Part shown: piece after piece, positions 1-64,000 of the stretch
How the letters are laid out: each line of letters begins with the position of its first letter
How positions within the stretch are numbered: position 1 is the first letter of the stretch
NCBI GenBank assembly: GCA_964344105.1
Contig: CAYFMD010000003.1
Coordinates: forward strand, 8,066-72,065
From: Candidatus Woesearchaeota archaeon
GTDB taxonomy: Archaea; Nanobdellota; Nanobdellia; Pacearchaeales; GW2011-AR1
Length of the DNA stretch: 64,000 nucleotides
Direction: 5' to 3'
Program-made: the position numbers and the translations under genes
The notes under the pieces: model-generated
Database searches by the model: none
What the model was told of the DNA's origin: nothing
What the model saw: the letters and a program-made list of their open reading frames with translations, nothing else

Positions 1-1520
1 TCATCATCTTTTGTGAAGGTTATTACTGCTTCCCCTTCAATTCCAGGAACCTCTACATTTAGAGGATATTTTTTGTCTAAGAACATTGCTATTGATCCTG
101 GTTGTATTGTAGAGAATATTTCTTTCTTTGTTTCATAGCCTTCTGCTCTTGCTATTACATAACCGTTTCCACATTGAGGGAATGTTTCTGTTAGTGTTGC
201 ATCGCCAGATTCTATTCTGGTTGTTCCTATCCTACAAACTTCGTCGAAGCATTTGTATTCTATTTGTGCTTCAACAGGTTCGAAGTTAGTGTTGAAGGTT
301 GATACTGAGATTTCTGTGTTCTTGTATCTGCATAGTTCGCTTGCTGTGTTTGCTATGTTAGATCCAGGTATTGGTTCTCTTGGTCTGTTTTTGTTTATGT
401 AGACAACAACAGGGAATTGGAAAACTCCGTCTGGAGTGTGCATTTGTATTAGGACTGGATATGCTAGGTCGTAGACAAAATGATATGGAACGTAACAGAA
501 TCCTAATAGCCCTAATCCTTCTTGAGTTCCTATAGGATCTGCGATTAATAGTCCTCCATCGTTTGGCCAGACTTCCATTTTTGTAGGCCAGTTCCTAGAG
601 AAGTGGAAATTTACCGGGACATCTACATTTTGTCCTATGTCATGGATGAAATATTCATTTTCTTGTTTGCTTAGATCGTAGTAGTCTCCTTTTATTTTTG
701 TGAAAGGTACGTTGGCTTCTAATGCCATTGTTAGATTTGCCCTTACTTCTTCTACATTCCATATTGATGGGCTGCATTGTATTTCTACTCCATCTACCGG
801 AGCGTATAGTCTTAGTATATCTACCCCATAATTTTCTAGGAACATTGATTCCTTGAAATCGTTATAGATATCTAGAGCTAGTTCGTGGAATTTTCCTAAG
901 CTAGATTGTACGTCGTTTGAATGACTCTTTCCTGTCCAAGATTGCTCGCCTCTTTTAATTTCAATTGAATGTGAGACATCAACATCAATTCTGTTTTCTC
1001 TTATGTTTGTTTCTACTTCTATCTCTCTTCCTACTGCTATTTCGAATCCTTCATTTGCAAATCTTGAGAAGTCACATTGTAATATTCTTTGTTCTAGGAA
1101 TTTATCTAATTCCTCCTCCATTGTATCTGTTGTTGGAACTTGTTCTTTTACAAGGTTATTTCCAGAAATGTAATACCAATAAGGTATTGGAATTCCTACA
1201 AAGTCTAGATAGTTAGAGAATGGCATATGTTCTGAACCTGGGTTGAAATCTGGGCCTTCGATGTATCCTCCCTGTTGACCTAATATGTTGGCTGCTATTT
1301 GTGTTTCTAATTCAATACAGCCTAAGTAATATTGATAGACTGGTTCTAGCTCTCCTGGAGGTCCTCCGAAAGATAGATTGCCTCTAAATACGAAGAATAA
1401 GACTATGATTCCTACAATTACTATTGCTAGAATAATGAATACTGTGGCTTGCGCCTTTTTATCACGCTCTTTAGGGATCATTCTTTCTCTTGTATAATCT
1501 TTTATGTTATTTAAACCCAT
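1..1520 (-). CDS. secreted pilin-like protein with N-terminal class III (prepilin-type) signal peptide. The start codon is at 1518-1520 (or an internal ATG at 1479-1481) and the C-terminus runs off the window edge. It is a paralog of the 29401, 36623 and 37622 genes.
   Basis: Reverse-complement translation from the ATG at 1520 gives MGLNNIKDYTRERMIPKERDKKAQATVFIILAIVIVGIIVLFFVF...LGQQGGYIEGP...PIPYWYY. A basic stretch is followed by A|Q and a long hydrophobic helix, with the same QGGY and aromatic motifs as the other paralogs. The reading frame stays open to position 1 and is absent from the ORF track only because it has no in-window stop. Confidence 0.5.
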   Translation of the reverse strand, partial: MGLNNIKDYTRERMIPKERDKKAQATVFIILAIVIVGIIVLFFVFRGNLSFGGPPGELEPVYQYYLGCIELETQIAANILGQQGGYIEGPDFNPGSEHMPFSNYLDFVGIPIPYWYYISGNNLVKEQVPTTDTMEEELDKFLEQRILQCDFSRFANEGFEIAVGREIEVETNIRENRIDVDVSHSIEIKRGEQSWTGKSHSNDVQSSLGKFHELALDIYNDFKESMFLENYGVDILRLYAPVDGVEIQCSPSIWNVEEVRANLTMALEANVPFTKIKGDYYDLSKQENEYFIHDIGQNVDVPVNFHFSRNWPTKMEVWPNDGGLLIADPIGTQEGLGLLGFCYVPYHFVYDLAYPVLIQMHTPDGVFQFPVVVYINKNRPREPIPGSNIANTASELCRYKNTEISVSTFNTNFEPVEAQIEYKCFDEVCRIGTTRIESGDATLTETFPQCGNGYVIARAEGYETKKEIFSTIQPGSIAMFLDKKYPLNVEVPGIEGEAVITFTKDD

Positions 1521-1523
1521 TTT

Positions 1524-1712
1524 TTATTTCCAGTAGTAGATTTTTGCCATACCGGCCCTCCTTATTTTAACTTTTTGAGCACCTTCGAGAAATGCGAAGC
1601 AATTAGCGATAGTTTGTCGAGATAATTTCATTTTTTTGGATAATTCGGAGATTGTGTAGCCCGATTTGCTTTTTTGCAATTCGTTGATAATTCTATTTCT
1701 GTATTTTTCCAT
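1524..1712 (-). CDS. small winged-helix/HTH DNA-binding protein (62 aa), directly upstream of and co-oriented with the pilin-like gene
   Basis: The sequence ...YTISELSKKMKLSRQTIANCFAFLEGAQKVKIRRAG... has an HTH-like pattern. Its stop codon lies 3 nt from the next ATG. Confidence 0.4.
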   Translation of the reverse strand: MEKYRNRIINELQKSKSGYTISELSKKMKLSRQTIANCFAFLEGAQKVKIRRAGMAKIYYWK

Positions 1713-1825
1713 TCTTACCTCTTTTTATACAGTTTGATAAGCAATAGTGTATTTAAAGGTATTGGTTAATATTGGTTAGTTTAATAGATTAGCAGTATTG
1801 ATAAGCAATAGAATAGAGAAAAAAA

Positions 1826-1896
1826 TGGTCCCACCAAGAATCGAACTTGGGACTTGTCCACGTCAAGGACACGTTTTACCACTAAACTATGGGGCC
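1826..1896 (-). tRNA. tRNA-Val (anticodon GAC)
   Basis: The reverse complement GGCCCCATAGTTTAGTGGTAAAACGTGTCCTTGACGTGGACAAGTCCCAAGTTCGATTCTTGGTGGGACCA folds as a cloverleaf with D-stem GTTT/AAAC, anticodon stem TGTCC/GGACA, loop TTGACGT and T-arm CCAAG-TTCGATT-CTTGG. There is one C.A mismatch at 3-70 in my manual fold. Confidence 0.75.
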
Positions 1897-1903
1897 TTAA
1901 TTG

Positions 1904-2197
1904 TTATGAGATAGATTGGTTTTTATTTCTTTTGCTGGTTTTTCCACCTTTGATTTGGCCCCAATTATCAGGGCTATTTTTGGTATCTAATGTATCTGGG
2001 TCTATTTTTGACAGGTAGATAAGATCTTGGAATAGGGGTTCTGGTAGAAGCCTTCTTTCTGTGTAATAGTTTTTCAGATTATTGTAGTCTGTGTTTATTC
2101 CTAGCTGCAGGAGCCCTCTAAGGGATGTTAGATTAAGATTTTCAATACATCTATCTAGAAATTCTCTTTGTTTGCCTTTTTGAAATTGGATTCTCAT
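1904..2197 (-). CDS. hypothetical protein (97 aa)
   Basis: This is an ORF with no recognisable motif, lying between the tRNA and L44e. Confidence 0.25.
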   Translation of the reverse strand: MRIQFQKGKQREFLDRCIENLNLTSLRGLLQLGINTDYNNLKNYYTERRLLPEPLFQDLIYLSKIDPDTLDTKNSPDNWGQIKGGKTSKRNKNQSIS

Positions 2198-2256
2198 TTT
2201 AGCTACGTCACCATTAGGAGCAAAAGCTTTAAATAGGTTTCTTTTTAGGTGTTTCT

Positions 2257-2577
2257 ATGAATCTACCAAAAGAAACAAAGAGATTTTGTCCTTATTGTAA
2301 GAAAAGGACTGAGCAGAAGATTGATGTAGTAAGTACTGGATTCAAGAGAGGGGAGTTGAGAAGGGGAAGTATTTCAAGATCTAAGTCAAGAGGAGCTATG
2401 CCTGGTCATGGTAATCAGGGAAGATATTCTAGAAAGGCGCCTAAGAACTGGAAGAGAAAGACTAAGACTACTACAAGAAAGGTTGTTATTTACAAATGTA
2501 AGGATTGTGGTAAGAGTAAGCAAGCTAAGGAGTCTAGGAGAGTTGGAAAGTTATTGATAGGAGAGAATAAGAAGTAA
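2257..2577 (+). CDS. rpl44e: 50S ribosomal protein L44e (eL42)
   Basis: It has the C4 zinc ribbon FCPYCKK...CKDCGK and a basic KRKTKTTTRKVV core typical of L44e. Confidence 0.85.
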   Translation: MNLPKETKRFCPYCKKRTEQKIDVVSTGFKRGELRRGSISRSKSRGAMPGHGNQGRYSRKAPKNWKRKTKTTTRKVVIYKCKDCGKSKQAKESRRVGKLLIGENKK

Positions 2578-2578
2578 G

Positions 2579-3418
2579 ATGGCAAAAGCAACAAAAGTAG
2601 TAGTAAGGAGAAAGAAGTTCCAGGAAGTTGATGTTCCAATTACCAAGGGTAAGATTGAGTTAGTTGGGGAGACTATTGATGAGATTGAAGGTAAGACTAT
2701 AAAGTTAGATTTGACTAGACAGTTGAAAGGTAAGAGTGTTGAAGTTACTGTTAAAGTTGCTAATGAAAAGGATAAGGCTGTTGCTCATCCTACTAAGATG
2801 AGATTGCTGTCTTACTTCATTAGAAGAATGATTAGGAAGAAGATTAGTTATGTTGAAGACAGTTTGGAGATTCCAAGTCAGGAAAGTATGTTGGTTGTTA
2901 AGCCTTTTTTGATTACAAGAAAGAGAGTTTCTAGAGCTGTTAGAAAGGCTTTGAGAAATAGAGCTAAGAATTGGTTGGAAGATTATATTTCACAGATGAC
3001 TGATAAAGAAGTATTTGATGAAGTTTTGAGTAATAAGTTGCAGAAGCCATTGAGTTTGGTTTTGAAGAAGACTTATCCACTTTCACTTTGTGAGATTAGA
3101 GTTTTAGAAATTAAGAGGCCTTTGGAGAAGTCTGAGGTTCCTAAGAAGGTTGCTAGAAAGAAGGTTGAAGAGACTAAGGAAGATGAAGGATTTATTGATC
3201 AGATGGCAGAGATAGAAGCTGAGAAGGTTAAGGCTGCTGAAGAGGAAATGGATAAAACTCAAAAGAAAGCTAGTAAGAAGGAAGATGAAGATAAGGAAGA
3301 AGAGAAGAAGGAAGTAGAAGAAGCTAAGGAAGAGAAGAAAAAGGCTACTAAGAAAACTACAAAGAAGACAGCAAGTAAATCTAAGGATGAGGATATTGTT
3401 AAGGAGGATAAAGAGTAA
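2579..3418 (+). CDS. rps3ae: 30S ribosomal protein S3Ae (eS1) with a long K/E-rich C-terminal tail
   Basis: The S3Ae pattern is present as LDLTRQLKGK.VEV...KKTYPLSLCEIRVLEIKRP. The gene starts 2 nt after L44e. Confidence 0.7.
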   Translation: MAKATKVVVRRKKFQEVDVPITKGKIELVGETIDEIEGKTIKLDLTRQLKGKSVEVTVKVANEKDKAVAHPTKMRLLSYFIRRMIRKKISYVEDSLEIPSQESMLVVKPFLITRKRVSRAVRKALRNRAKNWLEDYISQMTDKEVFDEVLSNKLQKPLSLVLKKTYPLSLCEIRVLEIKRPLEKSEVPKKVARKKVEETKEDEGFIDQMAEIEAEKVKAAEEEMDKTQKKASKKEDEDKEEEKKEVEEAKEEKKKATKKTTKKTASKSKDEDIVKEDKE

Positions 3419-3420
3419 AA

Positions 3421-3993
3421 ATGGAACAGACTTTAGTTTTGATTAAACCTGATGGAATACAGCAGAAAGTTGTTGGACAGATAATTAGTAGATTTGAGAC
3501 TGCTGGTTTGAGAGTTGTGGGTATGAAGATGGTTTGGCCTGATGAAGGTAAGGCAAGAGAGCATTACCCTTTGGATGAGGAATGGGCTAAGTCTGCTTTT
3601 GCTAAGACAAGTGAATCTGCAAAGAAGAATAACGAGAAGTTTGATTTTAAGGATCATATGGAGTTTGGAAAGTTTGTTCAAGATGGTTTGGTTAATTTTA
3701 TCCAGGAAAATCCAATAGTTGCTTTGGTTTTGGAAGGAAGTCATGCTATTGAGGTTGTTAGAAAGATGGTTGGTGCTACTGAGCCAAGAGCTGCAGCACC
3801 TGGTACAATTAGAGCTGACTTTGCTTCAGTTGAGTCTTATCCTAATGCTAATAATCAGGGAAGAGCTGTTAGAAATTTGATTCACGCTTCGGACAGTCCA
3901 GAGACTGCTGAGAAAGAGATTAAGACTTGGTTTGATGATGAAGAGGTTCATGATTATTCAAGACCTGGTGATGATAAGATTTTTGGCAAGTAA
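3421..3993 (+). CDS. ndk: nucleoside diphosphate kinase
   Basis: It contains EQTLVLIKPDGIQQKVVGQIISRFETAGLRVVGMKM and NLIHASDS. Confidence 0.9.
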   Translation: MEQTLVLIKPDGIQQKVVGQIISRFETAGLRVVGMKMVWPDEGKAREHYPLDEEWAKSAFAKTSESAKKNNEKFDFKDHMEFGKFVQDGLVNFIQENPIVALVLEGSHAIEVVRKMVGATEPRAAAPGTIRADFASVESYPNANNQGRAVRNLIHASDSPETAEKEIKTWFDDEEVHDYSRPGDDKIFGK

Positions 3994-4029
3994 CAAAGCT
4001 TAAAAACAGTAATTCTCTAAAAATATTAT

Positions 4030-4101
4030 GCCTCCATAGCTCAGTGGTAGAGCAACTGATTTGTAATCAGTAGGTCGTCGGTTCAAATCCGGCTGGGGGC
4101 T
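4030..4101 (+). tRNA. tRNA-Thr (anticodon TGT)
   Basis: GCCTCCATAGCTCAGTGGTAGAGCAACTGATTTGTAATCAGTAGGTCGTCGGTTCAAATCCGGCTGGGGGCT has acceptor GCCTCCA/TGGGGGC, anticodon stem ACTGA/TCAGT with loop TTTGTAA, and a TTCAAAT T-loop. Confidence 0.85.
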
Positions 4102-4155
4102 TTGTTATTTTTTAGTATCGATTTGTTTAAATATTGACTAAGGGTCATTATTTTA

Positions 4156-4659
4156 ATGGCTATTGAAAGTGTGGAAGAGGCTTATGAGAATAGGAGATTG
4201 GCTCTTCAGGGTGCTACTTTTGGACAATTTTTTAGGGGAGCGGTTCGTGCGCCCTTTTCTGCATTGGGAGATCCTGCAGCATTTATGATGGGGAGTTTTA
4301 AGGGATTTTTTTTAAGTTTTGCAAATGATACTGAAATCCCTGCTGAGGCTGTAGAGGCCTATCAAGCTTTTGGAGATAATGGTAAGGGAGGGTGGTTGGA
4401 TTCTATGGATGCAGAAGATATGGGTTATTTAATTGGAGCTACTGCGAATTATACTGCCGTTTCTGCTTGGATGTTGGGATCTGCTTATTGTGCGGCTGTT
4501 TCAGATCTTAGTCAGACTAGTGCTGAAGGAATTGCGAATTATGTTGTTGCAGGAGGTTTGCTTGTAGCTAATGTTTTGAGAGAAGGCCATAGGCGTTTGG
4601 AAGATTATCTTAATAGGCCTCATCCATTGCCTGGGAGTTCAAAAGGGGATAATGAATGA
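4156..4659 (+). CDS. hypothetical protein (Ala/Gly-rich, 167 aa)
   Basis: This is an ORF with no recognised domain. Its amino-acid composition differs from the K/I/N-rich neighbouring genes. Confidence 0.3.
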   Translation: MAIESVEEAYENRRLALQGATFGQFFRGAVRAPFSALGDPAAFMMGSFKGFFLSFANDTEIPAEAVEAYQAFGDNGKGGWLDSMDAEDMGYLIGATANYTAVSAWMLGSAYCAAVSDLSQTSAEGIANYVVAGGLLVANVLREGHRRLEDYLNRPHPLPGSSKGDNE

Positions 4660-5053
4660 TAAAGAAAAATTGGATGAGATAAGGAAGTTGGTTAGTGGGC
4701 TGAGTTTGCAGGAATATCAAAAGGCTTGCTTACGTACTGTTAAGGAATTTCCTAGTGATCAGGTTAAGATAATGACTTGGGGACTTGGTGTTGCTGGTGA
4801 GGCAGGAGATGTGGCTGGTTGTATAAAGAAGACATTTGTTCATAATAATGATACTACTTCTGGAATTAGAGAGAATGTTGGAGATACTATGTGGTATATA
4901 GCTAACATTTGTAATTTTTTTAATTGGGATCTACAAGAAATATTGCAAGAGAATGTTGATAAGTTGATGAAGAGATATCCTGAAGGTTTTACTTACAAGG
5001 ATGCTGATAGGGGTTATAAGGATTGGAATGAGGGTGTTGAAAATAGGAGATAG
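4652..5053 (+). CDS. MazG-like nucleoside triphosphate pyrophosphohydrolase
   Basis: It contains LQEYQK...WGLGVAGEAGDVAG.IKK...GDTMWYIANICNFFNWDLQEIL, an EExxE/D-type all-alpha NTP-PPase signature. Confidence 0.6.
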   Translation: MNDKEKLDEIRKLVSGLSLQEYQKACLRTVKEFPSDQVKIMTWGLGVAGEAGDVAGCIKKTFVHNNDTTSGIRENVGDTMWYIANICNFFNWDLQEILQENVDKLMKRYPEGFTYKDADRGYKDWNEGVENRR

Positions 5054-5614
5054 TTATTCTTCATCTACTGATTCTGCTTTTTTATCCCCTATAAGAATTG
5101 TTGCAACTTCTTCTTGGAGGTTGGCTATATCGCCTTTTTTGAAAGGCCCGATTTCATTTCCTTCTAGATCTAATAGGGCATCTGTATCTTCTACAAAAAC
5201 AATCATCTTGTTTTGGGGTTTATTTTCTTCTTCTTTTCCTCTTAAAATTTCTTCAATTTTTTTATCTCCTTTTTCTAGAGATTTCATAATTCCATCAAAC
5301 TGTTCTTTTTCGATTAATAGCATATTTTCAAAATCTCTTTTTGAAATTCCTGTTTCAGCGGCTACAAAGGCTAGTTCTAAGATTTTCTTTTTTCTTCTTA
5401 GTATTAGTTCTTTGAAGATTGCTATTGAATTTTCAAATTGCTTCTTTGTTTTTAGAATTGTATCTGAGAAATTATCATCTTCTTTGTTTGCTATCTCTTT
5501 CTTGTCTTTTAGATATGCAGATACTTCTTTTATGAAAAGTTTTGGTATTGGTTGTAGTTGTTCTGAATAACGCTCTTTTCTTAATGCATCATATAACTCA
5601 TTGTATGTAATCAT
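5054..5614 (-). CDS. DNA replication GINS complex subunit, Gins51-like
   Basis: The N-terminal A-domain pattern is ELYDALRKE.YSEQLQPIPKLFIKEVSAYL. The C-terminal B-domain is MIVFVEDTDALLDLEGNEIGPFKKGDIANLQEEVATILI. Confidence 0.55.
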   Translation of the reverse strand: MITYNELYDALRKERYSEQLQPIPKLFIKEVSAYLKDKKEIANKEDDNFSDTILKTKKQFENSIAIFKELILRRKKKILELAFVAAETGISKRDFENMLLIEKEQFDGIMKSLEKGDKKIEEILRGKEEENKPQNKMIVFVEDTDALLDLEGNEIGPFKKGDIANLQEEVATILIGDKKAESVDEE

Positions 5615-5620
5615 AGTCCA

Positions 5621-5636
5621 GGAAACCTAGGTTTCC
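5621..5636. promoter_or_regulatory. perfect 16-bp palindrome GGAAACCTAGGTTTCC, 6 bp upstream of the Gins-like start codon, followed by a ~37-bp imperfect direct repeat (two copies; run ends near 5709)
   Basis: Read directly from the sequence: the run is tagaCgcaaccTtcctaaGaatgct... followed by tagaTgcaaccCtcctaaTattgct.... Confidence 0.3.
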
Positions 5637-5783
5637 TAGACGCAACCTTCCTAAGAATGCTATTGTCTGTTTTCCCTAGATGCAACCCTCCTAATATTGC
5701 TGTTTCACAGTTATTATTCGCCATAGGTGTGAGAGAGGATTTTGATTTATAATGTTTGTTGTGGTTAGAATTCTTTGTAACTT

Positions 5784-6245
5784 TTAGTTAACTAGTGGTT
5801 CAAATCTTTTATAGGATGTATTGCCAATTTCTGGTATGTAACACCAGTCTTTAATGCCTTTTTCTGGTTCTTTTTTTAGTCTTAAATTATGTTTGGCTGC
5901 AGCAGTGTCTATCCATGAGTAAACTTGTTCTCCTGTGTCTGTTTCAAAGCTAGGAAAATTGAATGAGTAATCGTATATAGTTGGGTAGTCTTCTTGCCCT
6001 AGTCTATGTATTGGAATTCTGACTAAACTTATTGTTGAGTTGTCTTTTGTGATCCCATAGGGAGTTTTGAATTCCACTATTGCTGAGTCATAGGTAATTA
6101 GTTCTGAAAGATTTCTGACTATTGTTTCTGGAGACCACCATATGGAACTAAGAATTGTAAAATATCTATGAGTATGGTGTGGTGGTCCATCTCCTGTTTT
6201 AGCTCTTGTTGAATTCCCTATGCCTTCTTCAAAATTTCCGTTCAT
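5784..6245 (-). CDS. hypothetical protein (153 aa)
   Basis: This ORF is coupled by an ATGA overlap to the upstream ORF 6242-6916. Confidence 0.3.
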   Translation of the reverse strand: MNGNFEEGIGNSTRAKTGDGPPHHTHRYFTILSSIWWSPETIVRNLSELITYDSAIVEFKTPYGITKDNSTISLVRIPIHRLGQEDYPTIYDYSFNFPSFETDTGEQVYSWIDTAAAKHNLRLKKEPEKGIKDWCYIPEIGNTSYKRFEPLVN

Positions 6246-6916
6246 TTGATTTCTCCTCTTAATAAATCTTCAAATAATTCATGGTTGATTCCAACAGCTC
6301 TTTCTGGAGATATTAGTCCTTTGACTTTTTCTGCAAGTACTGGATATAAACGGAAGTCACTATGATGGTAACCTATTGGTCTAGCTATATGGCCTACACT
6401 ATATCTCAAGTCAATGCCCATATGCCTTGAGGGATATAGATGCTCACTATCTTTAGTGTATTCTACAAATCCTGATAATGTTTCTTCATCATTTCTAGCA
6501 AGGAATCTCCACTCAGGGCTCTCTAAAATAGTTTCTGATGAGTAGCCCTTTCCATCGATTTCTTCTACTCTCTCTTTGGGAATATGCAATACGTTGTGTT
6601 CCCTACTGTCTAATGCATACCATTCAATATCTGATAGAACTATGTTGCCTTCATAGATTAGCAATTCTTCAGGATTTTTTGTGAGAATGGGATCATTAGC
6701 AATTAATTTTACACTACCATCTCTAAAATAGTGCATACTATCACATGTTAGGGTTCTACATCTAAAGTCATCTTTTGTTTTCTTATCCGCATTGCTACCT
6801 AATAATCTCATATGGTCATACATAGTTGTTGGCTTATATCCTTGCTCAACTATTTCACGTAGGGCAGATATGCCTTCACCATGTGAACCTGTATATGGGT
6901 GTTTTTTCTTTTTCAT
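6242..6916 (-). CDS. hypothetical protein (224 aa)
   Basis: No recognised motif is present. It is divergent from the Lrp-like regulator. Confidence 0.3.
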   Translation of the reverse strand: MKKKKHPYTGSHGEGISALREIVEQGYKPTTMYDHMRLLGSNADKKTKDDFRCRTLTCDSMHYFRDGSVKLIANDPILTKNPEELLIYEGNIVLSDIEWYALDSREHNVLHIPKERVEEIDGKGYSSETILESPEWRFLARNDEETLSGFVEYTKDSEHLYPSRHMGIDLRYSVGHIARPIGYHHSDFRLYPVLAEKVKGLISPERAVGINHELFEDLLRGEIK

Positions 6917-7046
6917 TTTCTTGTTTTTCTTTTTAATTTTTACTTTATTTATTACTATTCGATGGTAATCTAATAAATTTAAAACTTTCTTGCTAATAAT
7001 TTTTACAAATAGAAATATTTATAAATAAAAATTATATTTTATTTAT

Positions 7047-8039
7047 ATGAAATCTGAGAGTATTGTGAAAAGGATATTATGGAATTTGGATTATGATGCT
7101 AGACTGCCTCTTAATAAGTTAGCTAAAAAAGTTGGAATATCTAAACAAAATTTGAATTATCATTTGAATAAATTGGTTCGTGATAAAGTTATTAGAAAAT
7201 TTACAACCGTTATTGATCTGCATAAGTTAGGTTATCTTACTTATAGGTTGTATATAAGGTATAAGGATGTTGATGGAAAAAGAGAGAAAGAGATTATAGA
7301 TTATTTTAGGGAACATGGCAATGTTATTTGGTTTGTTAGTTTAGTTGGAAGTTGGGATTTAGAGGTTGTTTTTGGAGCAAGAAATTTTATTCATTTTAAT
7401 AATATTTTTAAGAAAGTTAGGGAGGAGATTGGAGACTATTTCTCTAAATATGATGTTTCAATGTCTGTTGTTAATTATCATTTTAAGAGAGATTATTTAT
7501 TAGATAAAAGAAGAAGGGACTTTTCTCCTTCTTATTATGGTTTTGAACCCGATAAAGTTAGTATCGATGATTTGGATTATAAAATTCTTGGCGAGCTTTC
7601 AAAAGATTGTTCTAATAATAATGTTAGTATTGGGGAGAAAATTGGAGTTACTTATCAGACTATTAAGCAAAGAATAAAAAAATTGGAAGAGGGAGGGGTA
7701 ATTCAAAACCATAGGATTTTGTTTGATATTGGTGCGGCTGGAAGAGAGTATCATAAGATTTTGCTTAAGTTGAATAGCCCTTCTAAAGGGGAGGAGAAGG
7801 ATTTGTATGAATTTTGTAGCAGGCGTAATTTTGTTGTTTATATTGTAGAGGTTTTAGGGGATATTCAGATGGAGATTGAAACGGAGGTTGAAAACCAAGG
7901 CGAGGTTAATAAATTATTGAGAGATCTTAAGAATGAATTCCCGAGTTTGATTACAGATTATGATATATTGCAAGTTACTAAGGAGCATAAATTGGATTAT
8001 TTACCTGCAGGTCTTAGAATACTAAATGATAAAATATAA
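7047..8039 (+). CDS. Lrp/AsnC-family transcriptional regulator with tandem duplicated HTH + RAM domains
   Basis: Two HTH repeats are present: LDYDARLPLNKLAKKVGISKQNLNYHLNKLVRDKVI and LDYKILGELSKDCSNNNVSIGEKIGVTYQTIKQRIKKLEEGGVI. Each is followed by a ~80-aa RAM-like region. Confidence 0.6.
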   Translation: MKSESIVKRILWNLDYDARLPLNKLAKKVGISKQNLNYHLNKLVRDKVIRKFTTVIDLHKLGYLTYRLYIRYKDVDGKREKEIIDYFREHGNVIWFVSLVGSWDLEVVFGARNFIHFNNIFKKVREEIGDYFSKYDVSMSVVNYHFKRDYLLDKRRRDFSPSYYGFEPDKVSIDDLDYKILGELSKDCSNNNVSIGEKIGVTYQTIKQRIKKLEEGGVIQNHRILFDIGAAGREYHKILLKLNSPSKGEEKDLYEFCSRRNFVVYIVEVLGDIQMEIETEVENQGEVNKLLRDLKNEFPSLITDYDILQVTKEHKLDYLPAGLRILNDKI

Positions 8040-9284
8040 TCATTTTTTTATACCTGTCTTTTTTAAGAAATCTTTTCCAGTGAATGATTTTAGAGATCCT
8101 ACTCTGGCCTCTATTTCTGTGAATCTATGTGCGTGATCTGGTTCTATGTTGTTTTGGTAGATTAAAACTGGAACCGGGTGAGCTGAATGACCTTTTAGTT
8201 CACAAGGGGTTGAATGATCGCAAGTAACAATTACTCTCCAATCGTTTTTTACAGCTTGTTGCTTTATGAAAGAGAATAGTTTTTTGTCTACAGTTTCTAT
8301 CATCTTCTTTTTTTCTAAAGGCTTGTTATCATGTCCTGGAAGATCTGTTTCTTTTATTTGAATATAGCATCCCTGGAAGCTATTGTGGTGTTTTTTGATA
8401 GTTTTTATTGTGTGTTTTATTTTTGTGCTTAATAATTTTTCAAGATATTTGTAAGTGTCAATTGATTTTTGTGGAGGGATTTTGTATGGGAAGTTTTTCA
8501 TGCCTGAGATTTTTGCTATTCCAACTTCTAATGGCATTGAATTAACAGACATCCAGTTTCTGTATTGTTTGATCTTTGGTAATGAGTTCCCCGCACCTCT
8601 TGTTAAAATTATATTGGCTGGAAATAATCCTTTTCTTATTCTTTCTTTATTTACTGGATGATTTTTTAGGATGTGATATGATTGTATTATGAAATCGTTC
8701 ACTAATTCAGAGGATGTTTTTGATTTTGGATTTTTATCTACTGGTCCTGAGAATCTGAATAGGTTTGCTTTTGCACCTCCTGCCCATCCTGAATTGACTG
8801 GAGTGATTTTATCTGAATGATCTCCTTTTAATACTAGTGCGCCACGATGTTGTACTGTTGATTTGAATTCAAACTTACATTGTAGTACTATTTCTTCATT
8901 TAGTGATTTGGCTAATTGCTGAGCTTCTTTTGTAGTAAGTGTTCTTCCTGCTCTCCTATCAATTAGATTTTTGTTTTTTAGGTTGTCAATTGTCCCGAAG
9001 TTTGTTCTTAATGCAAGATCTCCTTTTTTGAGGTTTATTCCAGATCCAATTGTTTCATAGATTCCACGTTCGCACTTTTTTGGATCATTTCCTAGAAGGG
9101 TCACTATTGAATTAGCAGAACTTGGTGTTTTTCCTTTTGCTAAGGGATACATTATTCCTAGCTGTCCATTTTCTGCTAGGAAGTCTAGGTTTGGAGTTCT
9201 CGCGGCTTCAAATGGCGTTTGATTTTTTAGAGATTTGTTTGGGAGATCTGCGGCACCATCTAGAATTATTAGTACTGTTTTCAT
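8040..9284 (-). CDS. apgM: 2,3-bisphosphoglycerate-independent phosphoglycerate mutase, archaeal type
   Basis: It contains MKTVLIILDGAADLP...TPNLDFLAENGQLG...LIDRRAGR and a C-terminal HSAHPVPVLIY. Confidence 0.85.
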   Translation of the reverse strand: MKTVLIILDGAADLPNKSLKNQTPFEAARTPNLDFLAENGQLGIMYPLAKGKTPSSANSIVTLLGNDPKKCERGIYETIGSGINLKKGDLALRTNFGTIDNLKNKNLIDRRAGRTLTTKEAQQLAKSLNEEIVLQCKFEFKSTVQHRGALVLKGDHSDKITPVNSGWAGGAKANLFRFSGPVDKNPKSKTSSELVNDFIIQSYHILKNHPVNKERIRKGLFPANIILTRGAGNSLPKIKQYRNWMSVNSMPLEVGIAKISGMKNFPYKIPPQKSIDTYKYLEKLLSTKIKHTIKTIKKHHNSFQGCYIQIKETDLPGHDNKPLEKKKMIETVDKKLFSFIKQQAVKNDWRVIVTCDHSTPCELKGHSAHPVPVLIYQNNIEPDHAHRFTEIEARVGSLKSFTGKDFLKKTGIKK

Positions 9285-9368
9285 CTTATCACCTTTTTAT
9301 TGTAAGTGCTTTTGGGTATAAAAGATTTTTCTAATTAACCTTAAAAACCTCGATATCCTTGCAGTTTT

Positions 9369-10760
9369 ATGTTTGGAAAGTTTAAAGATAAGCTGAAGGG
9401 ATGGTTTAGTTCTAGTGCTGAGAAGATTGAGGAAGAAGCTGAAAAGATAGAAACTGAAGAAGAAGTTGTTGAAGAGCCTCCTAAGGAAGATAAGAAGAAA
9501 TCTGAGGGGAAGGTAAAGGCAGAAGTTAGTGAAAAAGATATAGAAAAAGTTGAGAAGTTAATTGAGAAGGCTAGGGATGAAAAGGTGGAAGGTGTTCCTG
9601 TCGCATATAATGAGTTTAGGAAGAAAACTGAGCCTGATCTTGATAAGATTCATGAGGAAGCAGGCACTATTAGTGATCAGATAGAAGAGGCTGAGCAGAA
9701 AAAGAAGGAGGAAAAGAAGGTTCAGAAGGAAGTAGAAAAGTTTGATAAGGAATTGGAGAGAGTTGATAAGGAGATAGAAGAAGAAAAAAATGAAGTGGAA
9801 GAGGGGGTTGTTGAAGAAGAGAAGTTTGAACCTGATTTGGAGGATAGGGGCAAGGGAAAGGTTAAGATGGAAGGACTTTCTGAAGAGAAGAAAGGTTTCT
9901 TTTCTAGGATGAAGAGTAGTTTTTCTTATAAGATTACAGAAGATGAGTTTGATAGTATATTTGATGATCTTGAACTTTTGTTATTAGATAATAATGTGGC
10001 GCTTGAAGCTGTAGATGATATTAGAGAGAAGCTTAAGGAAAAATTAGTTGGTAAGGAGATTAAGAAAGAAGAGTTAGAGGGAGAAATTCGTACTGAGTTG
10101 AAGAGAGCTATAGAAGAGGTTTTAATCGAGCCAGATAATCCTTTAGAATTTATTAAAATAGCTGAGAAGCCGTTTAAGATTTTGTTTTTTGGAATTAATG
10201 GTACTGGAAAGACAACAAGTATTGCCAAGGTTACTAGTTTTTTGAAGGCTGCAGGTTATAGCGTTGTGTTAGCTGCAGGAGATACTTTCAGAGCAGCCAG
10301 TATTGAGCAAATTGAAGAGCACGCTGGTAAGTTAGATGTTCCTGTGATTAAGCAAGATTATGGTGCAGATCCTGCGGCAGTTGGATTTGATGCTATTCAG
10401 TATGCTAAGAAGAATAAGATAGATGTTGTTCTTATAGATACTGCTGGAAGGATGCATACTAAATCTAATTTATTGGCTGAGATGGAGAAGATTGTTCGGG
10501 TAACTGATCCTGATTTGAAGTTGTTTGTTGCAGAGAGTGTTGCTGGGAATGATGCTGTTGATCAAGCTAAGGCTTTCCATGAGACCGTTGACATTGACGG
10601 ATCAATATTGAGTAAGGCAGATATTGATGAGAAAGGTGGGACAGTTATTAGTGTTAGTCATGCTACTAAGAAGCCTGTATTTTATTTGGGTACTGGCCAG
10701 AATTATTGTGATCTTGAATTGTTCAATAAACAGAAGTTTGTTGAGAGTCTTGGATTATAG
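9369..10760 (+). CDS. ftsY: signal recognition particle receptor FtsY
   Basis: It has an acidic K/E-rich A-domain followed by an NG domain (FFGINGTGKTTSIAK...DTAGR...DGSILSKAD) and no M domain. Confidence 0.9.
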   Translation: MFGKFKDKLKGWFSSSAEKIEEEAEKIETEEEVVEEPPKEDKKKSEGKVKAEVSEKDIEKVEKLIEKARDEKVEGVPVAYNEFRKKTEPDLDKIHEEAGTISDQIEEAEQKKKEEKKVQKEVEKFDKELERVDKEIEEEKNEVEEGVVEEEKFEPDLEDRGKGKVKMEGLSEEKKGFFSRMKSSFSYKITEDEFDSIFDDLELLLLDNNVALEAVDDIREKLKEKLVGKEIKKEELEGEIRTELKRAIEEVLIEPDNPLEFIKIAEKPFKILFFGINGTGKTTSIAKVTSFLKAAGYSVVLAAGDTFRAASIEQIEEHAGKLDVPVIKQDYGADPAAVGFDAIQYAKKNKIDVVLIDTAGRMHTKSNLLAEMEKIVRVTDPDLKLFVAESVAGNDAVDQAKAFHETVDIDGSILSKADIDEKGGTVISVSHATKKPVFYLGTGQNYCDLELFNKQKFVESLGL

Positions 10761-10799
10761 GCTATAAATCTTTATTAATCAATTTTATTTTGAATTGGG

Positions 10800-11426
10800 A
10801 TGGCTGATGATGGTGTTATAAAATTTAATCCTGGTTTTACGGAGGATGCTTCTCCGGGTCATGATGAGGTTGCTTTATTGAATCCTTGGAGGAGAAGACA
10901 TTATGAGTTGGGATTAATTGGAGAGGCTGCTGGAGTTGGTTATGGGAATGTTAGTATGAGAGTTCCCCCTTTTGAGATACGTCCTAGTAATAGGGCATTT
11001 ATTGTTTCTGGAACTCAGACTGGTTGTTTTCCTGTTCTTGCAGATCATCATTATGCTACTGTTATTGAATGCTATCCTGATGAGAATAGGCTTAATTCTT
11101 TTGGTCAGATTAAACCTTCTTCTGAGTCTATGACTCATGGTGCTATTTACATGTTTGATCCTAATATTAGATTTGCCTTTCATGCTCATTCTGCTAATAT
11201 GTGGAAGTATTTGGGAGATAGGGGATTTCCAGGCACAGATGGCGCTGTAGAATATGGTACTCCTGAAATGTCTGCAGAAGTTACTAGGTTATTAGCAGCG
11301 GGAGATGTTTTGGAGGAAAGGATCTTTTGGATGGCGGGTCATGAAGATGGAGTTTTTACTTTTGGGCGGACGGCAGAGGAGGCTTGGGAACCTATGTTTA
11401 GGATCTATGAGTTGTCAAAGCCTTAA
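10800..11426 (+). CDS. class II aldolase/adducin-family protein
   Basis: It contains SGTQTG...SSESMTHGAIY...HAHS...GTPE...HGVFTFG. Confidence 0.5.
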   Translation: MADDGVIKFNPGFTEDASPGHDEVALLNPWRRRHYELGLIGEAAGVGYGNVSMRVPPFEIRPSNRAFIVSGTQTGCFPVLADHHYATVIECYPDENRLNSFGQIKPSSESMTHGAIYMFDPNIRFAFHAHSANMWKYLGDRGFPGTDGAVEYGTPEMSAEVTRLLAAGDVLEERIFWMAGHEDGVFTFGRTAEEAWEPMFRIYELSKP

Positions 11427-11464
11427 TCAGTTAGCTTTTTATATTGTTAATTTTCTAAATAGTT

Positions 11465-12436
11465 ATGATAGTTGGAATTGAGACTACTGCACACACCTTT
11501 GGTGTTGGAATAGTTAATGATGGAGAGATCGTTGCTAATAAGAAGGATGCTTATACTACTGAGAGTGGTGGAATTATTCCAATGGATGCAGCTGCGCACC
11601 ATAGAGATTGTGCAGATAGGGTTTGGGATGAAGCTTTGGAAGAGGCTGGAATTTCTGCAGAGGATGTTGAAGCTATTGCTGTTAGTCAGGCGCCTGGATT
11701 GCCGCCTTGTTTGGCTGAAGGAATGAAGTTTGCTAAAAAGAAGGCTAAAGAACTTGGAGTTCCTTTAGTGCCTGTTAATCATTGTGTTGCTCATTTAGAG
11801 ATTGGTAAGAGTGTTGGAGCCACAGATCCTGTTATGTTGTATGCTTCTGGAGCTAATACTCAGATAATCGCTTATGCCGCTGGAAAGTACAGGGTTTTTG
11901 GAGAGACATTAGATACTGGAATTGGAAATTTTATTGATACTTTTGCTAGGCATATCGGTTTAGGATTTCCTGGAGGCCCTAAGATTCAGAAGTTGGCTGA
12001 AGGTGGAGAGTATATTGAAGTTCCTTATACAATAAAGGGAATGGATGTTGCTTTTTCTGGTTTGTTGACTAAGCTTAAACAGTTAAAGGAAAAGGGCGAG
12101 AAGGATGAGGATTTGGCTTTTAGCTTACAGGAGAGTGCTTTTGCAACATTAGTTGAAGCTGCAGAAAGGGCGTTGGCACATACTGGAAAGAATGAATTGT
12201 TGTTAGGTGGAGGGGTTGGATGTAATGCTAGATTGCAGGAAATGTGTAGGAAAATGTGCGAGGAGCGAGGTGCTAAGTTCTTTGTCCCAGGTTTTGGTTT
12301 GTTAGTTGATAATGGTGCTATGATTGCTTATTTGGGTGAGATAATGTTTAAGTCTGGAATTAAGGTTGAGGATGTAGACTCATTAGATATAGATTCTAGG
12401 CAGAGAACTGATATGGTTGATGTTAAGTGGAAGTAA
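11465..12436 (+). CDS. kae1: tRNA N6-adenosine threonylcarbamoyltransferase Kae1
   Basis: It contains IVGIETTAHTFGVGIV, VNHCVAHLE and GGGVGCNARL. Confidence 0.9.
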   Translation: MIVGIETTAHTFGVGIVNDGEIVANKKDAYTTESGGIIPMDAAAHHRDCADRVWDEALEEAGISAEDVEAIAVSQAPGLPPCLAEGMKFAKKKAKELGVPLVPVNHCVAHLEIGKSVGATDPVMLYASGANTQIIAYAAGKYRVFGETLDTGIGNFIDTFARHIGLGFPGGPKIQKLAEGGEYIEVPYTIKGMDVAFSGLLTKLKQLKEKGEKDEDLAFSLQESAFATLVEAAERALAHTGKNELLLGGGVGCNARLQEMCRKMCEERGAKFFVPGFGLLVDNGAMIAYLGEIMFKSGIKVEDVDSLDIDSRQRTDMVDVKWK

Positions 12437-12530
12437 AGCTTTAAATACCCTAAATTTATGGATCTAATATAGCCAATGACTATGGGAGGCTTACTCTTTA
12501 GTTCTTGGCGCATTAAATACGGAGATAAAA

Positions 12531-12869
12531 ATGGTTTCGGTATACGAATTAATCGAGAAGGCGAGAAAGACTGGAAAGGTCGAGAAAGGTACGAACGAAG
12601 TTACCAAGGCAGTAGAGAGAGGTACTGCGAAGTTGGTTGCTTATGGTGCTGATGTGGACCCTAAGGAGATCGTTCAACACATACCAATTCTATGTAAGGA
12701 AAAAGGTGTTCCTTGTGTAGAAGCTGACAAGAAAGAGAAGCTAGGTGTTGCTGTTGGATTGAATGTTGGTTGTGCTAGCGTTGTTGTAATAGATGCTGGT
12801 GATGCTGATAGCGATCTTAAGGGATTTGTTGCTAGTCTTGGTAAAGAAGAAACTAAGAAGGACGAATAA
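12531..12869 (+). CDS. rpl7ae: 50S ribosomal protein L7Ae
   Basis: It contains KGTNEVTKAVERGTAKLVAYGADVDPKEIVQHIPILCKEKGVPCV. A GGAGAT SD lies 10 nt upstream. Confidence 0.9.
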   Translation: MVSVYELIEKARKTGKVEKGTNEVTKAVERGTAKLVAYGADVDPKEIVQHIPILCKEKGVPCVEADKKEKLGVAVGLNVGCASVVVIDAGDADSDLKGFVASLGKEETKKDE

Positions 12870-12918
12870 TTCTGATAACTTTTAAGTTATTTGAATTAAA
12901 CTCTGATTATCTATTAAA

Positions 12919-13215
12919 ATGGGATCAAAGACACAAAAAACTAAGGAAGGCCAGGGAAGTGGTTCTGGAAAGGGAGCTGATGCTCTATTGAGTGAAAGCG
13001 CTGTTCCAGCTGTTGTTGAAGCAATTGTTGGTAGAACTGGTGCTAAGGGAGAAGTTACTCAGGTTAAGGCTAGAGTTTTACAAGGATTTGATAAAGGTAA
13101 GGTTATGAGAAGAAATGTTAAAGGTCCTGTGAGAAAGAAGGATATTTTGATGTTGAGAGAGACTCAGATTGAGGCTAGAAGAATTAAGAGTAAATATTCT
13201 AAGGGGGCAGCTTAA
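12919..13215 (+). CDS. rps28e: 30S ribosomal protein S28e (with ~25-aa G/S-rich N-terminal extension)
   Basis: It contains [58 protein letters not shown]. Confidence 0.85.
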
Positions 13216-13527
13216 ATGCCAACTTGTTCATTTTGTAAGAGGAATTATGAAAATCCAAGAGGATTGACTGTTTTTACTTTTGATGGAAAGTCTCTTTTCT
13301 ATTGTTCTAGTAAGTGTAGAGCTAATGCTAAGTTGGGAAGAGATCCTAAGAAGACTAATTGGGTTAAGACTGAAAAGAAAGTTAAGGTAAAGCCTGTTGA
13401 AGAGAAACCAAAGAAGGTTGAGAAAAAGGAAGAGCCAAAAGTAGAAGAAAAGAAGGAAGAGGCTAAAGAAGAAGTGAAGAAAGAAGAGAAAGTTGAAGAG
13501 AAAAAGGAAGAATCTAAAAAAGCTTAA
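13216..13527 (+). CDS. rpl24e: 50S ribosomal protein L24e (K/E-rich tail)
   Basis: It contains CSFCKRN...FTFDGKSLFYCSSKCRANAKLGRDPKK. L7Ae-S28e-L24e is the conserved archaeal gene order. Confidence 0.85.
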   Translation: MPTCSFCKRNYENPRGLTVFTFDGKSLFYCSSKCRANAKLGRDPKKTNWVKTEKKVKVKPVEEKPKKVEKKEEPKVEEKKEEAKEEVKKEEKVEEKKEESKKA

Positions 13528-13536
13528 AATTTTTAA

Positions 13537-14994
13537 TTAAACTTTATAGATAACGTTATTGTTTTTGTTATATACTATTTCCCAATTGCAATCGATTTGT
13601 TGTTCTGATAGTACATATGATACATTATATTTCTGGATTATTTGATTCTTTGTTTCACATCCTTCGGATAGGAAGAACTGAAATAGTAAGTTCCTATCTC
13701 CGTAGAAGAAAGTAGTTGCTAAGGGTTGGTGGTTAGTTATTGGGAAGATAGTTGTTGAGATTAATGCTGGCGCTATTACTCTTGATTTTGGTTCTATTGG
13801 TTGTTGTTTTAGAAATTGAAGCGCTTCATAATTATCTTCATCTATATTGTTGTAGAAAGGCGTTCTTTCTGGAAGATCATAGTATGAGTAGAATGTTAGA
13901 ACTATGATTAAAGTTATTGTGATTAGTGTTAGGATCTTTTTGTTTCTTATTTTTTGAGTTAGGTGATAGAGTCCTATTGCACTTAGGAATGGGAGGGATA
14001 TTGCAAAATAGTATAGGTTTCTTTGATATGGGCTTAGGTAAGAGATTCCTGTTTGTTTGAATATTAATATCGATATTATCATTACAATTGGCCAGATTAT
14101 GTGGATTAGATATTTTTTTCTAGTTTCTTTTTTGGAGATTATTGCTATTGATCCAATTATTGCTAGTAAGTATCCGATTGGGCTGTAGAGTTCAAACGGT
14201 GAGTTGTTAGCTTCTAAGACTCCGAAACCGTGTTTGAATTGTAAGCTGTTTATTATATTTGGGATTGATTGTATAATTGGTTCGTTCATTATTTGGCTGT
14301 AGAAAAATATTCCTAGGATTGGTATTAGGAAGAATGCTAGGAAAAATTTGTATTCTTTTTTTATGAATGATTTGTTTGTTAGTAAGTAGATTCCTAAGAT
14401 TGGTATTGCAAAGAGTACGGAGATTGAATGTATTGGTATGAGGAATAGCATTATTAGGAGGCTGTAGATAATTAGTTTTTTGTTTTCTTCTTGAATTCCT
14501 TTTGTGAATGCATGCATGTAGAGATAAATGAAAGGTATAGAGAAAGTTAATGGTATGAAGTACCATAATCCTAGTATGTTAGTATTTGATTTTAGTGATG
14601 CGAAGAATATTATTGTTGTTAGCGCTATTAGATAATTTGATTTTAGGGTTTTTGTTTCATCTTTTGTTATCTTGAATAAGATTATTGCAGTTATGACTGC
14701 CCATATTGTTGGGAGGAATCTATAGATTAGAATTAGGTTTGTGAAAGAATCTATGATTGAGAGAATGAAATGAAATCCTACTTTTGCTGCAGTGACTCCA
14801 GTGGGTGTTTGGTAGTTTAGTTTTATAGATTCTGTGATATGGTGCCATTCATCTATATGTGTGGGATAGGGATTGTCTAGTCTTGGAGATAGGATTAGTA
14901 GGAAGATTAGTATGAGAATTGTGAATAATAAGTAACTCTTCTTTATTTTCATATAATTATTTGGAGGGTCGTTATATATATTTTTATGTGACAA
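13537..14994 (-). CDS. polytopic membrane protein, putative GT-C-type (ArnT/PMT-like) glycosyltransferase
   Basis: About 12 hydrophobic helices are predicted. A DEW motif sits in the first extracytoplasmic loop (PTHIDEWHH). There is no WWDYG motif, so it is not AglB. It lies in a glycosylation cluster. Confidence 0.3.
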   Translation of the reverse strand: MSHKNIYNDPPNNYMKIKKSYLLFTILILIFLLILSPRLDNPYPTHIDEWHHITESIKLNYQTPTGVTAAKVGFHFILSIIDSFTNLILIYRFLPTIWAVITAIILFKITKDETKTLKSNYLIALTTIIFFASLKSNTNILGLWYFIPLTFSIPFIYLYMHAFTKGIQEENKKLIIYSLLIMLFLIPIHSISVLFAIPILGIYLLTNKSFIKKEYKFFLAFFLIPILGIFFYSQIMNEPIIQSIPNIINSLQFKHGFGVLEANNSPFELYSPIGYLLAIIGSIAIISKKETRKKYLIHIIWPIVMIISILIFKQTGISYLSPYQRNLYYFAISLPFLSAIGLYHLTQKIRNKKILTLITITLIIVLTFYSYYDLPERTPFYNNIDEDNYEALQFLKQQPIEPKSRVIAPALISTTIFPITNHQPLATTFFYGDRNLLFQFFLSEGCETKNQIIQKYNVSYVLSEQQIDCNWEIVYNKNNNVIYKV

Positions 14995-15025
14995 TGTTTA
15001 AAATACTCTTCCAATTTGATATTTT

Positions 15026-15649
15026 ATGATAAAAGAGAGTAATGTTAGGCGTGGACATGCTCGTATGTTTAGAATTCTTAAGTATCTTGATAGATTGTGC
15101 AGGGAGAATAGATTAACATATTGGATTTGTGGCGGAACTTTAATTGGTGCTATTTTTCACAAGGGATGGAAACCTAATGGCAGTGATATTGATATAACAT
15201 TACCAGAAAGAGATTATGCTAGGCTCTATGATCTTGTATTGAAAAATCCTTTGGAAGGTACCAGTGTTGAGTTGGTTAGGCCAATCTTGTTTAGGATTGT
15301 TGATTCGAAAGGCAAATATTCTAAGGGATCTAGGAGGGGTGTTGGTTTGATAGTAGATGTTTCTGCAAGTAAGGTGAAGAAGGGTTTGATTAATATTAGA
15401 TATAGGTGCCAGATTGATGAGGGTAATGAGAAAATTTTTAGGAAGAACATTCTTTTTCCCTTAAGAGAGTATGAATTTGAAGAGGGCTCTTTTTTTGGCC
15501 CGAATAAGCCGGTTTCTTTTTTGAGGTGTTTTAAGGAGGGCACTCAAAAATTAAATGATTATGGGTCTAATATTGAATATTTTAGGAAATTAAGAGAAGA
15601 TTATGATGCTAATAGCGAGATTGAGGTAAATTTTATTTCAGAAAGATGA
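15026..15649 (+). CDS. LicD-family phosphotransferase (nucleotidyltransferase-fold)
   Basis: It contains LTYWICGGTLIGAIFHKGWKPNGSDIDITLPERDYARL, matching the LicD D-x-D core. Confidence 0.6.
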   Translation: MIKESNVRRGHARMFRILKYLDRLCRENRLTYWICGGTLIGAIFHKGWKPNGSDIDITLPERDYARLYDLVLKNPLEGTSVELVRPILFRIVDSKGKYSKGSRRGVGLIVDVSASKVKKGLINIRYRCQIDEGNEKIFRKNILFPLREYEFEEGSFFGPNKPVSFLRCFKEGTQKLNDYGSNIEYFRKLREDYDANSEIEVNFISER

Positions 15650-16494
15650 CAGTATATAATATTTTTAGAAGATTGCTACCTAGGGATTTTGCTGGAAAGA
15701 TTTATGAATATTATTTAAGATCAAGGTTTGCTAGGAATATAAAAAGAGAAAAAATGGGAATTTTTTATACTCCATTTTATGTTGTAGATTATATTGTTGA
15801 AAATTCAGTTACTAATTATATTGAAGGGATGTCGATAGATGAAATATTGGATGTTAAAATATTAGATCCTTCTTGCGGTTCTGGCAGGTTTTTGGTTAAG
15901 TCATTTGAAGTTTTATGTAGGTCTGTTGAGGATAGGTTAAGGAAAAATGAATTTTCTTCTAATTGGAAGGTTTTTGATTATTTTGATGGGAAATTAGATC
16001 GTGACCAAAAGGCTACTATATTATTTAATTGCATTTATGGGATTGATTTGGATGATAGGGCGGCTAAAATATGTAGGTTTAATTTGAGAATTTCTTCTAG
16101 TTTTATGGATGTAGGGGATGATGAATTAAATATAGTTTGTGCAGATGCTATATTGGATGAAGTTTTTGACTTAGATTTTGATTTAGTTATTGGAGGGCCA
16201 CCTTATGGATCTTATATAAAGTTTAGAGATCGGAGACTAATAGGGGAGCAGTATAATTTCGGTACTACATATAGTACGGTTATTTTTATGGCCTTCGCAA
16301 AAAATGTTACTAAGAAGGGAGGAATGAATGTAATGATTGTGCCTAAGAAAGTTTTTGTAGATGATAATTTAAACATGATTTCAGGTTATCTTGGGGAGGG
16401 ATTATTTGATATAGTGGATTTTGGCCAGGTTTGGGAAGAGGTCCCTTTAGAAGAGGTTGTTTATTTTTATAGGAAGAAAAATGGAATTAGTTAG
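15646..16494 (+). CDS. gamma-class amino-methyltransferase-fold protein (Eco57I/TaqI-like N6-adenine MTase catalytic domain). It has an atypical GPPY motif IV and no target-recognition domain.
   Basis: Motif X is GIFYTP, motif I is LDPSCGSGRFL and motif IV is IGGPPYG. At 282 aa it is too short to carry a TRD. Confidence 0.45.
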   Translation: MTVYNIFRRLLPRDFAGKIYEYYLRSRFARNIKREKMGIFYTPFYVVDYIVENSVTNYIEGMSIDEILDVKILDPSCGSGRFLVKSFEVLCRSVEDRLRKNEFSSNWKVFDYFDGKLDRDQKATILFNCIYGIDLDDRAAKICRFNLRISSSFMDVGDDELNIVCADAILDEVFDLDFDLVIGGPPYGSYIKFRDRRLIGEQYNFGTTYSTVIFMAFAKNVTKKGGMNVMIVPKKVFVDDNLNMISGYLGEGLFDIVDFGQVWEEVPLEEVVYFYRKKNGIS

Positions 16495-17215
16495 AAAAAG
16501 CTTGGTTCAAATGAAAGAGAATTTTAGAGAGAGTAATGGGGATAGCAAGTGGGGATTTGTTTGGTATTTGCTAGATCCCTTGATGTTATTTATTGCATTG
16601 ATATTTGTTTTTGAGGTTGTTTTTGGAGATAAGGGCCAGGTATATCCTTCTTATTTATTAATTGGATTAGTTGTATTCAACTTTTTTAGGTTTAGTACAA
16701 TTCAGGCATTTCATATCCTTAGAAAAAATAGTAATAAGATAAACAATGAAATGAGGCCTGAGGTATTTGTTCTGTCAAACTTTTTTCAGTCTCTTTTATT
16801 ACACGCATTTGAGATATTATTGATAGCTGTTGTTTTGAGTTATTATGGACTTTCCTTGAAAGGGTTAATTTTTTATCCTATCCTTTTATTTTTCTTTTCT
16901 ATATTTGTGTTGGGGGTATCTTTTCCCTTATCTTTGATAGGATTTTATAGAAAGGAACTATTTAGGGGATGGACTATTTTTACAAGGACTCTTTGGTTTG
17001 TGACGCCTACATTTTATTTTGTAGAGAAAGGGGATTTCTTATATAATTTCAATTTGTTTAACCCTATGTTTTATTTTATCACTTCTTTTAGAGATGTCCT
17101 TGTTTACAATGTTTTTCCTTCTTGGTGGATGATTTTAATCTTTGTGGAAATAAGTCTTTTAAGTTTCCTTGGAGGGTTAGCCTTATTTTTGTATTACTCT
17201 AAGAGAATTGGTTAA
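16481..17215 (+). CDS. ABC-2-type (Wzm/TagG-like) polysaccharide exporter permease
   Basis: Six predicted TM helices are present, with a size and hydropathy pattern typical of ABC-2 permeases. The start is taken at MELVRK. No ATPase partner lies adjacent. Confidence 0.4.
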   Translation: MELVRKSLVQMKENFRESNGDSKWGFVWYLLDPLMLFIALIFVFEVVFGDKGQVYPSYLLIGLVVFNFFRFSTIQAFHILRKNSNKINNEMRPEVFVLSNFFQSLLLHAFEILLIAVVLSYYGLSLKGLIFYPILLFFFSIFVLGVSFPLSLIGFYRKELFRGWTIFTRTLWFVTPTFYFVEKGDFLYNFNLFNPMFYFITSFRDVLVYNVFPSWWMILIFVEISLLSFLGGLALFLYYSKRIG

Positions 17216-18538
17216 TTATTTTTTAACGATTATTGCTTCATTACTTTTTGTAGAAATTGAATTTTTTTCTGGTTTGTCTTTTAGAAAATCCTTACAGGCT
17301 TTTTTAACTCCTGGCAATGAATCCCATACGTAATCATCTATAACTATTATTGCATCCTTTGATAGTAAGGGATATACTTTTTCAAAGCTATCTTTAATTG
17401 AGCTGTAAAAGTCTCCGTCAAAAAATGCGAAAGATATCTTTTCTGGAAGGTCATTTTCTTTGATTTCATTAAACCAGCCCTCTTTTATTATTGGAGGGAT
17501 TAATCTTTCTTTTTTGAAATTTTTTATTAATGTTTTTTTAGTTGATTTTGCAACTCCTTCTTTGAATATTTTGTTTGCAGGATTTTCACTAAAATCTTCT
17601 TCTAATTTTTTTGGCAACCCCTCAAATGAGTCATATACGTAAAATTTTTTATTAGAATTATAAAAGTCTAATAATCTTCTGATGAATAGTGATGTTGTTC
17701 CTTCGTTGCATCCAAATTCGACGATATCTCCTTCAATATTTTTATCTAGTGTTTTCTTAAGATTTTCTAAGACAACTTCTATTTCTTCATGTTTCATCAT
17801 CCCTGAGATTACTCTATGTCTATTCAGAAGTTTCTTTACAATGTTATTTTTGTTTGGTTTATTTCTTTGAAACAATTTAACTAATTTTCTTAGAAGGCTT
17901 TCTGGATATAAGGATCCTTTTATTTGGAGGTATGTTCTATACTCTTCAGAGTTTATTAGGTGTTGATGTGTATCTTTCGTTATTGTTCCATTTTTTAAAT
18001 AGAAATGGTATCCTCTGTTAGCACTTTTTAATTTGTGATCTTGTCTTTTATATTTATGTCCAAACTTATCTTTTAGAAATTTCTTAAATTTTTTATGAGA
18101 GAATAATTCTATATGGTCTATATCCTTCCAGTAGTTTGGAATTGTGTCGCTTTTTAAGGGGTTAAGAGATCTTTTTCTTATATACTGGTTTAAAGATATT
18201 TTTAGTTTTTCTCCAAGATTAAAATGGAAATATTCTGAACATAGTCTGTCTCCTGGATGTCTTACGAAGGAAATTGTATACCAACCTTTCTTCTTGTATT
18301 TATAGAATGTTTCATCATCCCAGCTGTATAGGTGATTGTGTACAAATTGTTTTTCAGGATCCTCTAGAAATTTGAGCATTTCTTCTTTTGTCCATTCTCT
18401 TTTTAGATTTTTCCAAGAGTTTCTTATTTTGTATCCTTTTTTTTCAAGGAATCCTGCCATGTATGTGAAACAATAGGTCCCAGCAGTTCTTGGGATGTGA
18501 ATAAATGCTAAGTTTTTATTTAGTATTTTTTTATTCAT
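17216..18538 (-). CDS. bifunctional sulfotransferase-like / TylF-family O-methyltransferase fusion protein
   Basis: The N-terminal AFIHIPRTAGT is a PAPS 5'-PSB-like motif of the sulfotransferase family. The C-terminal GDIVEFGCNEGTTS...DGDFYSS...IVIDDY matches TylF/MycF class I MTases. Confidence 0.45.
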   Translation of the reverse strand: MNKKILNKNLAFIHIPRTAGTYCFTYMAGFLEKKGYKIRNSWKNLKREWTKEEMLKFLEDPEKQFVHNHLYSWDDETFYKYKKKGWYTISFVRHPGDRLCSEYFHFNLGEKLKISLNQYIRKRSLNPLKSDTIPNYWKDIDHIELFSHKKFKKFLKDKFGHKYKRQDHKLKSANRGYHFYLKNGTITKDTHQHLINSEEYRTYLQIKGSLYPESLLRKLVKLFQRNKPNKNNIVKKLLNRHRVISGMMKHEEIEVVLENLKKTLDKNIEGDIVEFGCNEGTTSLFIRRLLDFYNSNKKFYVYDSFEGLPKKLEEDFSENPANKIFKEGVAKSTKKTLIKNFKKERLIPPIIKEGWFNEIKENDLPEKISFAFFDGDFYSSIKDSFEKVYPLLSKDAIIVIDDYVWDSLPGVKKACKDFLKDKPEKNSISTKSNEAIIVKK

Positions 18539-18539
18539 T

Positions 18540-19541
18540 TTATCTTATTATTTTTTTTATGGTATCCTCCCAATTTATGAATCTTACTCTTTCTTCTGCT
18601 AATTTTCCCATCTCCTTAGCTTTATTTTTGTCTTTAATTAATATTGATAGTTGGTCTGCTATAGACTCTGGGTTCGGTTCTGCTATGAGTCCTGTTTTAT
18701 TATGCTCTACAAATTCTAACGGGCCTCCGGAATCCTTACATGTAATGACTGGTTTTTTACTTTTCATAGATTCTATGGTTACAAGTCCATAATCTTCTTT
18801 GTAGGAAACTAGGCAAGTGCATAAGGCATTTGAATATATGCCTATTAGCTCTTCTGGTGATTTATATCCTAGGAAAATTATTCTCTGATCATCTTTTGCT
18901 AGTTCTTTGAGTTGTTTTTCATGTGGGCCACTGCCCGCAATTACAAGTTTTATGTCTTCTTTAATGTATTTCATAGCTTTAATTAGCAGGCTTATTCTTT
19001 TTCTTTTGTCATCTAAGATGCTTGTGGATAGAATATAGTCATAGTTTTTACACTTGAAATTTTCTATTATTGGTGGGCAGTAGATGAGTTCAGAATCTAT
19101 GTTTTCATCCTTTAGCCTTTGTTGGATGAATTTGGAGTATGAAATTATTCTCTTTGTATTGCCTAGTGCTTTTTTATCTAGATGTCTTATTAGATTTCTT
19201 AATGCTAGTTGGGCAGGTTTGTATTTTTGATATTTCCATTGATCGTAGAATTGCCTATAGAAGTGCGCGAAGTAGCATATGTGGTTTCTATGTTTTATCA
19301 TATAGCTGGGAAATTTTAGAGATATTACTAGGTCAAAATTTGAGAGATCGATTAGTCTATGCATTAGATATGATTTGATTAGAGAAAGAGGGGGGTGGTG
19401 TTTCATTGGAGTATTGATGGTTAGTGCTTGATGTTTTGTGTACTTGTTAATATATTTTGATAGAGCCTCTGCTATGTATTGATTGCCTCCTTTGACTCCA
19501 AGTTCAATTTCATCCGATGGATTGATTATTGCTATTCTCAT
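18540..19541 (-). CDS. glycosyltransferase family 4 (GT-B)
   Basis: It contains LVIAGSGP...GLVTIESMKSKKPVITCKDSGGPLEFVEHNKTGL, an EX7E-type motif. Confidence 0.7.
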   Translation of the reverse strand: MRIAIINPSDEIELGVKGGNQYIAEALSKYINKYTKHQALTINTPMKHHPPLSLIKSYLMHRLIDLSNFDLVISLKFPSYMIKHRNHICYFAHFYRQFYDQWKYQKYKPAQLALRNLIRHLDKKALGNTKRIISYSKFIQQRLKDENIDSELIYCPPIIENFKCKNYDYILSTSILDDKRKRISLLIKAMKYIKEDIKLVIAGSGPHEKQLKELAKDDQRIIFLGYKSPEELIGIYSNALCTCLVSYKEDYGLVTIESMKSKKPVITCKDSGGPLEFVEHNKTGLIAEPNPESIADQLSILIKDKNKAKEMGKLAEERVRFINWEDTIKKIIR

Positions 19542-21108
19542 TGTAAACTTTTAATATGAAGTCCCTCAGTTCTTTCGCTTTATCTTGCCAGAGGTGATTT
19601 TTCTTTATGTGTTCTATTGCGTTGTTTGACATCTCTTTTTGAAATTCTTCATTCTTTAGTTTGTTTAATGCACCTAAAATGTTTTCAGTTTCATTTTTGT
19701 CTCTTTTGATTTTGAATACACAGCTTGTTGGAAATTCTTTATTTTCAGGAAGGTCAGAGATTATGCAGGGAGTTCCGGTAGATAGTGCTTTCATTAGAGA
19801 ACCAGATGTGGCTCCAGTTGTTGGCCATCTTAGATTTATGCATGCGTTACTTGCATAGATGTAATCTATTACTTTGTTGAATGGAATGTATCCTGTTAGG
19901 ATTGCATTTTTTTCTAGTCCAAGTTTTCTTATGATTTTTCTTATGTCTATTGTTTCGTCTTCCTCTCCCATTATTATGTATATTGAATTAGGGGCTGTCT
20001 TTAGAAATTCTTTGAATGCTTCTAGCGCTTTTTCTAAATGCTTATGTTTTTGAATTTTTCCAAATGAGCATGCTATGAATTCAAATTGATCAATTCCTAG
20101 TTTTCCCCTTATTTCTTTTTTTGAAATTTTTGGTTTGTTAAGTTCCACTCCTTGCAGCATTACTTGCATTGGGATTTTTGGATTTATTTTAGATGCTTTG
20201 TTTTTTAGGTGATTGCTATGTGTGATGATAGCTTTTGCAGATTTTATTACTTTTTTGTTAAGTGGGTATTTGTAAAGAATTTTATTTTTGACTCTTTCAA
20301 ATTTTAGATTTTTGATATAGAATGTTTCTTCAAAAAAGGGAATATTTATTTCTTTGTCTTTTTGATATTTTATCGAATGAATTTTAACTCCCATTGTTCT
20401 TAAATTACTGTCACTTAGCTTTGTTATTATTGAAAGTGGTTTAGATACCTTTATTTTGCAGATTAGTTTTTTACTTGGTATATTCTCTAAGCATACTTTT
20501 TTGAATTCATTTTTAGCTAGTTTAATTTTCTTTTTCCTTCCATTTAGGTCTAAAATTATTTTTGCAGGGAAGTCTGTTGAAATTTCCATTGAAATGCTTT
20601 TGATTTCTTGCTCATTGATAATTAGTTTAGATTTTTTTCTAGTCCATCTGAATTTTCTTCCTTTTTCTTCTTCTACCTTATGAAACCCCTGTGCTTGGAA
20701 ATTATCTCTCTCAATATTATTTGATTTCTTGTAAGCTTTTGTAAATAGTAATTGAAAATAATCTACTATGGCCTTAAATCCATGATTATTCAGAACCTCT
20801 TTTATGAATTTTGGTCTTGACCAGTATTCGCTTGCCATTCCGAAGGTCATTCCCTGCAGTATCCAGTCGTGTAATATTATTATGCTGGGATTTTTTTCTA
20901 GCTCATTAAAACTGTATGTATGTTCCTTATTATTTCCTATGTTGTGTATAGTCATGCTTTTATAGATCCCCGGCTGATAATTATCTTTGGTTACCTTAGT
21001 TATTTCAAAATATTTTTCTAGTTCTTTTAGCAATTCTTCTGAGTAGTCACTTATCCCAGATCTTACTGGAGGTAATGGGCTGAAGTAGTTTAATTTTGGT
21101 TTAGGCAT
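19510..21108 (-). CDS. glycosyltransferase family 4 with ~200-aa basic insertion
   Basis: The C-terminal GT4 core is IIMGEED...TGATSGSLMKALSTGTPCIISD. The N-terminal half is GT-B-like. Confidence 0.55.
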   Translation of the reverse strand: MPKPKLNYFSPLPPVRSGISDYSEELLKELEKYFEITKVTKDNYQPGIYKSMTIHNIGNNKEHTYSFNELEKNPSIIILHDWILQGMTFGMASEYWSRPKFIKEVLNNHGFKAIVDYFQLLFTKAYKKSNNIERDNFQAQGFHKVEEEKGRKFRWTRKKSKLIINEQEIKSISMEISTDFPAKIILDLNGRKKKIKLAKNEFKKVCLENIPSKKLICKIKVSKPLSIITKLSDSNLRTMGVKIHSIKYQKDKEINIPFFEETFYIKNLKFERVKNKILYKYPLNKKVIKSAKAIITHSNHLKNKASKINPKIPMQVMLQGVELNKPKISKKEIRGKLGIDQFEFIACSFGKIQKHKHLEKALEAFKEFLKTAPNSIYIIMGEEDETIDIRKIIRKLGLEKNAILTGYIPFNKVIDYIYASNACINLRWPTTGATSGSLMKALSTGTPCIISDLPENKEFPTSCVFKIKRDKNETENILGALNKLKNEEFQKEMSNNAIEHIKKNHLWQDKAKELRDFILKVYNENSNNQSIG

Positions 21109-22190
21109 TTTATTTCTTCCTTTATTTTTTCTATGAAAATTTTTGTGTCAAATTGTCTTGCTCTTTTTTGGGAATTTTCCTTATAGAATTCTGGATCTTT
21201 TTCTAGGTTTTTATTTATTTCTTTGATTGATTCGACTATTTTGCTTTCATCTATATGATCTATAAGAATTCCCGTGTCTTTTGTTATCGTTTCTTTATAG
21301 CCACCCTCATTTGCTGCTATAACTGGTTTTCCTGAGGCCATAGCTTCTATGGGGCTCATTCCGAAGTCCTCATCTCTTGCTGTCGCTATAAGCCCCTTAG
21401 CATTTGAATATAGTTCTTTTAGCTCATCATCTGAAATCCAAGAAACAATTTGCACATTTTTTGGTTTAATTTTTTTTATGTGATTAGCATATTTCTGGAA
21501 ATGTTTGGCTTTTTCATAAGATCCGACTATTATTAGATTTTCATCTGGTAGTTTTTTGAATGCCTTTATCTGTAAATCTATTCTTTTATTTTCAAATAAC
21601 CTATTGACAGAAATCCAGTAATTTTTGTTTTTTGAATTATTGTAGTTTTTAGTGGTTGTTGGAGGATTGATTATTTTTGCCTCTTTATTGTAGTATTTTT
21701 TTATTCTATTTTTTGTATTTTGTGAGTTAGCTAATATTCTTGTTATATGCTTCAAGTAAGATATGTTTAATGTTCTGTTGAATTTTGCCCATAATTCATA
21801 TATTGGTCTTTGGTAGAATGGTAGTTTAGATTTTATGTAATCTTTGAATTCCCAGAGTTCGTTTAATGGAGAGTGCGCATACCATAAATTTGGTTTGTTG
21901 TTTATAGAACCTGACATTGCCCAATCTCCCGAGATTATGTATAAATCGTATTTGTTTTTTAGACTTAGATTTCTAAATTTTAGGAATGAAAGTTGTTGTT
22001 TGAATGGAGCATTTATTGGAACTCTTCCTATTGATTTTATTTTTATATTTTTGAAACCCATTTTTTCTATTTTTTCTAAGTTGATGTTTGTTGTGTATAT
22101 TGTTGCGTTAAGTTCTTTTGCTAGAGTTAGTGTTACAATTTCTGCTCCCCCTATATTGTCCATATAATTGTGGAATATTGCAATTTTCAT
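21090..22190 (-). CDS. glycosyltransferase family 4
   Basis: It contains MKIAIFHNYMDNIGGAE...DEDFGMSPIEAMASGKPVIAANEGGYKETI. Confidence 0.7.
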   Translation of the reverse strand: MKIAIFHNYMDNIGGAEIVTLTLAKELNATIYTTNINLEKIEKMGFKNIKIKSIGRVPINAPFKQQLSFLKFRNLSLKNKYDLYIISGDWAMSGSINNKPNLWYAHSPLNELWEFKDYIKSKLPFYQRPIYELWAKFNRTLNISYLKHITRILANSQNTKNRIKKYYNKEAKIINPPTTTKNYNNSKNKNYWISVNRLFENKRIDLQIKAFKKLPDENLIIVGSYEKAKHFQKYANHIKKIKPKNVQIVSWISDDELKELYSNAKGLIATARDEDFGMSPIEAMASGKPVIAANEGGYKETITKDTGILIDHIDESKIVESIKEINKNLEKDPEFYKENSQKRARQFDTKIFIEKIKEEIKCLNQN

Positions 22191-23389
22191 TTTTCCTTGA
22201 TTCCTAGGATGCTTAACATGAATGAAGAGAATATTGTTTGGACTCCTAATGTTATTAGGGTTAATGCTAGAATAGAATTTTTTATCTGATCTAATTCTCC
22301 AAAGTTTGAATTTATCCAGTCGTTTAATATTTTTATGAAGATTATTAGGCCTGAAATAATTATTAGTATTCCTAAGATACTCGCTTTTTCTATCGTTATG
22401 TGTTTGTATAGATTTTCTATTCTTTTATTCGATTCTCCTAGGTGTGTTATTGCATAAGTTTTTGCAAATATTGAGAAGAAGATTAGTTGATAGCCTATTA
22501 TGGTTAGTAATGAGGATATAAACATTGGATGGATGTAGAACGTCGTTCCAAATAATACTGGATTTTTTGTGTAGAGTAATGTTAGCGTAAGAATTCCTAG
22601 AAGAAAAATTATTAATCCCGGAATGAAGAATAAGAATAATGGTGAGTATAATAGCATGAACCTTAGATGGCGCCAACCGTCCGCTATTGTGTTGAGTTTT
22701 GATTCTCCTAATCTTTTTTTGTAGTTTATTGGTAGTTCTTTTATTTGGAGATTGTTCTTTAGAGCTTTGATTACCATCTCTGAAGCAAATTCCATTCCAG
22801 TAGTCTTTAGATTTAGTTTTTTTAGAGCCTCTGTTCTTATTGCCCTCATTCCACAATGAGAGTCTCTTACAGTTGTTTTGTAGAATAATCTAAGTAGTCC
22901 TGAAAGTAATGGATTTCCTATGTATTTGTGTGTGGATGGCATTACATCTTTTTCTAGTGGGTATGCAAATCTATTTCCTATTACAAAGTCATTATTTTCC
23001 TTTAATTTGTTTAGAAAATTTGGAATTTCTGAGAAATCGTAAGTTCCATCACAATCTGCCATGAAGATGTAGTTAGTTGTAACGTGTTTGAATCCCTCTA
23101 GGTACGCGTTTCCATACCCTTCCTTGTTATGTTTAGCAATCTTTATTTTTAGTTTGTTAGGATTGTTTGTTACAAACTCTTTTATCTTATTTATTGTTTG
23201 ATCTGATGAGGAGTCTGAAATGATTACTTCAGCACCTATTTGATTTATTTCTAGGGTATTTGAGATTTCCTTTAGACAATGTTGAATGGCCTCTTGCTCG
23301 TTTCTACAGGGGAGGATAATTGATAATTCTGGCTCCTTTGGAGTGGTTAGAATGTTAGAGATGAGCCTATTTGCATCAATGTTTTCCAT
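22187..23389 (-). CDS. GT2 dolichyl-phosphate hexose synthase-like glycosyltransferase with C-terminal TM domain
   Basis: It contains LSIILPCRNEQEAI...ADCDGTYD...HCGMRAIR plus four C-terminal TM helices, matching the DPM1/AglJ/ArnC-like architecture. Confidence 0.7.
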   Translation of the reverse strand: MENIDANRLISNILTTPKEPELSIILPCRNEQEAIQHCLKEISNTLEINQIGAEVIISDSSSDQTINKIKEFVTNNPNKLKIKIAKHNKEGYGNAYLEGFKHVTTNYIFMADCDGTYDFSEIPNFLNKLKENNDFVIGNRFAYPLEKDVMPSTHKYIGNPLLSGLLRLFYKTTVRDSHCGMRAIRTEALKKLNLKTTGMEFASEMVIKALKNNLQIKELPINYKKRLGESKLNTIADGWRHLRFMLLYSPLFLFFIPGLIIFLLGILTLTLLYTKNPVLFGTTFYIHPMFISSLLTIIGYQLIFFSIFAKTYAITHLGESNKRIENLYKHITIEKASILGILIIISGLIIFIKILNDWINSNFGELDQIKNSILALTLITLGVQTIFSSFMLSILGIKEK

Positions 23390-23457
23390 GAACTTTTGAG
23401 TTTTTTGTGATTTATAATCATTTATGCTGTTTTTTGGTTGTTTTCATTTTTGTGGTA

Positions 23458-23474
23458 TTTTACCGTCGGTAAAA
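23458..23474. promoter_or_regulatory. 17-bp palindrome TTTTACCG-T-CGGTAAAA in the divergent GT2/gyrB promoter region
   Basis: This is a direct read of the sequence. Both arms are perfectly complementary. Confidence 0.3.
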
Positions 23475-23593
23475 CATATTTTAGCATAGAAAAGCTTTTA
23501 AAGGAAAATGCATTGAGAGTAGGATAAATATTGACAGTTTCTCGCTGGAAATTAATTAAAAATCGCTAGAGATTAGTCGAAACTTTAAGGAAA

Positions 23594-25483
23594 ATGGCAG
23601 AGAAGAAAGATTACAAAGCAGCTAATATTAAGGTTTTAGAAGGACTTGAGGCAGTTAGAAAGAGACCTGCTATGTATATTGGAGGTACTGGGAAGGATGG
23701 CCTACATCATTTAGTTTATGAGGTTGTTGATAATTCTATAGATGAGGCTTTAGCTGGTTTTTGTGATACAGTTATTGTTACTATTCATAAGGATGGTAGT
23801 TTGAGTGTTAGAGATAATGGCCGTGGAATTCCTACCGATATGCATCCCCAATATAAGAAGCCTGCTTTGGAGATCGCTTTGACTAAGTTACATGCAGGAG
23901 GTAAGTTTGAGAAGTCTGCTTATGCTATTTCAGGAGGATTGCATGGTGTTGGTGTTAGTTGTGTAAATGCACTTTCTACACATTTAAGAGCTACTGTTAA
24001 GAGGGATGGTAAGGTTTATCAGCAAGAGTATAAGATAGGTGTTCCAAATTATAACATGAAGGTAGTTGGGAAGGTTGGTAAGAGTGAGACTGGTACTGAA
24101 ATTCACTTTGTTCCAGATCCTGAAATTTTCTCAACTGTGGATTTTGATTTTGTTGTTTTGAAGAAGAGATTGCAAGAAATTGCTTTTTTGAATCCAGTTA
24201 AGATTGAGTTGATTGATGAGAGGAATGATAAGAGAGAAACTTTCCACTATGCTGGAGGATTAGTTGATTTTGTTCAGCATATAAATAAGTCTAAGAGCCC
24301 GTTACATAAACCAATTTATTTTAAGAGAACTGAGGAAGATAATGTTGTAGAGGTTGCTGTGCAATATACTGATGGTTATAATGAAAATATTTTTGGTTTT
24401 GTTAATATTATTAATACTACTGAGGGTGGAACTCATATTTCTGGTTTTAAGACTGCTTTGACAAGGGCTGTTAATGATTATATTACTAAGAAGGGATTGT
24501 TGAAGAATGCTAAGCTTTCGGGTGATGATGCTAGAGAGGGCTGTACTGCTATTGTTAATGTTAAAATGAGGGATCCTCAGTTTGAGGGGCAGACAAAGAC
24601 TAAGCTTGGAAATTCTGAGATGAAGGGTGTTGTTGATAGTATGGCTCATTTGGCCTTAACTGAATTTTTAGAAGAGAATCCTACTATTGCTAATAAGATT
24701 GCTCAGAAGGTTGTTGCTAGTGCTAAGGCTAGAGAGGCGGCTAAGAAGGCTAGAGATTTAGTTAGAAGAAAGAGTTCTATTGGTGGTTTGAGTGGGTTGC
24801 CAGGTAAGTTGGCTGATTGTAGTACAAAGAAAACTGAGAATACTGAACTTTATATTGTAGAGGGAGATTCGGCGGCTGGAAGCTCTAAAATGGCTAGGGA
24901 TAAAGAATTCCAGGCCATATTACCTTTGAAGGGTAAGATTTTGAATGTTGAAAAGAGTAATCCTACTAAGGCATTGAGTTCAGAGGAGATAATTAATTTG
25001 ATTACTGCAATTGGAACTGGTGTTAAGGAGAATTTTGATATTAGCAAGTTGAGATATAATAAGATTATAATTATGACTGATGCAGATGTTGATGGTCAGC
25101 ATATTATGACTTTGTTGTTGACTTTTTTTTATAGATATATGCCTGAGTTGATTGAGAATGGCAATGTGTTTGTTGCATTTAGTCCATTATTTAGAGTTAG
25201 AAAGAAGAAGGATTATTATGTTTATAGTGAGGATGAATTGAAAAAGGTGGTTAAGGAAGTTGGTGGAACTCCTGATGTTCAAAGATTTAAGGGTCTTGGA
25301 GAGATGAATCCTCAGCAGTTGTGGGATACGACTATGGATCCTAAAAAGAGAATTTTGAAGAAGGTTAGTATTGAGGATGCTGTTCTAGCTGACGAGACAT
25401 TTAGTATGTTAATGGGAGATGTTGTTGGGCCTAGAAGAAAGTTTATTGAGGTTAATGCGGATATTGCGGAGGTGGATCGATAA
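23594..25483 (+). CDS. gyrB: DNA gyrase subunit B
   Basis: The GHKL ATPase is [14 protein letters not shown]. The TOPRIM motifs are [13 protein letters not shown] and [13 protein letters not shown], with a C-terminal PRRKFIE. Confidence 0.9.
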
Positions 25484-25485
25484 AC

Positions 25486-28053
25486 ATGGCAGACGATGAA
25501 CAACAAACTCTTGGTAGTGAAGAGGCTGTAGAGGATAATTCTGAAGACTCTAGTGAAGAAAGTAATGGGGATGCAGAACATTTAGAGAAGACTGAAGTTA
25601 ATGTTAAGGATATTGATAAGGATAGAGTTTTGAATATTGAGATTTCTGGTGAGATGAAGAAAGCATATATTGATTATGCGATGAGTGTTATTGTTAATCG
25701 TGCATTGCCTTCTATTGAAGATGGATTGAAGCCGGTTCATAGAAGAATTTTATTTGCTATGAAGCAGATGGGCCTTGAGAAGGGGATGACTAAGAAATCG
25801 GCTAGAATTGTGGGAGATGTTATTGGTAAGTATCATCCTCATGGTGATACTGCAGTTTATGATGCTATGGTTAGAATGGCTCAGGATTTTAGTTTGAGAT
25901 ATCCTTTGGTTTTGGGTCAAGGTAATTTTGGGTCTATGGATGGAGATAACGCAGCAGCTATGAGATATACTGAAGCGAAGTTGCAAAAGCTTTCTGTTGA
26001 ATTGTTAGAAGACCTGGAAAAGAATACTGTTGATATGTTGCCTAATTTTGATAATTCATTGAAAGAACCTTTGGTTCTGCCAGGAAAGGTGCCTGCATTA
26101 TTGATTAATGGTGCTAGTGGTATCGCAGTAGGTATGACTACTAATGTTCCTCCGCATAACTTAAGCGAGGTTTGTGATGGGATTATTGCTACAATCAATA
26201 AACCTAAGATTGATGTTGATGAGTTGATGGAAATTATTAAAGGTCCTGATCTTCCAACTGGAGGAGTTATTGTTGGTGAGAATTTGAAAGAGCTTTATAC
26301 TAATGGTCGTGCAGGATTTGTTATTAGAGGAAAGGTTAAGACTGAAGAGAAGAAGGGTAAGGAACTAATAGTAATTACTGAGATTCCATATCAGGTTAAT
26401 AAGTCTAGTTTGGTTATGCAGATTGCTGATCTTGTTAGGGATAAGAAGTTAACAGAAGTTAGTGATATTAGAGATGAGAGTAGTAAGGGGAATGTTAGAA
26501 TTGTTATTGAAATGAAGAAGGGTGCTAATAGTCAGTTTACGATTAATAGATTGTATAAGTCTACTAAGTTGCAGTCTAGATTTGATGCTGTGCTTGTTGC
26601 TTTGGAAAATGGTGTGCCTAAGACTTTTGGTCTTAAGCAGATGATTGAGAGTTATATTAATTTTAGAAGAAAGATAATTAGGAAGAGAACTGAGTTTGAT
26701 TTAGATAAGGCTGAGAAGAGATTGCATATTGTTGAGGGTTTGTTGTTGGCTCAGAAGGATATCGATAAGGTTATTGAGACAATTAAGAAGAGTAAGACTA
26801 CTGCTGATGCTAAAGAGAATTTGATGAAGAAGTTCAAGTTGAGTGAGAAGCAGTCGGAGGCTATTTTAGAGATTACCTTGAAGCAGTTGACTTCTCTTGA
26901 AAGAGAAAAGCTAGAGAAGGAAGAGAAGGATTTGAAAGAGTTAATTGCTAAGTTGAAGAAGATCTTGGGTGATGAGAAAGAAATCTATAAACTGATTAAA
27001 GCTGATTTAACTGAATTGAAAAAGACTTATGGGGATGATAGGAGAAGTAAGATCATTAAGAGTGTTAAGGATATTGAGGAGAAGGATTTGGTTCAGAAGA
27101 AAGATGTTATAATTACAATAACAGAGAAAGGATACATAAAGAGAATGCCTTTCAAGGCTTATAATGAGCAGAAGCGTGGTGGTAAGGGGGTTATTGGAGC
27201 TGAGTTAAGTACTGAGGATTATGTTAAGGATCTGATAACTTGTTCAACACATGACCACTTGTTGTTGTTTACTGCAAGGGGGAGAATTTTCTGGTTGAAA
27301 GCTTACAAGGTTCCTGAAACTCAAAGATATGGTAAAGGGCAGGCTTTAGTTAATTTATTGAATATCAAAGATGATGTTGTTACTAATGTAATAGCGGTTA
27401 AAGAGTTTAATGATTATTTGTTTATGGCTACAAAGAAAGGACAGGTTAAGAAGATTAAGCTTGATTTGTTTTCTAAGCCAAGAAATGCAGGTGTTAGAAT
27501 CATTAATCTTCCTGCAGATAATAGTGATGAGGTTGTTGGTGTTAAGAGGATAGCTAGTGGCAAGGATGTTATGTTAGTAAGTAAGAAGGGTCAAGCAATT
27601 AAGTTTAATTCAGACGATGTTAGAGATATGGGTAGGGCTAGTTATGGGGTTACTGGTATAAAGATGGATGGAAATGATGAAGTTGTTAGTTTGGAAATTG
27701 TTAATGACCCTTCTTCAAGTATATTGACTATAACTGAAAGAGGAATGGGTAAGAGAAGTAAGGTTGAGGATTATAGGAAGACTGGTCGGGCTGGTAAGGG
27801 TGTTATTAATTTGAAGATAAGTGAAAAAACAGGAGATGTTGTTGATACAATTGATGTTAATGATGGAGATAAGTTTGTTGTTTCAACTAAGAAGGGTATT
27901 GTGATTAAATCTAGTGTTAAGGATATTAGGGTTATGGGGCGTGCGACTTCTGGAGTGACTATAATTAAGTTGGGAAGTGGAGATAGAGTTAGTACAATCG
28001 CTAAGTTGGTTAAGGATGAAGTTAAGGTTTCTGATGAAGAGGCTGATAAGTAA
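25486..28053 (+). CDS. gyrA: DNA gyrase subunit A
   Basis: It contains [38 protein letters not shown] and C-terminal beta-pinwheel repeats. It starts 3 nt after gyrB. Confidence 0.9.
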
Positions 28054-28099
28054 TCTATTTTGAGTAATCAATCACATTTATATATCAAAGAATTTATTT

Positions 28100-28157
28100 G
28101 TTATTGCTTACTTCGGTAAGTAGAGGATGTTAACTTCGGTTTTTATCCTCTTATTTT
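28100..28157. terminator. two UUCG-tetraloop hairpins with T-tracts between convergent gyrA and the secreted-protein operon
   Basis: The hairpins are gCTTACttcgGTAAGt and GAGGATgttaacttcggtttttATCCTCttatttttta. Confidence 0.3.
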
Positions 28158-29381
28158 TTAAGAAAACATTTCAAGTCTTTCTGTATTGATTATTAGTCTT
28201 GCATAATCTCCTGCTGAGGCTCCTGGATTTGATGTTCTGTCTGTATGGAAGAATGTTCCATCCTCACTTCTTATGAATCCTTTTGAGTTTGGATCGCTAG
28301 CTACTATGAAGCTATCTTGAGGTGCTAGTTTGTTTGATAGTTTGTTAACATCTATATCTAAGTTTTCTAGTAATGGTGCTGCATCTATTCTTTGATTGTG
28401 GACTCTTGTTTTTATTCCAACTTCTAGTACTAGTTCTTGACCTCCAGCATTATAGTTATCTAGATCAATGTGAGGTATGGTTCTTATGTTGTTTCCACTT
28501 TTGTCAATATCATTTCCATTAAGGTGCATGTGTTGCCCTGTTCCTTGTTGTGCTGAAACGAATGTTCTTGATAGGTGGTTTATTATTATATCTGCTAGTG
28601 GGAATGATAGTCCTGTAAGTACTCCATTACTTGTTAATGGATTAACTACAATGTTTGTTGCAATGTCTTTTGGCGTTTGGATTGATATAATTGGTTCATT
28701 GTTTTGATAGTATGTTGTGGCTGCATTTAATTGAGTGGTGTCTGCTAGTCCATCATTGAAATCTATTGATGCAAATCCTTCTTGGCTGTTTGTTGATTCA
28801 ACTCTTTCTTGATTTGTTCCTTCTAAATTTACTGTTTGTCCTCTAAGTCTTCCTATATTTCCATTTGCTAAGACTTCTAGTTCTCTTGCGCCAGTTCCTG
28901 TATCCACTGGCTGGCTTCCATCTGCGAAAGGACTTGAGCTAACCGCTGGAGCCCCGTCTCCTGTTTGATCCTCTGGAGCTAAGACTGCGAAGTTTTGTAA
29001 AAATCCAGAGATTGCTGGGAATACACTTAGAAGATAGCTTCCTGGATCTCCTCCACCTCCTCCTTGAGGGAATGCTCCTGGTGGGGCTGTTAGGCCTCCT
29101 GCTGGACCTCCACCATATGTCGTTCCTTGAGGAGATAAACTCACTTGAGGGAATGCTCCTGCTTGGTGGCTTGCAGAGAGTCTTGTTTGTCCTGATGGAT
29201 CAACCAAGTCTCCATTTGGACTTAGTGTATAGTCGGGGGTGGCTCCTTGGAGGCTATCTAGGTTCCAAAAGGTTGGTTCGCAATAAGTACACCCTGCTTG
29301 GAAGGCAATTACAAAATTTATTGAGATTAAAATTATTGAGATTAATAATCCTTTCTTCATCATTATTTTATTATTTTTCAT
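28158..29381 (-). CDS. secreted G/P-rich protein (407 aa)
   Basis: It has an N-terminal signal peptide MKNNKIMMKKGLLISIILISINFVIAF, followed by a G/P/Q-rich low-complexity region. Confidence 0.45.
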   Translation of the reverse strand: MKNNKIMMKKGLLISIILISINFVIAFQAGCTYCEPTFWNLDSLQGATPDYTLSPNGDLVDPSGQTRLSASHQAGAFPQVSLSPQGTTYGGGPAGGLTAPPGAFPQGGGGGDPGSYLLSVFPAISGFLQNFAVLAPEDQTGDGAPAVSSSPFADGSQPVDTGTGARELEVLANGNIGRLRGQTVNLEGTNQERVESTNSQEGFASIDFNDGLADTTQLNAATTYYQNNEPIISIQTPKDIATNIVVNPLTSNGVLTGLSFPLADIIINHLSRTFVSAQQGTGQHMHLNGNDIDKSGNNIRTIPHIDLDNYNAGGQELVLEVGIKTRVHNQRIDAAPLLENLDIDVNKLSNKLAPQDSFIVASDPNSKGFIRSEDGTFFHTDRTSNPGASAGDYARLIINTERLEMFS

Positions 29382-29400
29382 TTTATATCTATTATCATGT

Positions 29401-30156
29401 TTAATATCTATTTAGGAATTCGAAGACATATGGTTGTTCCATTGTTCGATTTTCTAAGATCATGACTAATGTGGTATCTTCTTCGAAGGCTATGAAATCT
29501 ACGTATAGTTGTCTATCTCTGGCTAGTTCAGTTATACAGTTTATGCAAATTAGGTTTGGATTTTCCTTATGAGAATCTGTTATGAAAGTTGCTACTTCTA
29601 TGATCTCTTCTAATGAGGAGTTAAGGGTTACAGGATGTTGATTTAGGTTGAAGTTTACTGTGTTTCCATTGCTTTCTATTATTACAGGTAATTCTGTTTC
29701 AAAAGTTAGTGATGTTGATTTTATTTTTGCCTTAGTTTGTGATGGCTCGTATTTTAGTTCTAGATTTTGAAAGTCTATTTGTGATATGCATTTTTCTAGG
29801 TTGGTATCTACATAACTGGCTAGCTCATTTTCTATTGTTTCTTTGAATGGTTGAGTGATAATTCCTTGATCGTAGTAGTATGGAACGAAGGCCCATTGCA
29901 TGTCTAAATGGTTTGTTGGTCTGTTAAAATATCCTCCTTGAATTCCGATTCTAATTAATGCATCTTTTGAGTTTTCTTCTAGACAATCTCTTATGAAATT
30001 TTGTACATTGTTAACTGATGGTTGAAGTCCTTGCTGATCAAAGTATTCTTTGCCTCTGTCTTCTGTTGTATTTCTTACAAAGAAAAATAGAACTATCCCT
30101 ATTACTATCACAATAGCTAATATGATTAGAACTGTTGTCTGTCCTCTTTTTTGCAT
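29401..30156 (-). CDS. pilin-like protein with class III signal peptide (paralog family member)
   Basis: It begins MQKRGQTTVLIILAIVIVIGIVLFFF and carries GIQGGY, PYYYDQ and C..C/CxxC motifs shared with 37622-38383. Confidence 0.55.
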   Translation of the reverse strand: MQKRGQTTVLIILAIVIVIGIVLFFFVRNTTEDRGKEYFDQQGLQPSVNNVQNFIRDCLEENSKDALIRIGIQGGYFNRPTNHLDMQWAFVPYYYDQGIITQPFKETIENELASYVDTNLEKCISQIDFQNLELKYEPSQTKAKIKSTSLTFETELPVIIESNGNTVNFNLNQHPVTLNSSLEEIIEVATFITDSHKENPNLICINCITELARDRQLYVDFIAFEEDTTLVMILENRTMEQPYVFEFLNRY

Positions 30157-30190
30157 GGTTAGATAAATAGATTGAGGTATTTAAGAGTTA

Positions 30191-31267
30191 TTAGTAGGTG
30201 TTTTCTTTTAGTCTCTGTTCGAATTTTGGAGAATAAATAAACTCTCCAACCCTTTTATCAATTTCTGGTTTCCATCTTTGCATTAGTGCAGGTCCGTTAT
30301 CACCAAATGCAGTTTCTAAGTCCTCTTGGCCCTCTGAAGTGTACCTTCTCCAATTTGAGTGATCAAATGATGTCCAGTGTTTTAATGTGTAATCAGTTAC
30401 TGTTCTTTGTGCTTGTTGTAAACTTATTCTGGAACCTTTTCCATCCAAAAGGAATCTTCCTGCTTTCCTAGCGTCATGGAAGTAAAATGCTTCATCTTCA
30501 TTGTTTGGTGCCCATAGCATTCTATATGATTCAATTTCTAGGGTGGTTTCTGCGAATTTTATTGGTATTGGCGTTTTTCCTTCTCGGGGAATCTCTATGT
30601 AGAAAGGGATGGTTTGGATTGGGTATCCTGATGAGGAATATATGTCAAATTCTGCATTTTCTCTGAATCTTTCATAGAAGAACATCATTAATTGATCCAT
30701 TGACATGGGATTAACAACATTCATTGGATGAGTTGGTAGGCCTTTATTATATTCTTGCCTTAATTCTTCAAGTAAATCTACTTCTGTAAATCCGGAAACA
30801 ATAACTTCATTTTCAAGAACGCTTGCTGACTGAGGAGTTCTTATTCCATTTCTTAGAACTATGTCTACCTTTCCAGTTTCTTCGTTAGGTACTAGTGCAT
30901 AATAAGGAATTTGGACATCTCTACCTGAAGTGAATAAATTATAACCTGCTTTTGCATCATCGCTTAGATTTTCTACAGCTTTTTTTGCTCCTACCGATCT
31001 TATATCAATTATCTTTTCTCTTACATCATCTGTGTAACTAAAATCTTCTGGTGTTATCCAGTATCTGAATGGGTCTACTGCTGGGGCTGTGGCTTTTGGT
31101 GTTGCCACAGTTGGTTTTTCATCTGGTTTTTCGGTTGGCGCTGGTTCGGAGTATTCAATTGGTGGAGCGACCGGAACTGGCGGGACTTTTGGTTTATCTT
31201 GTTCACATCCAATTGTGAAAGGTAGTAGAATTAGGGATGTTGCTAATATTCTTTGTACTAAATTCAT
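30191..31267 (-). CDS. secreted lipoprotein-like protein (358 aa)
   Basis: A signal peptide precedes a lipobox-like LPFTIGC, followed by a Pro-rich linker. Confidence 0.4.
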   Translation of the reverse strand: MNLVQRILATSLILLPFTIGCEQDKPKVPPVPVAPPIEYSEPAPTEKPDEKPTVATPKATAPAVDPFRYWITPEDFSYTDDVREKIIDIRSVGAKKAVENLSDDAKAGYNLFTSGRDVQIPYYALVPNEETGKVDIVLRNGIRTPQSASVLENEVIVSGFTEVDLLEELRQEYNKGLPTHPMNVVNPMSMDQLMMFFYERFRENAEFDIYSSSGYPIQTIPFYIEIPREGKTPIPIKFAETTLEIESYRMLWAPNNEDEAFYFHDARKAGRFLLDGKGSRISLQQAQRTVTDYTLKHWTSFDHSNWRRYTSEGQEDLETAFGDNGPALMQRWKPEIDKRVGEFIYSPKFEQRLKENTY

Positions 31268-31299
31268 AGAAATTAGAAAGATGGGAGATATTTAAGGTT

Positions 31300-33027
31300 T
31301 TATTTAGACTTTGCAACTATTTCTACTAGTTCAGATAGGCCTCTTGGGAACTCATCTAGATTTCCGTAAGCGCTTTGTTGATATTTATGTAGATAGCTTC
31401 CAGGTATTGTTATTGGTGAAACTCTTAATTCAGTGCTTGTTCCAGTTTCTCCCTTGTCCTTATAAGTTATCCTTCCAAATGATTTTTGACCTCCATCGTC
31501 AAAAGTCACAGTTGTTTGTACAGAGCCAACTATCATTGGACCTCTACTGAATATTTCTCTTTTTATAGTATCCACTTTATCTAATTCAGCCCCTCTTACT
31601 CCTCCTGATTCTAATCCTGTCCTTAATTCTGCAAATGTATCTGATGCTTCATCTTCAGTTATTGCTCTTTGGTAGGTGGTTTCTTCTAATAATTGTGAAA
31701 AGTGGTTGAATCCGTTTCTTCTAATTTGGTCTTCAGTCCATCCATTTGATCTAGCTATTTCTACAAAAGCATCTACTTCGCTTTGTAATGCATAAACTCT
31801 GGTGTCAGAAATGTGTACACCTAACCCTTCTCCTATCGGATTTGCATTACTTATTCCAAATCCAAATCTTGAACAGAAGGATCCTATACATACCCTATTA
31901 CTTTTATCAAATTCTACAAAGGTGGGTCCATTAGGAGTTGAAACTAATTTTCCGTTTGAAAATTTTGGAGGATTCAATTCATTAAATACAATTGTATTCC
32001 CTTTTGGGATTCTTGGATAATTAACACTTCCATCAAAGATGGTTATTTTATCATTACCATTTTTGATTCTAATGTTTTTACCATCTGCTATTGTAGTTAT
32101 TTTTTTTATTTTTGGTCCTTGGTCTAGTAAATCTATTTCAATATCATTTCCTTTTATTCTTAGGTTCTTGGTGTCTTCTTCTACACCCACTAATTGTATG
32201 TATTGTTCTGTTGTTGGTTTTTTTCTATTGAATAAAATTTCTGTCTCTTGATCTGAATTTATTCTTATCTCTGCAGCATTTGTTGTTAGTCTGATGCCTT
32301 TTCCTTTAAATTGTCCCCCCACAGGATCAATTGAGAAAGAAGATTCAGTGTCTGTGCTTGTGTCGAGTCTTTCAAATGATCTATCTCCTACACTAACTTG
32401 CGATCCTCCAATTAGTGAAAATTTTCCATCTTTGCTAATTGAGATAGATCCTTTGTTTGGCTTAAGTTGTATTGCCCCATTATCTTCTGTACTTGAAGGT
32501 ATTTGGCCTGATGTGTATCTTAAATCTTCGTCAACTTGACCTGTTGCATAATCTATAGTTGAGCTATCTTCTAATTCTAATTTTATTCCTTCTCCTTCAG
32601 TATAAGTCACTTCAGTTGTAGATTTTGGCAGATCATCTAGTTTGATCGTTATTGATCCATCACTTAGTGTATTTCTATCTATAAATTCTAATTTTGAACT
32701 CTCAAAACCAGAGAATCTCATTTCATTTACTTGTGAGTTTATTGATGCAACCTTTCCAAAATCAAAAAGGCTTAATCCCTCAGCCTTTCTTTTTTTAAGG
32801 GCATGTTTTGCTATTCCTGAGAATACTTGTCCTCTGTTTATTGATGGGTCTTCTAGAATTCTTTTTTGTTCACTTAAGGGTAATGTAGATACAGTTTCCC
32901 AGTCTCCAGAATCAATTGATTGTTGTATAAGCTCCTGAAGCTCTGTATCTGACATTTGTGTGAGGGATAGTGGTAGAACTAATATTATTCCTAGAATAAT
33001 TAGTAAATAGATATTTGTAAGTTTCAT
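31300..33027 (-). CDS. secreted protein (575 aa)
   Basis: It has an N-terminal signal/anchor MKLTNIYLLIILGIILVLPLSL. Confidence 0.45.
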   Translation of the reverse strand: MKLTNIYLLIILGIILVLPLSLTQMSDTELQELIQQSIDSGDWETVSTLPLSEQKRILEDPSINRGQVFSGIAKHALKKRKAEGLSLFDFGKVASINSQVNEMRFSGFESSKLEFIDRNTLSDGSITIKLDDLPKSTTEVTYTEGEGIKLELEDSSTIDYATGQVDEDLRYTSGQIPSSTEDNGAIQLKPNKGSISISKDGKFSLIGGSQVSVGDRSFERLDTSTDTESSFSIDPVGGQFKGKGIRLTTNAAEIRINSDQETEILFNRKKPTTEQYIQLVGVEEDTKNLRIKGNDIEIDLLDQGPKIKKITTIADGKNIRIKNGNDKITIFDGSVNYPRIPKGNTIVFNELNPPKFSNGKLVSTPNGPTFVEFDKSNRVCIGSFCSRFGFGISNANPIGEGLGVHISDTRVYALQSEVDAFVEIARSNGWTEDQIRRNGFNHFSQLLEETTYQRAITEDEASDTFAELRTGLESGGVRGAELDKVDTIKREIFSRGPMIVGSVQTTVTFDDGGQKSFGRITYKDKGETGTSTELRVSPITIPGSYLHKYQQSAYGNLDEFPRGLSELVEIVAKSK

Positions 33028-33132
33028 TCTCTTTTTATTTAAGAGTTAATTATGTGTTATAAAGATATCTTTGTTATTTATAACTATTATTAAGTAACAA
33101 CAAAAGGAAAGGTTTAAATAGTAGTTTTACAC

Positions 33133-33846
33133 ATGAATAATATGAGAAAAGCGATGAATGGATTAATGACAGGTGGTTTGGCATTGGTATTAGGCTATGC
33201 CGGATCTGGACTTGATACTCCTAGCTATGCACAGGATGCTCCTGAAGATGATAGAATAGCTCAGTCTGAAGGTAGATTGGAAAGTAGATTAGTTGATGTA
33301 GATAGTAAGTTAAGATATGATGTTTTTGATAGAATTTATGATGGGGAGACTATTGCTAAATATGCGAAGGTTAGTGATGAAGCTTTAGCTAGAGAATATG
33401 GTGATGGATATGTTGCTGAGGTTGGGAGGGTTAAGAAAGCTAGAGGATTTGCTATTGGTTATGGTGAAGCTTTAGAAGATGCTTTTGATAATCCTGAAGC
33501 AGTTATTTCTGCAATGGATGATTCGGATAGGGAACTATATGGGGAATTTGATGCTACTGAGACTTTGAAGAAACAAGGTAAAGATTCTAATTTTAGAGAA
33601 ATGTTGGGAGTTGCTGATAGTTATGAGTTCTCTGCTGATAGGGAATCTGATAAGTTAGCTGCATTTGTTGCAAAGTATGTTGCTGATGATATGGATGCTT
33701 ATGTTACAACTTCTTTAGGTGTTGCTAAGGTAGTCTTGGCTGCTGGCGATCCTTCATTATTGAAAGATGTTAGAGCTTCTAAGGTAGATCCAGAATCTGA
33801 AAGGTTTAGTAGAGCTACTAAGACACTTAGAAGAATTTTTAAGTAA
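33133..33846 (+). CDS. secreted protein (237 aa)
   Basis: It has a signal peptide ...GLALVLGYAGSG. It is convergent with the 928-aa gene. Confidence 0.4.
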   Translation: MNNMRKAMNGLMTGGLALVLGYAGSGLDTPSYAQDAPEDDRIAQSEGRLESRLVDVDSKLRYDVFDRIYDGETIAKYAKVSDEALAREYGDGYVAEVGRVKKARGFAIGYGEALEDAFDNPEAVISAMDDSDRELYGEFDATETLKKQGKDSNFREMLGVADSYEFSADRESDKLAAFVAKYVADDMDAYVTTSLGVAKVVLAAGDPSLLKDVRASKVDPESERFSRATKTLRRIFK

Positions 33847-36633
33847 TTATCTTACTAGTCCTTTTTTTCTGTCTCTTTTGTATCTCATCTGGCCTGTTCT
33901 ACCGAAGTATCTTGGTGAGTTCTTTTGGTATCTATATTGGGTTGTTTGAGTGGGAGTGTCTCTTCTTGTTGTGGGTGTTTGAGTAATTTGAGTGTTTTGA
34001 GGGGTTGAGGGATTTACGATTCTTTGTATGTATCTTGGATCATTTACAGTTCCTTGTATTGTTGGATCTATCCCACTAGTTGTGGCTACAACATTCCAAG
34101 TTCCTGGATGGAATACTCTTGATCCTGAAGTGTCATAAACTCTATTTGTAGAAGGACCTCCTAGGCTATCTAATATACTAGGCATTGCAGTGTGTACTAT
34201 TGGTGCTAGGTCTGGATTGATGATATGTGTCTGTCCGTTAACTGTTAGTTGGTATAGTCCAGATCCTCCCTCGTAACTTATGGTTCTTAGATCTCCTCCG
34301 TAAGAAGTTATTGAATTTCTTAGGAATTGAACAGCTCGATCTGCTTCTCTTACTGCACTGTCTCTAACTTCTAAGATTGATTGGCCCCTATTCAGTAATC
34401 CTGAAACGCTTCTTGTTAATTCAGAAGTTCCTGGAGATGCTATAGCTCCTGCACCTATGTCTACCATGTTTCCAATTATTTCTTCAGTTGCTTTTCCAGG
34501 GGTTCCTGATATGTCTATCGGTTTTCCTATTGTAGATTGTAACCTTTCCGATAAACTATCTAGTGCAGGAAGGCCCTCATAATAAATTTTACTTGCCTTC
34601 TTTCCTGCTGCTTCTTGCCCTACCCTTCCTGAAGATGAATAGGTAGTTAGATCAATGTCAATTGCATAATCTGAATCTGCAAGTCTTGCGTAGAATTTGG
34701 CTTTGTCATCTGGATCTCCTGAGTTATATAGTTTTAATAATTCACCATGCTCTACTCTTTCAACTTGGGTATTTACAGTCCCAACACTGTATTGGGTTCC
34801 TCCTTCAAATAGGTTTGCGAAAAATCCATCTTCTCTAGAAACTTGCCCAAATAATCCTGTTCCTCCAAATGTTACGGTATCAGATCCAGTCCTAGTTATT
34901 CTGGGAGCTCCGTAATTGTTTGAGGATATGCTGAACTGGTTTCCCCCATTGTCTGAGGTTATTGATCCTATGCTGTAAAAATTTCCAAAGTTAGTTGTTG
35001 ATGCAGTTTTTTTGTCTATAGAAACTCCTGCTGGAGATCCTCTGATTATTATTTCATCTCCATTGTATACTTTCCCTCCATTTATTCTTAGTTCTCCAAT
35101 ATTTCCATTTAGTTCTGCTTGCATGAAGCCTTGTTGGTATCTTCCTTTTTGTAATGTTGAAGAACTTATTCTATCTGTTAATGAATTTACTTGTCCTGCT
35201 AGTTGTGTACTTAACTCAGAAGTTATTTTTCCTTGTTCTGTTATTTGTGATATTGTTCCTCCTATTTGTTCTATCTCTTGAGATGATATTGCTGATGATA
35301 ATGCAGAATAAAGCTCGCTTTCAGGTGCTATTTGTAATTGTTCCTGTAATAAGCTTTCAATTAAGGGAGATGCAGTGCTCGCTAGTTGAAATCCTTCTAA
35401 GACTGAGAGTTCTGATTTATCTTTTTCAAGTAATGGTATTACTTGCTTGTAGCGGTCTACTTTTTGTTTTAATCCCTCTACACTATCTATTGCAGTTTTA
35501 GCAGCATCTGTTTCTAAGTCTCCTTGCAAGATATCAACAATTCCTCTAGCATTATCAAAAGTTCCTCTTTCAACACTTGATTCGAAAGTTTGTAAGATAT
35601 CATCATAAAGACTTCTTCCTTTTTGGTTCATAAATAGGAATCCTTTCTTTCCATCTTTTCCTATAAAATCAGGGTCGTATACTAGAATGTTTTCATCTCC
35701 CAAATCTCCTATTGCTTTTTCAAAAGTATCTCTTGATGAGAAGAATTTTGTATCTTCTCCAGTGAAGAATTGATGTTTATCTCTTTCTAGGTAAGCATGT
35801 GATAATGTGTCTATTTTTCCATCTTCATTGAAAGTTACTGTTGCAGGTTTGCTTTCTCCTTCTCTTTGATATGTACTTAACTTTGTTCCATCAGGTGATG
35901 CAAATCTTGACGCTGTTTCTGGATCTTCAGTAGCTAGTGATATTTTTGTTTTTTCAGAAGTTGAATCTATTGTTATATCTCCTCTTCCGTTCCATTTTCC
36001 AGACATTGGATCATCATAATCTGGTACCCTTTCTTCATTTAGCCTTACAAATTGATTTGTATCTGGGTCGAAGAAATACCCTCTTTGATTATCGGCTACA
36101 TTTAAGGTTACTGAACCATCTTTTTTCTTCATAATTAGTGAATGGCCATTCTCTGTTTTTTCATAAGTGACTTCAGTTATTGGGTTATCTGGGTTTTGTT
36201 GATTGTACAATTCTATATCGCTTCCTCTGAAATATGTTTTTGAATTCCCGAAAACACTTCCACTTCCAGGTCTTGTATTCTCATCGAATCCGGTCATTTT
36301 TACATTTCCATATTCTTCTCCATATTTTTTCATGAATTCAGATCTTTTTTCTGGATCTAAGTGTTCCCAAACTGATTGTTTTTTTGATTGGGTTGATTCA
36401 GCCTCCCAGTTTCTCCAGAAGTCTCCATTAATTTCATCTATTAGTGATTGTTGTTGTTCAGGCGTTAGTCTTTCAATATTGTCTGTTAGGATTGAAAGAT
36501 CATGGGTGTCTCTAAATCTATCAAGCTCTGTTTGAAATTGTTCATCTGTTAGTGGGTTTTCTTGTGATAAAACTAGGCTTATGGATAGAATGAATAGTAT
36601 GCTGATTACAGGTAGTATTTTTTTATAGTTCAT
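33847..36633 (-). CDS. large secreted protein (928 aa) with basic C-terminal tail
   Basis: It has a signal peptide MNYKKILPVISILFILSISLVLSQ. It overlaps the upstream pilin-like gene by 11 nt. It ends RYKRDRKKGLVR. Confidence 0.5.
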   Translation of the reverse strand: MNYKKILPVISILFILSISLVLSQENPLTDEQFQTELDRFRDTHDLSILTDNIERLTPEQQQSLIDEINGDFWRNWEAESTQSKKQSVWEHLDPEKRSEFMKKYGEEYGNVKMTGFDENTRPGSGSVFGNSKTYFRGSDIELYNQQNPDNPITEVTYEKTENGHSLIMKKKDGSVTLNVADNQRGYFFDPDTNQFVRLNEERVPDYDDPMSGKWNGRGDITIDSTSEKTKISLATEDPETASRFASPDGTKLSTYQREGESKPATVTFNEDGKIDTLSHAYLERDKHQFFTGEDTKFFSSRDTFEKAIGDLGDENILVYDPDFIGKDGKKGFLFMNQKGRSLYDDILQTFESSVERGTFDNARGIVDILQGDLETDAAKTAIDSVEGLKQKVDRYKQVIPLLEKDKSELSVLEGFQLASTASPLIESLLQEQLQIAPESELYSALSSAISSQEIEQIGGTISQITEQGKITSELSTQLAGQVNSLTDRISSSTLQKGRYQQGFMQAELNGNIGELRINGGKVYNGDEIIIRGSPAGVSIDKKTASTTNFGNFYSIGSITSDNGGNQFSISSNNYGAPRITRTGSDTVTFGGTGLFGQVSREDGFFANLFEGGTQYSVGTVNTQVERVEHGELLKLYNSGDPDDKAKFYARLADSDYAIDIDLTTYSSSGRVGQEAAGKKASKIYYEGLPALDSLSERLQSTIGKPIDISGTPGKATEEIIGNMVDIGAGAIASPGTSELTRSVSGLLNRGQSILEVRDSAVREADRAVQFLRNSITSYGGDLRTISYEGGSGLYQLTVNGQTHIINPDLAPIVHTAMPSILDSLGGPSTNRVYDTSGSRVFHPGTWNVVATTSGIDPTIQGTVNDPRYIQRIVNPSTPQNTQITQTPTTRRDTPTQTTQYRYQKNSPRYFGRTGQMRYKRDRKKGLVR

Positions 36634-37453
36634 TTGGTGGAAGTGTTATATCTTTAATTGAAGATTCAGATTCCGGAGATGGGATGAATATTACTTCATT
36701 TGTTCTATCTAAGCTAGCCTCTCTTACTTCTAAGAAGTTGAATGATCTAGGATAGGTGTCTGTTTTTTTAGATGATATTATTATGCTGATTATTTCTTCG
36801 TCGAAATTACTTATTTCAAAGTTTACATCATAAAGATCGGTTATATCTGATAAACAGTCAAGACAAACGGCATTTTGATTACTTATTAAGTATAGTTCTG
36901 ATGCTGAAATTAGATCATTTAGTTGAGAATCAATTTTATCATCACTTAGTTTTATGGTTGTTGAATCTTCTGCTTTTGAAATTGATAATGTTGTTGCTTG
37001 TTCTATGTATACAGAGTCTTGTTCAATATAAGGTAGTGAGTATATTTCTATCGCCTCTATGGTGTAATCGGGGAATCTTCCTCTAGTTTCACTTATGCAT
37101 ATTTGTGTATTTTCATCAATTATTAGCCCAAGATCAAGTTCAGTCACTTCTCTATTTGGAATCACTACATTATCATTGTACCTATATATTGGCATAAACA
37201 AGCCTACGTCACTTAGGTATGGCACGTGAGGTTCTTTTGAATATCCTCCTTGAGCTGAAACAAATTCTATTGAGTCTATGTATACTTGATTCATGCATTC
37301 TTCTGTGAATTGTTTAATGTTTTCAGACTCTTTATCAAATTCAGTTGAACCTAAATTACCATTATTTCCTAGTGTGAAAAATAGAATTATTGCTACTAGT
37401 GCTATGACTATTGCTAGGATTATAAGAATGGTAACTTGCCCCTTTTTCTTCAT
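36623..37453 (-). CDS. pilin-like protein with class III signal peptide (paralog family member)
   Basis: It begins MKKKGQVTILIILAIVIALVAIILFF and contains AQGGY and CLDCL motifs. Confidence 0.5.
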   Translation of the reverse strand: MKKKGQVTILIILAIVIALVAIILFFTLGNNGNLGSTEFDKESENIKQFTEECMNQVYIDSIEFVSAQGGYSKEPHVPYLSDVGLFMPIYRYNDNVVIPNREVTELDLGLIIDENTQICISETRGRFPDYTIEAIEIYSLPYIEQDSVYIEQATTLSISKAEDSTTIKLSDDKIDSQLNDLISASELYLISNQNAVCLDCLSDITDLYDVNFEISNFDEEIISIIISSKKTDTYPRSFNFLEVREASLDRTNEVIFIPSPESESSIKDITLPPNEL

Positions 37454-37496
37454 GTTTATTATTAGTTTAGAACGTATTTAAGGGTTTAGTGATCTT

Positions 37497-37625
37497 AATT
37501 TTTCACTAACATCCTTTTAACCCTTCTCACAATCTCACTTACAAGCCTTAACCCTCCCACCCACCCTAAGTAGTGAAAGTGAGAATGTTCGACCACCCTC
37601 TATTAAGAGGATGGTGAAAAATTAG
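37497..37625 (-). repeat. conserved ~125-bp intergenic element, copy A (leader/promoter of pilin-like gene 36623-37453)
   Basis: It is about 88% identical to 52938-53066. Both copies share ctaagtagtgaaagtgaga and a C-tract ccctcccacccaccc, which on the minus-strand sense reads GGGTGGGTGGGAGGG. Confidence 0.6.
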
Positions 37626-38383
37626 TATTTGTTTAGAAATTGAAAGACGTAGGGATCTTGGTCTTCGAATGATTTTGATATAACTACTAATGTACTTGTG
37701 TCTTCTTCAGACTCTAAAAAATCAACAAAAAGATTTTTTCCATCAGCCATTTCTGCTACACAACTTACGCATAGGTTTTCTGGATCTTCCCTATGTGTTT
37801 CTGCAATGAATGTAGCTATTTCTATTGCATCGTTTAATGGACTAGGTATTTCTACTGGGTGATTTTCCAAAGTTAGAGTTTCAGTTAGACCTTCTTTAGA
37901 TATTTGGATATTTAGATTTGTATTAAATTCAATTGATCCCTGATTTATTTTTGCAGTTGATTGCGAATTCTTATATTCTAAAGATAGTTCGCTGTTTCTT
38001 ATTTGACTTAAACAGAAATCTATATTGTCATCAAGGTAGTTTGCTAGTTCAGATTCTATCCTTTGATTTGATGGTTGAAGGATTGTTGGTTGATCGTAGT
38101 AGTATGGTATGAATGCTATTCCTATATCTTCTACTTTTGCTGGTTGATTGTAGTAGCCTCCCTGAATTCCTATTACTATGTTAGCATCTTCTGCTATGGT
38201 CTTTAAGCATTCTAATATTGATGATTGGACAACTGTTGCTTGAGATGTTGCTCCAATTTTTGAGAAAGCATTTTCAATATTTGATGATGAAGACTCATTG
38301 TTCAGGAAAGAGAAGATTAGGATTCCTACGATTACAACTACTGCTAGAATTATTAGAATTGTAACTTGTGCTCTTTTTTGCAT
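37622..38383 (-). CDS. pilin-like protein with class III signal peptide (paralog family member)
   Basis: It begins MQKRAQVTILIILAVVVIVGILIF and contains GIQGGYYNQP, PYYYDQ, CLSQI and CVSCV. Confidence 0.55.
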   Translation of the reverse strand: MQKRAQVTILIILAVVVIVGILIFSFLNNESSSSNIENAFSKIGATSQATVVQSSILECLKTIAEDANIVIGIQGGYYNQPAKVEDIGIAFIPYYYDQPTILQPSNQRIESELANYLDDNIDFCLSQIRNSELSLEYKNSQSTAKINQGSIEFNTNLNIQISKEGLTETLTLENHPVEIPSPLNDAIEIATFIAETHREDPENLCVSCVAEMADGKNLFVDFLESEEDTSTLVVISKSFEDQDPYVFQFLNKY

Positions 38384-38433
38384 ATTGTTATTTGGGTAAA
38401 TATGTATATAAACTTGAGCCTGTTTTTAGATTT

Positions 38434-39180
38434 ATGAAAAAGATTCTAAATTTGTATAAGAAAGTTGGGCAGACTCCTTTGGAAGTTATTGAGAAATTTA
38501 AGTTGAAGAATCCTTTGTATGCAAGTAAGAGAATGGGTTATGCTGGTCGATTAGATCCAATGGCTGAGGGAGTGTTGATAGTTTTAGCGGATGAAGAGAA
38601 TAAGAAGATAGCTCAATATATGGGTTTTGATAAAGAATATATCGCAGAGATCTTGCTTGGATTTTCTAGTGATAGTAATGATGTTTTGGGGATTGCTAGT
38701 CCTGGAGAGTTTGGAGAGTTGGATGAAAGGGATTTAAAGAGAAAGATCAAAGGGTTTGTTGGAAAATATGAACAGAAAATTCCTAAGTATTCTAGCTATA
38801 AAGTGAAGGGTAAACCAATGTTTCATTATGCAAGGAAGGGTGTTGATGTTGAAGATGTTAAGAAAAATGTTGAGATTAGGAAAGTTAAGGTTAATGAAAT
38901 TTACCAGATGACGAATAAGAGGTTGCTTAGGTATATTGTGGATAAGGTTGGAAAGGTTAAAGGGGACTTTCGTCAGGAGGAGACTTTGAAGAATTGGGAG
39001 AAATTGCTCTTGGATGATGGGAAGTATTATGTTATGAATGTTACACTCTCAGTTAGTTCTGGAACTTATATTAGGGCTATTGCTGATGATTTTGGTAAGG
39101 ATTTTGGTGGTGGTTTGTTGTTGAGTTTGAAAAGGACTAGGGTGGGAAAATTTGAGATTGGGAAGAGTCTGAAGGCGTAA
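38434..39180 (+). CDS. truB: tRNA pseudouridine synthase, TruB-like (no PUA domain)
   Basis: Motif II GYAGRLDPMAEGVL carries the catalytic Asp, and the downstream pattern is KIAQYMGFDKEYIAEILLGFSSDSND. The start is taken at MKKIL to avoid overlap with the divergent gene. Confidence 0.65.
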   Translation: MKKILNLYKKVGQTPLEVIEKFKLKNPLYASKRMGYAGRLDPMAEGVLIVLADEENKKIAQYMGFDKEYIAEILLGFSSDSNDVLGIASPGEFGELDERDLKRKIKGFVGKYEQKIPKYSSYKVKGKPMFHYARKGVDVEDVKKNVEIRKVKVNEIYQMTNKRLLRYIVDKVGKVKGDFRQEETLKNWEKLLLDDGKYYVMNVTLSVSSGTYIRAIADDFGKDFGGGLLLSLKRTRVGKFEIGKSLKA

Positions 39181-39241
39181 TTTCTTACTATAAAGTAATG
39201 ACAATAGTAAGCTTTAAAAGGCAATTTTTGTATGTTTAAAT

Positions 39242-39772
39242 GTGAGGATTTGGATTAATATGGATGACTATAATATATTGGAATACGATGCATTGCCTTT
39301 AGCTGAAAGAGATCCTTTTGAGATTGGAGAACTTGGAATATTGAGACAGTTTGATATTGGTAGATACTATGGTTCAATTGTTAATTCTATGATTCATACA
39401 ACGCTTATTGGTCAAGATAATTATACTAATTCTGAGTTGGGTGTTGAGTCTAGATATTTTTTTGGTGAGTCAGTGCTTGGTGCAAGATTAATTACTGGGA
39501 ATAGTGAACTTAGTGATATAATGCCTGGTTCGAATAGAGTTTTGATTGAACCATCTAGAAAACTGATTATTGGATCAATTGGTGATTTATTTGATAGTTT
39601 TGATAGGATTAAGGATGCTTCTGAATTAGTAGATGGTGAGTTTGGAGAAGATTGGTCTACTGATCTTAGAACTGATTTGATTGATTATCAGTTTAGTGAT
39701 TCTGGAAATTATTTTAGGTTTAATTTCCACCATCCAGATGAACAGAGAATTGTTTCAAGAAGATTACTGTAA
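39242..39772 (+). CDS. hypothetical protein (176 aa)
   Basis: This is an ORF with no recognised motif. Confidence 0.3.
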   Translation: MRIWINMDDYNILEYDALPLAERDPFEIGELGILRQFDIGRYYGSIVNSMIHTTLIGQDNYTNSELGVESRYFFGESVLGARLITGNSELSDIMPGSNRVLIEPSRKLIIGSIGDLFDSFDRIKDASELVDGEFGEDWSTDLRTDLIDYQFSDSGNYFRFNFHHPDEQRIVSRRLL

Positions 39773-39811
39773 TAAATGTTTGTTTTGGTAAGGTTTTAAT
39801 ATATTGTTTGT

Positions 39812-40708
39812 TTGATTAGTTTGATGGATTGGAAAAGAGGATTTGGAATTGGATTGATGTTTATTGGAATCTATTTGATAGCTGTAAATGGGGGTATCAC
39901 TGGAAATGTTATTGGGTTTGGAGATGGTGAGGGAAATAATGTTTTGGGATTTTTGGGGATTGTTGTTTTTTTAGTTGGAGCTTTTTTTTCGTTTATTGCT
40001 AGGAAATCCGGAGTTCCTGTCCCAAAAAAATTAGAGGACATAGTCCAGGTTGTAGAATATGGGAATAGTATTGATAATCCGAATTATCAACATTTTGATG
40101 ATCCTGATGAGATAATTCTTGATTCTAATGCTGTTATCTCTTTGTACCATGGGTTTAGTTCTGAAAACGATAGGATATTGGGGGATATTTTTGATAACCC
40201 TCAGTATGAATTGACTGTTCCTGAAAGTGTTTTAAATGAGTTAAAGGGATTGTCAACTTCTTCTCAGAGATCTCGATCCGGAAAAAAGCAGACTATTCCG
40301 AGGAAAGTTTTCTCTTACATATATAATCGGGCGCATTCTGATCCTCATTATAATTTGGAACCTGATGTTGATTACTCTGATAATCAGATAGATTATTTAA
40401 GAAGGAAGTGGGATGATTTTTCAGATACTAGGGAGGGTAGGCGGTTGGTGCATGGTATAGGGAAGGATTTTCAGAGTGATTTGATTAATGTTGCTGATGG
40501 GAAGGTTGCTATGCTTGCTTATGAAAGGGCTGTGATAGATGGTAAGAATGTTTTTGTATTCACAGATGATGCTGCTTTAAAGGGTGTTTTGAGGGAGATG
40601 AATAGGGATCTAACTAGGGATCAAAAACCAAACATTATTTATGGAGGATTTGAAGATTGGAAAGCTTATTATTCTGGATATAGCTCAGAGAGTGCTGTAG
40701 CAGCTTAG
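39812..40708 (+). CDS. membrane-anchored protein with PIN-like C-terminal domain (tentative)
   Basis: It has two N-terminal TM helices. The pattern IILDSNAVISLY...LTVPESVLNELKGL...VFVFTDDAALKGV resembles the acidic-residue pattern of a PIN domain. Confidence 0.3.
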   Translation: MISLMDWKRGFGIGLMFIGIYLIAVNGGITGNVIGFGDGEGNNVLGFLGIVVFLVGAFFSFIARKSGVPVPKKLEDIVQVVEYGNSIDNPNYQHFDDPDEIILDSNAVISLYHGFSSENDRILGDIFDNPQYELTVPESVLNELKGLSTSSQRSRSGKKQTIPRKVFSYIYNRAHSDPHYNLEPDVDYSDNQIDYLRRKWDDFSDTREGRRLVHGIGKDFQSDLINVADGKVAMLAYERAVIDGKNVFVFTDDAALKGVLREMNRDLTRDQKPNIIYGGFEDWKAYYSGYSSESAVAA

Positions 40709-41125
40709 AAATTTTTCTCTTAGTTTTTCGATCCTTCTTCCAAATTCAGGTATTCTCTCTTTTGTATCACTAAATCTGATTGATCCGTAGCTTTCAAATT
40801 GGGTTGTTGGTTCTCCTGATGCTTTAACTAATATTGGATTTTGAGTATCAGGAGTTCTTACTAGGTATCTAGTTAGGCTTGTGTCGTTTGTGTGCATTTC
40901 TTCACATATTCTTGCTATTTCTATTTTTTCTGTTGAAGTGTGGCTTGTGTATATCAGAGGTATTGTGTAAAAGCCCTCTCCTACAAAGGGTTCTTCAACA
41001 TTTTGAAATGCCAGATCTACAGCAGTTCCAACTAAGTCAAAATTTTCACTCACTGTTGCAAATTCCAAACCTGAATCACTTGTTGGAAAATCTATCAAAT
41101 CTGATAAAAGATAAAGGGTTCTCAT
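40685..41125 (-). CDS. hypothetical protein (146 aa)
   Basis: This is an ORF with no recognised motif. Confidence 0.25.
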   Translation of the reverse strand: MRTLYLLSDLIDFPTSDSGLEFATVSENFDLVGTAVDLAFQNVEEPFVGEGFYTIPLIYTSHTSTEKIEIARICEEMHTNDTSLTRYLVRTPDTQNPILVKASGEPTTQFESYGSIRFSDTKERIPEFGRRIEKLREKFLSCYSTL

Positions 41126-41159
41126 ATAAATTCAGATGTAATTTCTTTTATAAAGCTTA

Positions 41160-41792
41160 CTATCTCATAAAATTATCTTCCCAATTTCTCATGGAACGTT
41201 CGTCAAATCTAACTTCTACTTTATGGTCTTTTGGTTCTTTGAATTTTTGTCTATAGTAAAGCCCTATTATGAATCCAATTGCTATTCCTGAAAGATGAGC
41301 TATTGAACCCACGTTTGTTGGGCCAAATGCTCCGAAAGCTCTTAGTAAGTCTGCGATTACATAAATTGTTGCAGCTAGGAACATTGGCATTATAGCTCCG
41401 AAAGTCCAGATCATCATTGTTGGTCTTAGCATTGTTACCGCTCCTATTACTCCGTAGATTGCTCCAGATGCCCCGAGGCTTGAATTATAGAAATTAACTG
41501 ATATGATGTTTGCAATTATTCCGGTTACTAGATAAGTATAGATGAATCTTCTTGATCCTATTGTTTTTTCTAATACCATTCCAAAGAAGAATAGTGCGAA
41601 TAGGTTGAATAGTAGGTGATCTGCAGATCCGTGGAGGAACATTGATGATACATACCTCCAAATCTCAAAGTCTGTTTGAGCTTTTTGGTTTAATACTAGT
41701 GCGTCTGTGAATCCTGGGATTACTAATTGTAGCACAAAAAATGCAATTAGGATTCCGCATAACCATAGTGAGTAAAATTGTTGGTTTCTCAT
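41160..41792 (-). CDS. rhomboid-family intramembrane serine protease
   Basis: Six TM helices are present, with the catalytic GASGAIYGV (GxSG) and the HLSGIAIG histidine helix. Confidence 0.8.
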   Translation of the reverse strand: MRNQQFYSLWLCGILIAFFVLQLVIPGFTDALVLNQKAQTDFEIWRYVSSMFLHGSADHLLFNLFALFFFGMVLEKTIGSRRFIYTYLVTGIIANIISVNFYNSSLGASGAIYGVIGAVTMLRPTMMIWTFGAIMPMFLAATIYVIADLLRAFGAFGPTNVGSIAHLSGIAIGFIIGLYYRQKFKEPKDHKVEVRFDERSMRNWEDNFMR

Positions 41793-41825
41793 AAGTTTTA
41801 AATACTAAGTTGGTTTTAATAGTTT

Positions 41826-42326
41826 ATGGCAAAGACAAAGAGGCGAGCTGCAAAAGAATTGCAAATAAGGCATGGTAAATGGGAGGCTGAGAAGTTGTTA
41901 AGAAAAGCTGATTCTCGTTTGGGTAAAATATTAAGAGATCAACCTAGGAAGGTTGGAGGAAATAAACCCGTAGATCCTAGTAGGTTGGCAGCAGATTATG
42001 TTGTTTTGGGTGATTATTTTTCTGAACATGGGGATCCTGGGCTGGCTTCTAGATCATATTTCGGTGCTCAGAGAGTTGTTGATAGGGCTGGATTGGATGG
42101 TTATGATGATCTAGCATCTAAATTAGATGCTGCTCGTGAGAGTTCTCCTGGTGTTCCTAAGGGATATGTTGCTGCAGGAGCTTCTGCTATATTGGGCGGT
42201 GCTTTATTGGCAGTGGGAAGTATAACTGGAAATGTTGTTGGGATCTCTGAAGTTTCTTATACTGGAGCTGTTTTGTTTTTAGCAGGTGTTGCTTTGTTGG
42301 CTATTGGATTTCTTAAGAAACGGTAA
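41826..42326 (+). CDS. hypothetical protein with C-terminal TM helices
   Basis: This is an ORF with an Ala/Gly-rich composition. Confidence 0.3.
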   Translation: MAKTKRRAAKELQIRHGKWEAEKLLRKADSRLGKILRDQPRKVGGNKPVDPSRLAADYVVLGDYFSEHGDPGLASRSYFGAQRVVDRAGLDGYDDLASKLDAARESSPGVPKGYVAAGASAILGGALLAVGSITGNVVGISEVSYTGAVLFLAGVALLAIGFLKKR

Positions 42327-43544
<1,218 letters not shown>

Positions 43545-43559
43545 AAAAATTTAGTTTGT

Positions 43560-43901
43560 TTAACTTCTTGCTAGTGCAAATACGTTCTTAATTGCTACAA
43601 CAATAGTTGCTGGAACAAATAGTACTAATAGTGCATCGAAGATAGGTCCTGCATATGGTACAGGTGATAGAACATCACCACCAAAAGCACTTGCTATTAT
43701 CAATACTACACCAGACATAAGGAAAGGAGTTGTTTCTCTATCCGCTACATTCAATAGTCCAACTAACAAACCGATTATGACTAATGCCATTAACCAAGCT
43801 GATCCTAGTTGACCGAATAAACCGATAACTATGGCTATGATAAGTCCTATCAAAAAAGCCCAACTTCCTAACTGATTATTTCCGCCTCTTTTTTTTGCCA
43901 T
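43560..43901 (-). CDS. small membrane protein (113 aa, 3-4 TM)
   Basis: It has a hydrophobic profile and the N-terminus MAKKRGGNN. Confidence 0.35.
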   Translation of the reverse strand: MAKKRGGNNQLGSWAFLIGLIIAIVIGLFGQLGSAWLMALVIIGLLVGLLNVADRETTPFLMSGVVLIIASAFGGDVLSPVPYAGPIFDALLVLFVPATIVVAIKNVFALARS

Positions 43902-44113
43902 TTCAACCTCCTTTCAATTTACTATATTTCTTTTAGTATATTTTGTATACGATATTTTCCTTTTTATATGTTTTGGAAGGTAGTTTTAGGAAAATAAAAT
44001 GAAAAAGTTTAAAAGTGATGTAATTTTAGTATTCTTATGAAAGCGAAATTAGCTGAAAGATATGCAGGGAGTTATCCCCACTTACAATTTTTCTAGCAGC
44101 GCTTTTGATAATC

Positions 44114-44121
44114 TTTTTATA
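44114..44121 (+). promoter_or_regulatory. TATA-like box TTTTTATA ~34 nt upstream of the tRNA-His 5' end
   Basis: The sequence and its spacing are consistent with an archaeal TATA/BRE promoter. This is inference only. Confidence 0.3.
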
Positions 44122-44151
44122 CCTAGTTTTTCTGACTTTACTAACCAATAT

Positions 44152-44223
44152 GGCGGATGTAGCTTAGTGGTAAAGCGCACGGTTGTGGTCCGTGTGACGG
44201 GAGTTCGATTCTCCCCTTCCGCT
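44152..44223 (+). tRNA. tRNA-His (anticodon GTG) with genomically encoded G-1
   Basis: GGCGGATGTAGCTTAGTGGTAAAGCGCACGGTTGTGGTCCGTGTGACGGGAGTTCGATTCTCCCCTTCCGCT has D-stem GCTT/AAGC, anticodon stem CACGG/CCGTG with loop TTGTGGT, and a T-arm GGGAG-TTCGATT-CTCCC. An extra 5' G is characteristic of tRNA-His. Confidence 0.85.
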
Positions 44224-44270
44224 TTTTTTCTTGATGATAGTTTAATAAATACTGGGAAGTTAATGTTATA

Positions 44271-45416
44271 ATGGATCTGGTTAAGGGATTTAAGGATGTT
44301 GAAAATGCAAGTAAGAAGATTGCGGTTAGGAATGTTATAGAAGAAACTTTCAAGCTTTACAATTATAATCCTGTTGAGATGCCCATAATTGAGACTGAGA
44401 ATTTTGTGCGTGGTGAGAATGCTGATGATGAGGCAGTTAGTAGTGTATTTAGATTGAAAGATCGTGGGAAACGTGATTTAGCACTTCGTTATGAATTTAC
44501 TTTTCAGTTGAAGAGATTGGCTAAAAATAAGAAACTGCCTTACAAGAGATACCAGATTGGAGAAGTTTTTAGAGATGAGCCTGTTGGCCCAAATAGGTGG
44601 AGGCAGTTTACCCAATGTGATGTGGATGTTGTTGGGGGCACTGTTAAGGATGAAGCCGAAGTTTTGAAGATAGCTAGCGAGATTTTTAAGAAATTGAAAA
44701 TTGATATAGCTATCAATTTTAATAATAGGAAGTTATTGAATGAGGTTCTTTCTGATAGTGGTGTTAAAGAGAAGGACAGAGATAATGTTATTAGAGAAAT
44801 TGATAAATTGGATAAGTTATCTGAAAAGGAAGTTAAGGAAAATTTAAAGAAGTTTGGGGCGGAGAAGGTTCTTAATGTAATTAAGAAAGATGAAAAGTTT
44901 TTTGAGAAGTTTGAATCTTTTAATGAAGTTAAGGAATTGAAGAGATATTGTAAGTTGTTAGGGGTTAAGATTAATTTCCAGCCTTTTTTGGCAAGAGGAT
45001 TATCTTATTACAATGGAAGTATTTTTGAGATTAAAGGCAGTAAGATGAAACAAACAATAACTGCTGGAGGGAGTTATATGGTTAATGGAAATCAAGCAAC
45101 TGGAATAAGTTTTGGTTTAGATAGAATGGAAATGTTAGCAGATTTGGGGGATGAGTTTAAGAATGTTTTAGTTGTAAGTTTGAATCAAGATGAGAAAGCT
45201 GCTGAAGTTGCTAGTAAGGTTAGGAAAGAAGGCGTTGGTTGTAGTATCTTTTATGGAAAGCCGGGTAAGGCTTTAGATTATGCAAATAGCTATGGAATTG
45301 GTTATGTTATTTTTGTTGGCGATGAAGAAGTTAAGAAGAATAAGTTTAAGATTAAGAATATGAACTCTGGTAAGGAGAAGTTGGTTGGGTTGGATAATGT
45401 TGGTAAGCTAAGTTAG
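44271..45416 (+). CDS. hisS: histidyl-tRNA synthetase (compact, 381 aa)
   Basis: The class II motif 2 reads KRYQIGEVFRDEPVGPNRWRQFTQCDVDVVG. The N-terminus has VKGFKDV and the C-terminus has the anticodon-binding fold GIGYVIFVGDEE. Confidence 0.85.
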   Translation: MDLVKGFKDVENASKKIAVRNVIEETFKLYNYNPVEMPIIETENFVRGENADDEAVSSVFRLKDRGKRDLALRYEFTFQLKRLAKNKKLPYKRYQIGEVFRDEPVGPNRWRQFTQCDVDVVGGTVKDEAEVLKIASEIFKKLKIDIAINFNNRKLLNEVLSDSGVKEKDRDNVIREIDKLDKLSEKEVKENLKKFGAEKVLNVIKKDEKFFEKFESFNEVKELKRYCKLLGVKINFQPFLARGLSYYNGSIFEIKGSKMKQTITAGGSYMVNGNQATGISFGLDRMEMLADLGDEFKNVLVVSLNQDEKAAEVASKVRKEGVGCSIFYGKPGKALDYANSYGIGYVIFVGDEEVKKNKFKIKNMNSGKEKLVGLDNVGKLS

Positions 45417-45781
45417 ACAAACTGTTCTACAAGTCGATGCCCGTTATCCTCATTTTTATTTTGTATAGCTATTATATTTGAGCTGTTTTTTAGTGCATAT
45501 TCATTTCCTCTTAGATGAACAATTCCTACCACAACGCCACCTAGTTCTGTAAATCCTGGAACAAGAACTTCTGAAATTCTTGTAGCAAGAGTTTCTCTAG
45601 GGAATGATTTTCCTTGTGTAGATCTTATTAATATTTCTGCATTGGCTCCAGGGATATAGGCTCCATTTAACATTGGATGGTCTGTTGAGCCATCTGTAGA
45701 TGGATATGTCCAACCCTCATCATATTCTTGGTAGACTCTTAGGCTTTTCCCCATATATGCTCTAATTAATTGTCTTGTCAT
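45413..45781 (-). CDS. hypothetical protein (122 aa), last gene of dnaG operon
   Basis: This is an ORF with no recognised motif. It overlaps the hisS stop by 4 nt, in convergent orientation. Confidence 0.3.
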   Translation of the reverse strand: MTRQLIRAYMGKSLRVYQEYDEGWTYPSTDGSTDHPMLNGAYIPGANAEILIRSTQGKSFPRETLATRISEVLVPGFTELGGVVVGIVHLRGNEYALKNSSNIIAIQNKNEDNGHRLVEQFV

Positions 45782-45811
45782 CTCGCTGATTAAGAATTAG
45801 GGTTTATAAGA

Positions 45812-47962
45812 CTATTTCTTTGGTTCACCTAGTTTTGCAAGTAGTGCTATTAATGTTACAGAGTCTATTAGATTATGATTAACTATTCCTTCCATTTTCT
45901 TTGCAGTTCTTTCTCTTTTTTGCCTTGGAGTTAATGGTTTTCTACGTCTTCTTTTTTCTGGAACATCTTCTCCAATCCATTCTTGGTATGTTCTTGGGAC
46001 TTCTGCTCCTGGCAGGTCGTCGCCTCTATCATATCCGAATACAACTTTCTCAACTGTTTTTAATTTTTTATCCGCTAGATCCTTGAATCTTGCCTTTGAA
46101 GGAATTAAAAGATCTATATGATCCCCATTTAGTTTTTCTCTTAGGGTTGTTCTTCTATCTCCATTTAATGAAAGTCCATTGTGTCTTGCCCTGAATCCTA
46201 GCCTTGGTATGTCAAAAGCATTTCCGTTGTAGGTTAAGGATAATCTTCCATCAATCATCTCTAAGAAGTATTCTATCATTGGTTTTTCTTCTGAAGGGTC
46301 TCTAGCTAATAATACTCCCGGTACAACTTTTTGTCCATCGAATGTTGCGTAGCTTATGCTCACTATTGGATCTATGTATCTTAGTCCTGCTGTTTCTAGA
46401 TCCCATGCAATAATATCACTTTTTCTTAATGCTCTTCCAATCCCTAATGTACTTTTTATTGAATTCAATGTTAGTAGGTCTCTATGTTCTGCTATATAAT
46501 CCGCAAGAGTGTCTGCTCCAATATCTGCTATATCTCTTCTGGTTTCTAAGAAAGGAATTCTTCTTCTATGTCTTACTTTTGTATCTGGGATTGATAAGGG
46601 TACTTCAATGGATTCTGGTTCTTCATAAGAGCCTTCATTAATTTGTTTTGCTCTTCCCACTAATCCGTTTAGCATCCTATTTGTCCAATCATGTCTCATG
46701 TGATTGCTGCTTCTCATTACAAAGCAGGATTCTTGTAGTTCTTGATGTAGCCTTAGTAAATAATCTAGGTTTGGAACTGGATTAAGTCCTGCAGTTAAAT
46801 CAGGCCTTGATTCCAATCTTGTTATAACTGCCTCTAAGTTTCTTCTAACTGTAGATTGATCCATTAATTCAATTCCTGCTTCTCTAATTTGTTCTCTGGC
46901 TGGTTCGTATGTCCAATCGGGTTGTAAGAAGAATGCATATGTTTTTTCAAGTGGATCTTCAGATGCCCATAGGTTAAATGATGTATCTGAGTATCTGTCT
47001 AGGAAATCTTGGAGTCTTGATCCTTTGAATGATCCAAAGTAAGATTTCACTTCAATTGGGCTGTTTCCAACTCTTAAATCACTAAATGCTTTTCTTCCAC
47101 CATTATATGAAAATTCGTTTCTTTCTAGTGATGTTTCTAAATCTCCATCTATTCCATTAATTTTTATTCCGAGTATTGGTGCCCAATGTAGCATGAATGA
47201 AATTAGATTTTCTGCAACTACTGAGGATCTTTTTGACTCTGCTCTACTAAGTGTTACATCTTTTTCATCTAATCCTGCAAGGTCTGCGATTATTCCTCCA
47301 GGCATTCTACTAACGGAGTGATTTGATAGGCATTGTATTTCTCTGTAGACTCTATATTCTTCTGAATCTTTTGGTGCTGATCGTAGTGCTGTTGGACAGA
47401 TGGATCTACCTTGATAGAACCAATCTAATAATCTATCTCCTAAAACTCTCCTGTCAATTTCTCTATGATCTACTTTGTCTGCAATAAATGTGTATGCTGA
47501 AGCATAGGGTCCTGGCATTGATTTTATAAATCTTCTGAAACTTCCGAATCTCTTTCCTGTTGCTGCAGTGTATTCTTTTGGATGTTCTCTTCTGAATGCT
47601 TGCACTCCATATAGTGTTCCTTGGTATGCTTGAGCGATCCTAATATCCTCTTCTGGCCAGAATTCTTTGATAGCTGATTCTATTTGTTCCCTACTGGTCC
47701 AAGTTTCATTTAATCCAAGGTGTCTTCTTAATGCAGGATTATCAATTCTTCCTAGGTGGATGACTCCTAGTTCTTTAAACCATGCTCGAGTAGCCCCGGA
47801 AAGCCGACCTTGTTTCATATCGCTATGATACATCCGGAGAATTTCAGGTTCTGGCGGAACTCTTTTACCTCCTGTTGGCTTTCCGGGACCATAAATTCGG
47901 TAACCTCCATCCAATAGTGGATGGATTTCATATTCTCCTTTTGTGAAGGGCTCTTTAGACAT
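45812..47962 (-). CDS. 716-aa protein with central PD-(D/E)xK-like nuclease motif and C-terminal RNase H-like/DEDD 3'-5' exonuclease-like domain (YprB/PF13482-like)
   Basis: The C-terminal pattern is IIAWDLETAGL ... LTYNGNAFDIPRLGF ... NHNLIDSVTL, an Asp/Glu-Asp-His-Asp arrangement. The central region SDLRVGNSPIEVKSY fits a D..(E)VK PD-(D/E)xK core. There is no P-loop. Its start overlaps the dnaG stop by 8 nt. Confidence 0.45.
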   Translation of the reverse strand: MSKEPFTKGEYEIHPLLDGGYRIYGPGKPTGGKRVPPEPEILRMYHSDMKQGRLSGATRAWFKELGVIHLGRIDNPALRRHLGLNETWTSREQIESAIKEFWPEEDIRIAQAYQGTLYGVQAFRREHPKEYTAATGKRFGSFRRFIKSMPGPYASAYTFIADKVDHREIDRRVLGDRLLDWFYQGRSICPTALRSAPKDSEEYRVYREIQCLSNHSVSRMPGGIIADLAGLDEKDVTLSRAESKRSSVVAENLISFMLHWAPILGIKINGIDGDLETSLERNEFSYNGGRKAFSDLRVGNSPIEVKSYFGSFKGSRLQDFLDRYSDTSFNLWASEDPLEKTYAFFLQPDWTYEPAREQIREAGIELMDQSTVRRNLEAVITRLESRPDLTAGLNPVPNLDYLLRLHQELQESCFVMRSSNHMRHDWTNRMLNGLVGRAKQINEGSYEEPESIEVPLSIPDTKVRHRRRIPFLETRRDIADIGADTLADYIAEHRDLLTLNSIKSTLGIGRALRKSDIIAWDLETAGLRYIDPIVSISYATFDGQKVVPGVLLARDPSEEKPMIEYFLEMIDGRLSLTYNGNAFDIPRLGFRARHNGLSLNGDRRTTLREKLNGDHIDLLIPSKARFKDLADKKLKTVEKVVFGYDRGDDLPGAEVPRTYQEWIGEDVPEKRRRRKPLTPRQKRERTAKKMEGIVNHNLIDSVTLIALLAKLGEPKK

Positions 47963-49670
47963 CTTCTAAATCATCTACTATCTCTTCGATACCTGATAGA
48001 GATCTCCCTTCTCGATGTTTTTCAAAAATTATTTCTGCAGCATCATATGCAGTTATTGTTGCATAGGCAGTTTCCATTAGTCCAAGGGAGATTGGGACTC
48101 TTTCTCCACTTGGGAATAGAATCCTTCTTACCTTGCTCCTGTCTAATCCAGGATATCTTTCCATTATTGCATCAGTAGGATCTGTTTCTGTTTTTTCAAA
48201 AAGTCCTCCAGGTCCCGCAGATATTTGTCCTGCGATTACTAATGAGTATACTGCTCTTCTTTCTCCACTTCTGAATGTATCTACAGTTACTCTTTCTTCA
48301 AATTGAGGTCTAGCTTCTGGGAAGTGTATTAGTCCCTGGAGTAATTTAAATTCAGCCAAGGCTCTGCTGTCCATTCTATCTCCATTTAGATCTCCATAAG
48401 GGATGTTAAATAGAACTGATTCTATTGAATTTCTATCTTGATTCATTCTTCCTGCTAGAGCTCCTACATAAATTCCTCTTAATTCTGAGGGGACATTTTG
48501 GAAATCTGGAGCTATCCTTTGTAGGAATGCAATCCCTCTTTCTGGAACAGTTATATCATCTCCTCTAGCCATACCATCTACATAGAATTCAAATAATGGT
48601 GTAGATCTTGCTATCTCTTCTAAAAATCTTTCTTTTCCATGGTTATGGAAAATATCTGCAGGATCTTGTCCTCCAGAGAATAATGCTATGTCTGTATTTC
48701 CTCTTCCTATTAATTTTGATGATGCCCTTAGTGCAGCTCTTTTTCCAGGATCATCTCCGTCAAATCCTAAAATAACTCTTGTATCTGGAAATCTTCTTCT
48801 TACAATCTCTGCCTGATTATCTGTAAATGCTGTACCACAACTTGCAACTATATTAAAAACTCCGTGTTGGTGTCCTAGTAGCATATCTAGATATCCTTCA
48901 GTTACAATCATTTCTCCAGAACCTCTTATTGCTCTTTGTGCTTCTTGCATTCCATAGAGGATTTTTGATTTGTCATAGATTGGAGATTCATCATCTGTGT
49001 TTACATATTTGGCGGGATCATCAATAATTGTTCTTCCTCCAAAACCTACAAACCTTCCAGTGAAGTCTTTTATTGGGAACATTATTCTTCCTCTAAATGT
49101 ATCGTAGAAATGCCCTGGCTTATCTTTTGCTTCTCTAACAAGTCCTACTTGGGCTAATTTTTTATTTCCATGTCCTGACATTAGGTTTTTTATGTAGTCC
49201 CAACTGTTTGGTGCGAAGCCTACTTTGTAATCTCTTGCGAAATCTATGTCAACATCTCTTTCTCTTAGGTATTTTTCTGATTCTGTAGTGCTTATTAGTT
49301 TCGAATAAATATCTGCTGCTTCGGCAACAATTTGATAGAGCTCATCTTTTCTTGCCCATTGTTGTCTCTCTTCTTCAGAAGATTGTATTTCATGGCCTAC
49401 TCTTGATGCAAGGGTTTGAAATGCTTCGAAAAAGGCTAATCCTTCTCTTTTTTGAACAAATGTGTATGCGTCCCCTCCTTCATTACATGCCCAGCAACGG
49501 TATGTTTGTCTATCTGGGTAGACCACTAATGATGGTTTGTTATCATCATGCCATGGGCATAGTGCTACATAGTTTTTACCTTTTGGAGTTAGAGTTAGAC
49601 TTCCTCCTATGAGGTCAACTAAGTCGACTCTGTCTTTGACTATCTTGAAATCTCCAGAGAGTTCCGCCAT
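47955..49670 (-). CDS. dnaG: bacterial-type DNA primase DnaG (CHC2 zinc-ribbon + TOPRIM)
   Basis: The zinc ribbon is CPWHDDNKPSLVVYPDRQTYRCWACNEGGDAYTFV. The TOPRIM reads MIVTEGYLDMLL...ILGFDGDDPGKRAA. Confidence 0.8.
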   Translation of the reverse strand: MAELSGDFKIVKDRVDLVDLIGGSLTLTPKGKNYVALCPWHDDNKPSLVVYPDRQTYRCWACNEGGDAYTFVQKREGLAFFEAFQTLASRVGHEIQSSEEERQQWARKDELYQIVAEAADIYSKLISTTESEKYLRERDVDIDFARDYKVGFAPNSWDYIKNLMSGHGNKKLAQVGLVREAKDKPGHFYDTFRGRIMFPIKDFTGRFVGFGGRTIIDDPAKYVNTDDESPIYDKSKILYGMQEAQRAIRGSGEMIVTEGYLDMLLGHQHGVFNIVASCGTAFTDNQAEIVRRRFPDTRVILGFDGDDPGKRAALRASSKLIGRGNTDIALFSGGQDPADIFHNHGKERFLEEIARSTPLFEFYVDGMARGDDITVPERGIAFLQRIAPDFQNVPSELRGIYVGALAGRMNQDRNSIESVLFNIPYGDLNGDRMDSRALAEFKLLQGLIHFPEARPQFEERVTVDTFRSGERRAVYSLVIAGQISAGPGGLFEKTETDPTDAIMERYPGLDRSKVRRILFPSGERVPISLGLMETAYATITAYDAAEIIFEKHREGRSLSGIEEIVDDLEDV

Positions 49671-49728
49671 GCCAGTTAATTTGCTTCTAGCTTATTAATG
49701 TTGTATATTCTAGAATGGATAGGTCAGA

Positions 49729-50436
49729 TTATATTTTTTGAACTTCTAAAATCCAGTTCTTTTTAGAAAATCTATCAATGTTTTCTGTTGCTTTTTCGTT
49801 GTATATTGAAAAATCTATGATTTTGAATCCTGCTTCTTCGATTAATTCTTTTAGTTCTTCCTTTTTGTATAGGTAATAGTATCTCATGTGTGGAACATGA
49901 TTGTCATTCCATGCCATATAGATGTCACCTTTCTTTTTTATTTTATCAAATCTTTTATCATCTGAGTTCCATGTTGTGATTATAGCTTTGGCTTTTGGTT
50001 TTAGGATTCTATGGAATTCTTTTAGTGCTTTTTTTCTTTTTTCTTTTGTTTCTATGCAATGTAATGCTGCTATGAATAATCCATAATCAAATGTTTCTGA
50101 CTTTATTTTTGAAAGATTATCTGCAGATGCTTGAAGTGTTTTAGCATTGATTTTATTTTCTTTAATGTATTTTTTTGCATGGGCTAATTGTCCTTCTGAA
50201 AAGTCTACTGCAAGGTATTCAATGTTTTTACTTGGGATTAAATTTCTTCCGGTTCCACATCCTAGATCAATTATCTTTCCTTTTTTTCTTTTGAGAAATT
50301 TTTCTATTTTTGGAATCCTTTTTACTACATATGTTTTCCAGGGTTTGGCAATTTTGTTCCAAATTGTTTTTTGGATTGGTTTTTTGTGGTTTTTTAGGTA
50401 GTTATTTTTGCTTATGATTTTTATAGGTACTGTCAT
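49729..50436 (-). CDS. class I SAM-dependent methyltransferase
   Basis: Motif I is IIDLGCGTGRN. Motif II/post-I is AVDFSEGQL. It is of the Methyltransf_11 type. Confidence 0.6.
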   Translation of the reverse strand: MTVPIKIISKNNYLKNHKKPIQKTIWNKIAKPWKTYVVKRIPKIEKFLKRKKGKIIDLGCGTGRNLIPSKNIEYLAVDFSEGQLAHAKKYIKENKINAKTLQASADNLSKIKSETFDYGLFIAALHCIETKEKRKKALKEFHRILKPKAKAIITTWNSDDKRFDKIKKKGDIYMAWNDNHVPHMRYYYLYKKEELKELIEEAGFKIIDFSIYNEKATENIDRFSKKNWILEVQKI

Positions 50437-50487
50437 AATATATTTTGCATAGCAAGCTTTATAATACTTCTATTTGCTCCTAATTGT

Positions 50488-51879
50488 ATGCAAATACCAG
50501 AACCGGGAGAGATTAGGAAACCTGCTAAAACTATGGCAGGAGTTACTCCATTAACCGTAGTCTTAGGCCCGAGAAAATGTGATCATGGGACCTGTATTTA
50601 TTGTCCTGGTGGCGAGAAGGTCCCACAAAGTTATACCGATAAGAGCCCTGCTGTTATGAGGGGATTGATGTTGGATTTTGATCCCTATGAACAGGTTAAG
50701 GTTAGATTGAAAGCTTTTGATGTAATGAATCATCCTACTGATAAAATAGAACTTATTATTTTAGGAGGTACTTTTTTGCAGTATCCTAAAGAATATAGAG
50801 AGAATTTTATCAAGAAATGTTTTGATGCATTGAATGGTAAGGATAGTAAGGATCTAGAAGAAGCTAAGAAGATAAATGAAACTGCTAAGCATCGGTGTGT
50901 TGCCATGTGTATTGAGAATAGGCCTGATAATTGTTCTGAAGAAGAGATTAGAGAGATGTTAAGATATGGGGCCACGAGGGTTGAGATTGGAGTTCAGATG
51001 CCAGATGATGAGAGTTATAAGAAAACTAATAGAGGGCATACTGTGCAAGATGTTATTGATGCAAGTCAGAGATTAAGAGATGCTGGATTTAAGTTAGGCT
51101 ATCACGTTATGCCTGGGTTGCCTTATAGTACAAAGGCTAAAGATCTTAAGTTGTTTAAGATGATTTTTGATGATCAGAAATATAAACCTGATCAATTGAA
51201 AATTTATCCTTGTCAAGTTATTGACGATAGTCCTTTGGCTAGAACTTATGAAGCAATTGGATTTAAACCGATGAATGAAAAAGAAACTAGGGAAATTTTA
51301 GAGAAGATGACTAAGATGATTCCAGAGTACTGTAGGACTATGAGGATTATGAGAGAAATTCCTCCAGAGAGATTGGTTAGTGGGACTACTAGGATTGATA
51401 TTAGGAGAGATGTTGAGAAAAATTTGAGAGATGAGAAAGCTGATGTTAAGGAGATTAGAATGAGGGAACTTGGATTTAATAAACAGTATTTCAAGAAGAT
51501 AGATGAGCATGTTAGTTTGAAGGCTAGTGAATATGATGCTTCTGGGGGCAAGGAATTTTTCTTGCAGTTTGTAAATAAAGATAATATTTTGTTTGGTCTT
51601 CTTAGGCTTAGGTTTTTGAGTGAACCTTTCATGGGCATGCTTTCAGATTGTGCGATGGTTAGAGAGATTCATGTTTATGGTCAAGCCTTGAGTTTAGGTG
51701 AAAAGGGTAAGGATGGGCAGCATATTGGTCTTGGAAAGAAGTTGATGGCAGAAGCGGAGAAGATAGCTAAAGATGCTGGATATAAGAGATTGGCAGTTAT
51801 TTCAGGAGTTGGTGTTAGAGAATATTATAAGAAACTTGGGTATAAATTGGAGGGCCCTTATATGATCAAAAGTTTATAG
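50488..51879 (+). CDS. elp3: Elongator Elp3-like tRNA U34 carboxymethyl/acetyl-transferase (radical SAM + GNAT)
   Basis: The radical-SAM CX4CX2C is CDHGTCIYCPGG. The C-terminal GNAT region is HIGLGKKLMAEAEKIAKDAGYKRLAVISGVGVREYYKKLGY. Confidence 0.85.
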   Translation: MQIPEPGEIRKPAKTMAGVTPLTVVLGPRKCDHGTCIYCPGGEKVPQSYTDKSPAVMRGLMLDFDPYEQVKVRLKAFDVMNHPTDKIELIILGGTFLQYPKEYRENFIKKCFDALNGKDSKDLEEAKKINETAKHRCVAMCIENRPDNCSEEEIREMLRYGATRVEIGVQMPDDESYKKTNRGHTVQDVIDASQRLRDAGFKLGYHVMPGLPYSTKAKDLKLFKMIFDDQKYKPDQLKIYPCQVIDDSPLARTYEAIGFKPMNEKETREILEKMTKMIPEYCRTMRIMREIPPERLVSGTTRIDIRRDVEKNLRDEKADVKEIRMRELGFNKQYFKKIDEHVSLKASEYDASGGKEFFLQFVNKDNILFGLLRLRFLSEPFMGMLSDCAMVREIHVYGQALSLGEKGKDGQHIGLGKKLMAEAEKIAKDAGYKRLAVISGVGVREYYKKLGYKLEGPYMIKSL

Positions 51880-51923
51880 GGCACAAGCTTTATAAGTGGA
51901 ATTTCGGTGATTATGGTTGGAAG

Positions 51924-52307
51924 ATGGGACTTGGAAATTATTTAGCACATAAGGCAGGATGGATTGCACATGGTTTTGATGCACCTTGGAATCATGAAGA
52001 TTTTAGTTTGGCTAGGATCGCTTCTAAGACCGTTGTGACTGCCACCGCAGTGACTGCTTTGTTTTGGGGATATTCAAATTCTCAATTAAGGTGGGCTGAT
52101 AATGGGTTTGATAGATTGAGATCTCTTGATGAACCAAGTCATCCATATAAGGATGACTCTAGAATCTATTCAACTCCTGATAGGGAGTTTAGCGGATGGA
52201 GTCCTTATACAATTAGCACACCCTTAGAGAAGGATAGTGGGAGTATTGTTGGGAATAGTCCTCTTTTTGGGACTAATGGTTTAGATAGGATGGCTAAGTC
52301 CTTATAA
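51924..52307 (+). CDS. hypothetical protein (127 aa)
   Basis: This ORF is followed by a 47-bp A/T-only convergent terminator-like tract. Confidence 0.3.
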   Translation: MGLGNYLAHKAGWIAHGFDAPWNHEDFSLARIASKTVVTATAVTALFWGYSNSQLRWADNGFDRLRSLDEPSHPYKDDSRIYSTPDREFSGWSPYTISTPLEKDSGSIVGNSPLFGTNGLDRMAKSL

Positions 52308-52354
52308 TTGTTCTAAAAATAGAATAAAAATTATTAAAATAAAAAAATAAAAAA

Positions 52355-52861
52355 TTAAGCGACGGCAGTATCTGCTACACCGCAAAGCTTGTTAGTTTCT
52401 CCAACGATAGCAGCTATTTCTACAACCTTATTTCCTACAAGATCGGCAGTAATTTCTAGAGTTTCTAGCTCGTTAAGTGAAGATGCATCTACAGAATCTG
52501 CAACAACTTCTCCATCAGAAAGTACGCTTATTGCTCTTAAGTCTCCTCCGCCAGGGGTTCTCTTAACTAAAACTCCTGCATCAGTCCATACTCTCTCTAT
52601 AGGATCTGTGTCTATGTCACCGTCATGATCCCACAAACCATTACATGTTTGCTCATTTCCAGCAACATCATTACATGAAACGAATCTTAACTTCTCGATT
52701 TCCAAACCTACTGTGAAACAGTCGCTTTGGCCTCCGATTTCATCGGCTCCTTGTTGAACAGTTCCTTGTACAACTTGCCAAACAATTACTATAGCAGCTA
52801 AAACCAACAAGATTATCAACACTGTTGTGATAATTTGTGATTGTGCTTTTTTATTAAACAT
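52355..52861 (-). CDS. small secreted protein with class III (prepilin-like) signal peptide, Cys/Asp-rich globular part
   Basis: It begins MFNKKAQSQIITTVLIILLVLAAIVIVW. An AGGAGGT SD lies 12 nt upstream. It is preceded by copy B of the conserved element. Confidence 0.5.
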   Translation of the reverse strand: MFNKKAQSQIITTVLIILLVLAAIVIVWQVVQGTVQQGADEIGGQSDCFTVGLEIEKLRFVSCNDVAGNEQTCNGLWDHDGDIDTDPIERVWTDAGVLVKRTPGGGDLRAISVLSDGEVVADSVDASSLNELETLEITADLVGNKVVEIAAIVGETNKLCGVADTAVA

Positions 52862-52937
52862 AATGTCATACCTCCTTTCATGCCTCTTTTATCGTATAAT
52901 GAGTATGGTTTTTTAGTATATAAAGATTCTCTTCGTT

Positions 52938-53066
52938 GATTTTTCAATCATATCCCTTTAACCCTTCTCGCAATCTCGCTTACAAATCTTAACTCTCCCG
53001 CCCACCCTAAGTAGTGAAAGTGAGATTACTCGCCCACCCTCCCTTAAGAAGGTGATTAAAAAATCA
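52938..53066 (-). repeat. conserved ~125-bp intergenic element, copy B (leader/promoter of 52355-52861, containing the stop codon of gltX)
   Basis: It aligns to 37497-37625. The shared core is ccaccctaagtagtgaaagtgaga. Its G-tracts on the sense strand are GGGAGGGTGGG and GGGTGGGCGGG. Confidence 0.6.
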
Positions 53067-54269
53067 GATGTTTTTTTGCAAGTTATCTAGAACTTCTTTC
53101 AGATCTTTCATGGAAATTGTTTTGTCTGCTTCAGATAATCCTCTTTCTTCTACGAATTTCCAGAATGTTTCTGGTTTGTAGCCTTGTTTTTTGAAAGAGG
53201 CTACTGTTGGAAGTTTTGGATCATCCCATGATTTATATTTTCCAGATTCTATGTCTTTTGTGAAACCAGATGCTGACATTGTCATTTCTTTAAGATGTAA
53301 TCTTCCTATGAATTCAACTACTGGAAAGCTTTTTTCTTTCTTAAGTGCTTTATAGATTAGTTTTTGTCTCTCTGAATTATCTTTGTGATCTTTTCCTCTG
53401 ATTATATGTGTCATTCCTAGTTCAATATCATCTACAGTAACAGCTAGGTTCATTAATGGCCATACTCTGTACTTGTTTCCAGTTTTTGGATGTGCTGATT
53501 CGTTTATCCTTGCTAATGGGAAATCTCTCATTGCAGGATTTTTGTTTTTAATATCCGATTTGAATCTTAGTACTGCTTCACCTTCTTTGTAGCCGGGCTC
53601 TATCATTAATGACCATCTTTCTTTTTGTTCTTTAACATCTAGTTTTCTACATGGACATGCTTTGCTTTTTGAAATTAGTTCTTTAAATTTTTCTGGATTG
53701 CAAGTGCAAATATATGCATTAGCTGATTTGATTAGCTTTTCTGCATAATTGTAATAGATTTCTAATCGATCTGATTGGACTATTATATGTACGTTGTTCT
53801 TACATAACCATTTGCTTTCTTGCTCAATCATTTTGTAAGCTGGTTTGTATATGTTTTCTGGATTTGTATCTTCTATCCTCATATAGAACTTTCCATCATA
53901 GTTTTTTGCGTATAGGAAATTAGGTAATAAGGTAATTATGTGTCCAAAGGTTAGTGGTCCACTTGGAGATGGGCCCATTCTTGTTACGACCTTTCCTTTT
54001 TTTAATTTGGGTAGTTCAGGTAAGCCTTCTCTTTCTTTTCGGTAACCAATTATGTGTTCTAATTTTTTCAATTCTTCTTTTTGTTCCTCTAAAGATATGT
54101 TGTTGACTTCATCTAGAACCTCTTGTATTTTTGGAATTGTTTCTTTTATCTTATCTTTCTTAAGTCCTTCATTGAATAAACTGTTAATAACTGGACCTTG
54201 TGATGCTTTTCCAGAATGTTCTATTGCGTTTTTTAGAGTGTAGGCTTTTATTGAATCTTTTTTTACCAT
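53064..54269 (-). CDS. gltX: archaeal-type glutamyl-tRNA synthetase, catalytic core only (401 aa, no anticodon-binding domain)
   Basis: It has an archaeal N-terminal extension (YTLKNAIEHSGKA), a HIGH motif PSPSGPLTFGHI, RIEDTNPE, a Zn-like C.C...C.C, GMTHIIRGKDH and a degenerate KMSKS (MTMSAS). The protein ends about 60 aa after that motif. Confidence 0.7.
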   Translation of the reverse strand: MVKKDSIKAYTLKNAIEHSGKASQGPVINSLFNEGLKKDKIKETIPKIQEVLDEVNNISLEEQKEELKKLEHIIGYRKEREGLPELPKLKKGKVVTRMGPSPSGPLTFGHIITLLPNFLYAKNYDGKFYMRIEDTNPENIYKPAYKMIEQESKWLCKNNVHIIVQSDRLEIYYNYAEKLIKSANAYICTCNPEKFKELISKSKACPCRKLDVKEQKERWSLMIEPGYKEGEAVLRFKSDIKNKNPAMRDFPLARINESAHPKTGNKYRVWPLMNLAVTVDDIELGMTHIIRGKDHKDNSERQKLIYKALKKEKSFPVVEFIGRLHLKEMTMSASGFTKDIESGKYKSWDDPKLPTVASFKKQGYKPETFWKFVEERGLSEADKTISMKDLKEVLDNLQKNI

Positions 54270-54329
54270 ATTGTCATTAATTAAGTGAGTTATATAAAAG
54301 TTTATAATGAGGATAGCTCTTGATTTTTT

Positions 54330-54722
54330 ATGGTTAAGCCTGTTTATTTATATGACATTTTTAGGGATGATTTTTTGACTATAGAACCTGATCAAAGGCC
54401 TAGGATAATTGGGAGAGCTATGGATTGTGATCTTGTAACTGCTGTAGGGTATGGAGGTATTGGAAGGCATCATGCTCAGATACAATATTTCCCTAATGGC
54501 GATGTTAAATTGAAACAAAATTGCCCTATGTCTAAGACACATTGGAGTCCTGATGGGGAAGATTGGGAACAATTGTATACAGGAAATACTGAATTGATAT
54601 TGCCTGGCTATTGGATACGATTTGATGAAAGGTATGATCTTAGATTATTCGCACATAATAGTCTAGAAGTTCAAGATAGAATTGCTGCTAGAGATGCAGA
54701 GGTTGAGCGAGATGGAGATTAG
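54330..54722 (+). CDS. FHA (forkhead-associated) domain protein
   Basis: The pattern IIGRAMDCDLV....GIGRHHAQIQYFPNGDVKLKQ...SKTHWS matches the FHA GR..(D)..(S/G)R.HA...NG core. Confidence 0.45.
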   Translation: MVKPVYLYDIFRDDFLTIEPDQRPRIIGRAMDCDLVTAVGYGGIGRHHAQIQYFPNGDVKLKQNCPMSKTHWSPDGEDWEQLYTGNTELILPGYWIRFDERYDLRLFAHNSLEVQDRIAARDAEVERDGD

Positions 54723-55792
54723 TTCTCTTGTTTGAATCCCGTAGCTTCATCAATCTTTTCATCTTTTTCAAATCTTTCAACTTCAGTTGTCATGTCTATT
54801 CCAAGTTCTTTCATTAATTCGTCTTTGGCTTCTTCAGCTAGCTGTTTTTTCTTTTCTCTAGTTTCTCTAGCTTTTTCTAATCCTGATTGTTTTTGTTCTT
54901 CAACAGATTCTGCAAGCTCTTCTTTCATTTCTTCTATGTCTTCTTCTAGTTCCTCGATAAATTGATCTTTGTTTTTTTGGAAGTATTCAAAAAGATAAAT
55001 CCAAATTTCGTCTAAGTGTTCTGCTTGTTCTAGCCAGAGTTTTCTGTTGTTAGATAGATAGAGTAATGGCAGGAATGTTGCTAGTTTTTCTTCTTTCTCG
55101 TTGTTGGTTAGTTCAGAATATGTTAGTTTGTTCTTTGGTTTTTCAGGTTTTTTTATTACAGATAGTATTCTATCATGGAATTGTTTTACTCTGTCTTTTA
55201 GATCGATCTTTTTTATTTGGGGTATTCCATGGCTAGTTAATTTTTCTGCTCTTTTCACAGCTACTTCTCTCTTGATTCTTCTTGATTCTGTGTTTATAGC
55301 TTTGTTTAGAGCAATCATTAATTCCGGCAATGTTACCTTTCTTAATCTTGACATTGGAGTTTTTGGTACTAGTACAGGCAGTTCAGACTCATCTATCTCA
55401 ATTCTTTCAATTGGTCTTGCTTCTTCTTTCTTTTTTCCAAATAGTATTTCATCTATGTCCTTTAGGTGTCTATTAAGTAAGAATTCTGATTTGATTCTTA
55501 GTAATAGGGCTGCTGCAAGTAAGACTTTACTTGACATGTAGAAATCGGTTTCTTCTAATTCTTCTATTTTTTCAAAATATCTTCTTGTTAGGATTATTAT
55601 GTCTAAGTCCCATGGATCTAATTGTTCTGTGTGAACCATTTCATAGATTATTGTTTGCCAGTCTGGCTTCTTGCTAGTTATAATGTCATAAACCTGGTTG
55701 GGAGATATCTTTTCTATTTCTTCTATGACTTCTTGTTCAGTTAGTACTGGTTCTTCTGTTGCCTCTTTTGGTAAGAATTCTTCGAATCCCAT
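54719..55792 (-). CDS. scpA: segregation and condensation protein A (kleisin ScpA)
   Basis: It contains LDPWDLDIIILTRRYFEKI...SSKVLLAAALLLRIKSEFLL and an acidic coiled C-terminus. Confidence 0.7.
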   Translation of the reverse strand: MGFEEFLPKEATEEPVLTEQEVIEEIEKISPNQVYDIITSKKPDWQTIIYEMVHTEQLDPWDLDIIILTRRYFEKIEELEETDFYMSSKVLLAAALLLRIKSEFLLNRHLKDIDEILFGKKKEEARPIERIEIDESELPVLVPKTPMSRLRKVTLPELMIALNKAINTESRRIKREVAVKRAEKLTSHGIPQIKKIDLKDRVKQFHDRILSVIKKPEKPKNKLTYSELTNNEKEEKLATFLPLLYLSNNRKLWLEQAEHLDEIWIYLFEYFQKNKDQFIEELEEDIEEMKEELAESVEEQKQSGLEKARETREKKKQLAEEAKDELMKELGIDMTTEVERFEKDEKIDEATGFKQEN

Positions 55793-56182
55793 TTTATCTA
55801 AAGTGATATGTTAGTTATAAGGTTTCTTGTCTTGGTAGCTCTATTCCTAATTACTCTTTGTAAGGCCTTTAATCGTCATTTTATAGCATTACCAATAGGA
55901 AGGTATTCTTCGGTATACTTATGTCATTATTCAGTTACAACATACCGAAACATTTATAAATAGGAAACTGGTTGATATAGTATCACCTCTTTTTCCCCAG
56001 AAGAGCCAGGACGTACGCTTTTGTATGACACCGGCTTTTCTAGGGTTTAAAAAATCTTTTAGATTTTTTAACTCATTCAAAATCACAGATTTTGAAGATT
56101 TATATCAATTAATTATTATTTACTGTTAAGTCTTTTTTCTGCGAAATGTTTATATAGTATTTAGTTTGTAATAGATGTTAAT

Positions 56183-57447
56183 ATGGCAAGAGAGATGAAT
56201 AGAAGAAGTGCGATGAGGACATTAGCTGCTGGAGTTGGTGGAGTAAGTCTTGCTGGATTGGCTGCAATGGTTGGTAGGGATAGCCCTTCAGGTTCAGTTT
56301 TAATCGACCCTGTTCATGGTGAACTTAGGCCTGTTGTTTTTCAAGATTCTGATCCTAATTGGATTGTGGGAGATAATGGTCATTTGTGGCAGTGGATTAA
56401 TCACCCTTTTAGACATAATGAAAAAGACGTTACTTGGTATGATGGCCATAGCGGTGTTGCTCAGTCTAAGGATAATTTGTTCTTAGGGCAGACTAGTAGA
56501 TTTGGATCTAATAATAAACCTCACCATAATGTTTGGGTTTATGGAACTAAACCAGATGATAATGGGCAATTTGAATTGAAGGGCTCTTTTGGTAATTTTC
56601 ATCCTATTGCTCCTCATGGTGTTAATGTGCAGGAAGAAGGCGGACAAGAATTTGCTTATCTAGCCTTTAGTAATGGGGCTTTGTTGTTAAGACTGACCTT
56701 AAGGGTAGGGAAGTTTGGAGAGTTGGTAGGCCTGATAAAGAATCTGAAAATTATGGCCCGAGTTCGGCCTTCAAACCAACTAATGTAGCTTTTACAAGGG
56801 AAGGTAATGTTTTGGTAAGCGATGGATATGGAAGTGGTTGGACAATTGAGTATGATAAAAATGGAAAGTTTATTCAAGACTTTGGTGGAAGATTGAAAGA
56901 TAGGAAAGCTTTCACTGCGGGTAAGTTTACTACAGCTCACGGTGTTGATGTATTTAATGCAGGAGCTTATGATGTTGTTACTGTTGCAGATAGAGAGAAG
57001 CAAAGGGTTCAGCATTTTGTTAGAGATAGAGATGGGGAGTTTCAATATGTAAGTATGAGTGCTAAAACTGGAAGTATTGGTCTTAATGAATTAGAAGGCG
57101 GTCTTGAACCTATTGGTGGTCTTGATCAGACAGATCAAATGGGTAATGCTTGTAATATTAGATATAGCCCTGATCAAAAGTTTGCAGTTGTTCCTGAGTT
57201 GACATCTAGGGTAACTGTATATAATGTTGGGCCTGATGGTGGTTTGACTGATGTTGTTGCCCATTTAGGTGATGGAAGGCCTCATAGGCCAAATAGGGGC
57301 AAGGCAGACAATACTTGGCCTGGATACTTTGCTACTCCTCATTACGCAGGATTCCATGGTAATCCTGGCGACATAGTTGTTAGTCAGTATACTAATGCTG
57401 GAGCAGGCAGTGTATTGTTAAGAAAGCTTGCTGATAAGAAGGCTTAA
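56183..57447 (+). pseudogene. Tat-signal NHL-repeat beta-propeller protein interrupted by a -1 frameshift in a G4 run (56675-56678)
   Basis: ORF 56183-56788 (MNRRSAMRTLAAGVGG...) and ORF 56812-57447 are continuous if one G is added to the gggg run. The repaired sequence reads ...AFSNGGFVVKTDLKGREVWRVGRPDKESENYGPSSAFKPTNVAFTREGNVLVSDGYGSGW..., an NHL-repeat-like pattern. Confidence 0.55.
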
Positions 57448-57490
57448 GCAATATACATATTTTTTTAAACTAATTTAGTTCTAGGTTTTC

Positions 57491-58519
57491 ATGGAAGAAA
57501 CACCTCATTTTTTGTTTAAAGAGAAACAATTGGAGAAGAATTATAGGGAGTTTGAGAGACTTTGTAATGAGCATATTGGTAAGTATGTTATAGCTTATTC
57601 AATTAAGACAAATGGTTTTGGAGCTTTGATAAATAAGTTGCATGAGCTTGGAAGTAATTTTGAGGTTGCTTCTGAAGAAGAGATAATGAAGACTCCTGTT
57701 AAGGGAAAGATTTTCAATGGTGCTAGTAAAACTGAAGAAGAGTTGAGGATGGCTGTTGATGGTAAGTTTTTGATTAATGTGGATAGTAAGAGTGAGATTG
57801 ATAAGTTAATTAGAGTTTTGGATGGGAATGCTTTTAGTATTAGTTTGAGGGTTAGTTTGGAAGAAGGGAAGTTTGGATTTGATCCTGAAGTTATTAATGA
57901 GATTATTGATTATTGTTTTATGAATAATTTGAAGGTTATTGGATTGTCATTTCATCCTGGAACTCAAAAGAATTTTGATCAGTATCAGGATTATATTGGT
58001 TTGGTTGATAAGACTGTTGAGAAATTTAGTGATAAGATAGATTTGAAATATTTGGATGTTGGCGGAGGGTTTCCTGATAAAATTCAGTTAAGAAATTTGG
58101 GAGTTGGTTTGGAGGATTATATTAAGTTAGTTGCTGATTTGAAGAGATTTGGTGCTAGCATTGTTTTGGAACCTGGGAGGAATTTGGTTGCTGATGCTTT
58201 TGATCTTATTACAAAAGTTAATGTTGTTAAGATGAAAAAAGGAAAGAGATATGCTATTTTAGATGCTGGGATAAATTTATTGAGTAAGATTACTTTGGCT
58301 AGTTATAGGTTTGAGAAGGTTGGAGATAAAGAGGAAGGAGTTGGTGAAAATAAAGATTATATTTTAGCAGGACCTTTATTGTTTGGTAACGATGTTATTG
58401 GGAAGTTTAATGGTAAGTTGAAGGAAGGAGATTTAATTAGAGTTAGTAATGTTGGAGCATATTGTTTTAACCTTGGTTGGGAGATTAGTTATAGGAAGCC
58501 AAGAGTTTTTAGTGAGTGA
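57491..58519 (+). CDS. PLP-dependent decarboxylase, fold-type III (Orn/DAP/Arg decarboxylase family)
   Basis: It contains IAYSIKTNGF (lysine-PLP region), LEPGRNLVADA, GPLLFGNDVI and GAYCFN. Confidence 0.65.
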   Translation: MEETPHFLFKEKQLEKNYREFERLCNEHIGKYVIAYSIKTNGFGALINKLHELGSNFEVASEEEIMKTPVKGKIFNGASKTEEELRMAVDGKFLINVDSKSEIDKLIRVLDGNAFSISLRVSLEEGKFGFDPEVINEIIDYCFMNNLKVIGLSFHPGTQKNFDQYQDYIGLVDKTVEKFSDKIDLKYLDVGGGFPDKIQLRNLGVGLEDYIKLVADLKRFGASIVLEPGRNLVADAFDLITKVNVVKMKKGKRYAILDAGINLLSKITLASYRFEKVGDKEEGVGENKDYILAGPLLFGNDVIGKFNGKLKEGDLIRVSNVGAYCFNLGWEISYRKPRVFSE

Positions 58520-58562
58520 TTTTTCAAATAGATAGTTTTTTAAGTATCTTCTTAGAAATAGT

Positions 58563-58976
58563 TTGATGGTAGTCGCTGAATTGGAGCCTGTTGAAATTGT
58601 CCAACGTGTGGAGATAGAACCTGTTAGAACCGCCCAACATGGTCAAATTCCTATGGATTTGGAGTTAGTTGGTACTTTAACTGTTAAAAATAGTTCTACC
58701 TTTGGAAATGCTTTAAGATTGGATCTTGTTCTTGATGGAGAGGATGTACGTAGGAGTTCTTTGAGATTTTTCAATGAGGAGATTAGGCATGGAAAGGATT
58801 TTCAAAGGCGTGTTGATGAGGTTCTTTTTGGTAGGGGATATTATTTACTTAATGGGAGATATACTCCAAGAGGACCATTTGGGGCATATCCTGAACAAAT
58901 TCAAGGAGATCTTTATAGGGAAATTCCATGTATACCTTTTAATATGCCATTGGCTTATGTTTCTTATGGATTTTGA
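58563..58976 (+). CDS. hypothetical protein (137 aa)
   Basis: This is an ORF with no recognised motif. Confidence 0.3.
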   Translation: MMVVAELEPVEIVQRVEIEPVRTAQHGQIPMDLELVGTLTVKNSSTFGNALRLDLVLDGEDVRRSSLRFFNEEIRHGKDFQRRVDEVLFGRGYYLLNGRYTPRGPFGAYPEQIQGDLYREIPCIPFNMPLAYVSYGF

Positions 58977-59679
58977 AGAAGCTTATTTGACAATTTTGAA
59001 GGCTAGTAAGGAGAAGGATAGTGTTGAGGTGCCTACTATTTTATCTTGTGTTGATTTTTCTGGTAAAAAATGTTTGGAGATTGGTTGTGGTCCATTGGCT
59101 AGACTAGCTAGAGCAATAGCAGCTAATTCTAGTGTTTATAGTATAACTTGCACTGAGAATTATGATGGGTTTCTTAAGAAAGCTGAGGAGAATATATTTA
59201 TTGATGGGTATGGCGATTTAATTGACGTTATTTTAAATAAAGAAAAAACTAAGTTGCCTTTTGAGAATAATAGTTTTGATGTTGTTTATGGTGCATGGTT
59301 ACCTCATGCTTTGGTTACTGATGTAGAATTTTTAGATGAGCTTGTTCGTGTTTCTAAGAAAGATATTTTGTTAGTTATGCCTGGAATTGATGATGATCTA
59401 GTTGAAATGAAGTCTATTGCTTTTCCTGGTGAGAAAGAAAGGCGGGAGAAGTATAAATCTGATGTTGTTAGTTATTTGGAAGGCAAGGGCCTTAGTGTTA
59501 GTCTGAAGGAAGCTGATTTGAAATTGGATTTTGATAGTTTTGAGGATATTAAAGGTGTTTTTGATGTGTTTGATTTTAGTAAGGGCTATGAAGGCAAGGA
59601 GGAAGAAGTTGATGAATTCTTAAAGGGAAAGGTTCATAATATGAAGAATAGTTTCTATTGTATAATAGCGGAAAAATGA
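58966..59679 (+). CDS. class I SAM-dependent methyltransferase
   Basis: Motif I is CLEIGCGPLARLA. The start is taken at MDFEE. The upstream M-less extension in the ORF track overlaps the previous gene. Confidence 0.5.
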   Translation: MDFEEAYLTILKASKEKDSVEVPTILSCVDFSGKKCLEIGCGPLARLARAIAANSSVYSITCTENYDGFLKKAEENIFIDGYGDLIDVILNKEKTKLPFENNSFDVVYGAWLPHALVTDVEFLDELVRVSKKDILLVMPGIDDDLVEMKSIAFPGEKERREKYKSDVVSYLEGKGLSVSLKEADLKLDFDSFEDIKGVFDVFDFSKGYEGKEEEVDEFLKGKVHNMKNSFYCIIAEK

Positions 59680-60113
59680 TCTCAGAAAAAAATATAGAAA
59701 AAGCTAGAAGAGAAATTCAGAAGTTGGTTAGATCTGGTGAGAAAGTAATAGTCGAGGCTGGTGATGATAATTTTAATAGAAAGATATTTGAGATTAAAGA
59801 TGTGGATATGGTTGTTGGATTGGAGTTTGATAGAAGGGATAGGTTGAAGCAGCGTGATTCTGGGATGAATGAGATTCTTGCTAAGTTGGCTAAGAAAAAT
59901 GGAATTGTTGTTGGATTTGATGTTGCTAGGCTTTGTAAGTTAGATAGTTTGGAGAAGGGAAAGGTACTTTCTAGGTTGAGGCAGAATATTCAATTGTGTA
60001 AGAGAACTGGTGCTAGGATAGTTGTTCTTGGAGCTGGTGAGAAAGAGGCTAGTAGTTTGGTGGTTAGTCTTGGTGGGAGTACTGGGCAAGGTAAGCTGGC
60101 TTTTGAAGGTTAA
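59676..60113 (+). CDS. RNase P protein component 3 (Rpp30)-like, shortened (tentative)
   Basis: It contains IVVGFDVARL...QNIQLCKRTGARIVVLGAGEKEASSLVVSLGG, which resembles the Rpp30 TIM-barrel C-terminal half. It is joined by an ATGA overlap to the upstream gene. Confidence 0.3.
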   Translation: MISEKNIEKARREIQKLVRSGEKVIVEAGDDNFNRKIFEIKDVDMVVGLEFDRRDRLKQRDSGMNEILAKLAKKNGIVVGFDVARLCKLDSLEKGKVLSRLRQNIQLCKRTGARIVVLGAGEKEASSLVVSLGGSTGQGKLAFEG

Positions 60114-60114
60114 A

Positions 60115-60849
60115 ATGAAGTTATCAAAGAAACAATATGATCAGGTTAAGAAACAATTAGAAAATCATAATCGGGATGCAGGAGTTAGAAAGATTGTTCT
60201 AGATGAAGATAATAATATCTCCGTTGAGCTTTTTATTGAGAAAGGAGTTTTTGGTTCTGATATAATGAGTTCGGCCATGTATCTTGCTAAATTTTTGTAT
60301 GAACATCAGGAGTTGTATATTGGTAAGTCTGTATTAGATTTGGGGTGTGGACCTGGGACGCAGGGTATAGTTATGGCTACTTATGGAGCTAAATTAGTTA
60401 CACTTTCTGATATAAATCAGGGTGCCGTAGCTAATGCTGAGAAGAATATTGTTCGTAGGAATATTCTTAATGCAGAGATTTATCTGAGCGATTTATTTAA
60501 TGAAATCCCTAAGGATAAAAAATATGGGGTGGTAGTTTTTAATCACCCTTTCTTTTCTGATAATGCTGAAGATTTTGAAGGAGATCCTAATGATGATGTT
60601 ATGTTGAGGAAGAGTATGCTTGGAGGAGAGGATCTAATTAAGAGATTTTTTCGGCAGGTTTCTGATTATTTGAATGATGATGGAATTATTATTATGCCTT
60701 ACTTTCACTTTGCCGGTGTAGAGAATGACCCAAAGAATCATGTTGCCGATTATGATCTCAAAATAATTGATGAACATAGTTTTGGTTCTGATCATGGACT
60801 GCAGTTAGGAGATTCTTCTATCTATATAATATCTAAGGATAAAGCTTAA
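60115..60849 (+). CDS. MTS-type methyltransferase (HemK/Mtq2/RsmC-like, N-P-P-Y-like motif NHPF)
   Basis: Motif I is VLDLGCGPGTQGIVMA. Motif IV is VVVFNHPF. Confidence 0.5.
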   Translation: MKLSKKQYDQVKKQLENHNRDAGVRKIVLDEDNNISVELFIEKGVFGSDIMSSAMYLAKFLYEHQELYIGKSVLDLGCGPGTQGIVMATYGAKLVTLSDINQGAVANAEKNIVRRNILNAEIYLSDLFNEIPKDKKYGVVVFNHPFFSDNAEDFEGDPNDDVMLRKSMLGGEDLIKRFFRQVSDYLNDDGIIIMPYFHFAGVENDPKNHVADYDLKIIDEHSFGSDHGLQLGDSSIYIISKDKA

Positions 60850-61040
60850 ATACTAATTCTATATCTTAATTTCATGAAAGGTAAAAAGCTAGACCGGTTG
60901 AATTCGACTAGTTTTAACTTTGGTTTCTTTTACTTTTGGTAATTGTAAATCTGTTGGTCAGGTTTACAGTATAATTTAAGGTGAGTTGTACTATAATTCT
61001 GATTGATTTCATGATGTAAATAGGATAAAAAAATAAGAAA

Positions 61041-62114
61041 ATGACATATTTGGGAGATTTGAGATCGAGGTTAGTAGATGTACACATTGATGATAGGGCT
61101 CCTGTTGTGACTCCCAGAGCTGTTAAGGAGGAGTTTGAACTAACTGTTCCTTCTGCTGAGACTGTTTTGGGATCTAGAGAAGGTATTGAACAAATATTGG
61201 ATAGGGGGGATGATAGATTGATAGTTATTACAGGGCCTTGTTCAATACATAATTATGATGCAGCTATAGAATTTGGTCAGCATATAAAAGATTTGTCTGA
61301 AGATGTGGGGGATAAGATGTTATTGGTTATGAGGACTTATTTTGATAAGCCTAGAACAAGGGGTGGTTGGGAAGGATTTATTGCAGATCCTTGGATGAAT
61401 GGTACTTATGATATGAATACGGGGTATAGATCTGCAAGAAAGTTGCTTCTTGAATTAGCTGAAATGGGTGTTCCTACTGCTACAGAGGTTGTAGATATTG
61501 GTAGCACGCCTAATTATATTGATGATTGTTTGGGTTGGATGTGTATTGGTGCTAGGACGGTTGAATCTCAGTTTCATAGGAAAGTTGCTTCAGGTTTGTC
61601 AATGCCTGTTGGAATGAAAAATAGTACTTCAGGAGATATTGGACTTGCGGTTGATGCGGTTTATAGATCTCGTCAGCCTTCTGTTTTGAGAGCTACTGAT
61701 GAGGATTTGAATCTTGTTAGATTAACCACTCATGGAAATAATTATACTCATGTAGTTTTAAGGGGTGGAAATGGCACTCCTAATTACCATTTAGAAGGTG
61801 TTCGAAAGACAGTTGGTATGTTGGAGGATGCTGGATTGCCTCCAAATGTGATGATTGATTGCAGTCATGCAAATTCTGGAAAGGATCATAGAAGGCAGCC
61901 TGCCGTTTGGGAGGATGTTATAAGTCAGAGGGTTAATGGAAATAATAATATTATTGGAGTTATGTTGGAGGCAAATGTTCAGGAAGGGAGTCAACCATTT
62001 AAGTATCGGGAAACTGATCCTGGAACTTTAAGCCCTTATATTTCAGTTACTGATTCATGCATTCCTATGGAGACTAATGCTAGATTAATTAGAGGAGCAT
62101 ATGCTAAATTATAA
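61041..62114 (+). CDS. aroG: 3-deoxy-7-phosphoheptulonate (DAHP) synthase, class I-alpha (AroG/AroF type)
   Basis: It contains LIVITGPCSIHN, MRTYFDKPRTRGGWEGFIADP, IGARTVESQFHRKVASGLSMPVGMKN, DCSHANSGKDHRRQ and VMLEANVQEG. Confidence 0.85.
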   Translation: MTYLGDLRSRLVDVHIDDRAPVVTPRAVKEEFELTVPSAETVLGSREGIEQILDRGDDRLIVITGPCSIHNYDAAIEFGQHIKDLSEDVGDKMLLVMRTYFDKPRTRGGWEGFIADPWMNGTYDMNTGYRSARKLLLELAEMGVPTATEVVDIGSTPNYIDDCLGWMCIGARTVESQFHRKVASGLSMPVGMKNSTSGDIGLAVDAVYRSRQPSVLRATDEDLNLVRLTTHGNNYTHVVLRGGNGTPNYHLEGVRKTVGMLEDAGLPPNVMIDCSHANSGKDHRRQPAVWEDVISQRVNGNNNIIGVMLEANVQEGSQPFKYRETDPGTLSPYISVTDSCIPMETNARLIRGAYAKL

Positions 62115-62206
62115 TTTTATATACCTCTTATTCTAGATAATAAAATGACAGAAAATAGTAAATCAAAGATTTCCTAACCTGTCATTTTAAAACACGGAAG
62201 AATAAA

Positions 62207-63724
62207 ATGACAGACATGAAGAAACTGGTTGAATCGTTGAGTCCAAATGAGAGGTTGATAGTGCCACATTTAGGTGATGGAGGCACTATGGTTGAGCTTT
62301 CGGATAAGGCTGATTTAGATAAAACTAGTACATTGCGTTCTTTGCAGTTACTTTCTAATAAAGCTGCTGTTGAAATTGAATCCAGGGATGAGAAATCGGT
62401 TGAATTGGGTATTAATGGTTTGTTGTATGTTAAGAACGGTTTGCCTGAGAGAAGATTGGCTAATTTAGTTGTTGATAAATCTAGTATTGGAATGAAAGAT
62501 GCTATCAAGCAATCTAAGTTGAGTGATAATGAGTTTAAGGCTGCCCTGGGTGTTTTGAAGAGAAAGGCTTTGATAGATTTGAAAGAAGGTAATCTGGTTT
62601 TGAATGGTACTAAGGAGGAGTTGAGTAAGAGGACTTTGGAAGAGCAGTTTTTAGAAACCTTGCCTAGAGGGTTAGATAGTATGGAGCCTGAGGAAAAGTT
62701 TGCTTTTGAAAATTTGAAATCTAGGAAAAATATCATTGATGTTCAGGAGAGGAAGGTTGTTGAGTATAAGGTTACTGATCTTGGGAAGAAATTGATGAAA
62801 GAGAAGTTTGGTGATAAATTGATTGAGAGTGTTACTAGTAATCTTATTAGTAGTGGTAATTGGAAGGGTAAGAAATTTAGAAGATATGATATTACTAGTC
62901 CTGTTCCGAAGATTCATGGGGGCAAGAGGCATTTTGTGAATCAGGCGATGGATTATGGTAAGAGAATTTGGTTGGATATGGGTTTCAAAGAAATGACTGG
63001 AGATTATTTGCAGCCAGGATTTTGGAATTTTGATGCGTTATTTACTGCACAGGATCATCCTGTTAGGGAAATGCAAGATACATTCTTTTTGGATAAAAAA
63101 GGAAAACTTCCTGAAAAAGAAGTTGTTGAAAAGGTTAAGATGGCTCATGAAGGTGGGATTGAAGGTAGTAAGGGGTGGCAGGAGAAATGGGATGAGGATA
63201 AGAGTAAGCAAGTTAGTTTGAGAACACATACTACTTGTTTAAGTGCTAGAACCTTGTTGGAAATTGGAAAGAATAAAGAATTCCCTGCTAAGTATTTTGC
63301 TTTAGGTAAATGTTTTAGAAATGAGACTGTTGATTGGAGTCATGGTTTTGAGTTTAATCAGACTGAAGGAATTGTTGTGGATGAGAATGCCAATTTTAGA
63401 CAGTTGTTAGGTTATTTGATTGAGTTTTTTAAGAAAATGGGTTATGAGAAGATTAAAATCCGTCCGGGATATTTTCCGTATACAGAGCCTAGTTTAGAGA
63501 TAGATGTTTTCCATCCTGTTCATAAGAAATGGGTTGAATTAGGTGGTGCTGGAATGTTTAGGCCTGAAGTTACTATTCCTATGTTTGGTAGGCATATACC
63601 TGTTTTAGCTTGGGGCCCTGGATTCGATAGAATTATCATGGAGTTTTTTGAGATGAATGATCTGAGGGATATGTATAGAAATGATTTGAATAAATTAAGA
63701 GATATTAAAGTTTGGGATAAATGA
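62207..63724 (+). CDS. pheS: phenylalanyl-tRNA synthetase alpha subunit (archaeal/eukaryal type)
   Basis: It contains HPVREMQDTFF, LRTHTTCLSAR, GKCFRNETVDWSHGFEFNQTEG and AWGPGFDRI. Confidence 0.9.
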   Translation: MTDMKKLVESLSPNERLIVPHLGDGGTMVELSDKADLDKTSTLRSLQLLSNKAAVEIESRDEKSVELGINGLLYVKNGLPERRLANLVVDKSSIGMKDAIKQSKLSDNEFKAALGVLKRKALIDLKEGNLVLNGTKEELSKRTLEEQFLETLPRGLDSMEPEEKFAFENLKSRKNIIDVQERKVVEYKVTDLGKKLMKEKFGDKLIESVTSNLISSGNWKGKKFRRYDITSPVPKIHGGKRHFVNQAMDYGKRIWLDMGFKEMTGDYLQPGFWNFDALFTAQDHPVREMQDTFFLDKKGKLPEKEVVEKVKMAHEGGIEGSKGWQEKWDEDKSKQVSLRTHTTCLSARTLLEIGKNKEFPAKYFALGKCFRNETVDWSHGFEFNQTEGIVVDENANFRQLLGYLIEFFKKMGYEKIKIRPGYFPYTEPSLEIDVFHPVHKKWVELGGAGMFRPEVTIPMFGRHIPVLAWGPGFDRIIMEFFEMNDLRDMYRNDLNKLRDIKVWDK

Positions 63725-64000
63725 CAACGTTAACATTTAACAAAAAAGAATTGGAAGAGAAGATTGGCAAGATAGATGATAGTCTTAGAATGAATATAGA
63801 TATGTTTGGTACTCCCGTTGATGGTGAGACTGATGAGGAGATTACTATTGAGGTTTTCCCAAATAGGCCTGATTTACTTTCTATGCAAGGATTTGTTAGA
63901 GGGTTCAATAGGTTCATGAGTAAAGAAGAAACTAGGAATTATGTTGCCGAGAAACCTGAGAATGGTTATAAGGTTATTATTGATAAGTCAGTTAAACAAG
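63721..64000 (+). CDS. pheT: phenylalanyl-tRNA synthetase beta subunit, N-terminal part (continues beyond window)
   Basis: It has an ATGA overlap with pheS. The sequence MTTLTFNKKELEEKIGKIDD...FPNRPDLLSMQGFVRG matches the B1/B2 start of archaeal PheT. Confidence 0.75.
   Translation, partial: MTTLTFNKKELEEKIGKIDDSLRMNIDMFGTPVDGETDEEITIEVFPNRPDLLSMQGFVRGFNRFMSKEETRNYVAEKPENGYKVIIDKSVKQ

What the first reader, a model, noticed from the sequence alone, without database searches (positions are those of the whole stretch)
28158..38383. Minus-strand island of large secreted proteins interleaved with pilin-like (class III signal) paralogs: candidate cell-surface/attachment apparatus
About 10 kb of the minus strand is tightly packed (gaps of 20-35 bp and an 11-nt overlap at 36623-36633) with genes for signal-peptide proteins of 237, 358 (lipobox-like), 407, 575 and 928 aa, none with a recognisable domain. 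Three ~250-aa paralogs carrying prepilin-like N-termini are interleaved among them. The order along the minus strand is pilin-C | conserved element | pilin-B, overlapping the 928-aa gene; then 575 aa, 358-aa lipoprotein, pilin-A and the 407-aa G/P-rich protein. Pairing a minor-pilin-like subunit with a giant secreted protein recalls the tip-adhesin arrangement of type IV pilus systems. Here, though, no assembly ATPase, platform protein or prepilin peptidase lies within the window. For a reduced-genome, presumably host-attached archaeon, this is the most plausible place for a host-interaction organelle. I cannot assign any of the large proteins to a known family from sequence.
Basis: partly seen in the sequence, partly recalled or inferred. 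Interest (0 to 1): 0.8.

Follow-up and report, generated by a model that had tools for sequence, protein, structure and literature searches.

The report
Pilin-like adaptors paired with large surface proteins
A small symbiont-type (DPANN) archaeon carries repeated gene pairs, each a pilin-like membrane protein of an unknown fold followed by a large, fast-evolving secreted protein, which most likely decorate a type IV pilus or the cell surface for attachment, though this rests on genomics alone.

Summary
The ORFs, spacings, 11-nt overlap and three ~250-aa paralogs are real. One error: the 237-aa gene is on the plus strand. The organism is an archaeon, and all relatives of the island are Pacearchaeota/Woesearchaeota MAGs.

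The paralogs ("PIL") form a domain-less family. It has a conserved [KR][GAS]-Q class III-type site ahead of a ~21-residue hydrophobic helix. A confident model of the head matches no solved structure, pilins included.

Across 29 loci, 29 of 48 PIL genes are directly followed by a large protein with a hydrophobic N-terminus (background 21%; p≈2e-9). p407, p575 and p928 share modules. pilB, p928 and p237 diverge much faster than housekeeping genes.

- a fourth PIL (635 aa) fused operonically to a 2,161-aa secreted giant at the window's left edge;
- a canonical small type IV pilin at 52355-52861, which passes the TIGR02537 cutoff;
- one relative (L019) where a T2SSE ATPase, two T2SSF platform genes, this small pilin and PIL/p928/p575 genes lie within 20 kb on one strand.

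Verdict: the pilus-linked surface-display reading is partly supported. No assembly machinery is in the window, the large proteins' folds are unresolved, and a plain membrane-anchor model remains a serious rival. This is a new variant of a known kind.

The parts
28158..29381 (-). p407: secreted G/P-rich protein, the cognate downstream partner of PIL-A. It has a variable N-terminal part, a Gly-rich linker and a conserved ~125-aa C-terminal module.
   Evidence: ORF. The family of 21 members almost always lies directly after an A-type PIL. The C-terminal module recurs inside many other PIL partners. No Pfam, NCBIfam or PDB hit.
29401..30156 (-). PIL-A: 251-aa pilin-like protein with a class III-type N-terminus (MQKRG|QTTVLIILAIVIVIGIVLFFFV) and an alpha/beta head of unknown fold.
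   Evidence: AF2 model pLDDT 88.3. No structural match. 73% identical to its L005 orthologue, similar to housekeeping genes.
30191..31267 (-). p358: predicted lipoprotein (lipobox FTIG|C) with a Pro-rich linker. It is lineage-restricted.
   Evidence: Only two clusters at 50% identity were found among 1.84 billion representatives. The lipobox Cys is kept in P0070. It is absent from L005.
31300..33027 (-). p575: Sec-signal secreted protein. Its N-terminal ~250 aa are homologous to the N-terminus of p928, and residues ~284-402 are homologous to the p407 C-terminal module.
   Evidence: hhalign gave 94.6% (E 7e-8) against p928 and 90.6% (E 1.3e-6) against p407. In L007 two p575-like genes follow a PIL gene.
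33133..33846 (+). p237: small protein with a hydrophobic N-terminus, on the opposite strand and convergent with p928. Its position is conserved in the closest relative (L005/L006); L007 has an opposite-strand gene with a similar N-terminus in the same place.
   Evidence: It is 53% identical to the L005 orthologue.
33847..36633 (-). p928: large Sec-signal secreted protein with a beta-rich N-terminal module, a long helical middle, a mixed C-terminal part and a basic tail. It is the cognate partner of PIL-B and evolves fast.
   Evidence: All five family members are preceded by a divergent 274-284-aa PIL, overlapping or within 1 nt. It is 40% identical to the L005 orthologue, against 84-88% for gyrase. 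The AF2 model is unusable.
36623..37453 (-). PIL-B: 276-aa divergent pilin-like paralog (MKKKG|QVTILIILAIVIALVAIILFF) with a C-terminal extension. It overlaps p928 by 11 nt.
   Evidence: It co-diverges with p928: 41% versus 40% identity to the L005 orthologues.
37495..37621 (-). Copy 1 of a 127-nt structured intergenic repeat, directly after the pilC stop. It contains a T-run plus hairpin and GGGTGGGTGGGAGGG at 37552-37566.
   Evidence: (z = -5.1). No credible Rfam match; the only hit is far below its family threshold. It is absent from relatives: L005 has a 31-nt gap at this position.
37622..38383 (-). PIL-C: 253-aa pilin-like paralog (MQKRA|QVTILIILAVVVIVGILIFSF).
   Evidence: It is 75% identical to the L005 orthologue.
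1..1520 (-). PIL-L: fourth, long paralog (635 aa in full, cut by the window edge) with a 22-residue leader and a KKA|QATVFIILAIVIV site. Just outside the window it overlaps by 4 nt a 2,161-aa secreted giant protein.
   Evidence: No Pfam or NCBIfam hits for either protein.
52355..52861 (-). SP: canonical small (168 aa) archaeal type IV pilin, MFNKKA|QSQIITTVLIILLVLAAIVIVW. It is the candidate major subunit of the filament.
   Evidence: TIGR02537 arch_flag_Nterm scored 20.5 bits against a cutoff of 20. There are 55 relatives with near-identical N-termini and variable leaders. A homologue lies about 1.2 kb downstream of the T2SSE/T2SSF genes in L019, and another is next to a T2SSE-like ATPase in L085.
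52936..53062 (-). Copy 2 of the 127-nt repeat, directly after the GluRS stop and about 75 nt upstream of the small pilin gene.
   Evidence: 83% identity to copy 1.

Best explanation
**What it is.** The island is part of a lineage-specific (Pacearchaeota/Woesearchaeota) surface-display system built from cassettes.

**Cassette layout.** Each cassette encodes a PIL protein followed by a cognate large secreted protein.
- The PIL protein has a class III-type signal, a ~21-residue hydrophobic helix, a flexible linker and a ~200-aa disulfide-containing head of a new fold.
- The partner has a Sec signal, a mosaic of shared modules and a variable remainder.

**Proposed mechanism (inferred).**
- A prepilin peptidase cuts the PILs before the conserved Gln.
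- The PIL helix lets them be taken up, as minor or adaptor subunits, into a type IV pilus-like filament. Its bulk subunit is the small pilin at 52355-52861. Its ATPase and two platform proteins are encoded elsewhere in the genome.
- The PIL head holds the partner protein, possibly through the shared ~125-aa module. In this way rapidly diversifying adhesins or effectors are displayed away from the cell.

**Shown versus inferred.**
- Shown: the gene pairing, the conserved cleavage-type motif, the module sharing, the unequal evolutionary rates, the canonical pilin, and the linkage to machinery in one relative.
- Inferred: processing, incorporation into a filament, PIL-partner binding and the attachment function.
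For: - **Class III-type site.** It is conserved across 34 family members despite leaders of about 4 to 60 residues, and Q+1 is nearly invariant. All four window paralogs pass a FlaFind-type scan.
- **Pairing.** 29 of 48 PIL genes are followed on the same strand, within 200 nt and often overlapping, by a protein of at least 390 aa with a hydrophobic N-terminus. The background for genes of that size is 21%, giving binomial p = 2.4e-9. Many exceptions are toxin-antitoxin insertions or PIL-PIL-big arrangements.
- **Cognate pairs are stable.** A-type PILs go with p407. All five p928-family genes follow a divergent 274-284-aa PIL. PIL-L pairs with the 2,161-aa giant.
- **Co-divergence.** pilB and p928 are 41% and 40% identical to their L005 orthologues, against 84-88% for gyrase.
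- **Shared modules among partners**.
- **A canonical pilin is in the window**, and it has 55 relatives.
- **Linkage to machinery.** L019 carries T2SSE, two T2SSF genes, the small pilin, PIL, PIL-p928, a 1028-aa protein and a p575-like gene on one strand within 20 kb.
- **Literature.** Archaeal pilus systems with stand-alone pilin genes and large predicted adhesins next to minor pilins are an accepted model (PMC4858521; bioRxiv 10.64898/2026.04.22.720090).
Against: - No ATPase, platform or peptidase gene is in the 64-kb window or in the extra 7.4 kb fetched to its left.
- Only 1 of 29 PIL loci has machinery within the stretch fetched.
- PILs do not hit TIGR02537, PF07790 or PF04021.
- The model shows a low-confidence linker (residues 28-47) between the hydrophobic helix and the head. 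A classical pilin has a continuous alpha-1 helix.
- pilA and pilC are conserved while p407 is almost unrecognisable outside its C-terminal module. Co-evolution is therefore clear only for pilB/p928.
- There is no direct evidence of binding, cleavage or filaments.
Confidence: 0.5

Rival explanations
1. Membrane-anchor or chaperone model. PILs are bitopic membrane proteins, processed or not, that stay in the cytoplasmic membrane. They tether or help fold their cognate secreted partner at the cell surface and are never built into a filament. This is analogous to the anchor/canopy pairing SlaB/SlaA, or to class III-signal binding proteins of the Sulfolobus bindosome, whose filament has never been seen.
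For: - The head is not a pilin fold and is separated from the helix by a flexible linker.
- PILs fail the curated pilin N-terminal models.
- Cassettes are almost never next to assembly genes.
- The partners lack any membrane anchor of their own.
- Class III-signal proteins that are not classical pilins are widespread in archaea (10.64898/2026.04.22.720090).
Against: - A plain signal anchor gives no reason for a nearly invariant [KR][GAS]-Q directly before the helix across variable leaders.
- The same K-[AG]-Q site and a similar mature N-terminus occur in the canonical small pilin of the same genome.
- L019 links the families to a pilus operon.
Confidence: 0.3
2. Envelope-structure model. The large proteins, especially the conserved p407 family that sits next to gyrase genes, are S-layer or cell-wall building blocks. 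The PILs are their assembly or anchoring factors, and there is no role in host contact.
For: - The PIL-A/p407 pair is the most conserved and is syntenic with gyrA/gyrB in many genomes.
- A glycosyltransferase cluster lies next to the island.
- The proteins have Gly-rich linkers and Cys-rich secreted domains.
Against: - There are several different, fast-diverging and partly strain-specific partners per genome.
- Some relatives' partners carry trypsin-like protease or thioredoxin domains.
- There is no S-layer domain hit and no C-terminal anchor or PGF-CTERM.
Confidence: 0.12
3. Secretion model. The PILs form a short pseudopilus, as in bacterial type II secretion, that pushes the cognate large proteins through the envelope and releases them as soluble effectors.
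For: - Class III-type subunits are encoded with Sec-dependent cargo.
- Protease and thioredoxin domains occur in some cargo proteins.
- The two-platform T2SSF arrangement in L019.
Against: - No archaeal type II secretion-like export is known (own knowledge).
- One-to-one cognate pairing and pilB/p928 co-divergence fit a stable complex better than a generic piston.
- A 250-aa head on every subunit is unlike pseudopilins.
Confidence: 0.05
4. Foreign or mobile island. The cluster is a provirus, integrated element or recent transfer unrelated to the host's own surface biology.
For: - Many hypothetical genes.
- Toxin-antitoxin modules are inserted in relatives.
- The content is variable between relatives.
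Against: - The position between truB and gyrA is the same in L005, and PIL cassettes lie next to gyrase genes in several other relatives.
- GC content is the same as the flanks.
- pilA and pilC diverge at housekeeping rates.
- No integrase or tRNA border.
- No viral structural match.
Confidence: 0.02

Closest known systems
Bacterial type IVa pilus minor-pilin/PilY1 tip complex (Pseudomonas aeruginosa fimU-pilVWXY1Y2E; Nguyen et al. 2015, cited in PMC4858521)
   Same: - Pilin-like subunits with class III signals are encoded in an operon with a ~1,000-aa non-pilin secreted protein that carries a Sec signal.
- The major pilin is encoded elsewhere.
- The large protein is the variable, surface-interacting part.
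   Different: - There is no sequence or detectable domain relationship: no DUF2341 or PilY1 propeller.
- The pilin-like proteins are ~250 aa with an unrelated alpha/beta head.
- Cassettes come as one adaptor plus one partner, repeated two to four times, rather than a four-minor-pilin set plus one adhesin.
- The host is an archaeon and the site is G/A/S|Q without Glu+5.
Archaeal type IV pilus systems with predicted adhesins (clade 1 / subsystem 4A-B; Makarova, Koonin & Albers 2016, PMC4858521; Sivabalasarma & Albers 2026, bioRxiv 10.64898/2026.04.22.720090)
   Same: - Archaeal loci combine class III-signal proteins with large signal-peptide proteins interpreted as adhesins.
- DPANN members have an ATPase plus two platform proteins, as in L019.
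- Stand-alone pilin genes away from the machinery are common.
   Different: - The adhesins described there are PilY-like (DUF2341) and lie in the machinery locus.
- Here neither PILs nor partners match any described family.
- The cassettes are detached from the machinery in 28 of 29 loci.
- I could not test arCOG membership.
Sulfolobales bindosome (BasEF with class III-signal sugar-binding proteins GlcS, AraS, TreS)
   Same: - The architecture is a class III signal, a hydrophobic helix, a linker and then a functional non-pilin domain.
- The genes lie away from the assembly ATPase and platform.
   Different: - PIL heads are not substrate-binding-protein folds.
- There are no ABC transporter neighbours.
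- PILs are paired with large secreted proteins instead.
Modular type IV pilins of Streptococcus sanguinis (PilB, PilC; PMC8179133)
   Same: A pilin-type N-terminus carries a bulky functional module that is displayed by the pilus and mediates adhesion.
   Different: - In those pilins the adhesive module is fused to the pilin. Here the bulky protein is a separate polypeptide encoded downstream. PIL-L (635 aa) and P0060, which has an extra C-terminal domain, approach the fused design.
- The system is bacterial, with the G|F...E5 signature.
SlaA/SlaB S-layer pair of Sulfolobales and giant SPEARE surface proteins of Nanohaloarchaeota (own knowledge; not tested here)
   Same: - A membrane-anchored small subunit is encoded beside a large unanchored surface protein (Sla).
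- Giant, fast-evolving, domain-poor surface proteins are implicated in DPANN host contact, some with protease domains (SPEARE).
   Different: - SlaB is anchored by a C-terminal helix and has no class III site.
- SPEARE proteins are single giant polypeptides without a pilin-like partner.
- No sequence similarity to either was detected.

Membership tests
Archaeal type IV pilin / class III signal peptide protein (applied to PIL-A, -B, -C, -L) | An N-terminal positively charged leader ending in [KR][GAS], followed by about 20 hydrophobic residues (FlaFind-type site). | tested here: met
   The sites are RG|QTTV, KG|QVTI, RA|QVTI and KA|QATV. The motif is conserved and fixed relative to the helix in 34 family members with leaders of about 4 to 60 residues.
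Archaeal type IV pilin / class III signal peptide protein (applied to PIL-A, -B, -C, -L) | A match to curated N-terminal pilin/archaellin models (TIGR02537 arch_flag_Nterm, PF07790 Pilin_N, PF04021 Class_IIIsignal). | tested here: not met
   No hit at E <= 1 in Pfam or NCBIfam. The best hit was a sub-threshold Flp1_like match (12.3 bits against a cutoff of 33.5).
Archaeal type IV pilin / class III signal peptide protein (applied to PIL-A, -B, -C, -L) | A pilin fold: a long continuous N-terminal helix whose C-terminal half packs on a beta-sheet or Ig-like head. | tested here: not met
Archaeal type IV pilin / class III signal peptide protein (applied to PIL-A, -B, -C, -L) | Cleavage by a PibD/FlaK/EppA-type peptidase and incorporation into a filament. 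| not testable with these tools
   This needs proteomics or biochemistry. No peptidase gene is in the window or the fetched loci.
Archaeal type IV pilin / class III signal peptide protein (applied to PIL-A, -B, -C, -L) | Genomic association with a T2SSE ATPase and T2SSF platform protein. | tested here: inconclusive
   Absent from the window. Present on the same strand, 6 to 8 kb upstream, in L019. Absent from the other 27 relatives' stretches. The rest of this genome could not be searched.
Archaeal type IV pilin (applied to the small protein at 52355-52861) | A curated N-terminal domain model, small size, a class III site and association with machinery. | tested here: met
   TIGR02537 scored 20.5 bits against a cutoff of 20. 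The protein is 168 aa with a KKA|QSQIITTVLIILLVLAA site. It has 55 relatives. Homologues lie near the ATPase in L019 and L085.
PilY1-like pilus tip adhesin (applied to p928, p575, p407 and the 2,161-aa protein) | A PilY1 C-terminal beta-propeller or DUF2341 domain. | tested here: not met
   No Pfam or NCBIfam hits. No PDB sequence hits with family profiles.
PilY1-like pilus tip adhesin (applied to p928, p575, p407 and the 2,161-aa protein) | A non-pilin with a Sec-type signal, encoded in an operon with minor pilins. | tested here: met
   The N-termini are hydrophobic without a conserved class III site. Same-strand adjacency or overlap with PIL genes is shown.
Bindosome-type class III-signal binding proteins | A substrate-binding-protein domain and a neighbouring ABC transporter. 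| tested here: not met
   No SBP domain, no SBP-like structural hit and no ABC transporter genes in the island or in relatives' cassettes.
Archaeal S-layer protein | An S-layer domain family, a C-terminal anchor (TM or PGF-CTERM), and a single dominant conserved gene. | tested here: not met
   No such domains. There is no C-terminal hydrophobic segment in p407, p575 or p928. There are several divergent paralogous partners per genome.

The most novel reading that the evidence does not exclude
PIL proteins are a previously undescribed class of 'adaptor pilins' in DPANN archaea. Each uses a new-fold head to dock one cognate, interchangeable large protein onto a type IV pilus through a shared ~125-aa module. 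The docked proteins would be adhesins, and in some lineages proteases or thioredoxin-domain proteins. This would give genome-reduced symbionts a modular, rapidly diversifying, pilus-displayed arsenal for recognising and attacking host cells.
Probability: 0.25. Interest if true: 0.8.

Novelty: new variant of a known kind. Interest (0 to 1): 0.58.

Why it matters
How Pacearchaeota and Woesearchaeota contact their hosts is unknown, although they are among the most abundant uncultured DPANN archaea.

This locus offers concrete candidates that can be tested:
- a conserved small pilin;
- a new family of class III-signal proteins with a confidently predicted but unmatched fold;
- their cognate, fast-evolving secreted partners, including a 2,161-aa giant.

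If the adaptor-pilin idea holds, it would extend the minor-pilin/tip-adhesin principle to archaea in a new one-adaptor-one-cargo form. It would also point to the molecules that determine host range.

If it fails, the cassettes still define a new two-component way of anchoring surface proteins.

Tried and rejected
- **Homologue searches for the large proteins.** They returned only 3-4 close relatives for p928 and p575 and 2 clusters for p358.
- **afdb50 fold library.** It was not available.
- **Profile searches.** PIL, p407, p575 and p928 profiles against PDB sequences gave only low-complexity or chance hits.
- **Locus search with A2.** The alignment was too diverse, so a narrower one was used.
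- **p928 versus p407 profile comparison.** Only a 24-column helical motif was found, at 44.6% probability. I treat it as not significant.
- **Prepilin-peptidase motif scan.** All 90 fetched stretches gave nothing.
- **Right-hand window edge.** The lookup failed because the product was not on record.
- **Small ORFs in relatives as hidden pilins.** They are a toxin-antitoxin pair (L005) or small membrane proteins (L004).
- **p407's KKG|LLIS as a class III site.** Rejected, because the site is not conserved in the family.
- **Bacterial (CPR) origin.** This was suggested by the bacterial-type DnaG, gyrase and TruB. It is rejected by the archaeal ribosomal proteins, TFIIB, Elp3 and Kae1.
- **Viral or mobile origin.** Rejected on synteny, composition and housekeeping-like divergence of pilA and pilC.
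- **The intergenic 'conserved element'.** It has no credible Rfam match; the only hit, a miRNA model at E 0.38, is far below its threshold. It is not conserved in relatives.

Full report
**Observation.** All eight ORFs exist at the stated coordinates.
- Spacing along the minus strand is 19, 34 and 32 nt. pilB overlaps p928 by 11 nt (36623-36633), and 168 nt separate pilC from pilB.
- The only factual slip concerns the 237-aa gene (33133-33846). It lies on the plus strand, divergent from p575 and ending exactly where p928's stop codon begins. It is real, because a 236-aa orthologue at 53% identity occupies the same place in a relative.
- None of the eight proteins reaches any Pfam or NCBIfam threshold.
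- The three ~250-aa proteins are true paralogs: 46% and 28% identity to pilA, two invariant and two nearly invariant cysteines across the family, and a QGGY motif.

**Organism.** Bacterial-type DnaG primase, gyrase and TruB first suggested a bacterium. Ribosomal proteins S3Ae, L7Ae, S28e and L24e, together with TFIIB, an Elp3-like protein, Kae1 and archaeal PheRS, show an archaeon.
- Every relative of the island found in species-representative genomes is a Pacearchaeota or Woesearchaeota ('Nanoarchaeota') MAG.
- The window is part of an 82.8-kb contig from PRJEB17505.
Host attachment is inferred from what is generally assumed of DPANN archaea, not shown.

**The pilin-like family (PIL).** A search of 5.8 billion proteins found 61 clusters. 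All are from metagenomes or DPANN MAGs, and none has a Pfam domain.
- In a 34-sequence alignment, the motif [KR]-[GAS]-Q-x-[TS]-[IV]-[FL]-I-I-L-A keeps its register with the hydrophobic helix while the upstream leader ranges from about 4 to 60 residues. Gln+1 is nearly invariant.
- That is the behaviour of a processing site, not of a simple signal anchor. All window paralogs pass a FlaFind-type scan.
- Against membership, the PILs do not hit the curated archaeal pilin N-terminal models.
- A confident AlphaFold model (pLDDT 88.3, pTM 0.78) shows a hydrophobic helix, a low-confidence linker at residues 28-47, and an alpha/beta head.
- The PILs therefore work like class III-signal proteins but cannot be filed as pilins by fold.

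**The cassette pattern.** I collected 22 genome loci, several metagenome loci and their ORFs and classified the proteins by local iterative searches.
- A unit of one PIL (~250-320 aa) followed by one large protein with a hydrophobic N-terminus (390-2,161 aa) recurs two to four times per locus.
- Of 48 PIL genes with a downstream neighbour, 29 are followed on the same strand within 200 nt, often overlapping, by such a protein. Genes of at least 390 aa make up 21% of all genes in these stretches, giving p = 2.4e-9.
- Many exceptions are toxin-antitoxin insertions or PIL-PIL-large arrangements.
- Pairs are cognate. A-type PILs precede the p407 family (21 members), usually beside gyrA/gyrB. All five p928-family genes follow a divergent 274-284-aa PIL.

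**A fourth cassette.** In full it is 635 aa, with a 22-residue leader and a KKA|Q site. It overlaps by 4 nt a 2,161-aa secreted, Cys- and Gly/Tyr/Asn-rich giant just outside the window.

**The large proteins.** They have no family or PDB sequence match, but they are related to one another as mosaics.
- The N-terminal ~250 residues of p575 align with the N-terminus of p928 (hhalign 94.6%, E 7e-8).
- p575 residues ~284-402 align with the conserved C-terminal ~125-aa module of p407 (90.6%, E 1.3e-6).
- That module recurs inside at least eight other PIL partners in relatives. This makes it my candidate for a PIL-docking domain, which is an inference.
- In relatives some partners end in a trypsin-like protease (L014, L088) or a thioredoxin domain (L009).
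- p358 is a predicted lipoprotein known from only two 50%-identity clusters.

**Evolutionary rates.** Identity between the window and L005 orthologues:

| Protein | Identity to L005 orthologue |
|---|---|
| GyrB | 88% |
| GyrA | 84% |
| TGT | 82% |
| TruB | 70% |
| pilC | 75% |
| pilA | 73% |
| p237 | 53% |
| pilB | 41% |
| p928 | 40% |
| p407 | 33%, over an 85-aa stretch in its C-terminal domain only |
| p575 | detectable only by profile |
| p358 | absent |

A co-occurring strain with pilA at 90% identity has p928 at 58%. Fast, coordinated divergence of pilB and p928 fits an interacting, exposed pair under diversifying pressure.

**Link to a type IV pilus.** The window has no ATPase, platform or peptidase gene. 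Three results connect the island to such a machine.
- First, the window encodes a canonical small pilin at 52355-52861(-), MFNKKA|QSQIITTVLIILLVLAAIVIVW (168 aa). It reaches the curated cutoff of TIGR02537 (20.5 bits against 20). It has 55 relatives with near-identical N-termini and variable leaders, mostly in the same GluRS-pilin synteny.
- Second, in the Woesearchaeota contig L019 the following all lie on one strand within 20 kb: a T2SSE ATPase (E 2e-35, with a PilB3-like C-terminus), two T2SSF platform genes, a homologue of this small pilin (64% over 55 residues), a PIL, a PIL-p928 pair, a 1,028-aa protein and a p575-like gene. A further small-pilin locus (L085) has the ATPase two genes away.
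- Third, the PILs and the small pilin share the K-[AG]-Q site and a similar mature N-terminus. One peptidase and one platform could plausibly serve both; this is an inference.
- The counterweight is that only 1 of 29 PIL loci shows machinery within the stretch fetched. This is, however, usual for archaeal stand-alone pilin genes (PMC4858521).

**Mechanism, with likelihoods.**
- Most likely (about 0.5): PILs are processed adaptor or minor subunits that enter a pilus built mainly of the small pilin and hold their cognate secreted partners. They would display rapidly diversifying adhesins or effectors.
- Main rival (about 0.3): PILs stay in the membrane and tether or chaperone the partners, as in bindosome-like or SlaB/SlaA-like arrangements.
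- Less likely: an S-layer or envelope role (about 0.12) and pseudopilus-driven secretion (about 0.05).
- Effectively excluded: a mobile or viral island. The evidence is conserved synteny between truB and gyrA, flank-like composition and housekeeping-like divergence of pilA and pilC.

**Comparison with what is known.**
- Functionally, the closest analogue is the bacterial minor-pilin/PilY1 tip complex, together with the archaeal systems with predicted PilY-like adhesins (PMC4858521; bioRxiv 10.64898/2026.04.22.720090).
- Membership is not supported. There is no DUF2341 or PilY1 domain, no pilin fold and no match to curated pilin models.
- The one-adaptor-one-partner cassette repeated several times, detached from the machinery, with a shared partner module and a new adaptor fold, is in my view a new variant of a known kind rather than a new category. 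I found no paper describing this family. That is not proof that none exists.

**The 'conserved element'.** The 168-nt pilC/pilB spacer holds a 127-nt segment (37495-37621) that recurs at 52936-53062 with 83% identity.
- In both places it starts right after a stop codon (pilC; GluRS). In the second place it lies about 75 nt upstream of the small pilin gene.
- It folds well (z = -5.1). It begins with a T-run and a hairpin, and copy 1 carries GGGTGGGTGGGAGGG.
- It has no credible Rfam match and is absent from relatives, where the pilC-pilB gap is 31 nt.
- It may be a terminator or insulator, or a small mobile or regulatory element. Co-regulation of pilB-p928 with the small pilin is possible but unsupported, because the conserved proximal promoter region of the small pilin is not part of the repeat.

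**Limits.** The rest of the genome could not be searched. The folds of the large proteins remain unknown. Cleavage, filament incorporation, PIL-partner binding and host attachment are all inferred.

Noticed in passing
window 47955-49670 (-) and 45812-47962 (-): A bacterial-type DnaG primase (CHC2 zinc finger, DnaG_N, Toprim and DnaB-binding domain) sits in an archaeal genome. Its coding sequence overlaps the start of a 716-aa protein with an RNase H-like/PolB-exonuclease C-terminus. With GyrA/GyrB (23594-28053), this looks like a set of bacterial-type replication genes in a DPANN archaeon.
   Followed up: no
window 37495-37621 and 52936-53062: A two-copy 127-nt structured intergenic repeat (83% identity; the 168-nt pilC/pilB spacer that holds copy 1 folds with z = -5.1). 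Each copy starts directly after a stop codon. Copy 1 holds a perfect G3N1G3N1G3N1G3 motif (37552-37566, minus strand) in a 35% GC genome. It is absent from relatives and has no credible Rfam match.
   Followed up: partly
L031 553-7038 (-), just left of the window: A 2,161-aa secreted protein with long Tyr/Asn/Gln/Gly-rich low-complexity stretches and Cys-rich regions. It has no Pfam or NCBIfam hit and is translationally coupled to the 635-aa PIL paralog.
   Followed up: partly
window 17216-23389 (-) and 13537-14994 (-): A glycosylation cluster lies beside the island: GT2, three GT4-type glycosyltransferases, a sulfotransferase/TylF-methyltransferase fusion, a DUF6056-like membrane protein and a LicD-family protein. 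These may modify the surface proteins.
   Followed up: no
JGI 3300072015 contig of 112.6 kb (no DNA held), genes listed: In a DPANN relative, a PIL cassette lies 3.4 to 10 kb from ParA/MinD-like, CheY-like, CheW, dCache chemoreceptor, hemerythrin and KaiC/ArlH-like ATPase genes. This hints at chemotaxis or an archaellum in a Pace/Woesearchaeote.
   Followed up: no
L004, L009, L011, L019, L088 (relatives): Nucleotidyltransferase/HEPN and RelE-like toxin-antitoxin modules are repeatedly inserted between PIL genes and their partners, or elsewhere inside the pilus-related loci.
   Followed up: no
L007 14737-18534, L010, L012, L088 (relatives): The gyrA and gyrB genes next to the PIL-A/p407 pair carry inteins in several relatives, with products of 1,059-1,297 aa and Intein_splicing and LAGLIDADG hits. 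They carry none in the window.
   Followed up: no
window 43560-43901 (-): A 113-aa membrane protein without any family hit is 96% identical to its L005 orthologue. It is more conserved than every housekeeping gene compared in the region, which range from 68% to 93%.
   Followed up: no
L014 1438-3474, L088 3106-5238, L009 1424-3622: PIL partner proteins in relatives end in a trypsin-like serine protease domain (two loci) or a thioredoxin domain (one locus). Some cassette cargo is therefore enzymatic.
   Followed up: partly
window 28158-29381 versus L001 10794-11999: Gene callers start p407 six codons later (401 aa, MMKKG...). The first 6 codons of the 407-aa ORF may not be translated.
   Followed up: no

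What the first reader, a model, noticed from the sequence alone, without database searches (positions are those of the whole stretch)
29401..30156. Novel paralogous family of ~250-aa pilin-like proteins with shared GIQGGY / PYYYDQ / Cys motifs (4 copies in window)
Genes 29401-30156 and 37622-38383 are clearly homologous. Their N-termini are MQKRGQTTVLIILAIVIV and MQKRAQVTILIILAVVVI. They share IGIQGGY(F/Y)N.P, (V/I)PYYYDQ, L.NH(P)V, C(I/L)SQI and CI/VxC...(L/Q)(Y/F)VDF motifs, and both end ...(F/Q)(E/Q)FLN(R/K)Y. Gene 36623-37453 (MKKKGQVTILIILAIVIALV, AQGGY, CLDCL) and the window-edge gene 1-1520 (KKAQATVFIILAIVIV, QQGGY, PYWYY) are more divergent members of the same family. The basic residues followed by G/A then Q and a ~20-residue hydrophobic helix are the hallmark of archaeal class III signal peptides processed by PibD/FlaK. 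The conserved cysteines suggest a disulfide-stabilised globular head. Four or more paralogs in 64 kb, each next to secreted-protein genes, is unusual.
Basis: seen in the sequence. Interest (0 to 1): 0.7.

Follow-up and report, generated by a model that had tools for sequence, protein, structure and literature searches.

The report
Pilin-signal anchor proteins paired with giant secreted proteins
The four look-alike genes are real members of a very large, unnamed protein family of tiny DPANN archaea (Woesearchaeota/Pacearchaeota) that carries a pilin-type N-terminal signal on a new kind of head domain, and each gene sits just upstream of a large secreted protein that it probably holds on the cell surface.

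Summary
Observation confirmed. A (29401-30156), B (37622-38383), C (36623-37453) and D (1-1520, cut by the window edge; 635 aa in full) are paralogues, and every quoted motif is positionally conserved.

The family is large: 5,740 50%-identity clusters at E<=1e-10. It has no Pfam or NCBIfam model, and named members come only from Woesearchaeota, Pacearchaeota or Nanoarchaeota MAGs.

The N-terminus K-[KR]-[GAS]-Q plus about 22 hydrophobic residues is the best-conserved part (Q in 191/197 representatives). It fits a class III (prepilin) signal and aligns with the N-terminus of a canonical pilin in the window (E, 52355-52861).

New finding: family genes lie directly upstream, on the same strand, of large Sec-signal proteins that lack any other anchor (30/57 versus 11/332 control genes). 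Subfamilies track partner families (29/32). D precedes a 2,161-aa protein.

Best reading: processed, membrane- or pilus-embedded adaptors that display cognate secreted proteins. Cleavage, filament incorporation and partner binding are inferred. No pilus machinery lies on this 83-kb contig.

The parts
29401..30156 (-). Family member A (251 aa). MQKRG|Q leader, hydrophobic helix 7-28, variable linker about 29-47, alpha/beta head with C58, C123, C204 and C207.
   Evidence: ORF. Sixty-one close homologues. AF2 model pLDDT 88.5. No Pfam or NCBIfam hit.
37622..38383 (-). Family member B (253 aa). First gene of the B-C-n928 triplet.
   Evidence: 45% identical to A, E 1e-78. HMM E 3.5e-104. The same two-members-then-partner order recurs in L014, L030, L026 and L009.
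36623..37453 (-). Family member C (276 aa), divergent. Its stop region overlaps the start of the 928-aa partner by 11 nt.
   Evidence: BLASTP to A E 2e-13. HMM E 5e-64. Its orthologues in L010, L014 and L029 precede homologues of the 928-aa protein.
1..1520 (-). Family member D, long form. It is 635 aa in full and the window holds the first 506 codons. It shares the signal, helix and first ~180 aa of the head, then has a long C-terminal extension.
   Evidence: Translation. BLASTP to A E 3e-12. HMM E 1.4e-30. Full gene, and a 4-nt overlap with a 2,161-aa Sec-signal protein, on the parent contig.
28158..29381 (-). Partner of A: 407-aa secreted protein. It has an N-terminal signal and no other hydrophobic segment. 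It starts 19 nt downstream of A.
   Evidence: Homologous to the partners of A-type members in 10 other loci and to n575. No Pfam hit.
33847..36633 (-). Partner of C (and possibly of B): 928-aa secreted protein with a basic C-terminal tail.
   Evidence: It is 29% identical to the 904-aa protein that follows the C-type member in L005 (E 3e-45). No Pfam hit.
31300..33027 (-). 575-aa secreted protein, a paralogue of the 407-aa partner, in the same gene string.
   Evidence: Falls in the same BLAST cluster as n407. Homologous to the L005 597-aa and 632-aa proteins. N-terminal signal and no C-terminal anchor.
30191..31267 (-). 358-aa protein with a lipoprotein-like N-terminus (LLPFTIGC), lying between n575 and A.
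   Evidence: Sequence. No Pfam or NCBIfam hit. No BLAST homologue in the fetched loci.
33133..33846 (+). 237-aa small secreted protein on the opposite strand inside the cluster. Small opposite-strand secreted or lipoprotein genes occupy the same position in relatives.
   Evidence: No detectable sequence homologue.
52355..52861 (-). E: canonical archaeal type IV pilin (168 aa). It is a different family and is used here as an internal comparison. It is evidence that the organism makes class III signal substrates.

Best explanation
A, B, C and D belong to a large, unnamed family of extracytoplasmic proteins specific to Woesearchaeota and Pacearchaeota.

Each protein starts with a class III (prepilin-type) signal: a short basic leader ending K-[KR]-[GAS], then an invariant Gln, then a strongly conserved ~22-residue hydrophobic helix. 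I infer the following chain of events:
1. The leader is removed by the cell's prepilin peptidase.
2. The helix stays in the membrane, or enters the base or tip of a type IV pilus-like fibre as a minor, modular pilin.
3. A flexible linker holds a disulfide-braced alpha/beta head outside the cell.
4. The head binds the large Sec-secreted protein encoded immediately downstream, which has no anchor of its own.

Each family member, sometimes two in tandem, would therefore be the dedicated anchor or adaptor that displays one cognate giant surface protein. The partners are probably adhesins or coat proteins used in cell-cell contact.

What is shown: homology, the conserved motif, the predicted architecture, the gene pairing and the co-diversification.
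What is inferred: cleavage, location in a fibre, and physical binding to the partner.
For: Family and conservation:
- Paralogy.
- Family size: 8,421 / 5,740 / 1,130 cluster representatives at E<=1e-3 / 1e-10 / 1e-30.
- The cleavage-type motif is conserved in 197 representatives: K/R at -3 in 161, K/R at -2 in 162, G/A/S at -1 in 193, Q at +1 in 191.
- The leader and helix are the most conserved blocks: 2.63 and 2.27 bits, against 1.80 for the head and 1.06 for the linker.
- A FlaFind-like rule picks out A-D in the window, plus one borderline extra hit (the 407-aa partner). It is met by 130/199 representatives, and 27 more fail only because of Ser at -1.

Link to pili:
- The N-terminus aligns profile-to-profile with that of the window's canonical pilin E: 28 columns, 43% identity, E 2e-4, hhalign probability 46%.
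- E shares the KKA-Q site.
- A related MAG has a T2SSE ATPase, two T2SSF genes and an E-type pilin about 5 kb from a family pair on one contig.

Extracytoplasmic head:
- 116/143 members have exactly 4 Cys. C204 and C207 are lost together while C58 and C123 are kept, in 6 cases.

Pairing:
- 30/57 family genes, against 11/332 control genes, have a same-strand downstream gene within 150 nt that is at least 350 aa long and has a hydrophobic N-terminus. Many pairs overlap.
- D overlaps a 2,161-aa secreted protein.
- Of partners, 35/39 have an N-terminal signal and 0/39 have a C-terminal anchor.
- The nearest family homologue in another genome has a partner from the same homology group in 29/32 cases, against 0.21 expected by chance.

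Precedent from the literature:
- Class III signals on non-filament proteins, and PilY-like adhesins beside minor pilins in archaeal loci (PMC4858521; bioRxiv 10.64898/2026.04.22.720090).
Against: - No prepilin peptidase, pilus ATPase or platform gene lies in the window or on the rest of its 83-kb contig.
- A-D do not reach the curated archaeal pilin N-terminal models.
- The model shows the helix ending at about residue 31, followed by a low-confidence variable linker, unlike the continuous helix of pilin E. That argues against tight packing in a filament.
- Co-diversification could partly reflect inherited gene order rather than a physical interaction.
- No complex prediction or expression data were available.
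Confidence: 0.5

Rival explanations
1. The N-terminus is an uncleaved signal anchor. The proteins are N-in/C-out bitopic membrane proteins that serve as stalks for the neighbouring large secreted proteins. This would be a two-component surface coat comparable in logic to Sulfolobus SlaB/SlaA, with no link to pilus machinery.
For: - No pilus or peptidase genes on the 83-kb contig.
- A flexible linker and a non-pilin head.
- No hit to pilin N-terminal models.
- The pairing with anchorless secreted proteins fits an anchor role equally well.
Against: - A plain anchor needs only basic residues plus a hydrophobic span. It does not explain near-invariant G/A/S-Gln at the boundary, or the position-specific conservation of the helix (F at +4 in 168/197, A at +8 in 137/197).
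- The same KKA-Q site occurs in the window's canonical pilin, and the two N-termini align.
Confidence: 0.25
2. The proteins are dedicated maturation or export helpers for the downstream protein rather than its permanent anchor. Examples would be a membrane-tethered foldase, or a thiol-disulfide oxidoreductase acting through the CxxC motif.
For: - Tight operon-like pairing and co-diversification.
- A conserved CxxC at the start of a predicted helix.
- Two of 38 partners carry thioredoxin domains.
Against: - Twelve of the 39 partners analysed have no cysteine at all, and most have 0-2, so they are poor oxidoreductase clients.
- No thioredoxin-like or other enzyme fold was found.
- Six members lack the CxxC but keep the rest.
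- Few conserved polar catalytic-type residues. The conserved positions are Gly, Tyr, Pro, Cys and hydrophobic residues.
Confidence: 0.12
3. The proteins are the main filament-forming pilins of a DPANN-specific pilus.
For: - A class III-like signal and a highly conserved N-terminal helix.
- Several paralogues per genome, as with major pilins in haloarchaea (PMC4858521).
Against: - The helix is short and separated from the head by a variable, low-confidence linker.
- The head is 200 aa and alpha/beta, or 600 aa in D. It is unlike the beta-sandwich head on a continuous 47-residue helix seen in pilin E of the same genome.
- E-type pilins, not this family, lie close to the ATPase and platform genes in L014, about 1.2 kb away versus about 5 kb for the family pair.
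Confidence: 0.05

Closest known systems
Archaeal class III signal peptide proteins that are not major pilins: predicted minor pilins, and the Sulfolobus bindosome sugar-binding proteins (GlcS, AraS, TreS)
   Same: A short basic leader, a [KR]-[GA] site and a hydrophobic helix at the N-terminus of an extracellular globular protein with a non-filament function. The genes are often encoded away from the pilus machinery (bioRxiv 10.64898/2026.04.22.720090; PMC4858521). The motif is met here.
   Different: The head has no substrate-binding-protein fold or Pfam domain, and no ABC transporter genes are adjacent. The genes are instead paired with large secreted proteins. There is no hit to curated pilin N-terminal models.
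Bacterial minor-pilin/pseudopilin tip complexes with a non-pilin adhesin (PilVWX-FimU + PilY1; GspHIJK), and modular pilins such as Streptococcus sanguinis PilB
   Different: Fold similarity is below a convincing level. Partners have no PilY1/DUF2341 or other known adhesin domain. There is no Glu5. The helix is not continuous with the head. The domain of life and the peptidase type differ.
Sulfolobales S-layer pair SlaB (membrane stalk) / SlaA (large outer protein)
   Same: Adjacent genes for a small membrane-anchored protein and a large secreted protein without an anchor.
   Different: From my own knowledge, SlaB has a Sec signal and a C-terminal anchor. This family has an N-terminal class III-like signal and helix. 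There are several diverged pairs per genome rather than one lattice pair. No sequence or fold relation was found.
Canonical archaeal type IV pilin or archaellin N-terminal domain proteins (TIGR02537), represented by E in this window
   Same: The K-K-[GA]-Q site and a similar hydrophobic core. TTVLIIL occurs in both A and E, and the hhalign E-value is 2e-4.
   Different: E has one continuous 47-residue helix and an Ig/FN3-like beta-sandwich. A has a 28-residue helix, a linker and a novel alpha/beta head. There is also a four-residue offset after the Gln.

Membership tests
Archaeal class III signal peptide (prepilin-type) proteins | N-terminal short basic leader, [KR]-[GA(S)] cleavage site, then a ~20-residue uncharged hydrophobic stretch (FlaFind-type rule, recalled from my own knowledge of Szabo et al. 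2007) | tested here: met
   A-D all match. Among family representatives, Q at +1 in 191/197, G/A/S at -1 in 193/197 and K/R at -2 in 162/197.
Archaeal class III signal peptide (prepilin-type) proteins | Actual removal of the leader by a FlaK/PibD/EppA-type aspartic peptidase | not testable with these tools
   There are no proteomic data. No Peptidase_A24-type gene lies in the window, on the contig flanks or in the fetched loci.
Archaeal type IV pilins / archaellins | Match to curated N-terminal domain models (NCBIfam TIGR02537; Pfam pilin or class III signal models) | tested here: not met
   A-D give no hit at E<=0.1 in NCBIfam. In Pfam the only hit is Flp1_like for A at E 0.12. There is no consistent Pfam family among 143 members. 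Protein E of the same window does hit TIGR02537.
Archaeal type IV pilins / archaellins | One long continuous N-terminal helix whose C-terminal half packs on a beta-sheet or beta-sandwich head | tested here: not met
   The model of A has helix 4-31, breaks, a low-pLDDT linker at 30-47, then a three-helix alpha/beta head. The model of E has helix 4-50 plus a beta-sandwich.
Archaeal type IV pilins / archaellins | Genomic or functional link to a secretion ATPase and a platform protein | tested here: inconclusive
   Neither is present in the window or its 83-kb contig. In the Woesearchaeota MAG contig L014, a T2SSE gene, two T2SSF genes and an E-type pilin lie about 5 kb from a family pair.
Minor-pilin + PilY1-type adhesin tip modules | Pilin-signal gene(s) adjacent to a large non-pilin secreted protein | tested here: met
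   30/57 versus 11/332 control genes. In the window: A-n407, C-n928 and D-2161 aa.
Minor-pilin + PilY1-type adhesin tip modules | Partner carries PilY1, DUF2341 or other known adhesin domains; the pilin has a minor-pilin fold | tested here: not met
Bindosome-type substrate-binding proteins | Substrate-binding-protein fold and neighbouring ABC transporter genes | tested here: not met
   No SBP domain or fold was found. The neighbours are secreted proteins, gyrase and TruB, not transporters.
SlaA/SlaB-type S-layer pair | Small subunit with a Sec signal and a C-terminal membrane anchor; sequence or fold relation to SlaB | tested here: not met
   The only hydrophobic segment is N-terminal. There is no PDB sequence or fold match.

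The most novel reading that the evidence does not exclude
The family and its partners form a previously undescribed surface-display system of Woesearchaeota and Pacearchaeota. In this reading, a set of interchangeable pilin-signal adaptors, each co-evolving with its own giant secreted protein, is processed by the prepilin peptidase. The adaptors are then loaded by a single type IV pilus machinery onto the membrane or a fibre. This would give these host-dependent ultra-small archaea a repertoire of switchable adhesins for contacting other cells: an 'adhesin bindosome' built on a new head fold.
Probability: 0.3. Interest if true: 0.75.

Novelty: new variant of a known kind. Interest (0 to 1): 0.55.

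Why it matters
Woesearchaeota and Pacearchaeota are abundant, uncultured, ultra-small archaea thought to depend on other cells. How they attach to partners is unknown.

This family is one of their largest lineage-specific protein families, with thousands of 50%-identity clusters and several copies per roughly 1-Mb genome. It has no annotation, and it is consistently wired to the biggest secreted proteins in the genome.

If the adaptor model holds, three things follow:
- It identifies the anchoring principle for their surface proteins.
- It extends the use of class III signals beyond filaments and sugar-binding proteins.
- It gives concrete, testable protein pairs for studying DPANN-host contact.

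It would also justify a new family model, so that thousands of 'hypothetical proteins' become interpretable.

Tried and rejected
- Known-domain searches gave nothing consistent. This covers Pfam and NCBIfam on A-E and neighbours, Pfam on 143 family members and Pfam on 38 partners.
- A profile search of PDB sequences found nothing meaningful.
- Four-Cys zinc site: rejected. C204 and C207 are lost together while C58 and C123 stay.
- Thiol oxidoreductase acting on the partner: unlikely, because many partners have no Cys.
- Viral or mobile origin: no relatives in viral contigs.
- Rosetta-stone fusion of D's C-terminal extension with partner families: no significant similarity.
- Search for a prepilin peptidase or pilus machinery: absent from all annotated window ORFs, the contig flanks, a crude GxGD regex over all fetched loci, and the L014 neighbours.
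- Homologue search for the 407-aa partner gave only 3 hits because of low-complexity word saturation, so no partner structure was attempted.
- The first genome-contig scan with the broad alignment failed for lack of a conserved block. It was repeated with a narrower alignment.
- n237 and n358 have no detectable homologues in the relatives' clusters.
- Literature searches found no description of this family.

Full report
**1. The observation**

The four ORFs are present on the minus strand:
- A: 29401-30156 (251 aa)
- B: 37622-38383 (253 aa)
- C: 36623-37453 (276 aa)
- D: running off the left edge of the window, 1-1520

Pairwise BLASTP results:
- A and B are 45% identical over their full length, E 1e-78.
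- C matches A at E 2e-13 and B at E 1e-10.
- D shares its first ~150-190 residues with A (E 3e-12) and with C (E 6e-12).

An HMM of the family recovers exactly these four ORFs from all window ORFs of at least 60 aa.

The parent contig shows that D is 635 aa in full.

A fifth gene, E (52355-52861, 168 aa), also starts with KKAQ plus a hydrophobic stretch. It belongs to another family, described in section 5.

**2. Host and family size**

The window is archaeal. It carries ribosomal protein S3Ae, Kae1, archaeal-type TGT and Elp3.

Sixty-one close homologues of A were found. All are unnamed or 'hypothetical'. The few named sources are 'Nanoarchaeota archaeon' or 'archaeon' MAGs, plus Tara and GOS marine samples.

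A scan of one genome per species returned 34 loci. Every one comes from a Candidatus Woesearchaeota, Pacearchaeota, Nanoarchaeota or unclassified 'archaeon' MAG.

A profile search of 1.84 billion cluster representatives gave:
- 8,421 hits at E<=1e-3
- 5,740 hits at E<=1e-10
- 1,130 hits at E<=1e-30

No Pfam-A or NCBIfam model matches A-D. No Pfam family recurs among 143 diverse members. No relatives occur in viral contigs.

So the family is unannotated, but it is very large rather than peculiar to this genome.

Multiple clustered copies are typical:
- Up to four in a 20-kb locus (L017, L018, L030).
- At least 5-6 per MAG.

**3. The N-terminus**

I anchored 197 representatives on the start of the hydrophobic run. 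The consensus is K-[KR]-[GAS]-Q-[VIT]-[TS]-[IV]-F-I-I-x-A-I. Counts out of 197:

| Position | Residue | Count |
|---|---|---|
| +1 | Gln | 191 |
| -1 | Gly/Ala/Ser | 193 |
| -2 | Lys/Arg | 162 |
| +4 | Phe | 168 |

Information content by block:

| Block | Bits |
|---|---|
| Leader and cleavage site | 2.63 |
| Hydrophobic helix | 2.27 |
| Globular part | 1.80 |
| Linker | 1.06 |

A FlaFind-like rule was written from my own knowledge of the published pattern. In the window it is met by A-D, plus a borderline hit on the Sec-like signal of the 407-aa neighbour. Among representatives it is met by 130/199, and 27 more fail only because Ser replaces Gly/Ala at -1.

A simple signal anchor would not need an invariant small-residue-Gln boundary. 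This is the strongest argument for processing by a class III signal peptidase. It remains an inference.

**4. The rest of the protein**

AlphaFold2 with a 32-sequence alignment gave a confident model: pLDDT 88.5, pTM 0.78. Its elements are:
- Helix 4-31.
- A low-confidence, sequence-variable linker, about residues 30-47.
- A head made of helix 48-72, a hairpin at 83-96, helix 105-125, six strands at 132-179, helices 182-195 and 205-214, and three strands at 218-250.

Fold and sequence searches against solved structures:
- Foldseek found nothing at E<=1e-3.
- A profile search of PDB sequences found nothing meaningful.

Cysteine pattern in the 143-sequence alignment:
- 132 members have all four conserved Cys.
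- Six lack both C204 and C207 but keep C58 and C123.
- 116 have exactly four Cys.

This pattern fits two independent disulfides and an extracytoplasmic location. It does not fit a four-Cys metal site.

**5. An internal control: protein E**

Evidence that E is a canonical archaeal pilin:
- It reaches the TIGR02537 archaellin/type IV pilin N-terminal model at its cutoff.
- Its homologues are called 'flagellin-like protein' or 'archaellin/type IV pilin N-terminal domain-containing protein' by their sources.
- Its model (pLDDT 89.8) has one continuous helix 4-50 followed by a beta-sandwich.

The same methods therefore recognise a canonical pilin in this genome and show that A is built differently.

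Even so, the two N-termini align profile-to-profile as KRGQ----TTVLIILAIVIV against KKAQSQIITTVLIILL-VLAA. That is 28 columns at 43% identity, E 2e-4, probability 46%. Both families keep Gln at +1.

In a Woesearchaeota MAG contig (L014), the following lie on one contig, about 5 kb from a pair of family genes with their 929-aa partner:
- a T2SSE-type ATPase gene
- two T2SSF platform genes
- an E-type pilin gene

The lineage therefore has pilus machinery. No such genes and no Peptidase_A24-type gene lie in the window or on the flanks of its 83-kb contig. None was seen in the fetched loci either.

**6. Gene context: the main new result**

In the window the minus-strand string runs B, C, a 928-aa protein, a 575-aa protein, a 358-aa lipoprotein-like protein, A, and a 407-aa protein. 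One small secreted protein lies on the other strand.
- C overlaps the 928-aa gene by 11 nt.
- A is 19 nt from the 407-aa gene.
- D overlaps a 2,161-aa gene by 4 nt.

Across non-redundant loci I asked whether the downstream gene is on the same strand, within 150 nt, at least 350 aa long, and has a hydrophobic N-terminus. This holds for 30 of 57 family genes and for 11 of 332 control genes from the same loci. Several failures are contig ends or tandem family genes.

Properties of the partners:
- Of 39 analysed, 35 have an N-terminal signal-like segment, none has a C-terminal hydrophobic anchor, and one has an internal segment.
- They have almost no Pfam domains.
- They fall into about six homology groups. 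The window's 407-aa and 575-aa proteins are themselves paralogues.

Family subtypes track partner groups. The closest family homologue from another genome is paired with a partner of the same group in 29 of 32 cases, against 0.21 expected by chance. Family-family bit scores are higher when the partners are related (Mann-Whitney p 5e-21).

The order 'two family genes, then one partner' recurs: B-C-n928 here, and in L014, L030, L026 and L009.

Pairs therefore appear to duplicate and diverge as units.

**7. Mechanism**

I commit to the adaptor model. The steps are:
1. Class III signal processing (inferred, about 0.7).
2. Retention of the helix in the membrane, or insertion at low copy into a type IV pilus-like fibre (inferred, open).
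3. Display of a disulfide-braced head on a flexible linker (predicted).
4. Binding of the cognate anchorless secreted protein encoded downstream (inferred from pairing and co-diversification).

The conserved aromatic/Gly patch (GxQGGY, PYYY) is a candidate binding surface. This was not tested.

The rivals are:
- **An uncleaved signal anchor with the same stalk role.** It does not explain the invariant cleavage-type boundary.
- **A maturation helper or oxidoreductase.** Twelve of the 39 partners analysed have no Cys, and no enzyme fold was found.
- **A major filament pilin.** The architecture argues against it, and E-type pilins are the ones found closest to the machinery.

A rhomboid protease gene (41160-41792) is syntenic with family clusters in L013 and L018. 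It could in principle process such anchors. From my own knowledge, the rhomboid recognition rule favours hydrophobic P4 and P2' residues, and the non-hydrophobic P4 position here fits it poorly. The shared KKA-Q site with pilin E favours the prepilin peptidase.

**8. Comparison with known systems**

The family works most like two known kinds of system:
- Non-filament class III signal proteins, such as the Sulfolobus bindosome binding proteins and predicted archaeal minor pilins.
- Bacterial minor-pilin/PilY1 tip modules or modular pilins (PMC4858521; bioRxiv 10.64898/2026.04.22.720090).

Membership of the curated archaeal pilin families fails on two tested features, the model hits and the continuous helix. 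Membership of SBP, PilY1-module and SlaAB families fails on fold and domain features. I file it as a new variant of the class III signal protein theme, with a new head domain and an obligate partner gene.

**9. Verdict**

- The 'archaeal class III signal, DPANN, disulfide head' reading is largely supported by sequence statistics.
- The 'pilin-like with beta-sandwich head' and 'unusual copy number' parts are not supported.
- The added value is the conserved, co-diversifying pairing with giant secreted proteins.
- Interest is moderate (0.55). It is not categorically new. It is a large, unannotated, lineage-defining family with a testable role in the surface biology of uncultured ultra-small archaea.

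Noticed in passing
It has a KKA-Q site, a continuous 47-residue helix and an Ig/FN3-like head. The same position between the GluRS and Elp3 genes is kept in distant relatives (L045 and a 285-kb JGI contig).
   Followed up: yes
window 28158-29381, 33847-36633; loci L013, L018, L035, L036, L038 partner genes: Many of the large partner proteins end in a short basic/aromatic tail, for example ...GLFRRLFRRR, ...LKGFFRRWS, ...RRGWRSFWGR, ...GRFLFGRR and ...KRDRKKGLVR. There is no hydrophobic anchor. This may be a conserved sorting or attachment signal.
   Followed up: partly
window 41160-41792 (-); L013 971-1594; L018 1589-2242: A rhomboid protease gene is syntenic with the family clusters. In L013 it lies directly upstream of a family gene. 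This may be only conserved gene order, but a rhomboid is a conceivable alternative processor of single-pass anchors.
   Followed up: partly
window 47955-49670 (-) and 45812-47962 (-): A bacterial-type DnaG primase (CHC2 zinc finger, catalytic core, Toprim, DnaB-binding domain) in an archaeal genome. It overlaps by 8 nt a 716-aa protein whose C-terminus is an RNase H-like / PolB-exonuclease-like domain and whose first ~520 residues have no Pfam match.
   Followed up: no
window 23594-28053 (+); L005 19873-20783; L009 15208-18387; L008 10661-14449: The gyrB-gyrA pair lies next to the surface-protein cluster in several relatives. GyrB is intein-free here (629 aa). It is 1,059-1,062 aa in L005 and L009, with an intein domain hit in L005. 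GyrA is 1,262 aa in L008 against 855 aa here.
   Followed up: no
window 17216-23389 (-), 13537-16494: A surface-glycan gene block: three GT4-type and one GT2 glycosyltransferases, a fused sulfotransferase/TylF-like methyltransferase (17216-18538), LicD, and a DUF6056-like membrane protein. It lies just upstream of gyrase and the secreted-protein cluster.
   Followed up: no
window 39812-40708 (+); L018 2252-2626: A conserved neighbour with the N-terminus MDWKRGFGIGLMFIGIYLIAVNGGITGNVIGFG. This is a different basic-Gly-hydrophobic start, with no Pfam match. Its N-terminal 55 residues are 51% identical to a 124-aa ORF beside the cluster in L018.
   Followed up: partly
L041 553-7038 (-), just left of the window: The gene after D encodes a 2,161-aa secreted protein. 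Its first ~150 residues are extremely rich in Tyr, Asn, Gln and Gly (a prion-like low-complexity region). It has 30 cysteines and no Pfam domain.
   Followed up: partly
L014 3685-4588 and 5921-7286; JGI contig of P0030: Nucleotidyltransferase/HEPN (HepT-like) toxin-antitoxin-type pairs are inserted between pilus genes and family clusters in relatives. They are also found immediately after a family gene on the 112-kb JGI contig.
   Followed up: no

What the first reader, a model, noticed from the sequence alone, without database searches (positions are those of the whole stretch)
37497..37625. Conserved ~125-bp non-coding element (copy A) upstream of a pilin-like gene, with G-quadruplex-type tract on the sense strand
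The interval 37497-37625 is roughly 88% identical to 52938-53066, about 15 kb away. That is striking conservation for intergenic DNA in an AT-rich genome where flanking intergenic sequence is unrelated. Both copies sit about 35-75 bp upstream of, and in the same orientation as, a gene encoding a class III-signal protein. On the transcribed sense (minus) strand the element begins with the stop codon of the upstream gene, followed by a U-tract and a 9-bp hairpin (CCAUCCUCU-UAAU-AGAGGGUGG, plus-strand 37594-37615). It then carries a fully conserved CUCACUUUCACUACUUAG box and a G3-U-G3-U-G3-A-G3 run (plus-strand C-tract 37552-37566). This run is a canonical G-quadruplex motif that would form in the 5' leader RNA or in non-template DNA. 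Downstream lies a conserved UGAAAAAU box. The element could be a combined terminator/promoter cassette, a cis-regulatory leader (rG4 or protein-binding) co-regulating surface-protein genes, a small RNA, or the footprint of a MITE-like mobile cassette carrying pilin-like genes.
Basis: seen in the sequence. Interest (0 to 1): 0.7.

Follow-up and report, generated by a model that had tools for sequence, protein, structure and literature searches.

The report
Small mobile hairpin repeat in Pacearchaeota
The two conserved ~130-bp spacers are copies of a small hairpin-forming insertion element scattered through two related marine Pacearchaeota (DPANN archaea) genomes. They are not a control region specific to pilin genes, although the family does preserve a G-quadruplex-type G tract.

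Summary
The repeat is real: window 37487-37621(-) and 52931-53063(-) are 81-83% identical, against 57-59% for their flanks, and there are only these two copies in 64 kb.

Both are insertions. The closest relatives keep the same gene pairs but have only 31-bp and 77-bp spacers, holding just the stop codon and a TATA-like box.

A third full copy (80% identical) lies at an unrelated site in a related genome, between convergent rhomboid and TruB genes. The same 29.7-kb contig carries three shorter hairpins with the same G-rich loop on unrelated stems. Two of them sit in frame inside conserved genes.

All six have the G-rich strand on the same chromosomal strand.

The element has terminal inverted repeats that read "stop codon + T5-6" inward from both ends, two internal hairpins with compensatory changes, and a GGGNGGGNGGGNGGG core. 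That core is intact in 4 of 6 copies, and B is one of the two broken ones.

Best reading: a new, lineage-restricted family of non-autonomous palindromic mobile elements (MITE/PATE/RPE-like). No transposase or consistent target duplication was found.

The predicted promoters lie downstream of the element, so the "5' leader / pilin regulator" reading is not supported.

The parts
37487..37621 (-). Copy A: 135-bp insertion between the stop codon of the 253-aa gene and the TATA-like box of the 276-aa gene
   Evidence: blastn of the empty-site relative L051 against the window leaves exactly 37487-37621 unmatched. Empty site ...GTACTAA|GCCTTAAATACG. CM score 152 bits.
52931..53063 (-). Copy B: about 133-bp insertion between the GluRS-family stop codon (53064-53066) and the TATA-like box of the 168-aa pilin-like gene
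   Evidence: Relatives L050 and L068 have ...CTCTAG|GCAATATTTATAAATA / ...CAATAG|AGAATATTTATAAAC with a 77-bp spacer. L009-L011 have about 40 bp. CM score 152.9 bits.
37614..37624 (-). A, left terminal inverted repeat TAATTTTTCAC (upstream stop codon TAA plus T5)
   Evidence: Self-hit in blastn. Helix 1 of the consensus structure.
37496..37506 (-). A, right terminal inverted repeat GTGAAAAATTA (reverse complement TAATTTTTCAC)
53053..53066 (-). B, left inverted repeat TGATTTTTTAATCA (upstream stop codon TGA plus T6)
52937..52950 (-). B, right inverted repeat TGATTGAAAAATCA (14 bp, one G.U/G.T wobble)
37593..37614 (-). A, hairpin P2 CCAUCCUCU-UAAU-AGAGGGUGG (equivalent in B: 53034-53055)
   Evidence: Kept in A, B and C, with five positions changed on one side only, through G.U pairs that work only on this strand.
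37529..37588 (-). A, long hairpin P3 (outer stem ACAUUCUCACUU/AAGUGAGAUUGU, inner stem CUUAG/UUAAG) presenting the G tract as its loop (equivalent in B: 52970-53029)
   Evidence: Two compensatory pairs (A-U vs G-C; C-G vs U-A in copy C). 93% of cells paired against 37-57% in slid controls.
37552..37566 (-). A, G tract GGGTGGGTGGGAGGG (canonical G4 motif, G4Hunter 1.67 over 24 nt)
52993..53007 (-). B, G tract GGGTGGGCGGGAGAG (fourth run broken, G4Hunter 1.21)
37475..37481 (-). TATA-like box TTAAATA, centred about 25 nt before the ATG at 37453 (predicts a leaderless mRNA). It is outside the element and present unchanged in the empty-site relative.
   Evidence: Read. Consensus-based inference, no transcript data.
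52917..52924 (-). TATA-like box TTTATATA upstream of the 168-aa gene (ATG 52861, GGAGGT Shine-Dalgarno). It is outside the element and aligns with ATTTATAAATA of the relatives.
   Evidence: Read. Inference.
36623..37453 (-). 276-aa gene downstream of A (N-terminus MKKKGQVTILIILAIVIAL..., class III signal-like)
   Evidence: No Pfam or NCBIfam hit.
52355..52861 (-). 168-aa gene downstream of B, archaellin/type IV pilin N-terminal domain
   Evidence: TIGR02537, 20.5 bits, cut-off 20.

Best explanation
The two spacers are copies of a lineage-restricted family of small (55-135 bp), non-coding, palindromic insertion elements in marine Pacearchaeota. In behaviour it is a non-autonomous mobile repeat, like a MITE, PATE or RPE.

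Anatomy of the full-length form (A, B, and C in a relative):
- Terminal inverted repeats TRATTTTTYA.../...TRAAAAAYYA. Read inward from either end, these give a stop codon followed by an oligo-T run.
- A 5' hairpin (P2).
- A long hairpin (P3) whose loop is the G tract GGGNGGGNGGGNGGG.
- Shorter relatives (D, E, F) keep only a hairpin with the G-tract loop, on unrelated stems.

Shown:
- Insertion relative to orthologous empty sites.
- Copies at non-homologous sites, including in-frame intragenic ones.
- The inverted repeats and the conserved pairing.
- The same-strand orientation of all six copies.

Inferred:
- Copies are made by an enzyme supplied in trans. The strand bias and the lack of a consistent target duplication lean towards a strand-specific single-stranded-DNA mechanism (IS200/IS605 or REP-RAYT style) rather than classical cut-and-paste.
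- The G-tract hairpin would be the feature that is recognised or structurally required.
- For the neighbouring genes the element is probably near-neutral. It landed in the few bases between a stop codon and the next promoter and left both intact. Its T5-6 run right after the stop codon probably terminates upstream transcription, since oligo-T is the archaeal termination signal.
For: Insertion at A. The closest relatives (87.5% nt identity) have ...TACTAA|GCCTTAAATACGTTCTAAACTAATAATAAACATG. The last 31 nt before the ATG match the window at 30 of 31 positions (G->C at window 37484), and exactly 135 bp are absent. A 78% relative also lacks the element there.

Insertion at B. Five relatives (GluRS 79-90% aa identity) keep GluRS followed by the pilin-like gene, with 40-77-bp spacers and no element.

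Dispersal.
- Copy C, L054 8060-8189, is 80% identical to A and B (E=4e-17, CM 130 bits). It fills the whole spacer between convergent rhomboid and TruB genes.
- D is in a divergent spacer that is only 51 bp in the window.
- E is inside tRNA-guanine transglycosylase (TGT) and F inside an Orn/Arg-decarboxylase-like gene. Both are in frame, in loops where the window protein differs.

None of the six sites is shared between the two genomes. In 696-726 kb of held DNA, every short-loop G4 motif belongs to this family.

Structure: inverted repeats; 93% of cells paired and 4 compensatory pairs, against 37-57% in slid controls.

Orientation: the G-rich strand is on the same strand in the syntenic frame for 6 of 6 copies, regardless of gene direction.

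Context: MITEs are already reported to be dense in some DPANN genomes (PMC11602168).
Against: - No transposase or HUH endonuclease is present in the ~82-kb source contig or the 29.7-kb relative contig (gene tables).
- There is no consistent target-site duplication. A has ACTAA on both sides, but that sequence is also the 3' arm of a small terminal hairpin. B shows none, and C has no empty site available for comparison.
- Only six members from two genomes were seen.
- Exact-word scans of genome, metagenome and viral collections found nothing. The two big collections were scanned with stem words chosen before the conserved core was known.
- C-F come from one low-coverage scaffold that contains N gaps.
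- Within the window, both copies are upstream of class III-signal genes, which number at least 5 of roughly 70 genes. That is unlikely for random placement.
Confidence: 0.7

Rival explanations
1. Host cis-regulatory element of surface-protein genes. The element would be transcribed as a leader or intercistronic RNA, and its G4 or hairpins would tune expression of the downstream pilin-like gene.
For: Both window copies are in sense orientation directly upstream of class III-signal genes. The naive chance of that is about (5/70)^2. The sense strand folds well (z = -3.95 for A, -2.19 for B). If the upstream gene reads through, the element would lie inside a polycistronic mRNA.
Against: Orthologous pilin-like genes in at least 7 relatives lack the element and keep the same promoter-like sequence. 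The TATA-like boxes are downstream of the element. Members C-F are not at pilin genes, and two are inside unrelated genes. The canonical G4 is lost in B. A T5-6 run at the 5' end should stop read-through.
Confidence: 0.08
2. A free-standing structured small RNA gene that happens to be duplicated or mobile, acting in trans. It could act through the G-rich loop on the sense strand, or through the C-rich loop if transcribed from the other strand (an anti-Shine-Dalgarno-like CCCUCCC).
For: Conserved pairing with compensatory and G.U-only changes on the G-rich strand. The loop is conserved while the stems are replaced in D-F, which is what selection on a presented loop would produce.
Against: No Rfam family matches. 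No conserved TATA/BRE-like box sits about 25 nt before the 5' end; homology starts at the upstream stop codon. Copies inside coding regions are in frame. The 3' third is not conserved in C. Closely related genomes lack the element entirely.
Confidence: 0.1
3. A domesticated bidirectional stop/terminator-insulator module, kept because it uncouples tightly packed neighbouring genes. A selfish origin is possible, but the element would now be selected by the host.
For: Both ends read T(A/G)A plus T4-6 inward. In C the right end supplies or abuts the TGA stop of TruB while the left end follows the rhomboid stop. A, B and C all start within 0-4 nt of a stop codon.
Against: Relatives manage with 31-77-bp spacers and no element. 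D, E and F are not at gene ends. There is no expression data. Survivorship alone explains why tolerated insertions sit between a stop codon and a promoter in a compact genome.
Confidence: 0.07
4. A G4-type recombination or diversification initiator next to pilin-like genes, analogous to the Neisseria pilE G4.
For: A canonical G3-N1 G4 lies upstream of a pilin-like gene at A. The pilin-like genes are the most diverged genes of the loci: 73% nt identity against 82% for GluRS, versus L050. Logan assemblies break exactly at the 3' edge of the G tract.
Against: B's G4 is broken. C-F are not pilin-linked. No silent donor copies were seen. Relatives show the same pilin divergence without the element.
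Confidence: 0.03

Closest known systems
MITEs of prokaryotes (e.g. Correia elements of Neisseria; archaeal MITEs of Sulfolobus and haloarchaea; the DPANN MITEs counted in PMC11602168)
   Same: Size about 130 bp. Non-coding. Terminal inverted repeats. Intergenic and dispersed. Presence/absence between close relatives. No transposase of its own.
   Different: No consistent target duplication. Within the family the best-conserved part is an internal loop rather than the termini. All copies lie on one strand. No cognate IS was identified.
IS200/IS605-derived PATEs and REP/RAYT elements (own knowledge of these families; REP background in PMC3733652 and PMC2817692, listed but not read)
   Same: Hairpin-based. 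No target duplication needed. Strand-specific orientation. Insertion just 3' of a short sequence (here CTAA, CTGA, ATAA).
   Different: REPs are 20-40 nt with conserved stems and a GTAG/CGTC head. Here the stems vary and the loop is conserved. No Y1 transposase gene was seen in about 112 kb.
Rickettsia palindromic elements (RPE) and enterobacterial ERIC/RU-1 repeats (intragenic occurrence of RU elements: PMC2759123, listed)
   Same: Imperfect palindromes of 100-150 bp, found both between genes and in frame inside conserved genes, where they add a peptide loop (E and F add PSTLPPS / PHPPTPP-type loops).
   Different: Different domain of life and no sequence relation. The G-tract loop is not a feature of those families.
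Neisseria gonorrhoeae pilE G4 (own knowledge)
   Same: A G3-N1-type G4 motif upstream of a pilin gene (copy A).
   Different: Here the motif is part of a dispersed repeat that is also found away from pilin genes. No associated sRNA promoter or silent cassettes are known. The resemblance is a lead only.

Membership tests
MITE (non-autonomous DDE-transposon derivative) | Short, non-coding | tested here: met
   133-135 bp. The only ORF through A (35 codons) is stopped in B (read). Peptide search of the open antisense frame found nothing.
MITE (non-autonomous DDE-transposon derivative) | Terminal inverted repeats | tested here: met
   A 11/11 bp, B 14 bp with one wobble, C 8 bp.
MITE (non-autonomous DDE-transposon derivative) | Target-site duplication of fixed length | tested here: inconclusive
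   ACTAA flanks A but doubles as a hairpin arm. None is recognisable at B. No empty site is available for C.
MITE (non-autonomous DDE-transposon derivative) | Several copies at non-homologous sites, with empty orthologous sites | tested here: met
   A, B, C full length and D, E, F core only. Every site is empty in the other genome.
MITE (non-autonomous DDE-transposon derivative) | Autonomous partner with the same ends | not testable with these tools
   None among the genes of the 82-kb and 29.7-kb contigs. The rest of the genomes cannot be searched by DNA.
IS200/IS605-type PATE or REP-like element | Strand-specific orientation | tested here: met
   6 of 6 with the G-rich strand on the same strand of the syntenic frame. 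Small sample confined to one 21-kb region.
IS200/IS605-type PATE or REP-like element | Fixed tetra- or pentanucleotide 5' of the left end, no duplication | tested here: inconclusive
   CTAA (A), CTGA (B), ATAA+TTTA (C). Three sites only.
IS200/IS605-type PATE or REP-like element | Y1/HUH transposase (TnpA/RAYT) in the genome | not testable with these tools
   Not in the contigs held.
Any Rfam RNA family | Covariance-model score at gathering threshold | tested here: not met
   Only three tRNAs in the window. Best permissive hit over the element is 18.6 bits against a threshold of 53.
Canonical G-quadruplex motif (four G3 runs, short loops) | G3N1-2G3N1-2G3N1-2G3 on the sense strand | tested here: met
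   Met in A, D, E and F. Not met in B (GAG) or C (GG). Actual folding is not testable here.
5' leader cis-regulatory RNA of the downstream gene | Lies between the TSS and the start codon, and is conserved at orthologous genes | tested here: not met
   TATA-like boxes are downstream of the element (prediction only). Orthologous genes in at least 7 relatives lack it.
Diversity-generating retroelement TR/VR pair | Mismatches confined to adenines of one copy; VR inside a gene's 3' end | tested here: not met
   A/B differences are of all types, and the repeat starts after the stop codon.

The most novel reading that the evidence does not exclude
The hairpin-presented G tract is itself the functional determinant of a previously undescribed, strand-specific way of spreading small DNA hairpins in DPANN archaea. 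It would be a G4 or hairpin on single-stranded DNA that is recognised or processed during replication. It can land in frame inside essential genes, and next to pilin-like genes it may stimulate local recombination.

The evidence does not exclude this. The G3 runs are kept while linkers and stems change, all six copies share a strand, and no conventional transposase or target duplication was seen.
Probability: 0.12. Interest if true: 0.75.

Novelty: new member of a known kind. Interest (0 to 1): 0.4.

Why it matters
It corrects a tempting misreading: conserved "regulatory" DNA in front of two surface-protein genes is really a selfish repeat.

It also documents recent mobile-element activity in very small, compact DPANN genomes, including tolerated in-frame insertions into housekeeping enzymes.

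If the G-tract loop proves to be required for spread, the family would be a compact natural system for studying G4 or hairpin recognition on single-stranded DNA in archaea. It is also a practical warning that such elements break short-read assemblies.

Tried and rejected
- Rfam at gathering and at permissive thresholds: nothing.
- Exact-word scans.
  - CTCACTTTCACTACTTAGGG in genome contigs and metagenome contigs: 0 hits.
  - AGATTGNGAGAAGGGTTAAA in genome contigs: 5 hits. ATTGNGAGAAGGGTTAAA in viral contigs: 6 hits. In all of these only the word itself matches, so they are chance hits.
  - Core words in viral contigs: 0 hits.
That is the main gap in this analysis.
- blastn against phage and plasmid collections: nothing relevant.
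- Covariance model of A/B/C over 421 kb of relatives and 86 kb of source-strain loci: only A, B, C and a weak hit that led to D.
- Extra flanks of the source contig (L070, L073) and one more relative (L075): no further copies.
- DGR template/variable-repeat idea: rejected on the mismatch pattern.
- Small-ORF idea: rejected, because B has a stop.
- Stems copied from the local target: a weak resemblance at F only, none at D, and A, B and C share stems. Rejected.
- Logan contig breaks as a sign of extra copies: rejected. The two contigs of one sample overlap by only 4 nt at the G tract, which indicates a coverage or read-quality break rather than a repeat branch.

Full report

Yes. On the minus strand, 37495-37621 and 52936-53062 align at 83.5% over 127 nt (E=2.5e-34). 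The adjoining 130 nt on either side reach only 57-59% in the same kind of alignment.

The invariant 24-mer occurs twice in the window and never in shuffles. One correction applies: copy B reads GGGTGGGCGGGAGAG, so the four-run G4 motif is present in A only.

**2. Organism and setting**

The GluRS-family gene next to copy B has hundreds of homologues labelled Pacearchaeota or Nanoarchaeota. The window is part of an 82.8-kb contig from project PRJEB17505. GC content is about 35%.

The gene downstream of B carries the archaellin/type IV pilin N-terminal domain (TIGR02537, just above its cut-off). The genes around A have class III-signal-like N-termini but match no family.

**3. Both copies are insertions**

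- Locus A. Two assemblies of the nearest relative (87.5% nt identity) read ...AAGTACTAA|GCCTTAAATACGTTCTAAACTAATAATAAACATG. That is a 31-bp spacer that matches the window's last 31 bp before the ATG at all but one position (G->C at window 37484). BLAST leaves exactly window 37487-37621 (135 bp) unmatched. A 78% relative also lacks the element there.
- Locus B. The arrangement GluRS followed by the pilin-like gene is conserved in L009, L010, L011, L050 and L068 (GluRS 79-90% aa identity), with 40-77-bp spacers and no element. The stop codon and the TATA-like box of the relatives align with the sequences immediately left and right of the element. The inserted segment is therefore 52931-53063.

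In both cases the element sits in the few bases between a stop codon and the next gene's TATA-like box and leaves both intact. The predicted promoters (TTAAATA 37475-37481, centred about 25 nt before the ATG; TTTATATA 52917-52924) are thus downstream of the element. This is a consensus-based inference, since there are no transcript data.

**4. The family is dispersed**

A related genome (about 78% nt identity) is represented by a 29.7-kb scaffold held as L054 and L068. It has neither A nor B, but it carries four other members.

- C (L054 8060-8189) is 80% identical to A and B (E=4e-17; 130 bits with the model built from A, B and C). It occupies the whole spacer between convergent rhomboid and TruB genes. 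Its left end follows the rhomboid stop. Its right inverted repeat contains the TGA stop of a full-length TruB.
- D (L068 12346-12405) is a 12-bp-stem hairpin, TTTTTGTGACAA...TTGTCACAAAAA. It presents CTTAGGGTGGGTGGGAGGGT, identical to A over 20 nt, on an unrelated stem. It lies in a divergent spacer that is only 51 bp in the window.
- E (L054 6787-6842; GGGAGGGCGGGAGGG) and F (L068 about 6031-6085; GGGGGGGTGGGCGGG) are hairpins of the same design inside the tRNA-guanine transglycosylase (TGT) gene and an Orn/Arg-decarboxylase-like gene. They are antisense and in frame, and encode Pro-rich loops where the window proteins have different, hairpin-free sequence.

None of the six sites is shared between the two genomes. 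Closer relatives of the window (85-90% GluRS identity, about 45 kb held) and a 77% relative (L075) have none. In 696-726 kb of held DNA, every short-loop four-run G motif belongs to this family.

**5. Anatomy**

- A, B and C share terminal inverted repeats: A TAATTTTTCAC/GTGAAAAATTA, B TGATTTTTTAATCA/TGATTGAAAAATCA, C TTTTTCAC/GTGAAAA. Read inward from either end, these give a stop codon followed by T4-6.
- RNAalifold gives a closing stem, hairpin P2, and a long hairpin P3 with the G tract as its loop.
- On that structure 93% of cells pair, against 37-57% when partners are slid. Four pairs change on both sides. P2 changes at five positions on one side only, through G.U pairs that work only on the G-rich strand.
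- With three sequences this is suggestive, not proof. It fits either RNA or single-stranded DNA of that strand.
- The G-rich strand folds better than its complement in every copy, partly for trivial G.U reasons.
- The G3 runs are kept in A, D, E and F while the linkers differ (T,T,A / A,C,A / G,T,C). B and C are each one substitution away. The G tract is therefore the family's most conserved feature, more so than the stems or the termini.

**6. Orientation**

In the common syntenic frame all six copies have the G-rich strand on the same DNA strand, whatever the direction of the adjacent or host genes. A, B and C are sense to the upstream gene, E and F are antisense to their host gene, and D lies between divergent genes. 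All-same orientation has a chance of about 3% (1/32). All copies lie within one 21-kb syntenic region, so the bias could reflect replication direction.

**7. Mechanism**

The behaviour is that of a non-autonomous mobile repeat. Which enzyme moves it is unknown, because no transposase-like gene lies in the roughly 112 kb held.

A classical MITE would need a fixed target duplication. A is flanked by ACTAA, but that pentamer is also the 3' arm of a small terminal hairpin. B shows nothing convincing.

The strand bias, the hairpin-centred conservation and the short purine-ending 5' flank (CTAA, CTGA, ATAA) lean towards an IS200/IS605- or REP-like single-strand mechanism. This is an inference from six copies.

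The consequences for the neighbouring genes are also inferred. The oligo-T run directly after the stop codon should terminate archaeal transcription of the upstream gene, and the downstream promoter is untouched.

**8.

- A 5' leader or rG4 regulator of pilin-like genes does not fit. The promoters lie downstream, orthologous genes lack the element, and four members lie elsewhere.
- A small RNA gene cannot be excluded, but no promoter-like box precedes it and Rfam has nothing.
- The MITE-like suggestion is the one that holds, except that the element does not carry the genes.
- One point stays open. Within the window, both copies are upstream of class III-signal genes, which make up at least 5 of roughly 70 genes. 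I attribute this to tolerance of insertions near fast-evolving surface-protein genes, but a link cannot be ruled out.

**9. Known relatives and novelty**

MITEs are known in archaea and are reported to be dense in some DPANN genomes (PMC11602168). In-frame palindromic insertions recall Rickettsia RPEs and enterobacterial RU/ERIC elements. Strand-specific hairpin elements recall IS200/IS605 PATEs and REPs.

This is a new family of that general kind. Its unusual trait is a conserved G4-type loop on variable stems. I could not find it in any public collection that I could still search. The main limitation is that the two large DNA collections were scanned with stem words before the conserved core was recognised.

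Noticed in passing
L068 12218-12250 and 12302-12335 (relative scaffold ERZ24794640 NODE_13890): A 34-bp direct duplication of the 5' end of the radical-SAM (ELP3-like) gene, covering the ATG and 11 codons. It brackets a 51-nt piece containing a P2-like TTCTTAAGGGGTGG motif, just before hairpin D. It might be a long target duplication, two successive insertions, or a scaffold artefact, since an N gap lies nearby at 11813-11910.
   Followed up: partly
L054 6787-6842 and L068 about 6031-6085: G-tract hairpins lie in frame inside the TGT gene and an Orn/Arg-decarboxylase-like gene. They add Pro-rich loops (TKPSTLPPSLEE; TDPHPPTPP) that are absent from the window orthologues (42357-43544 and 57491-58519).
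   Followed up: partly
L079 end, L002/L003 start (copy A, about window 37548-37551); L006 start (copy B, 52993): Logan assemblies from several samples break exactly at the 3' edge of the G tract. Two contigs of one sample overlap by only TTAA. That looks like a read-quality or coverage collapse at a G4-prone run rather than a repeat branch.
   Followed up: partly
window 53064-54269 (-): The 'GluRS' is a 401-aa protein with only the class I catalytic domain (PF00749). This short form is conserved across hundreds of Pacearchaeota/Nanoarchaeota sequences and is labelled 'glutamate--tRNA ligase family protein'.
   Followed up: no
window 1-1481, 29401-30156, 33847-38383, 52355-52861 (all -): At least five ORFs have class III-signal-like N-termini. 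They include a run of large unannotated genes (928, 276, 253 aa) with no family match, which is probably a surface-appendage locus.
   Followed up: no
window about 47955-49670 (L004 13192-14907): A bacterial-type DnaG primase (Zn ribbon, DNAG_N, Toprim domains) in this archaeon, next to an RNase_H_2/PolB-exo-like 716-aa gene.
   Followed up: no
window 1-64000: GC skew is positive in almost every 2-kb bin, so the cumulative skew rises steadily. The repeat's G-rich strand lies on the opposite (minus) strand.
   Followed up: no
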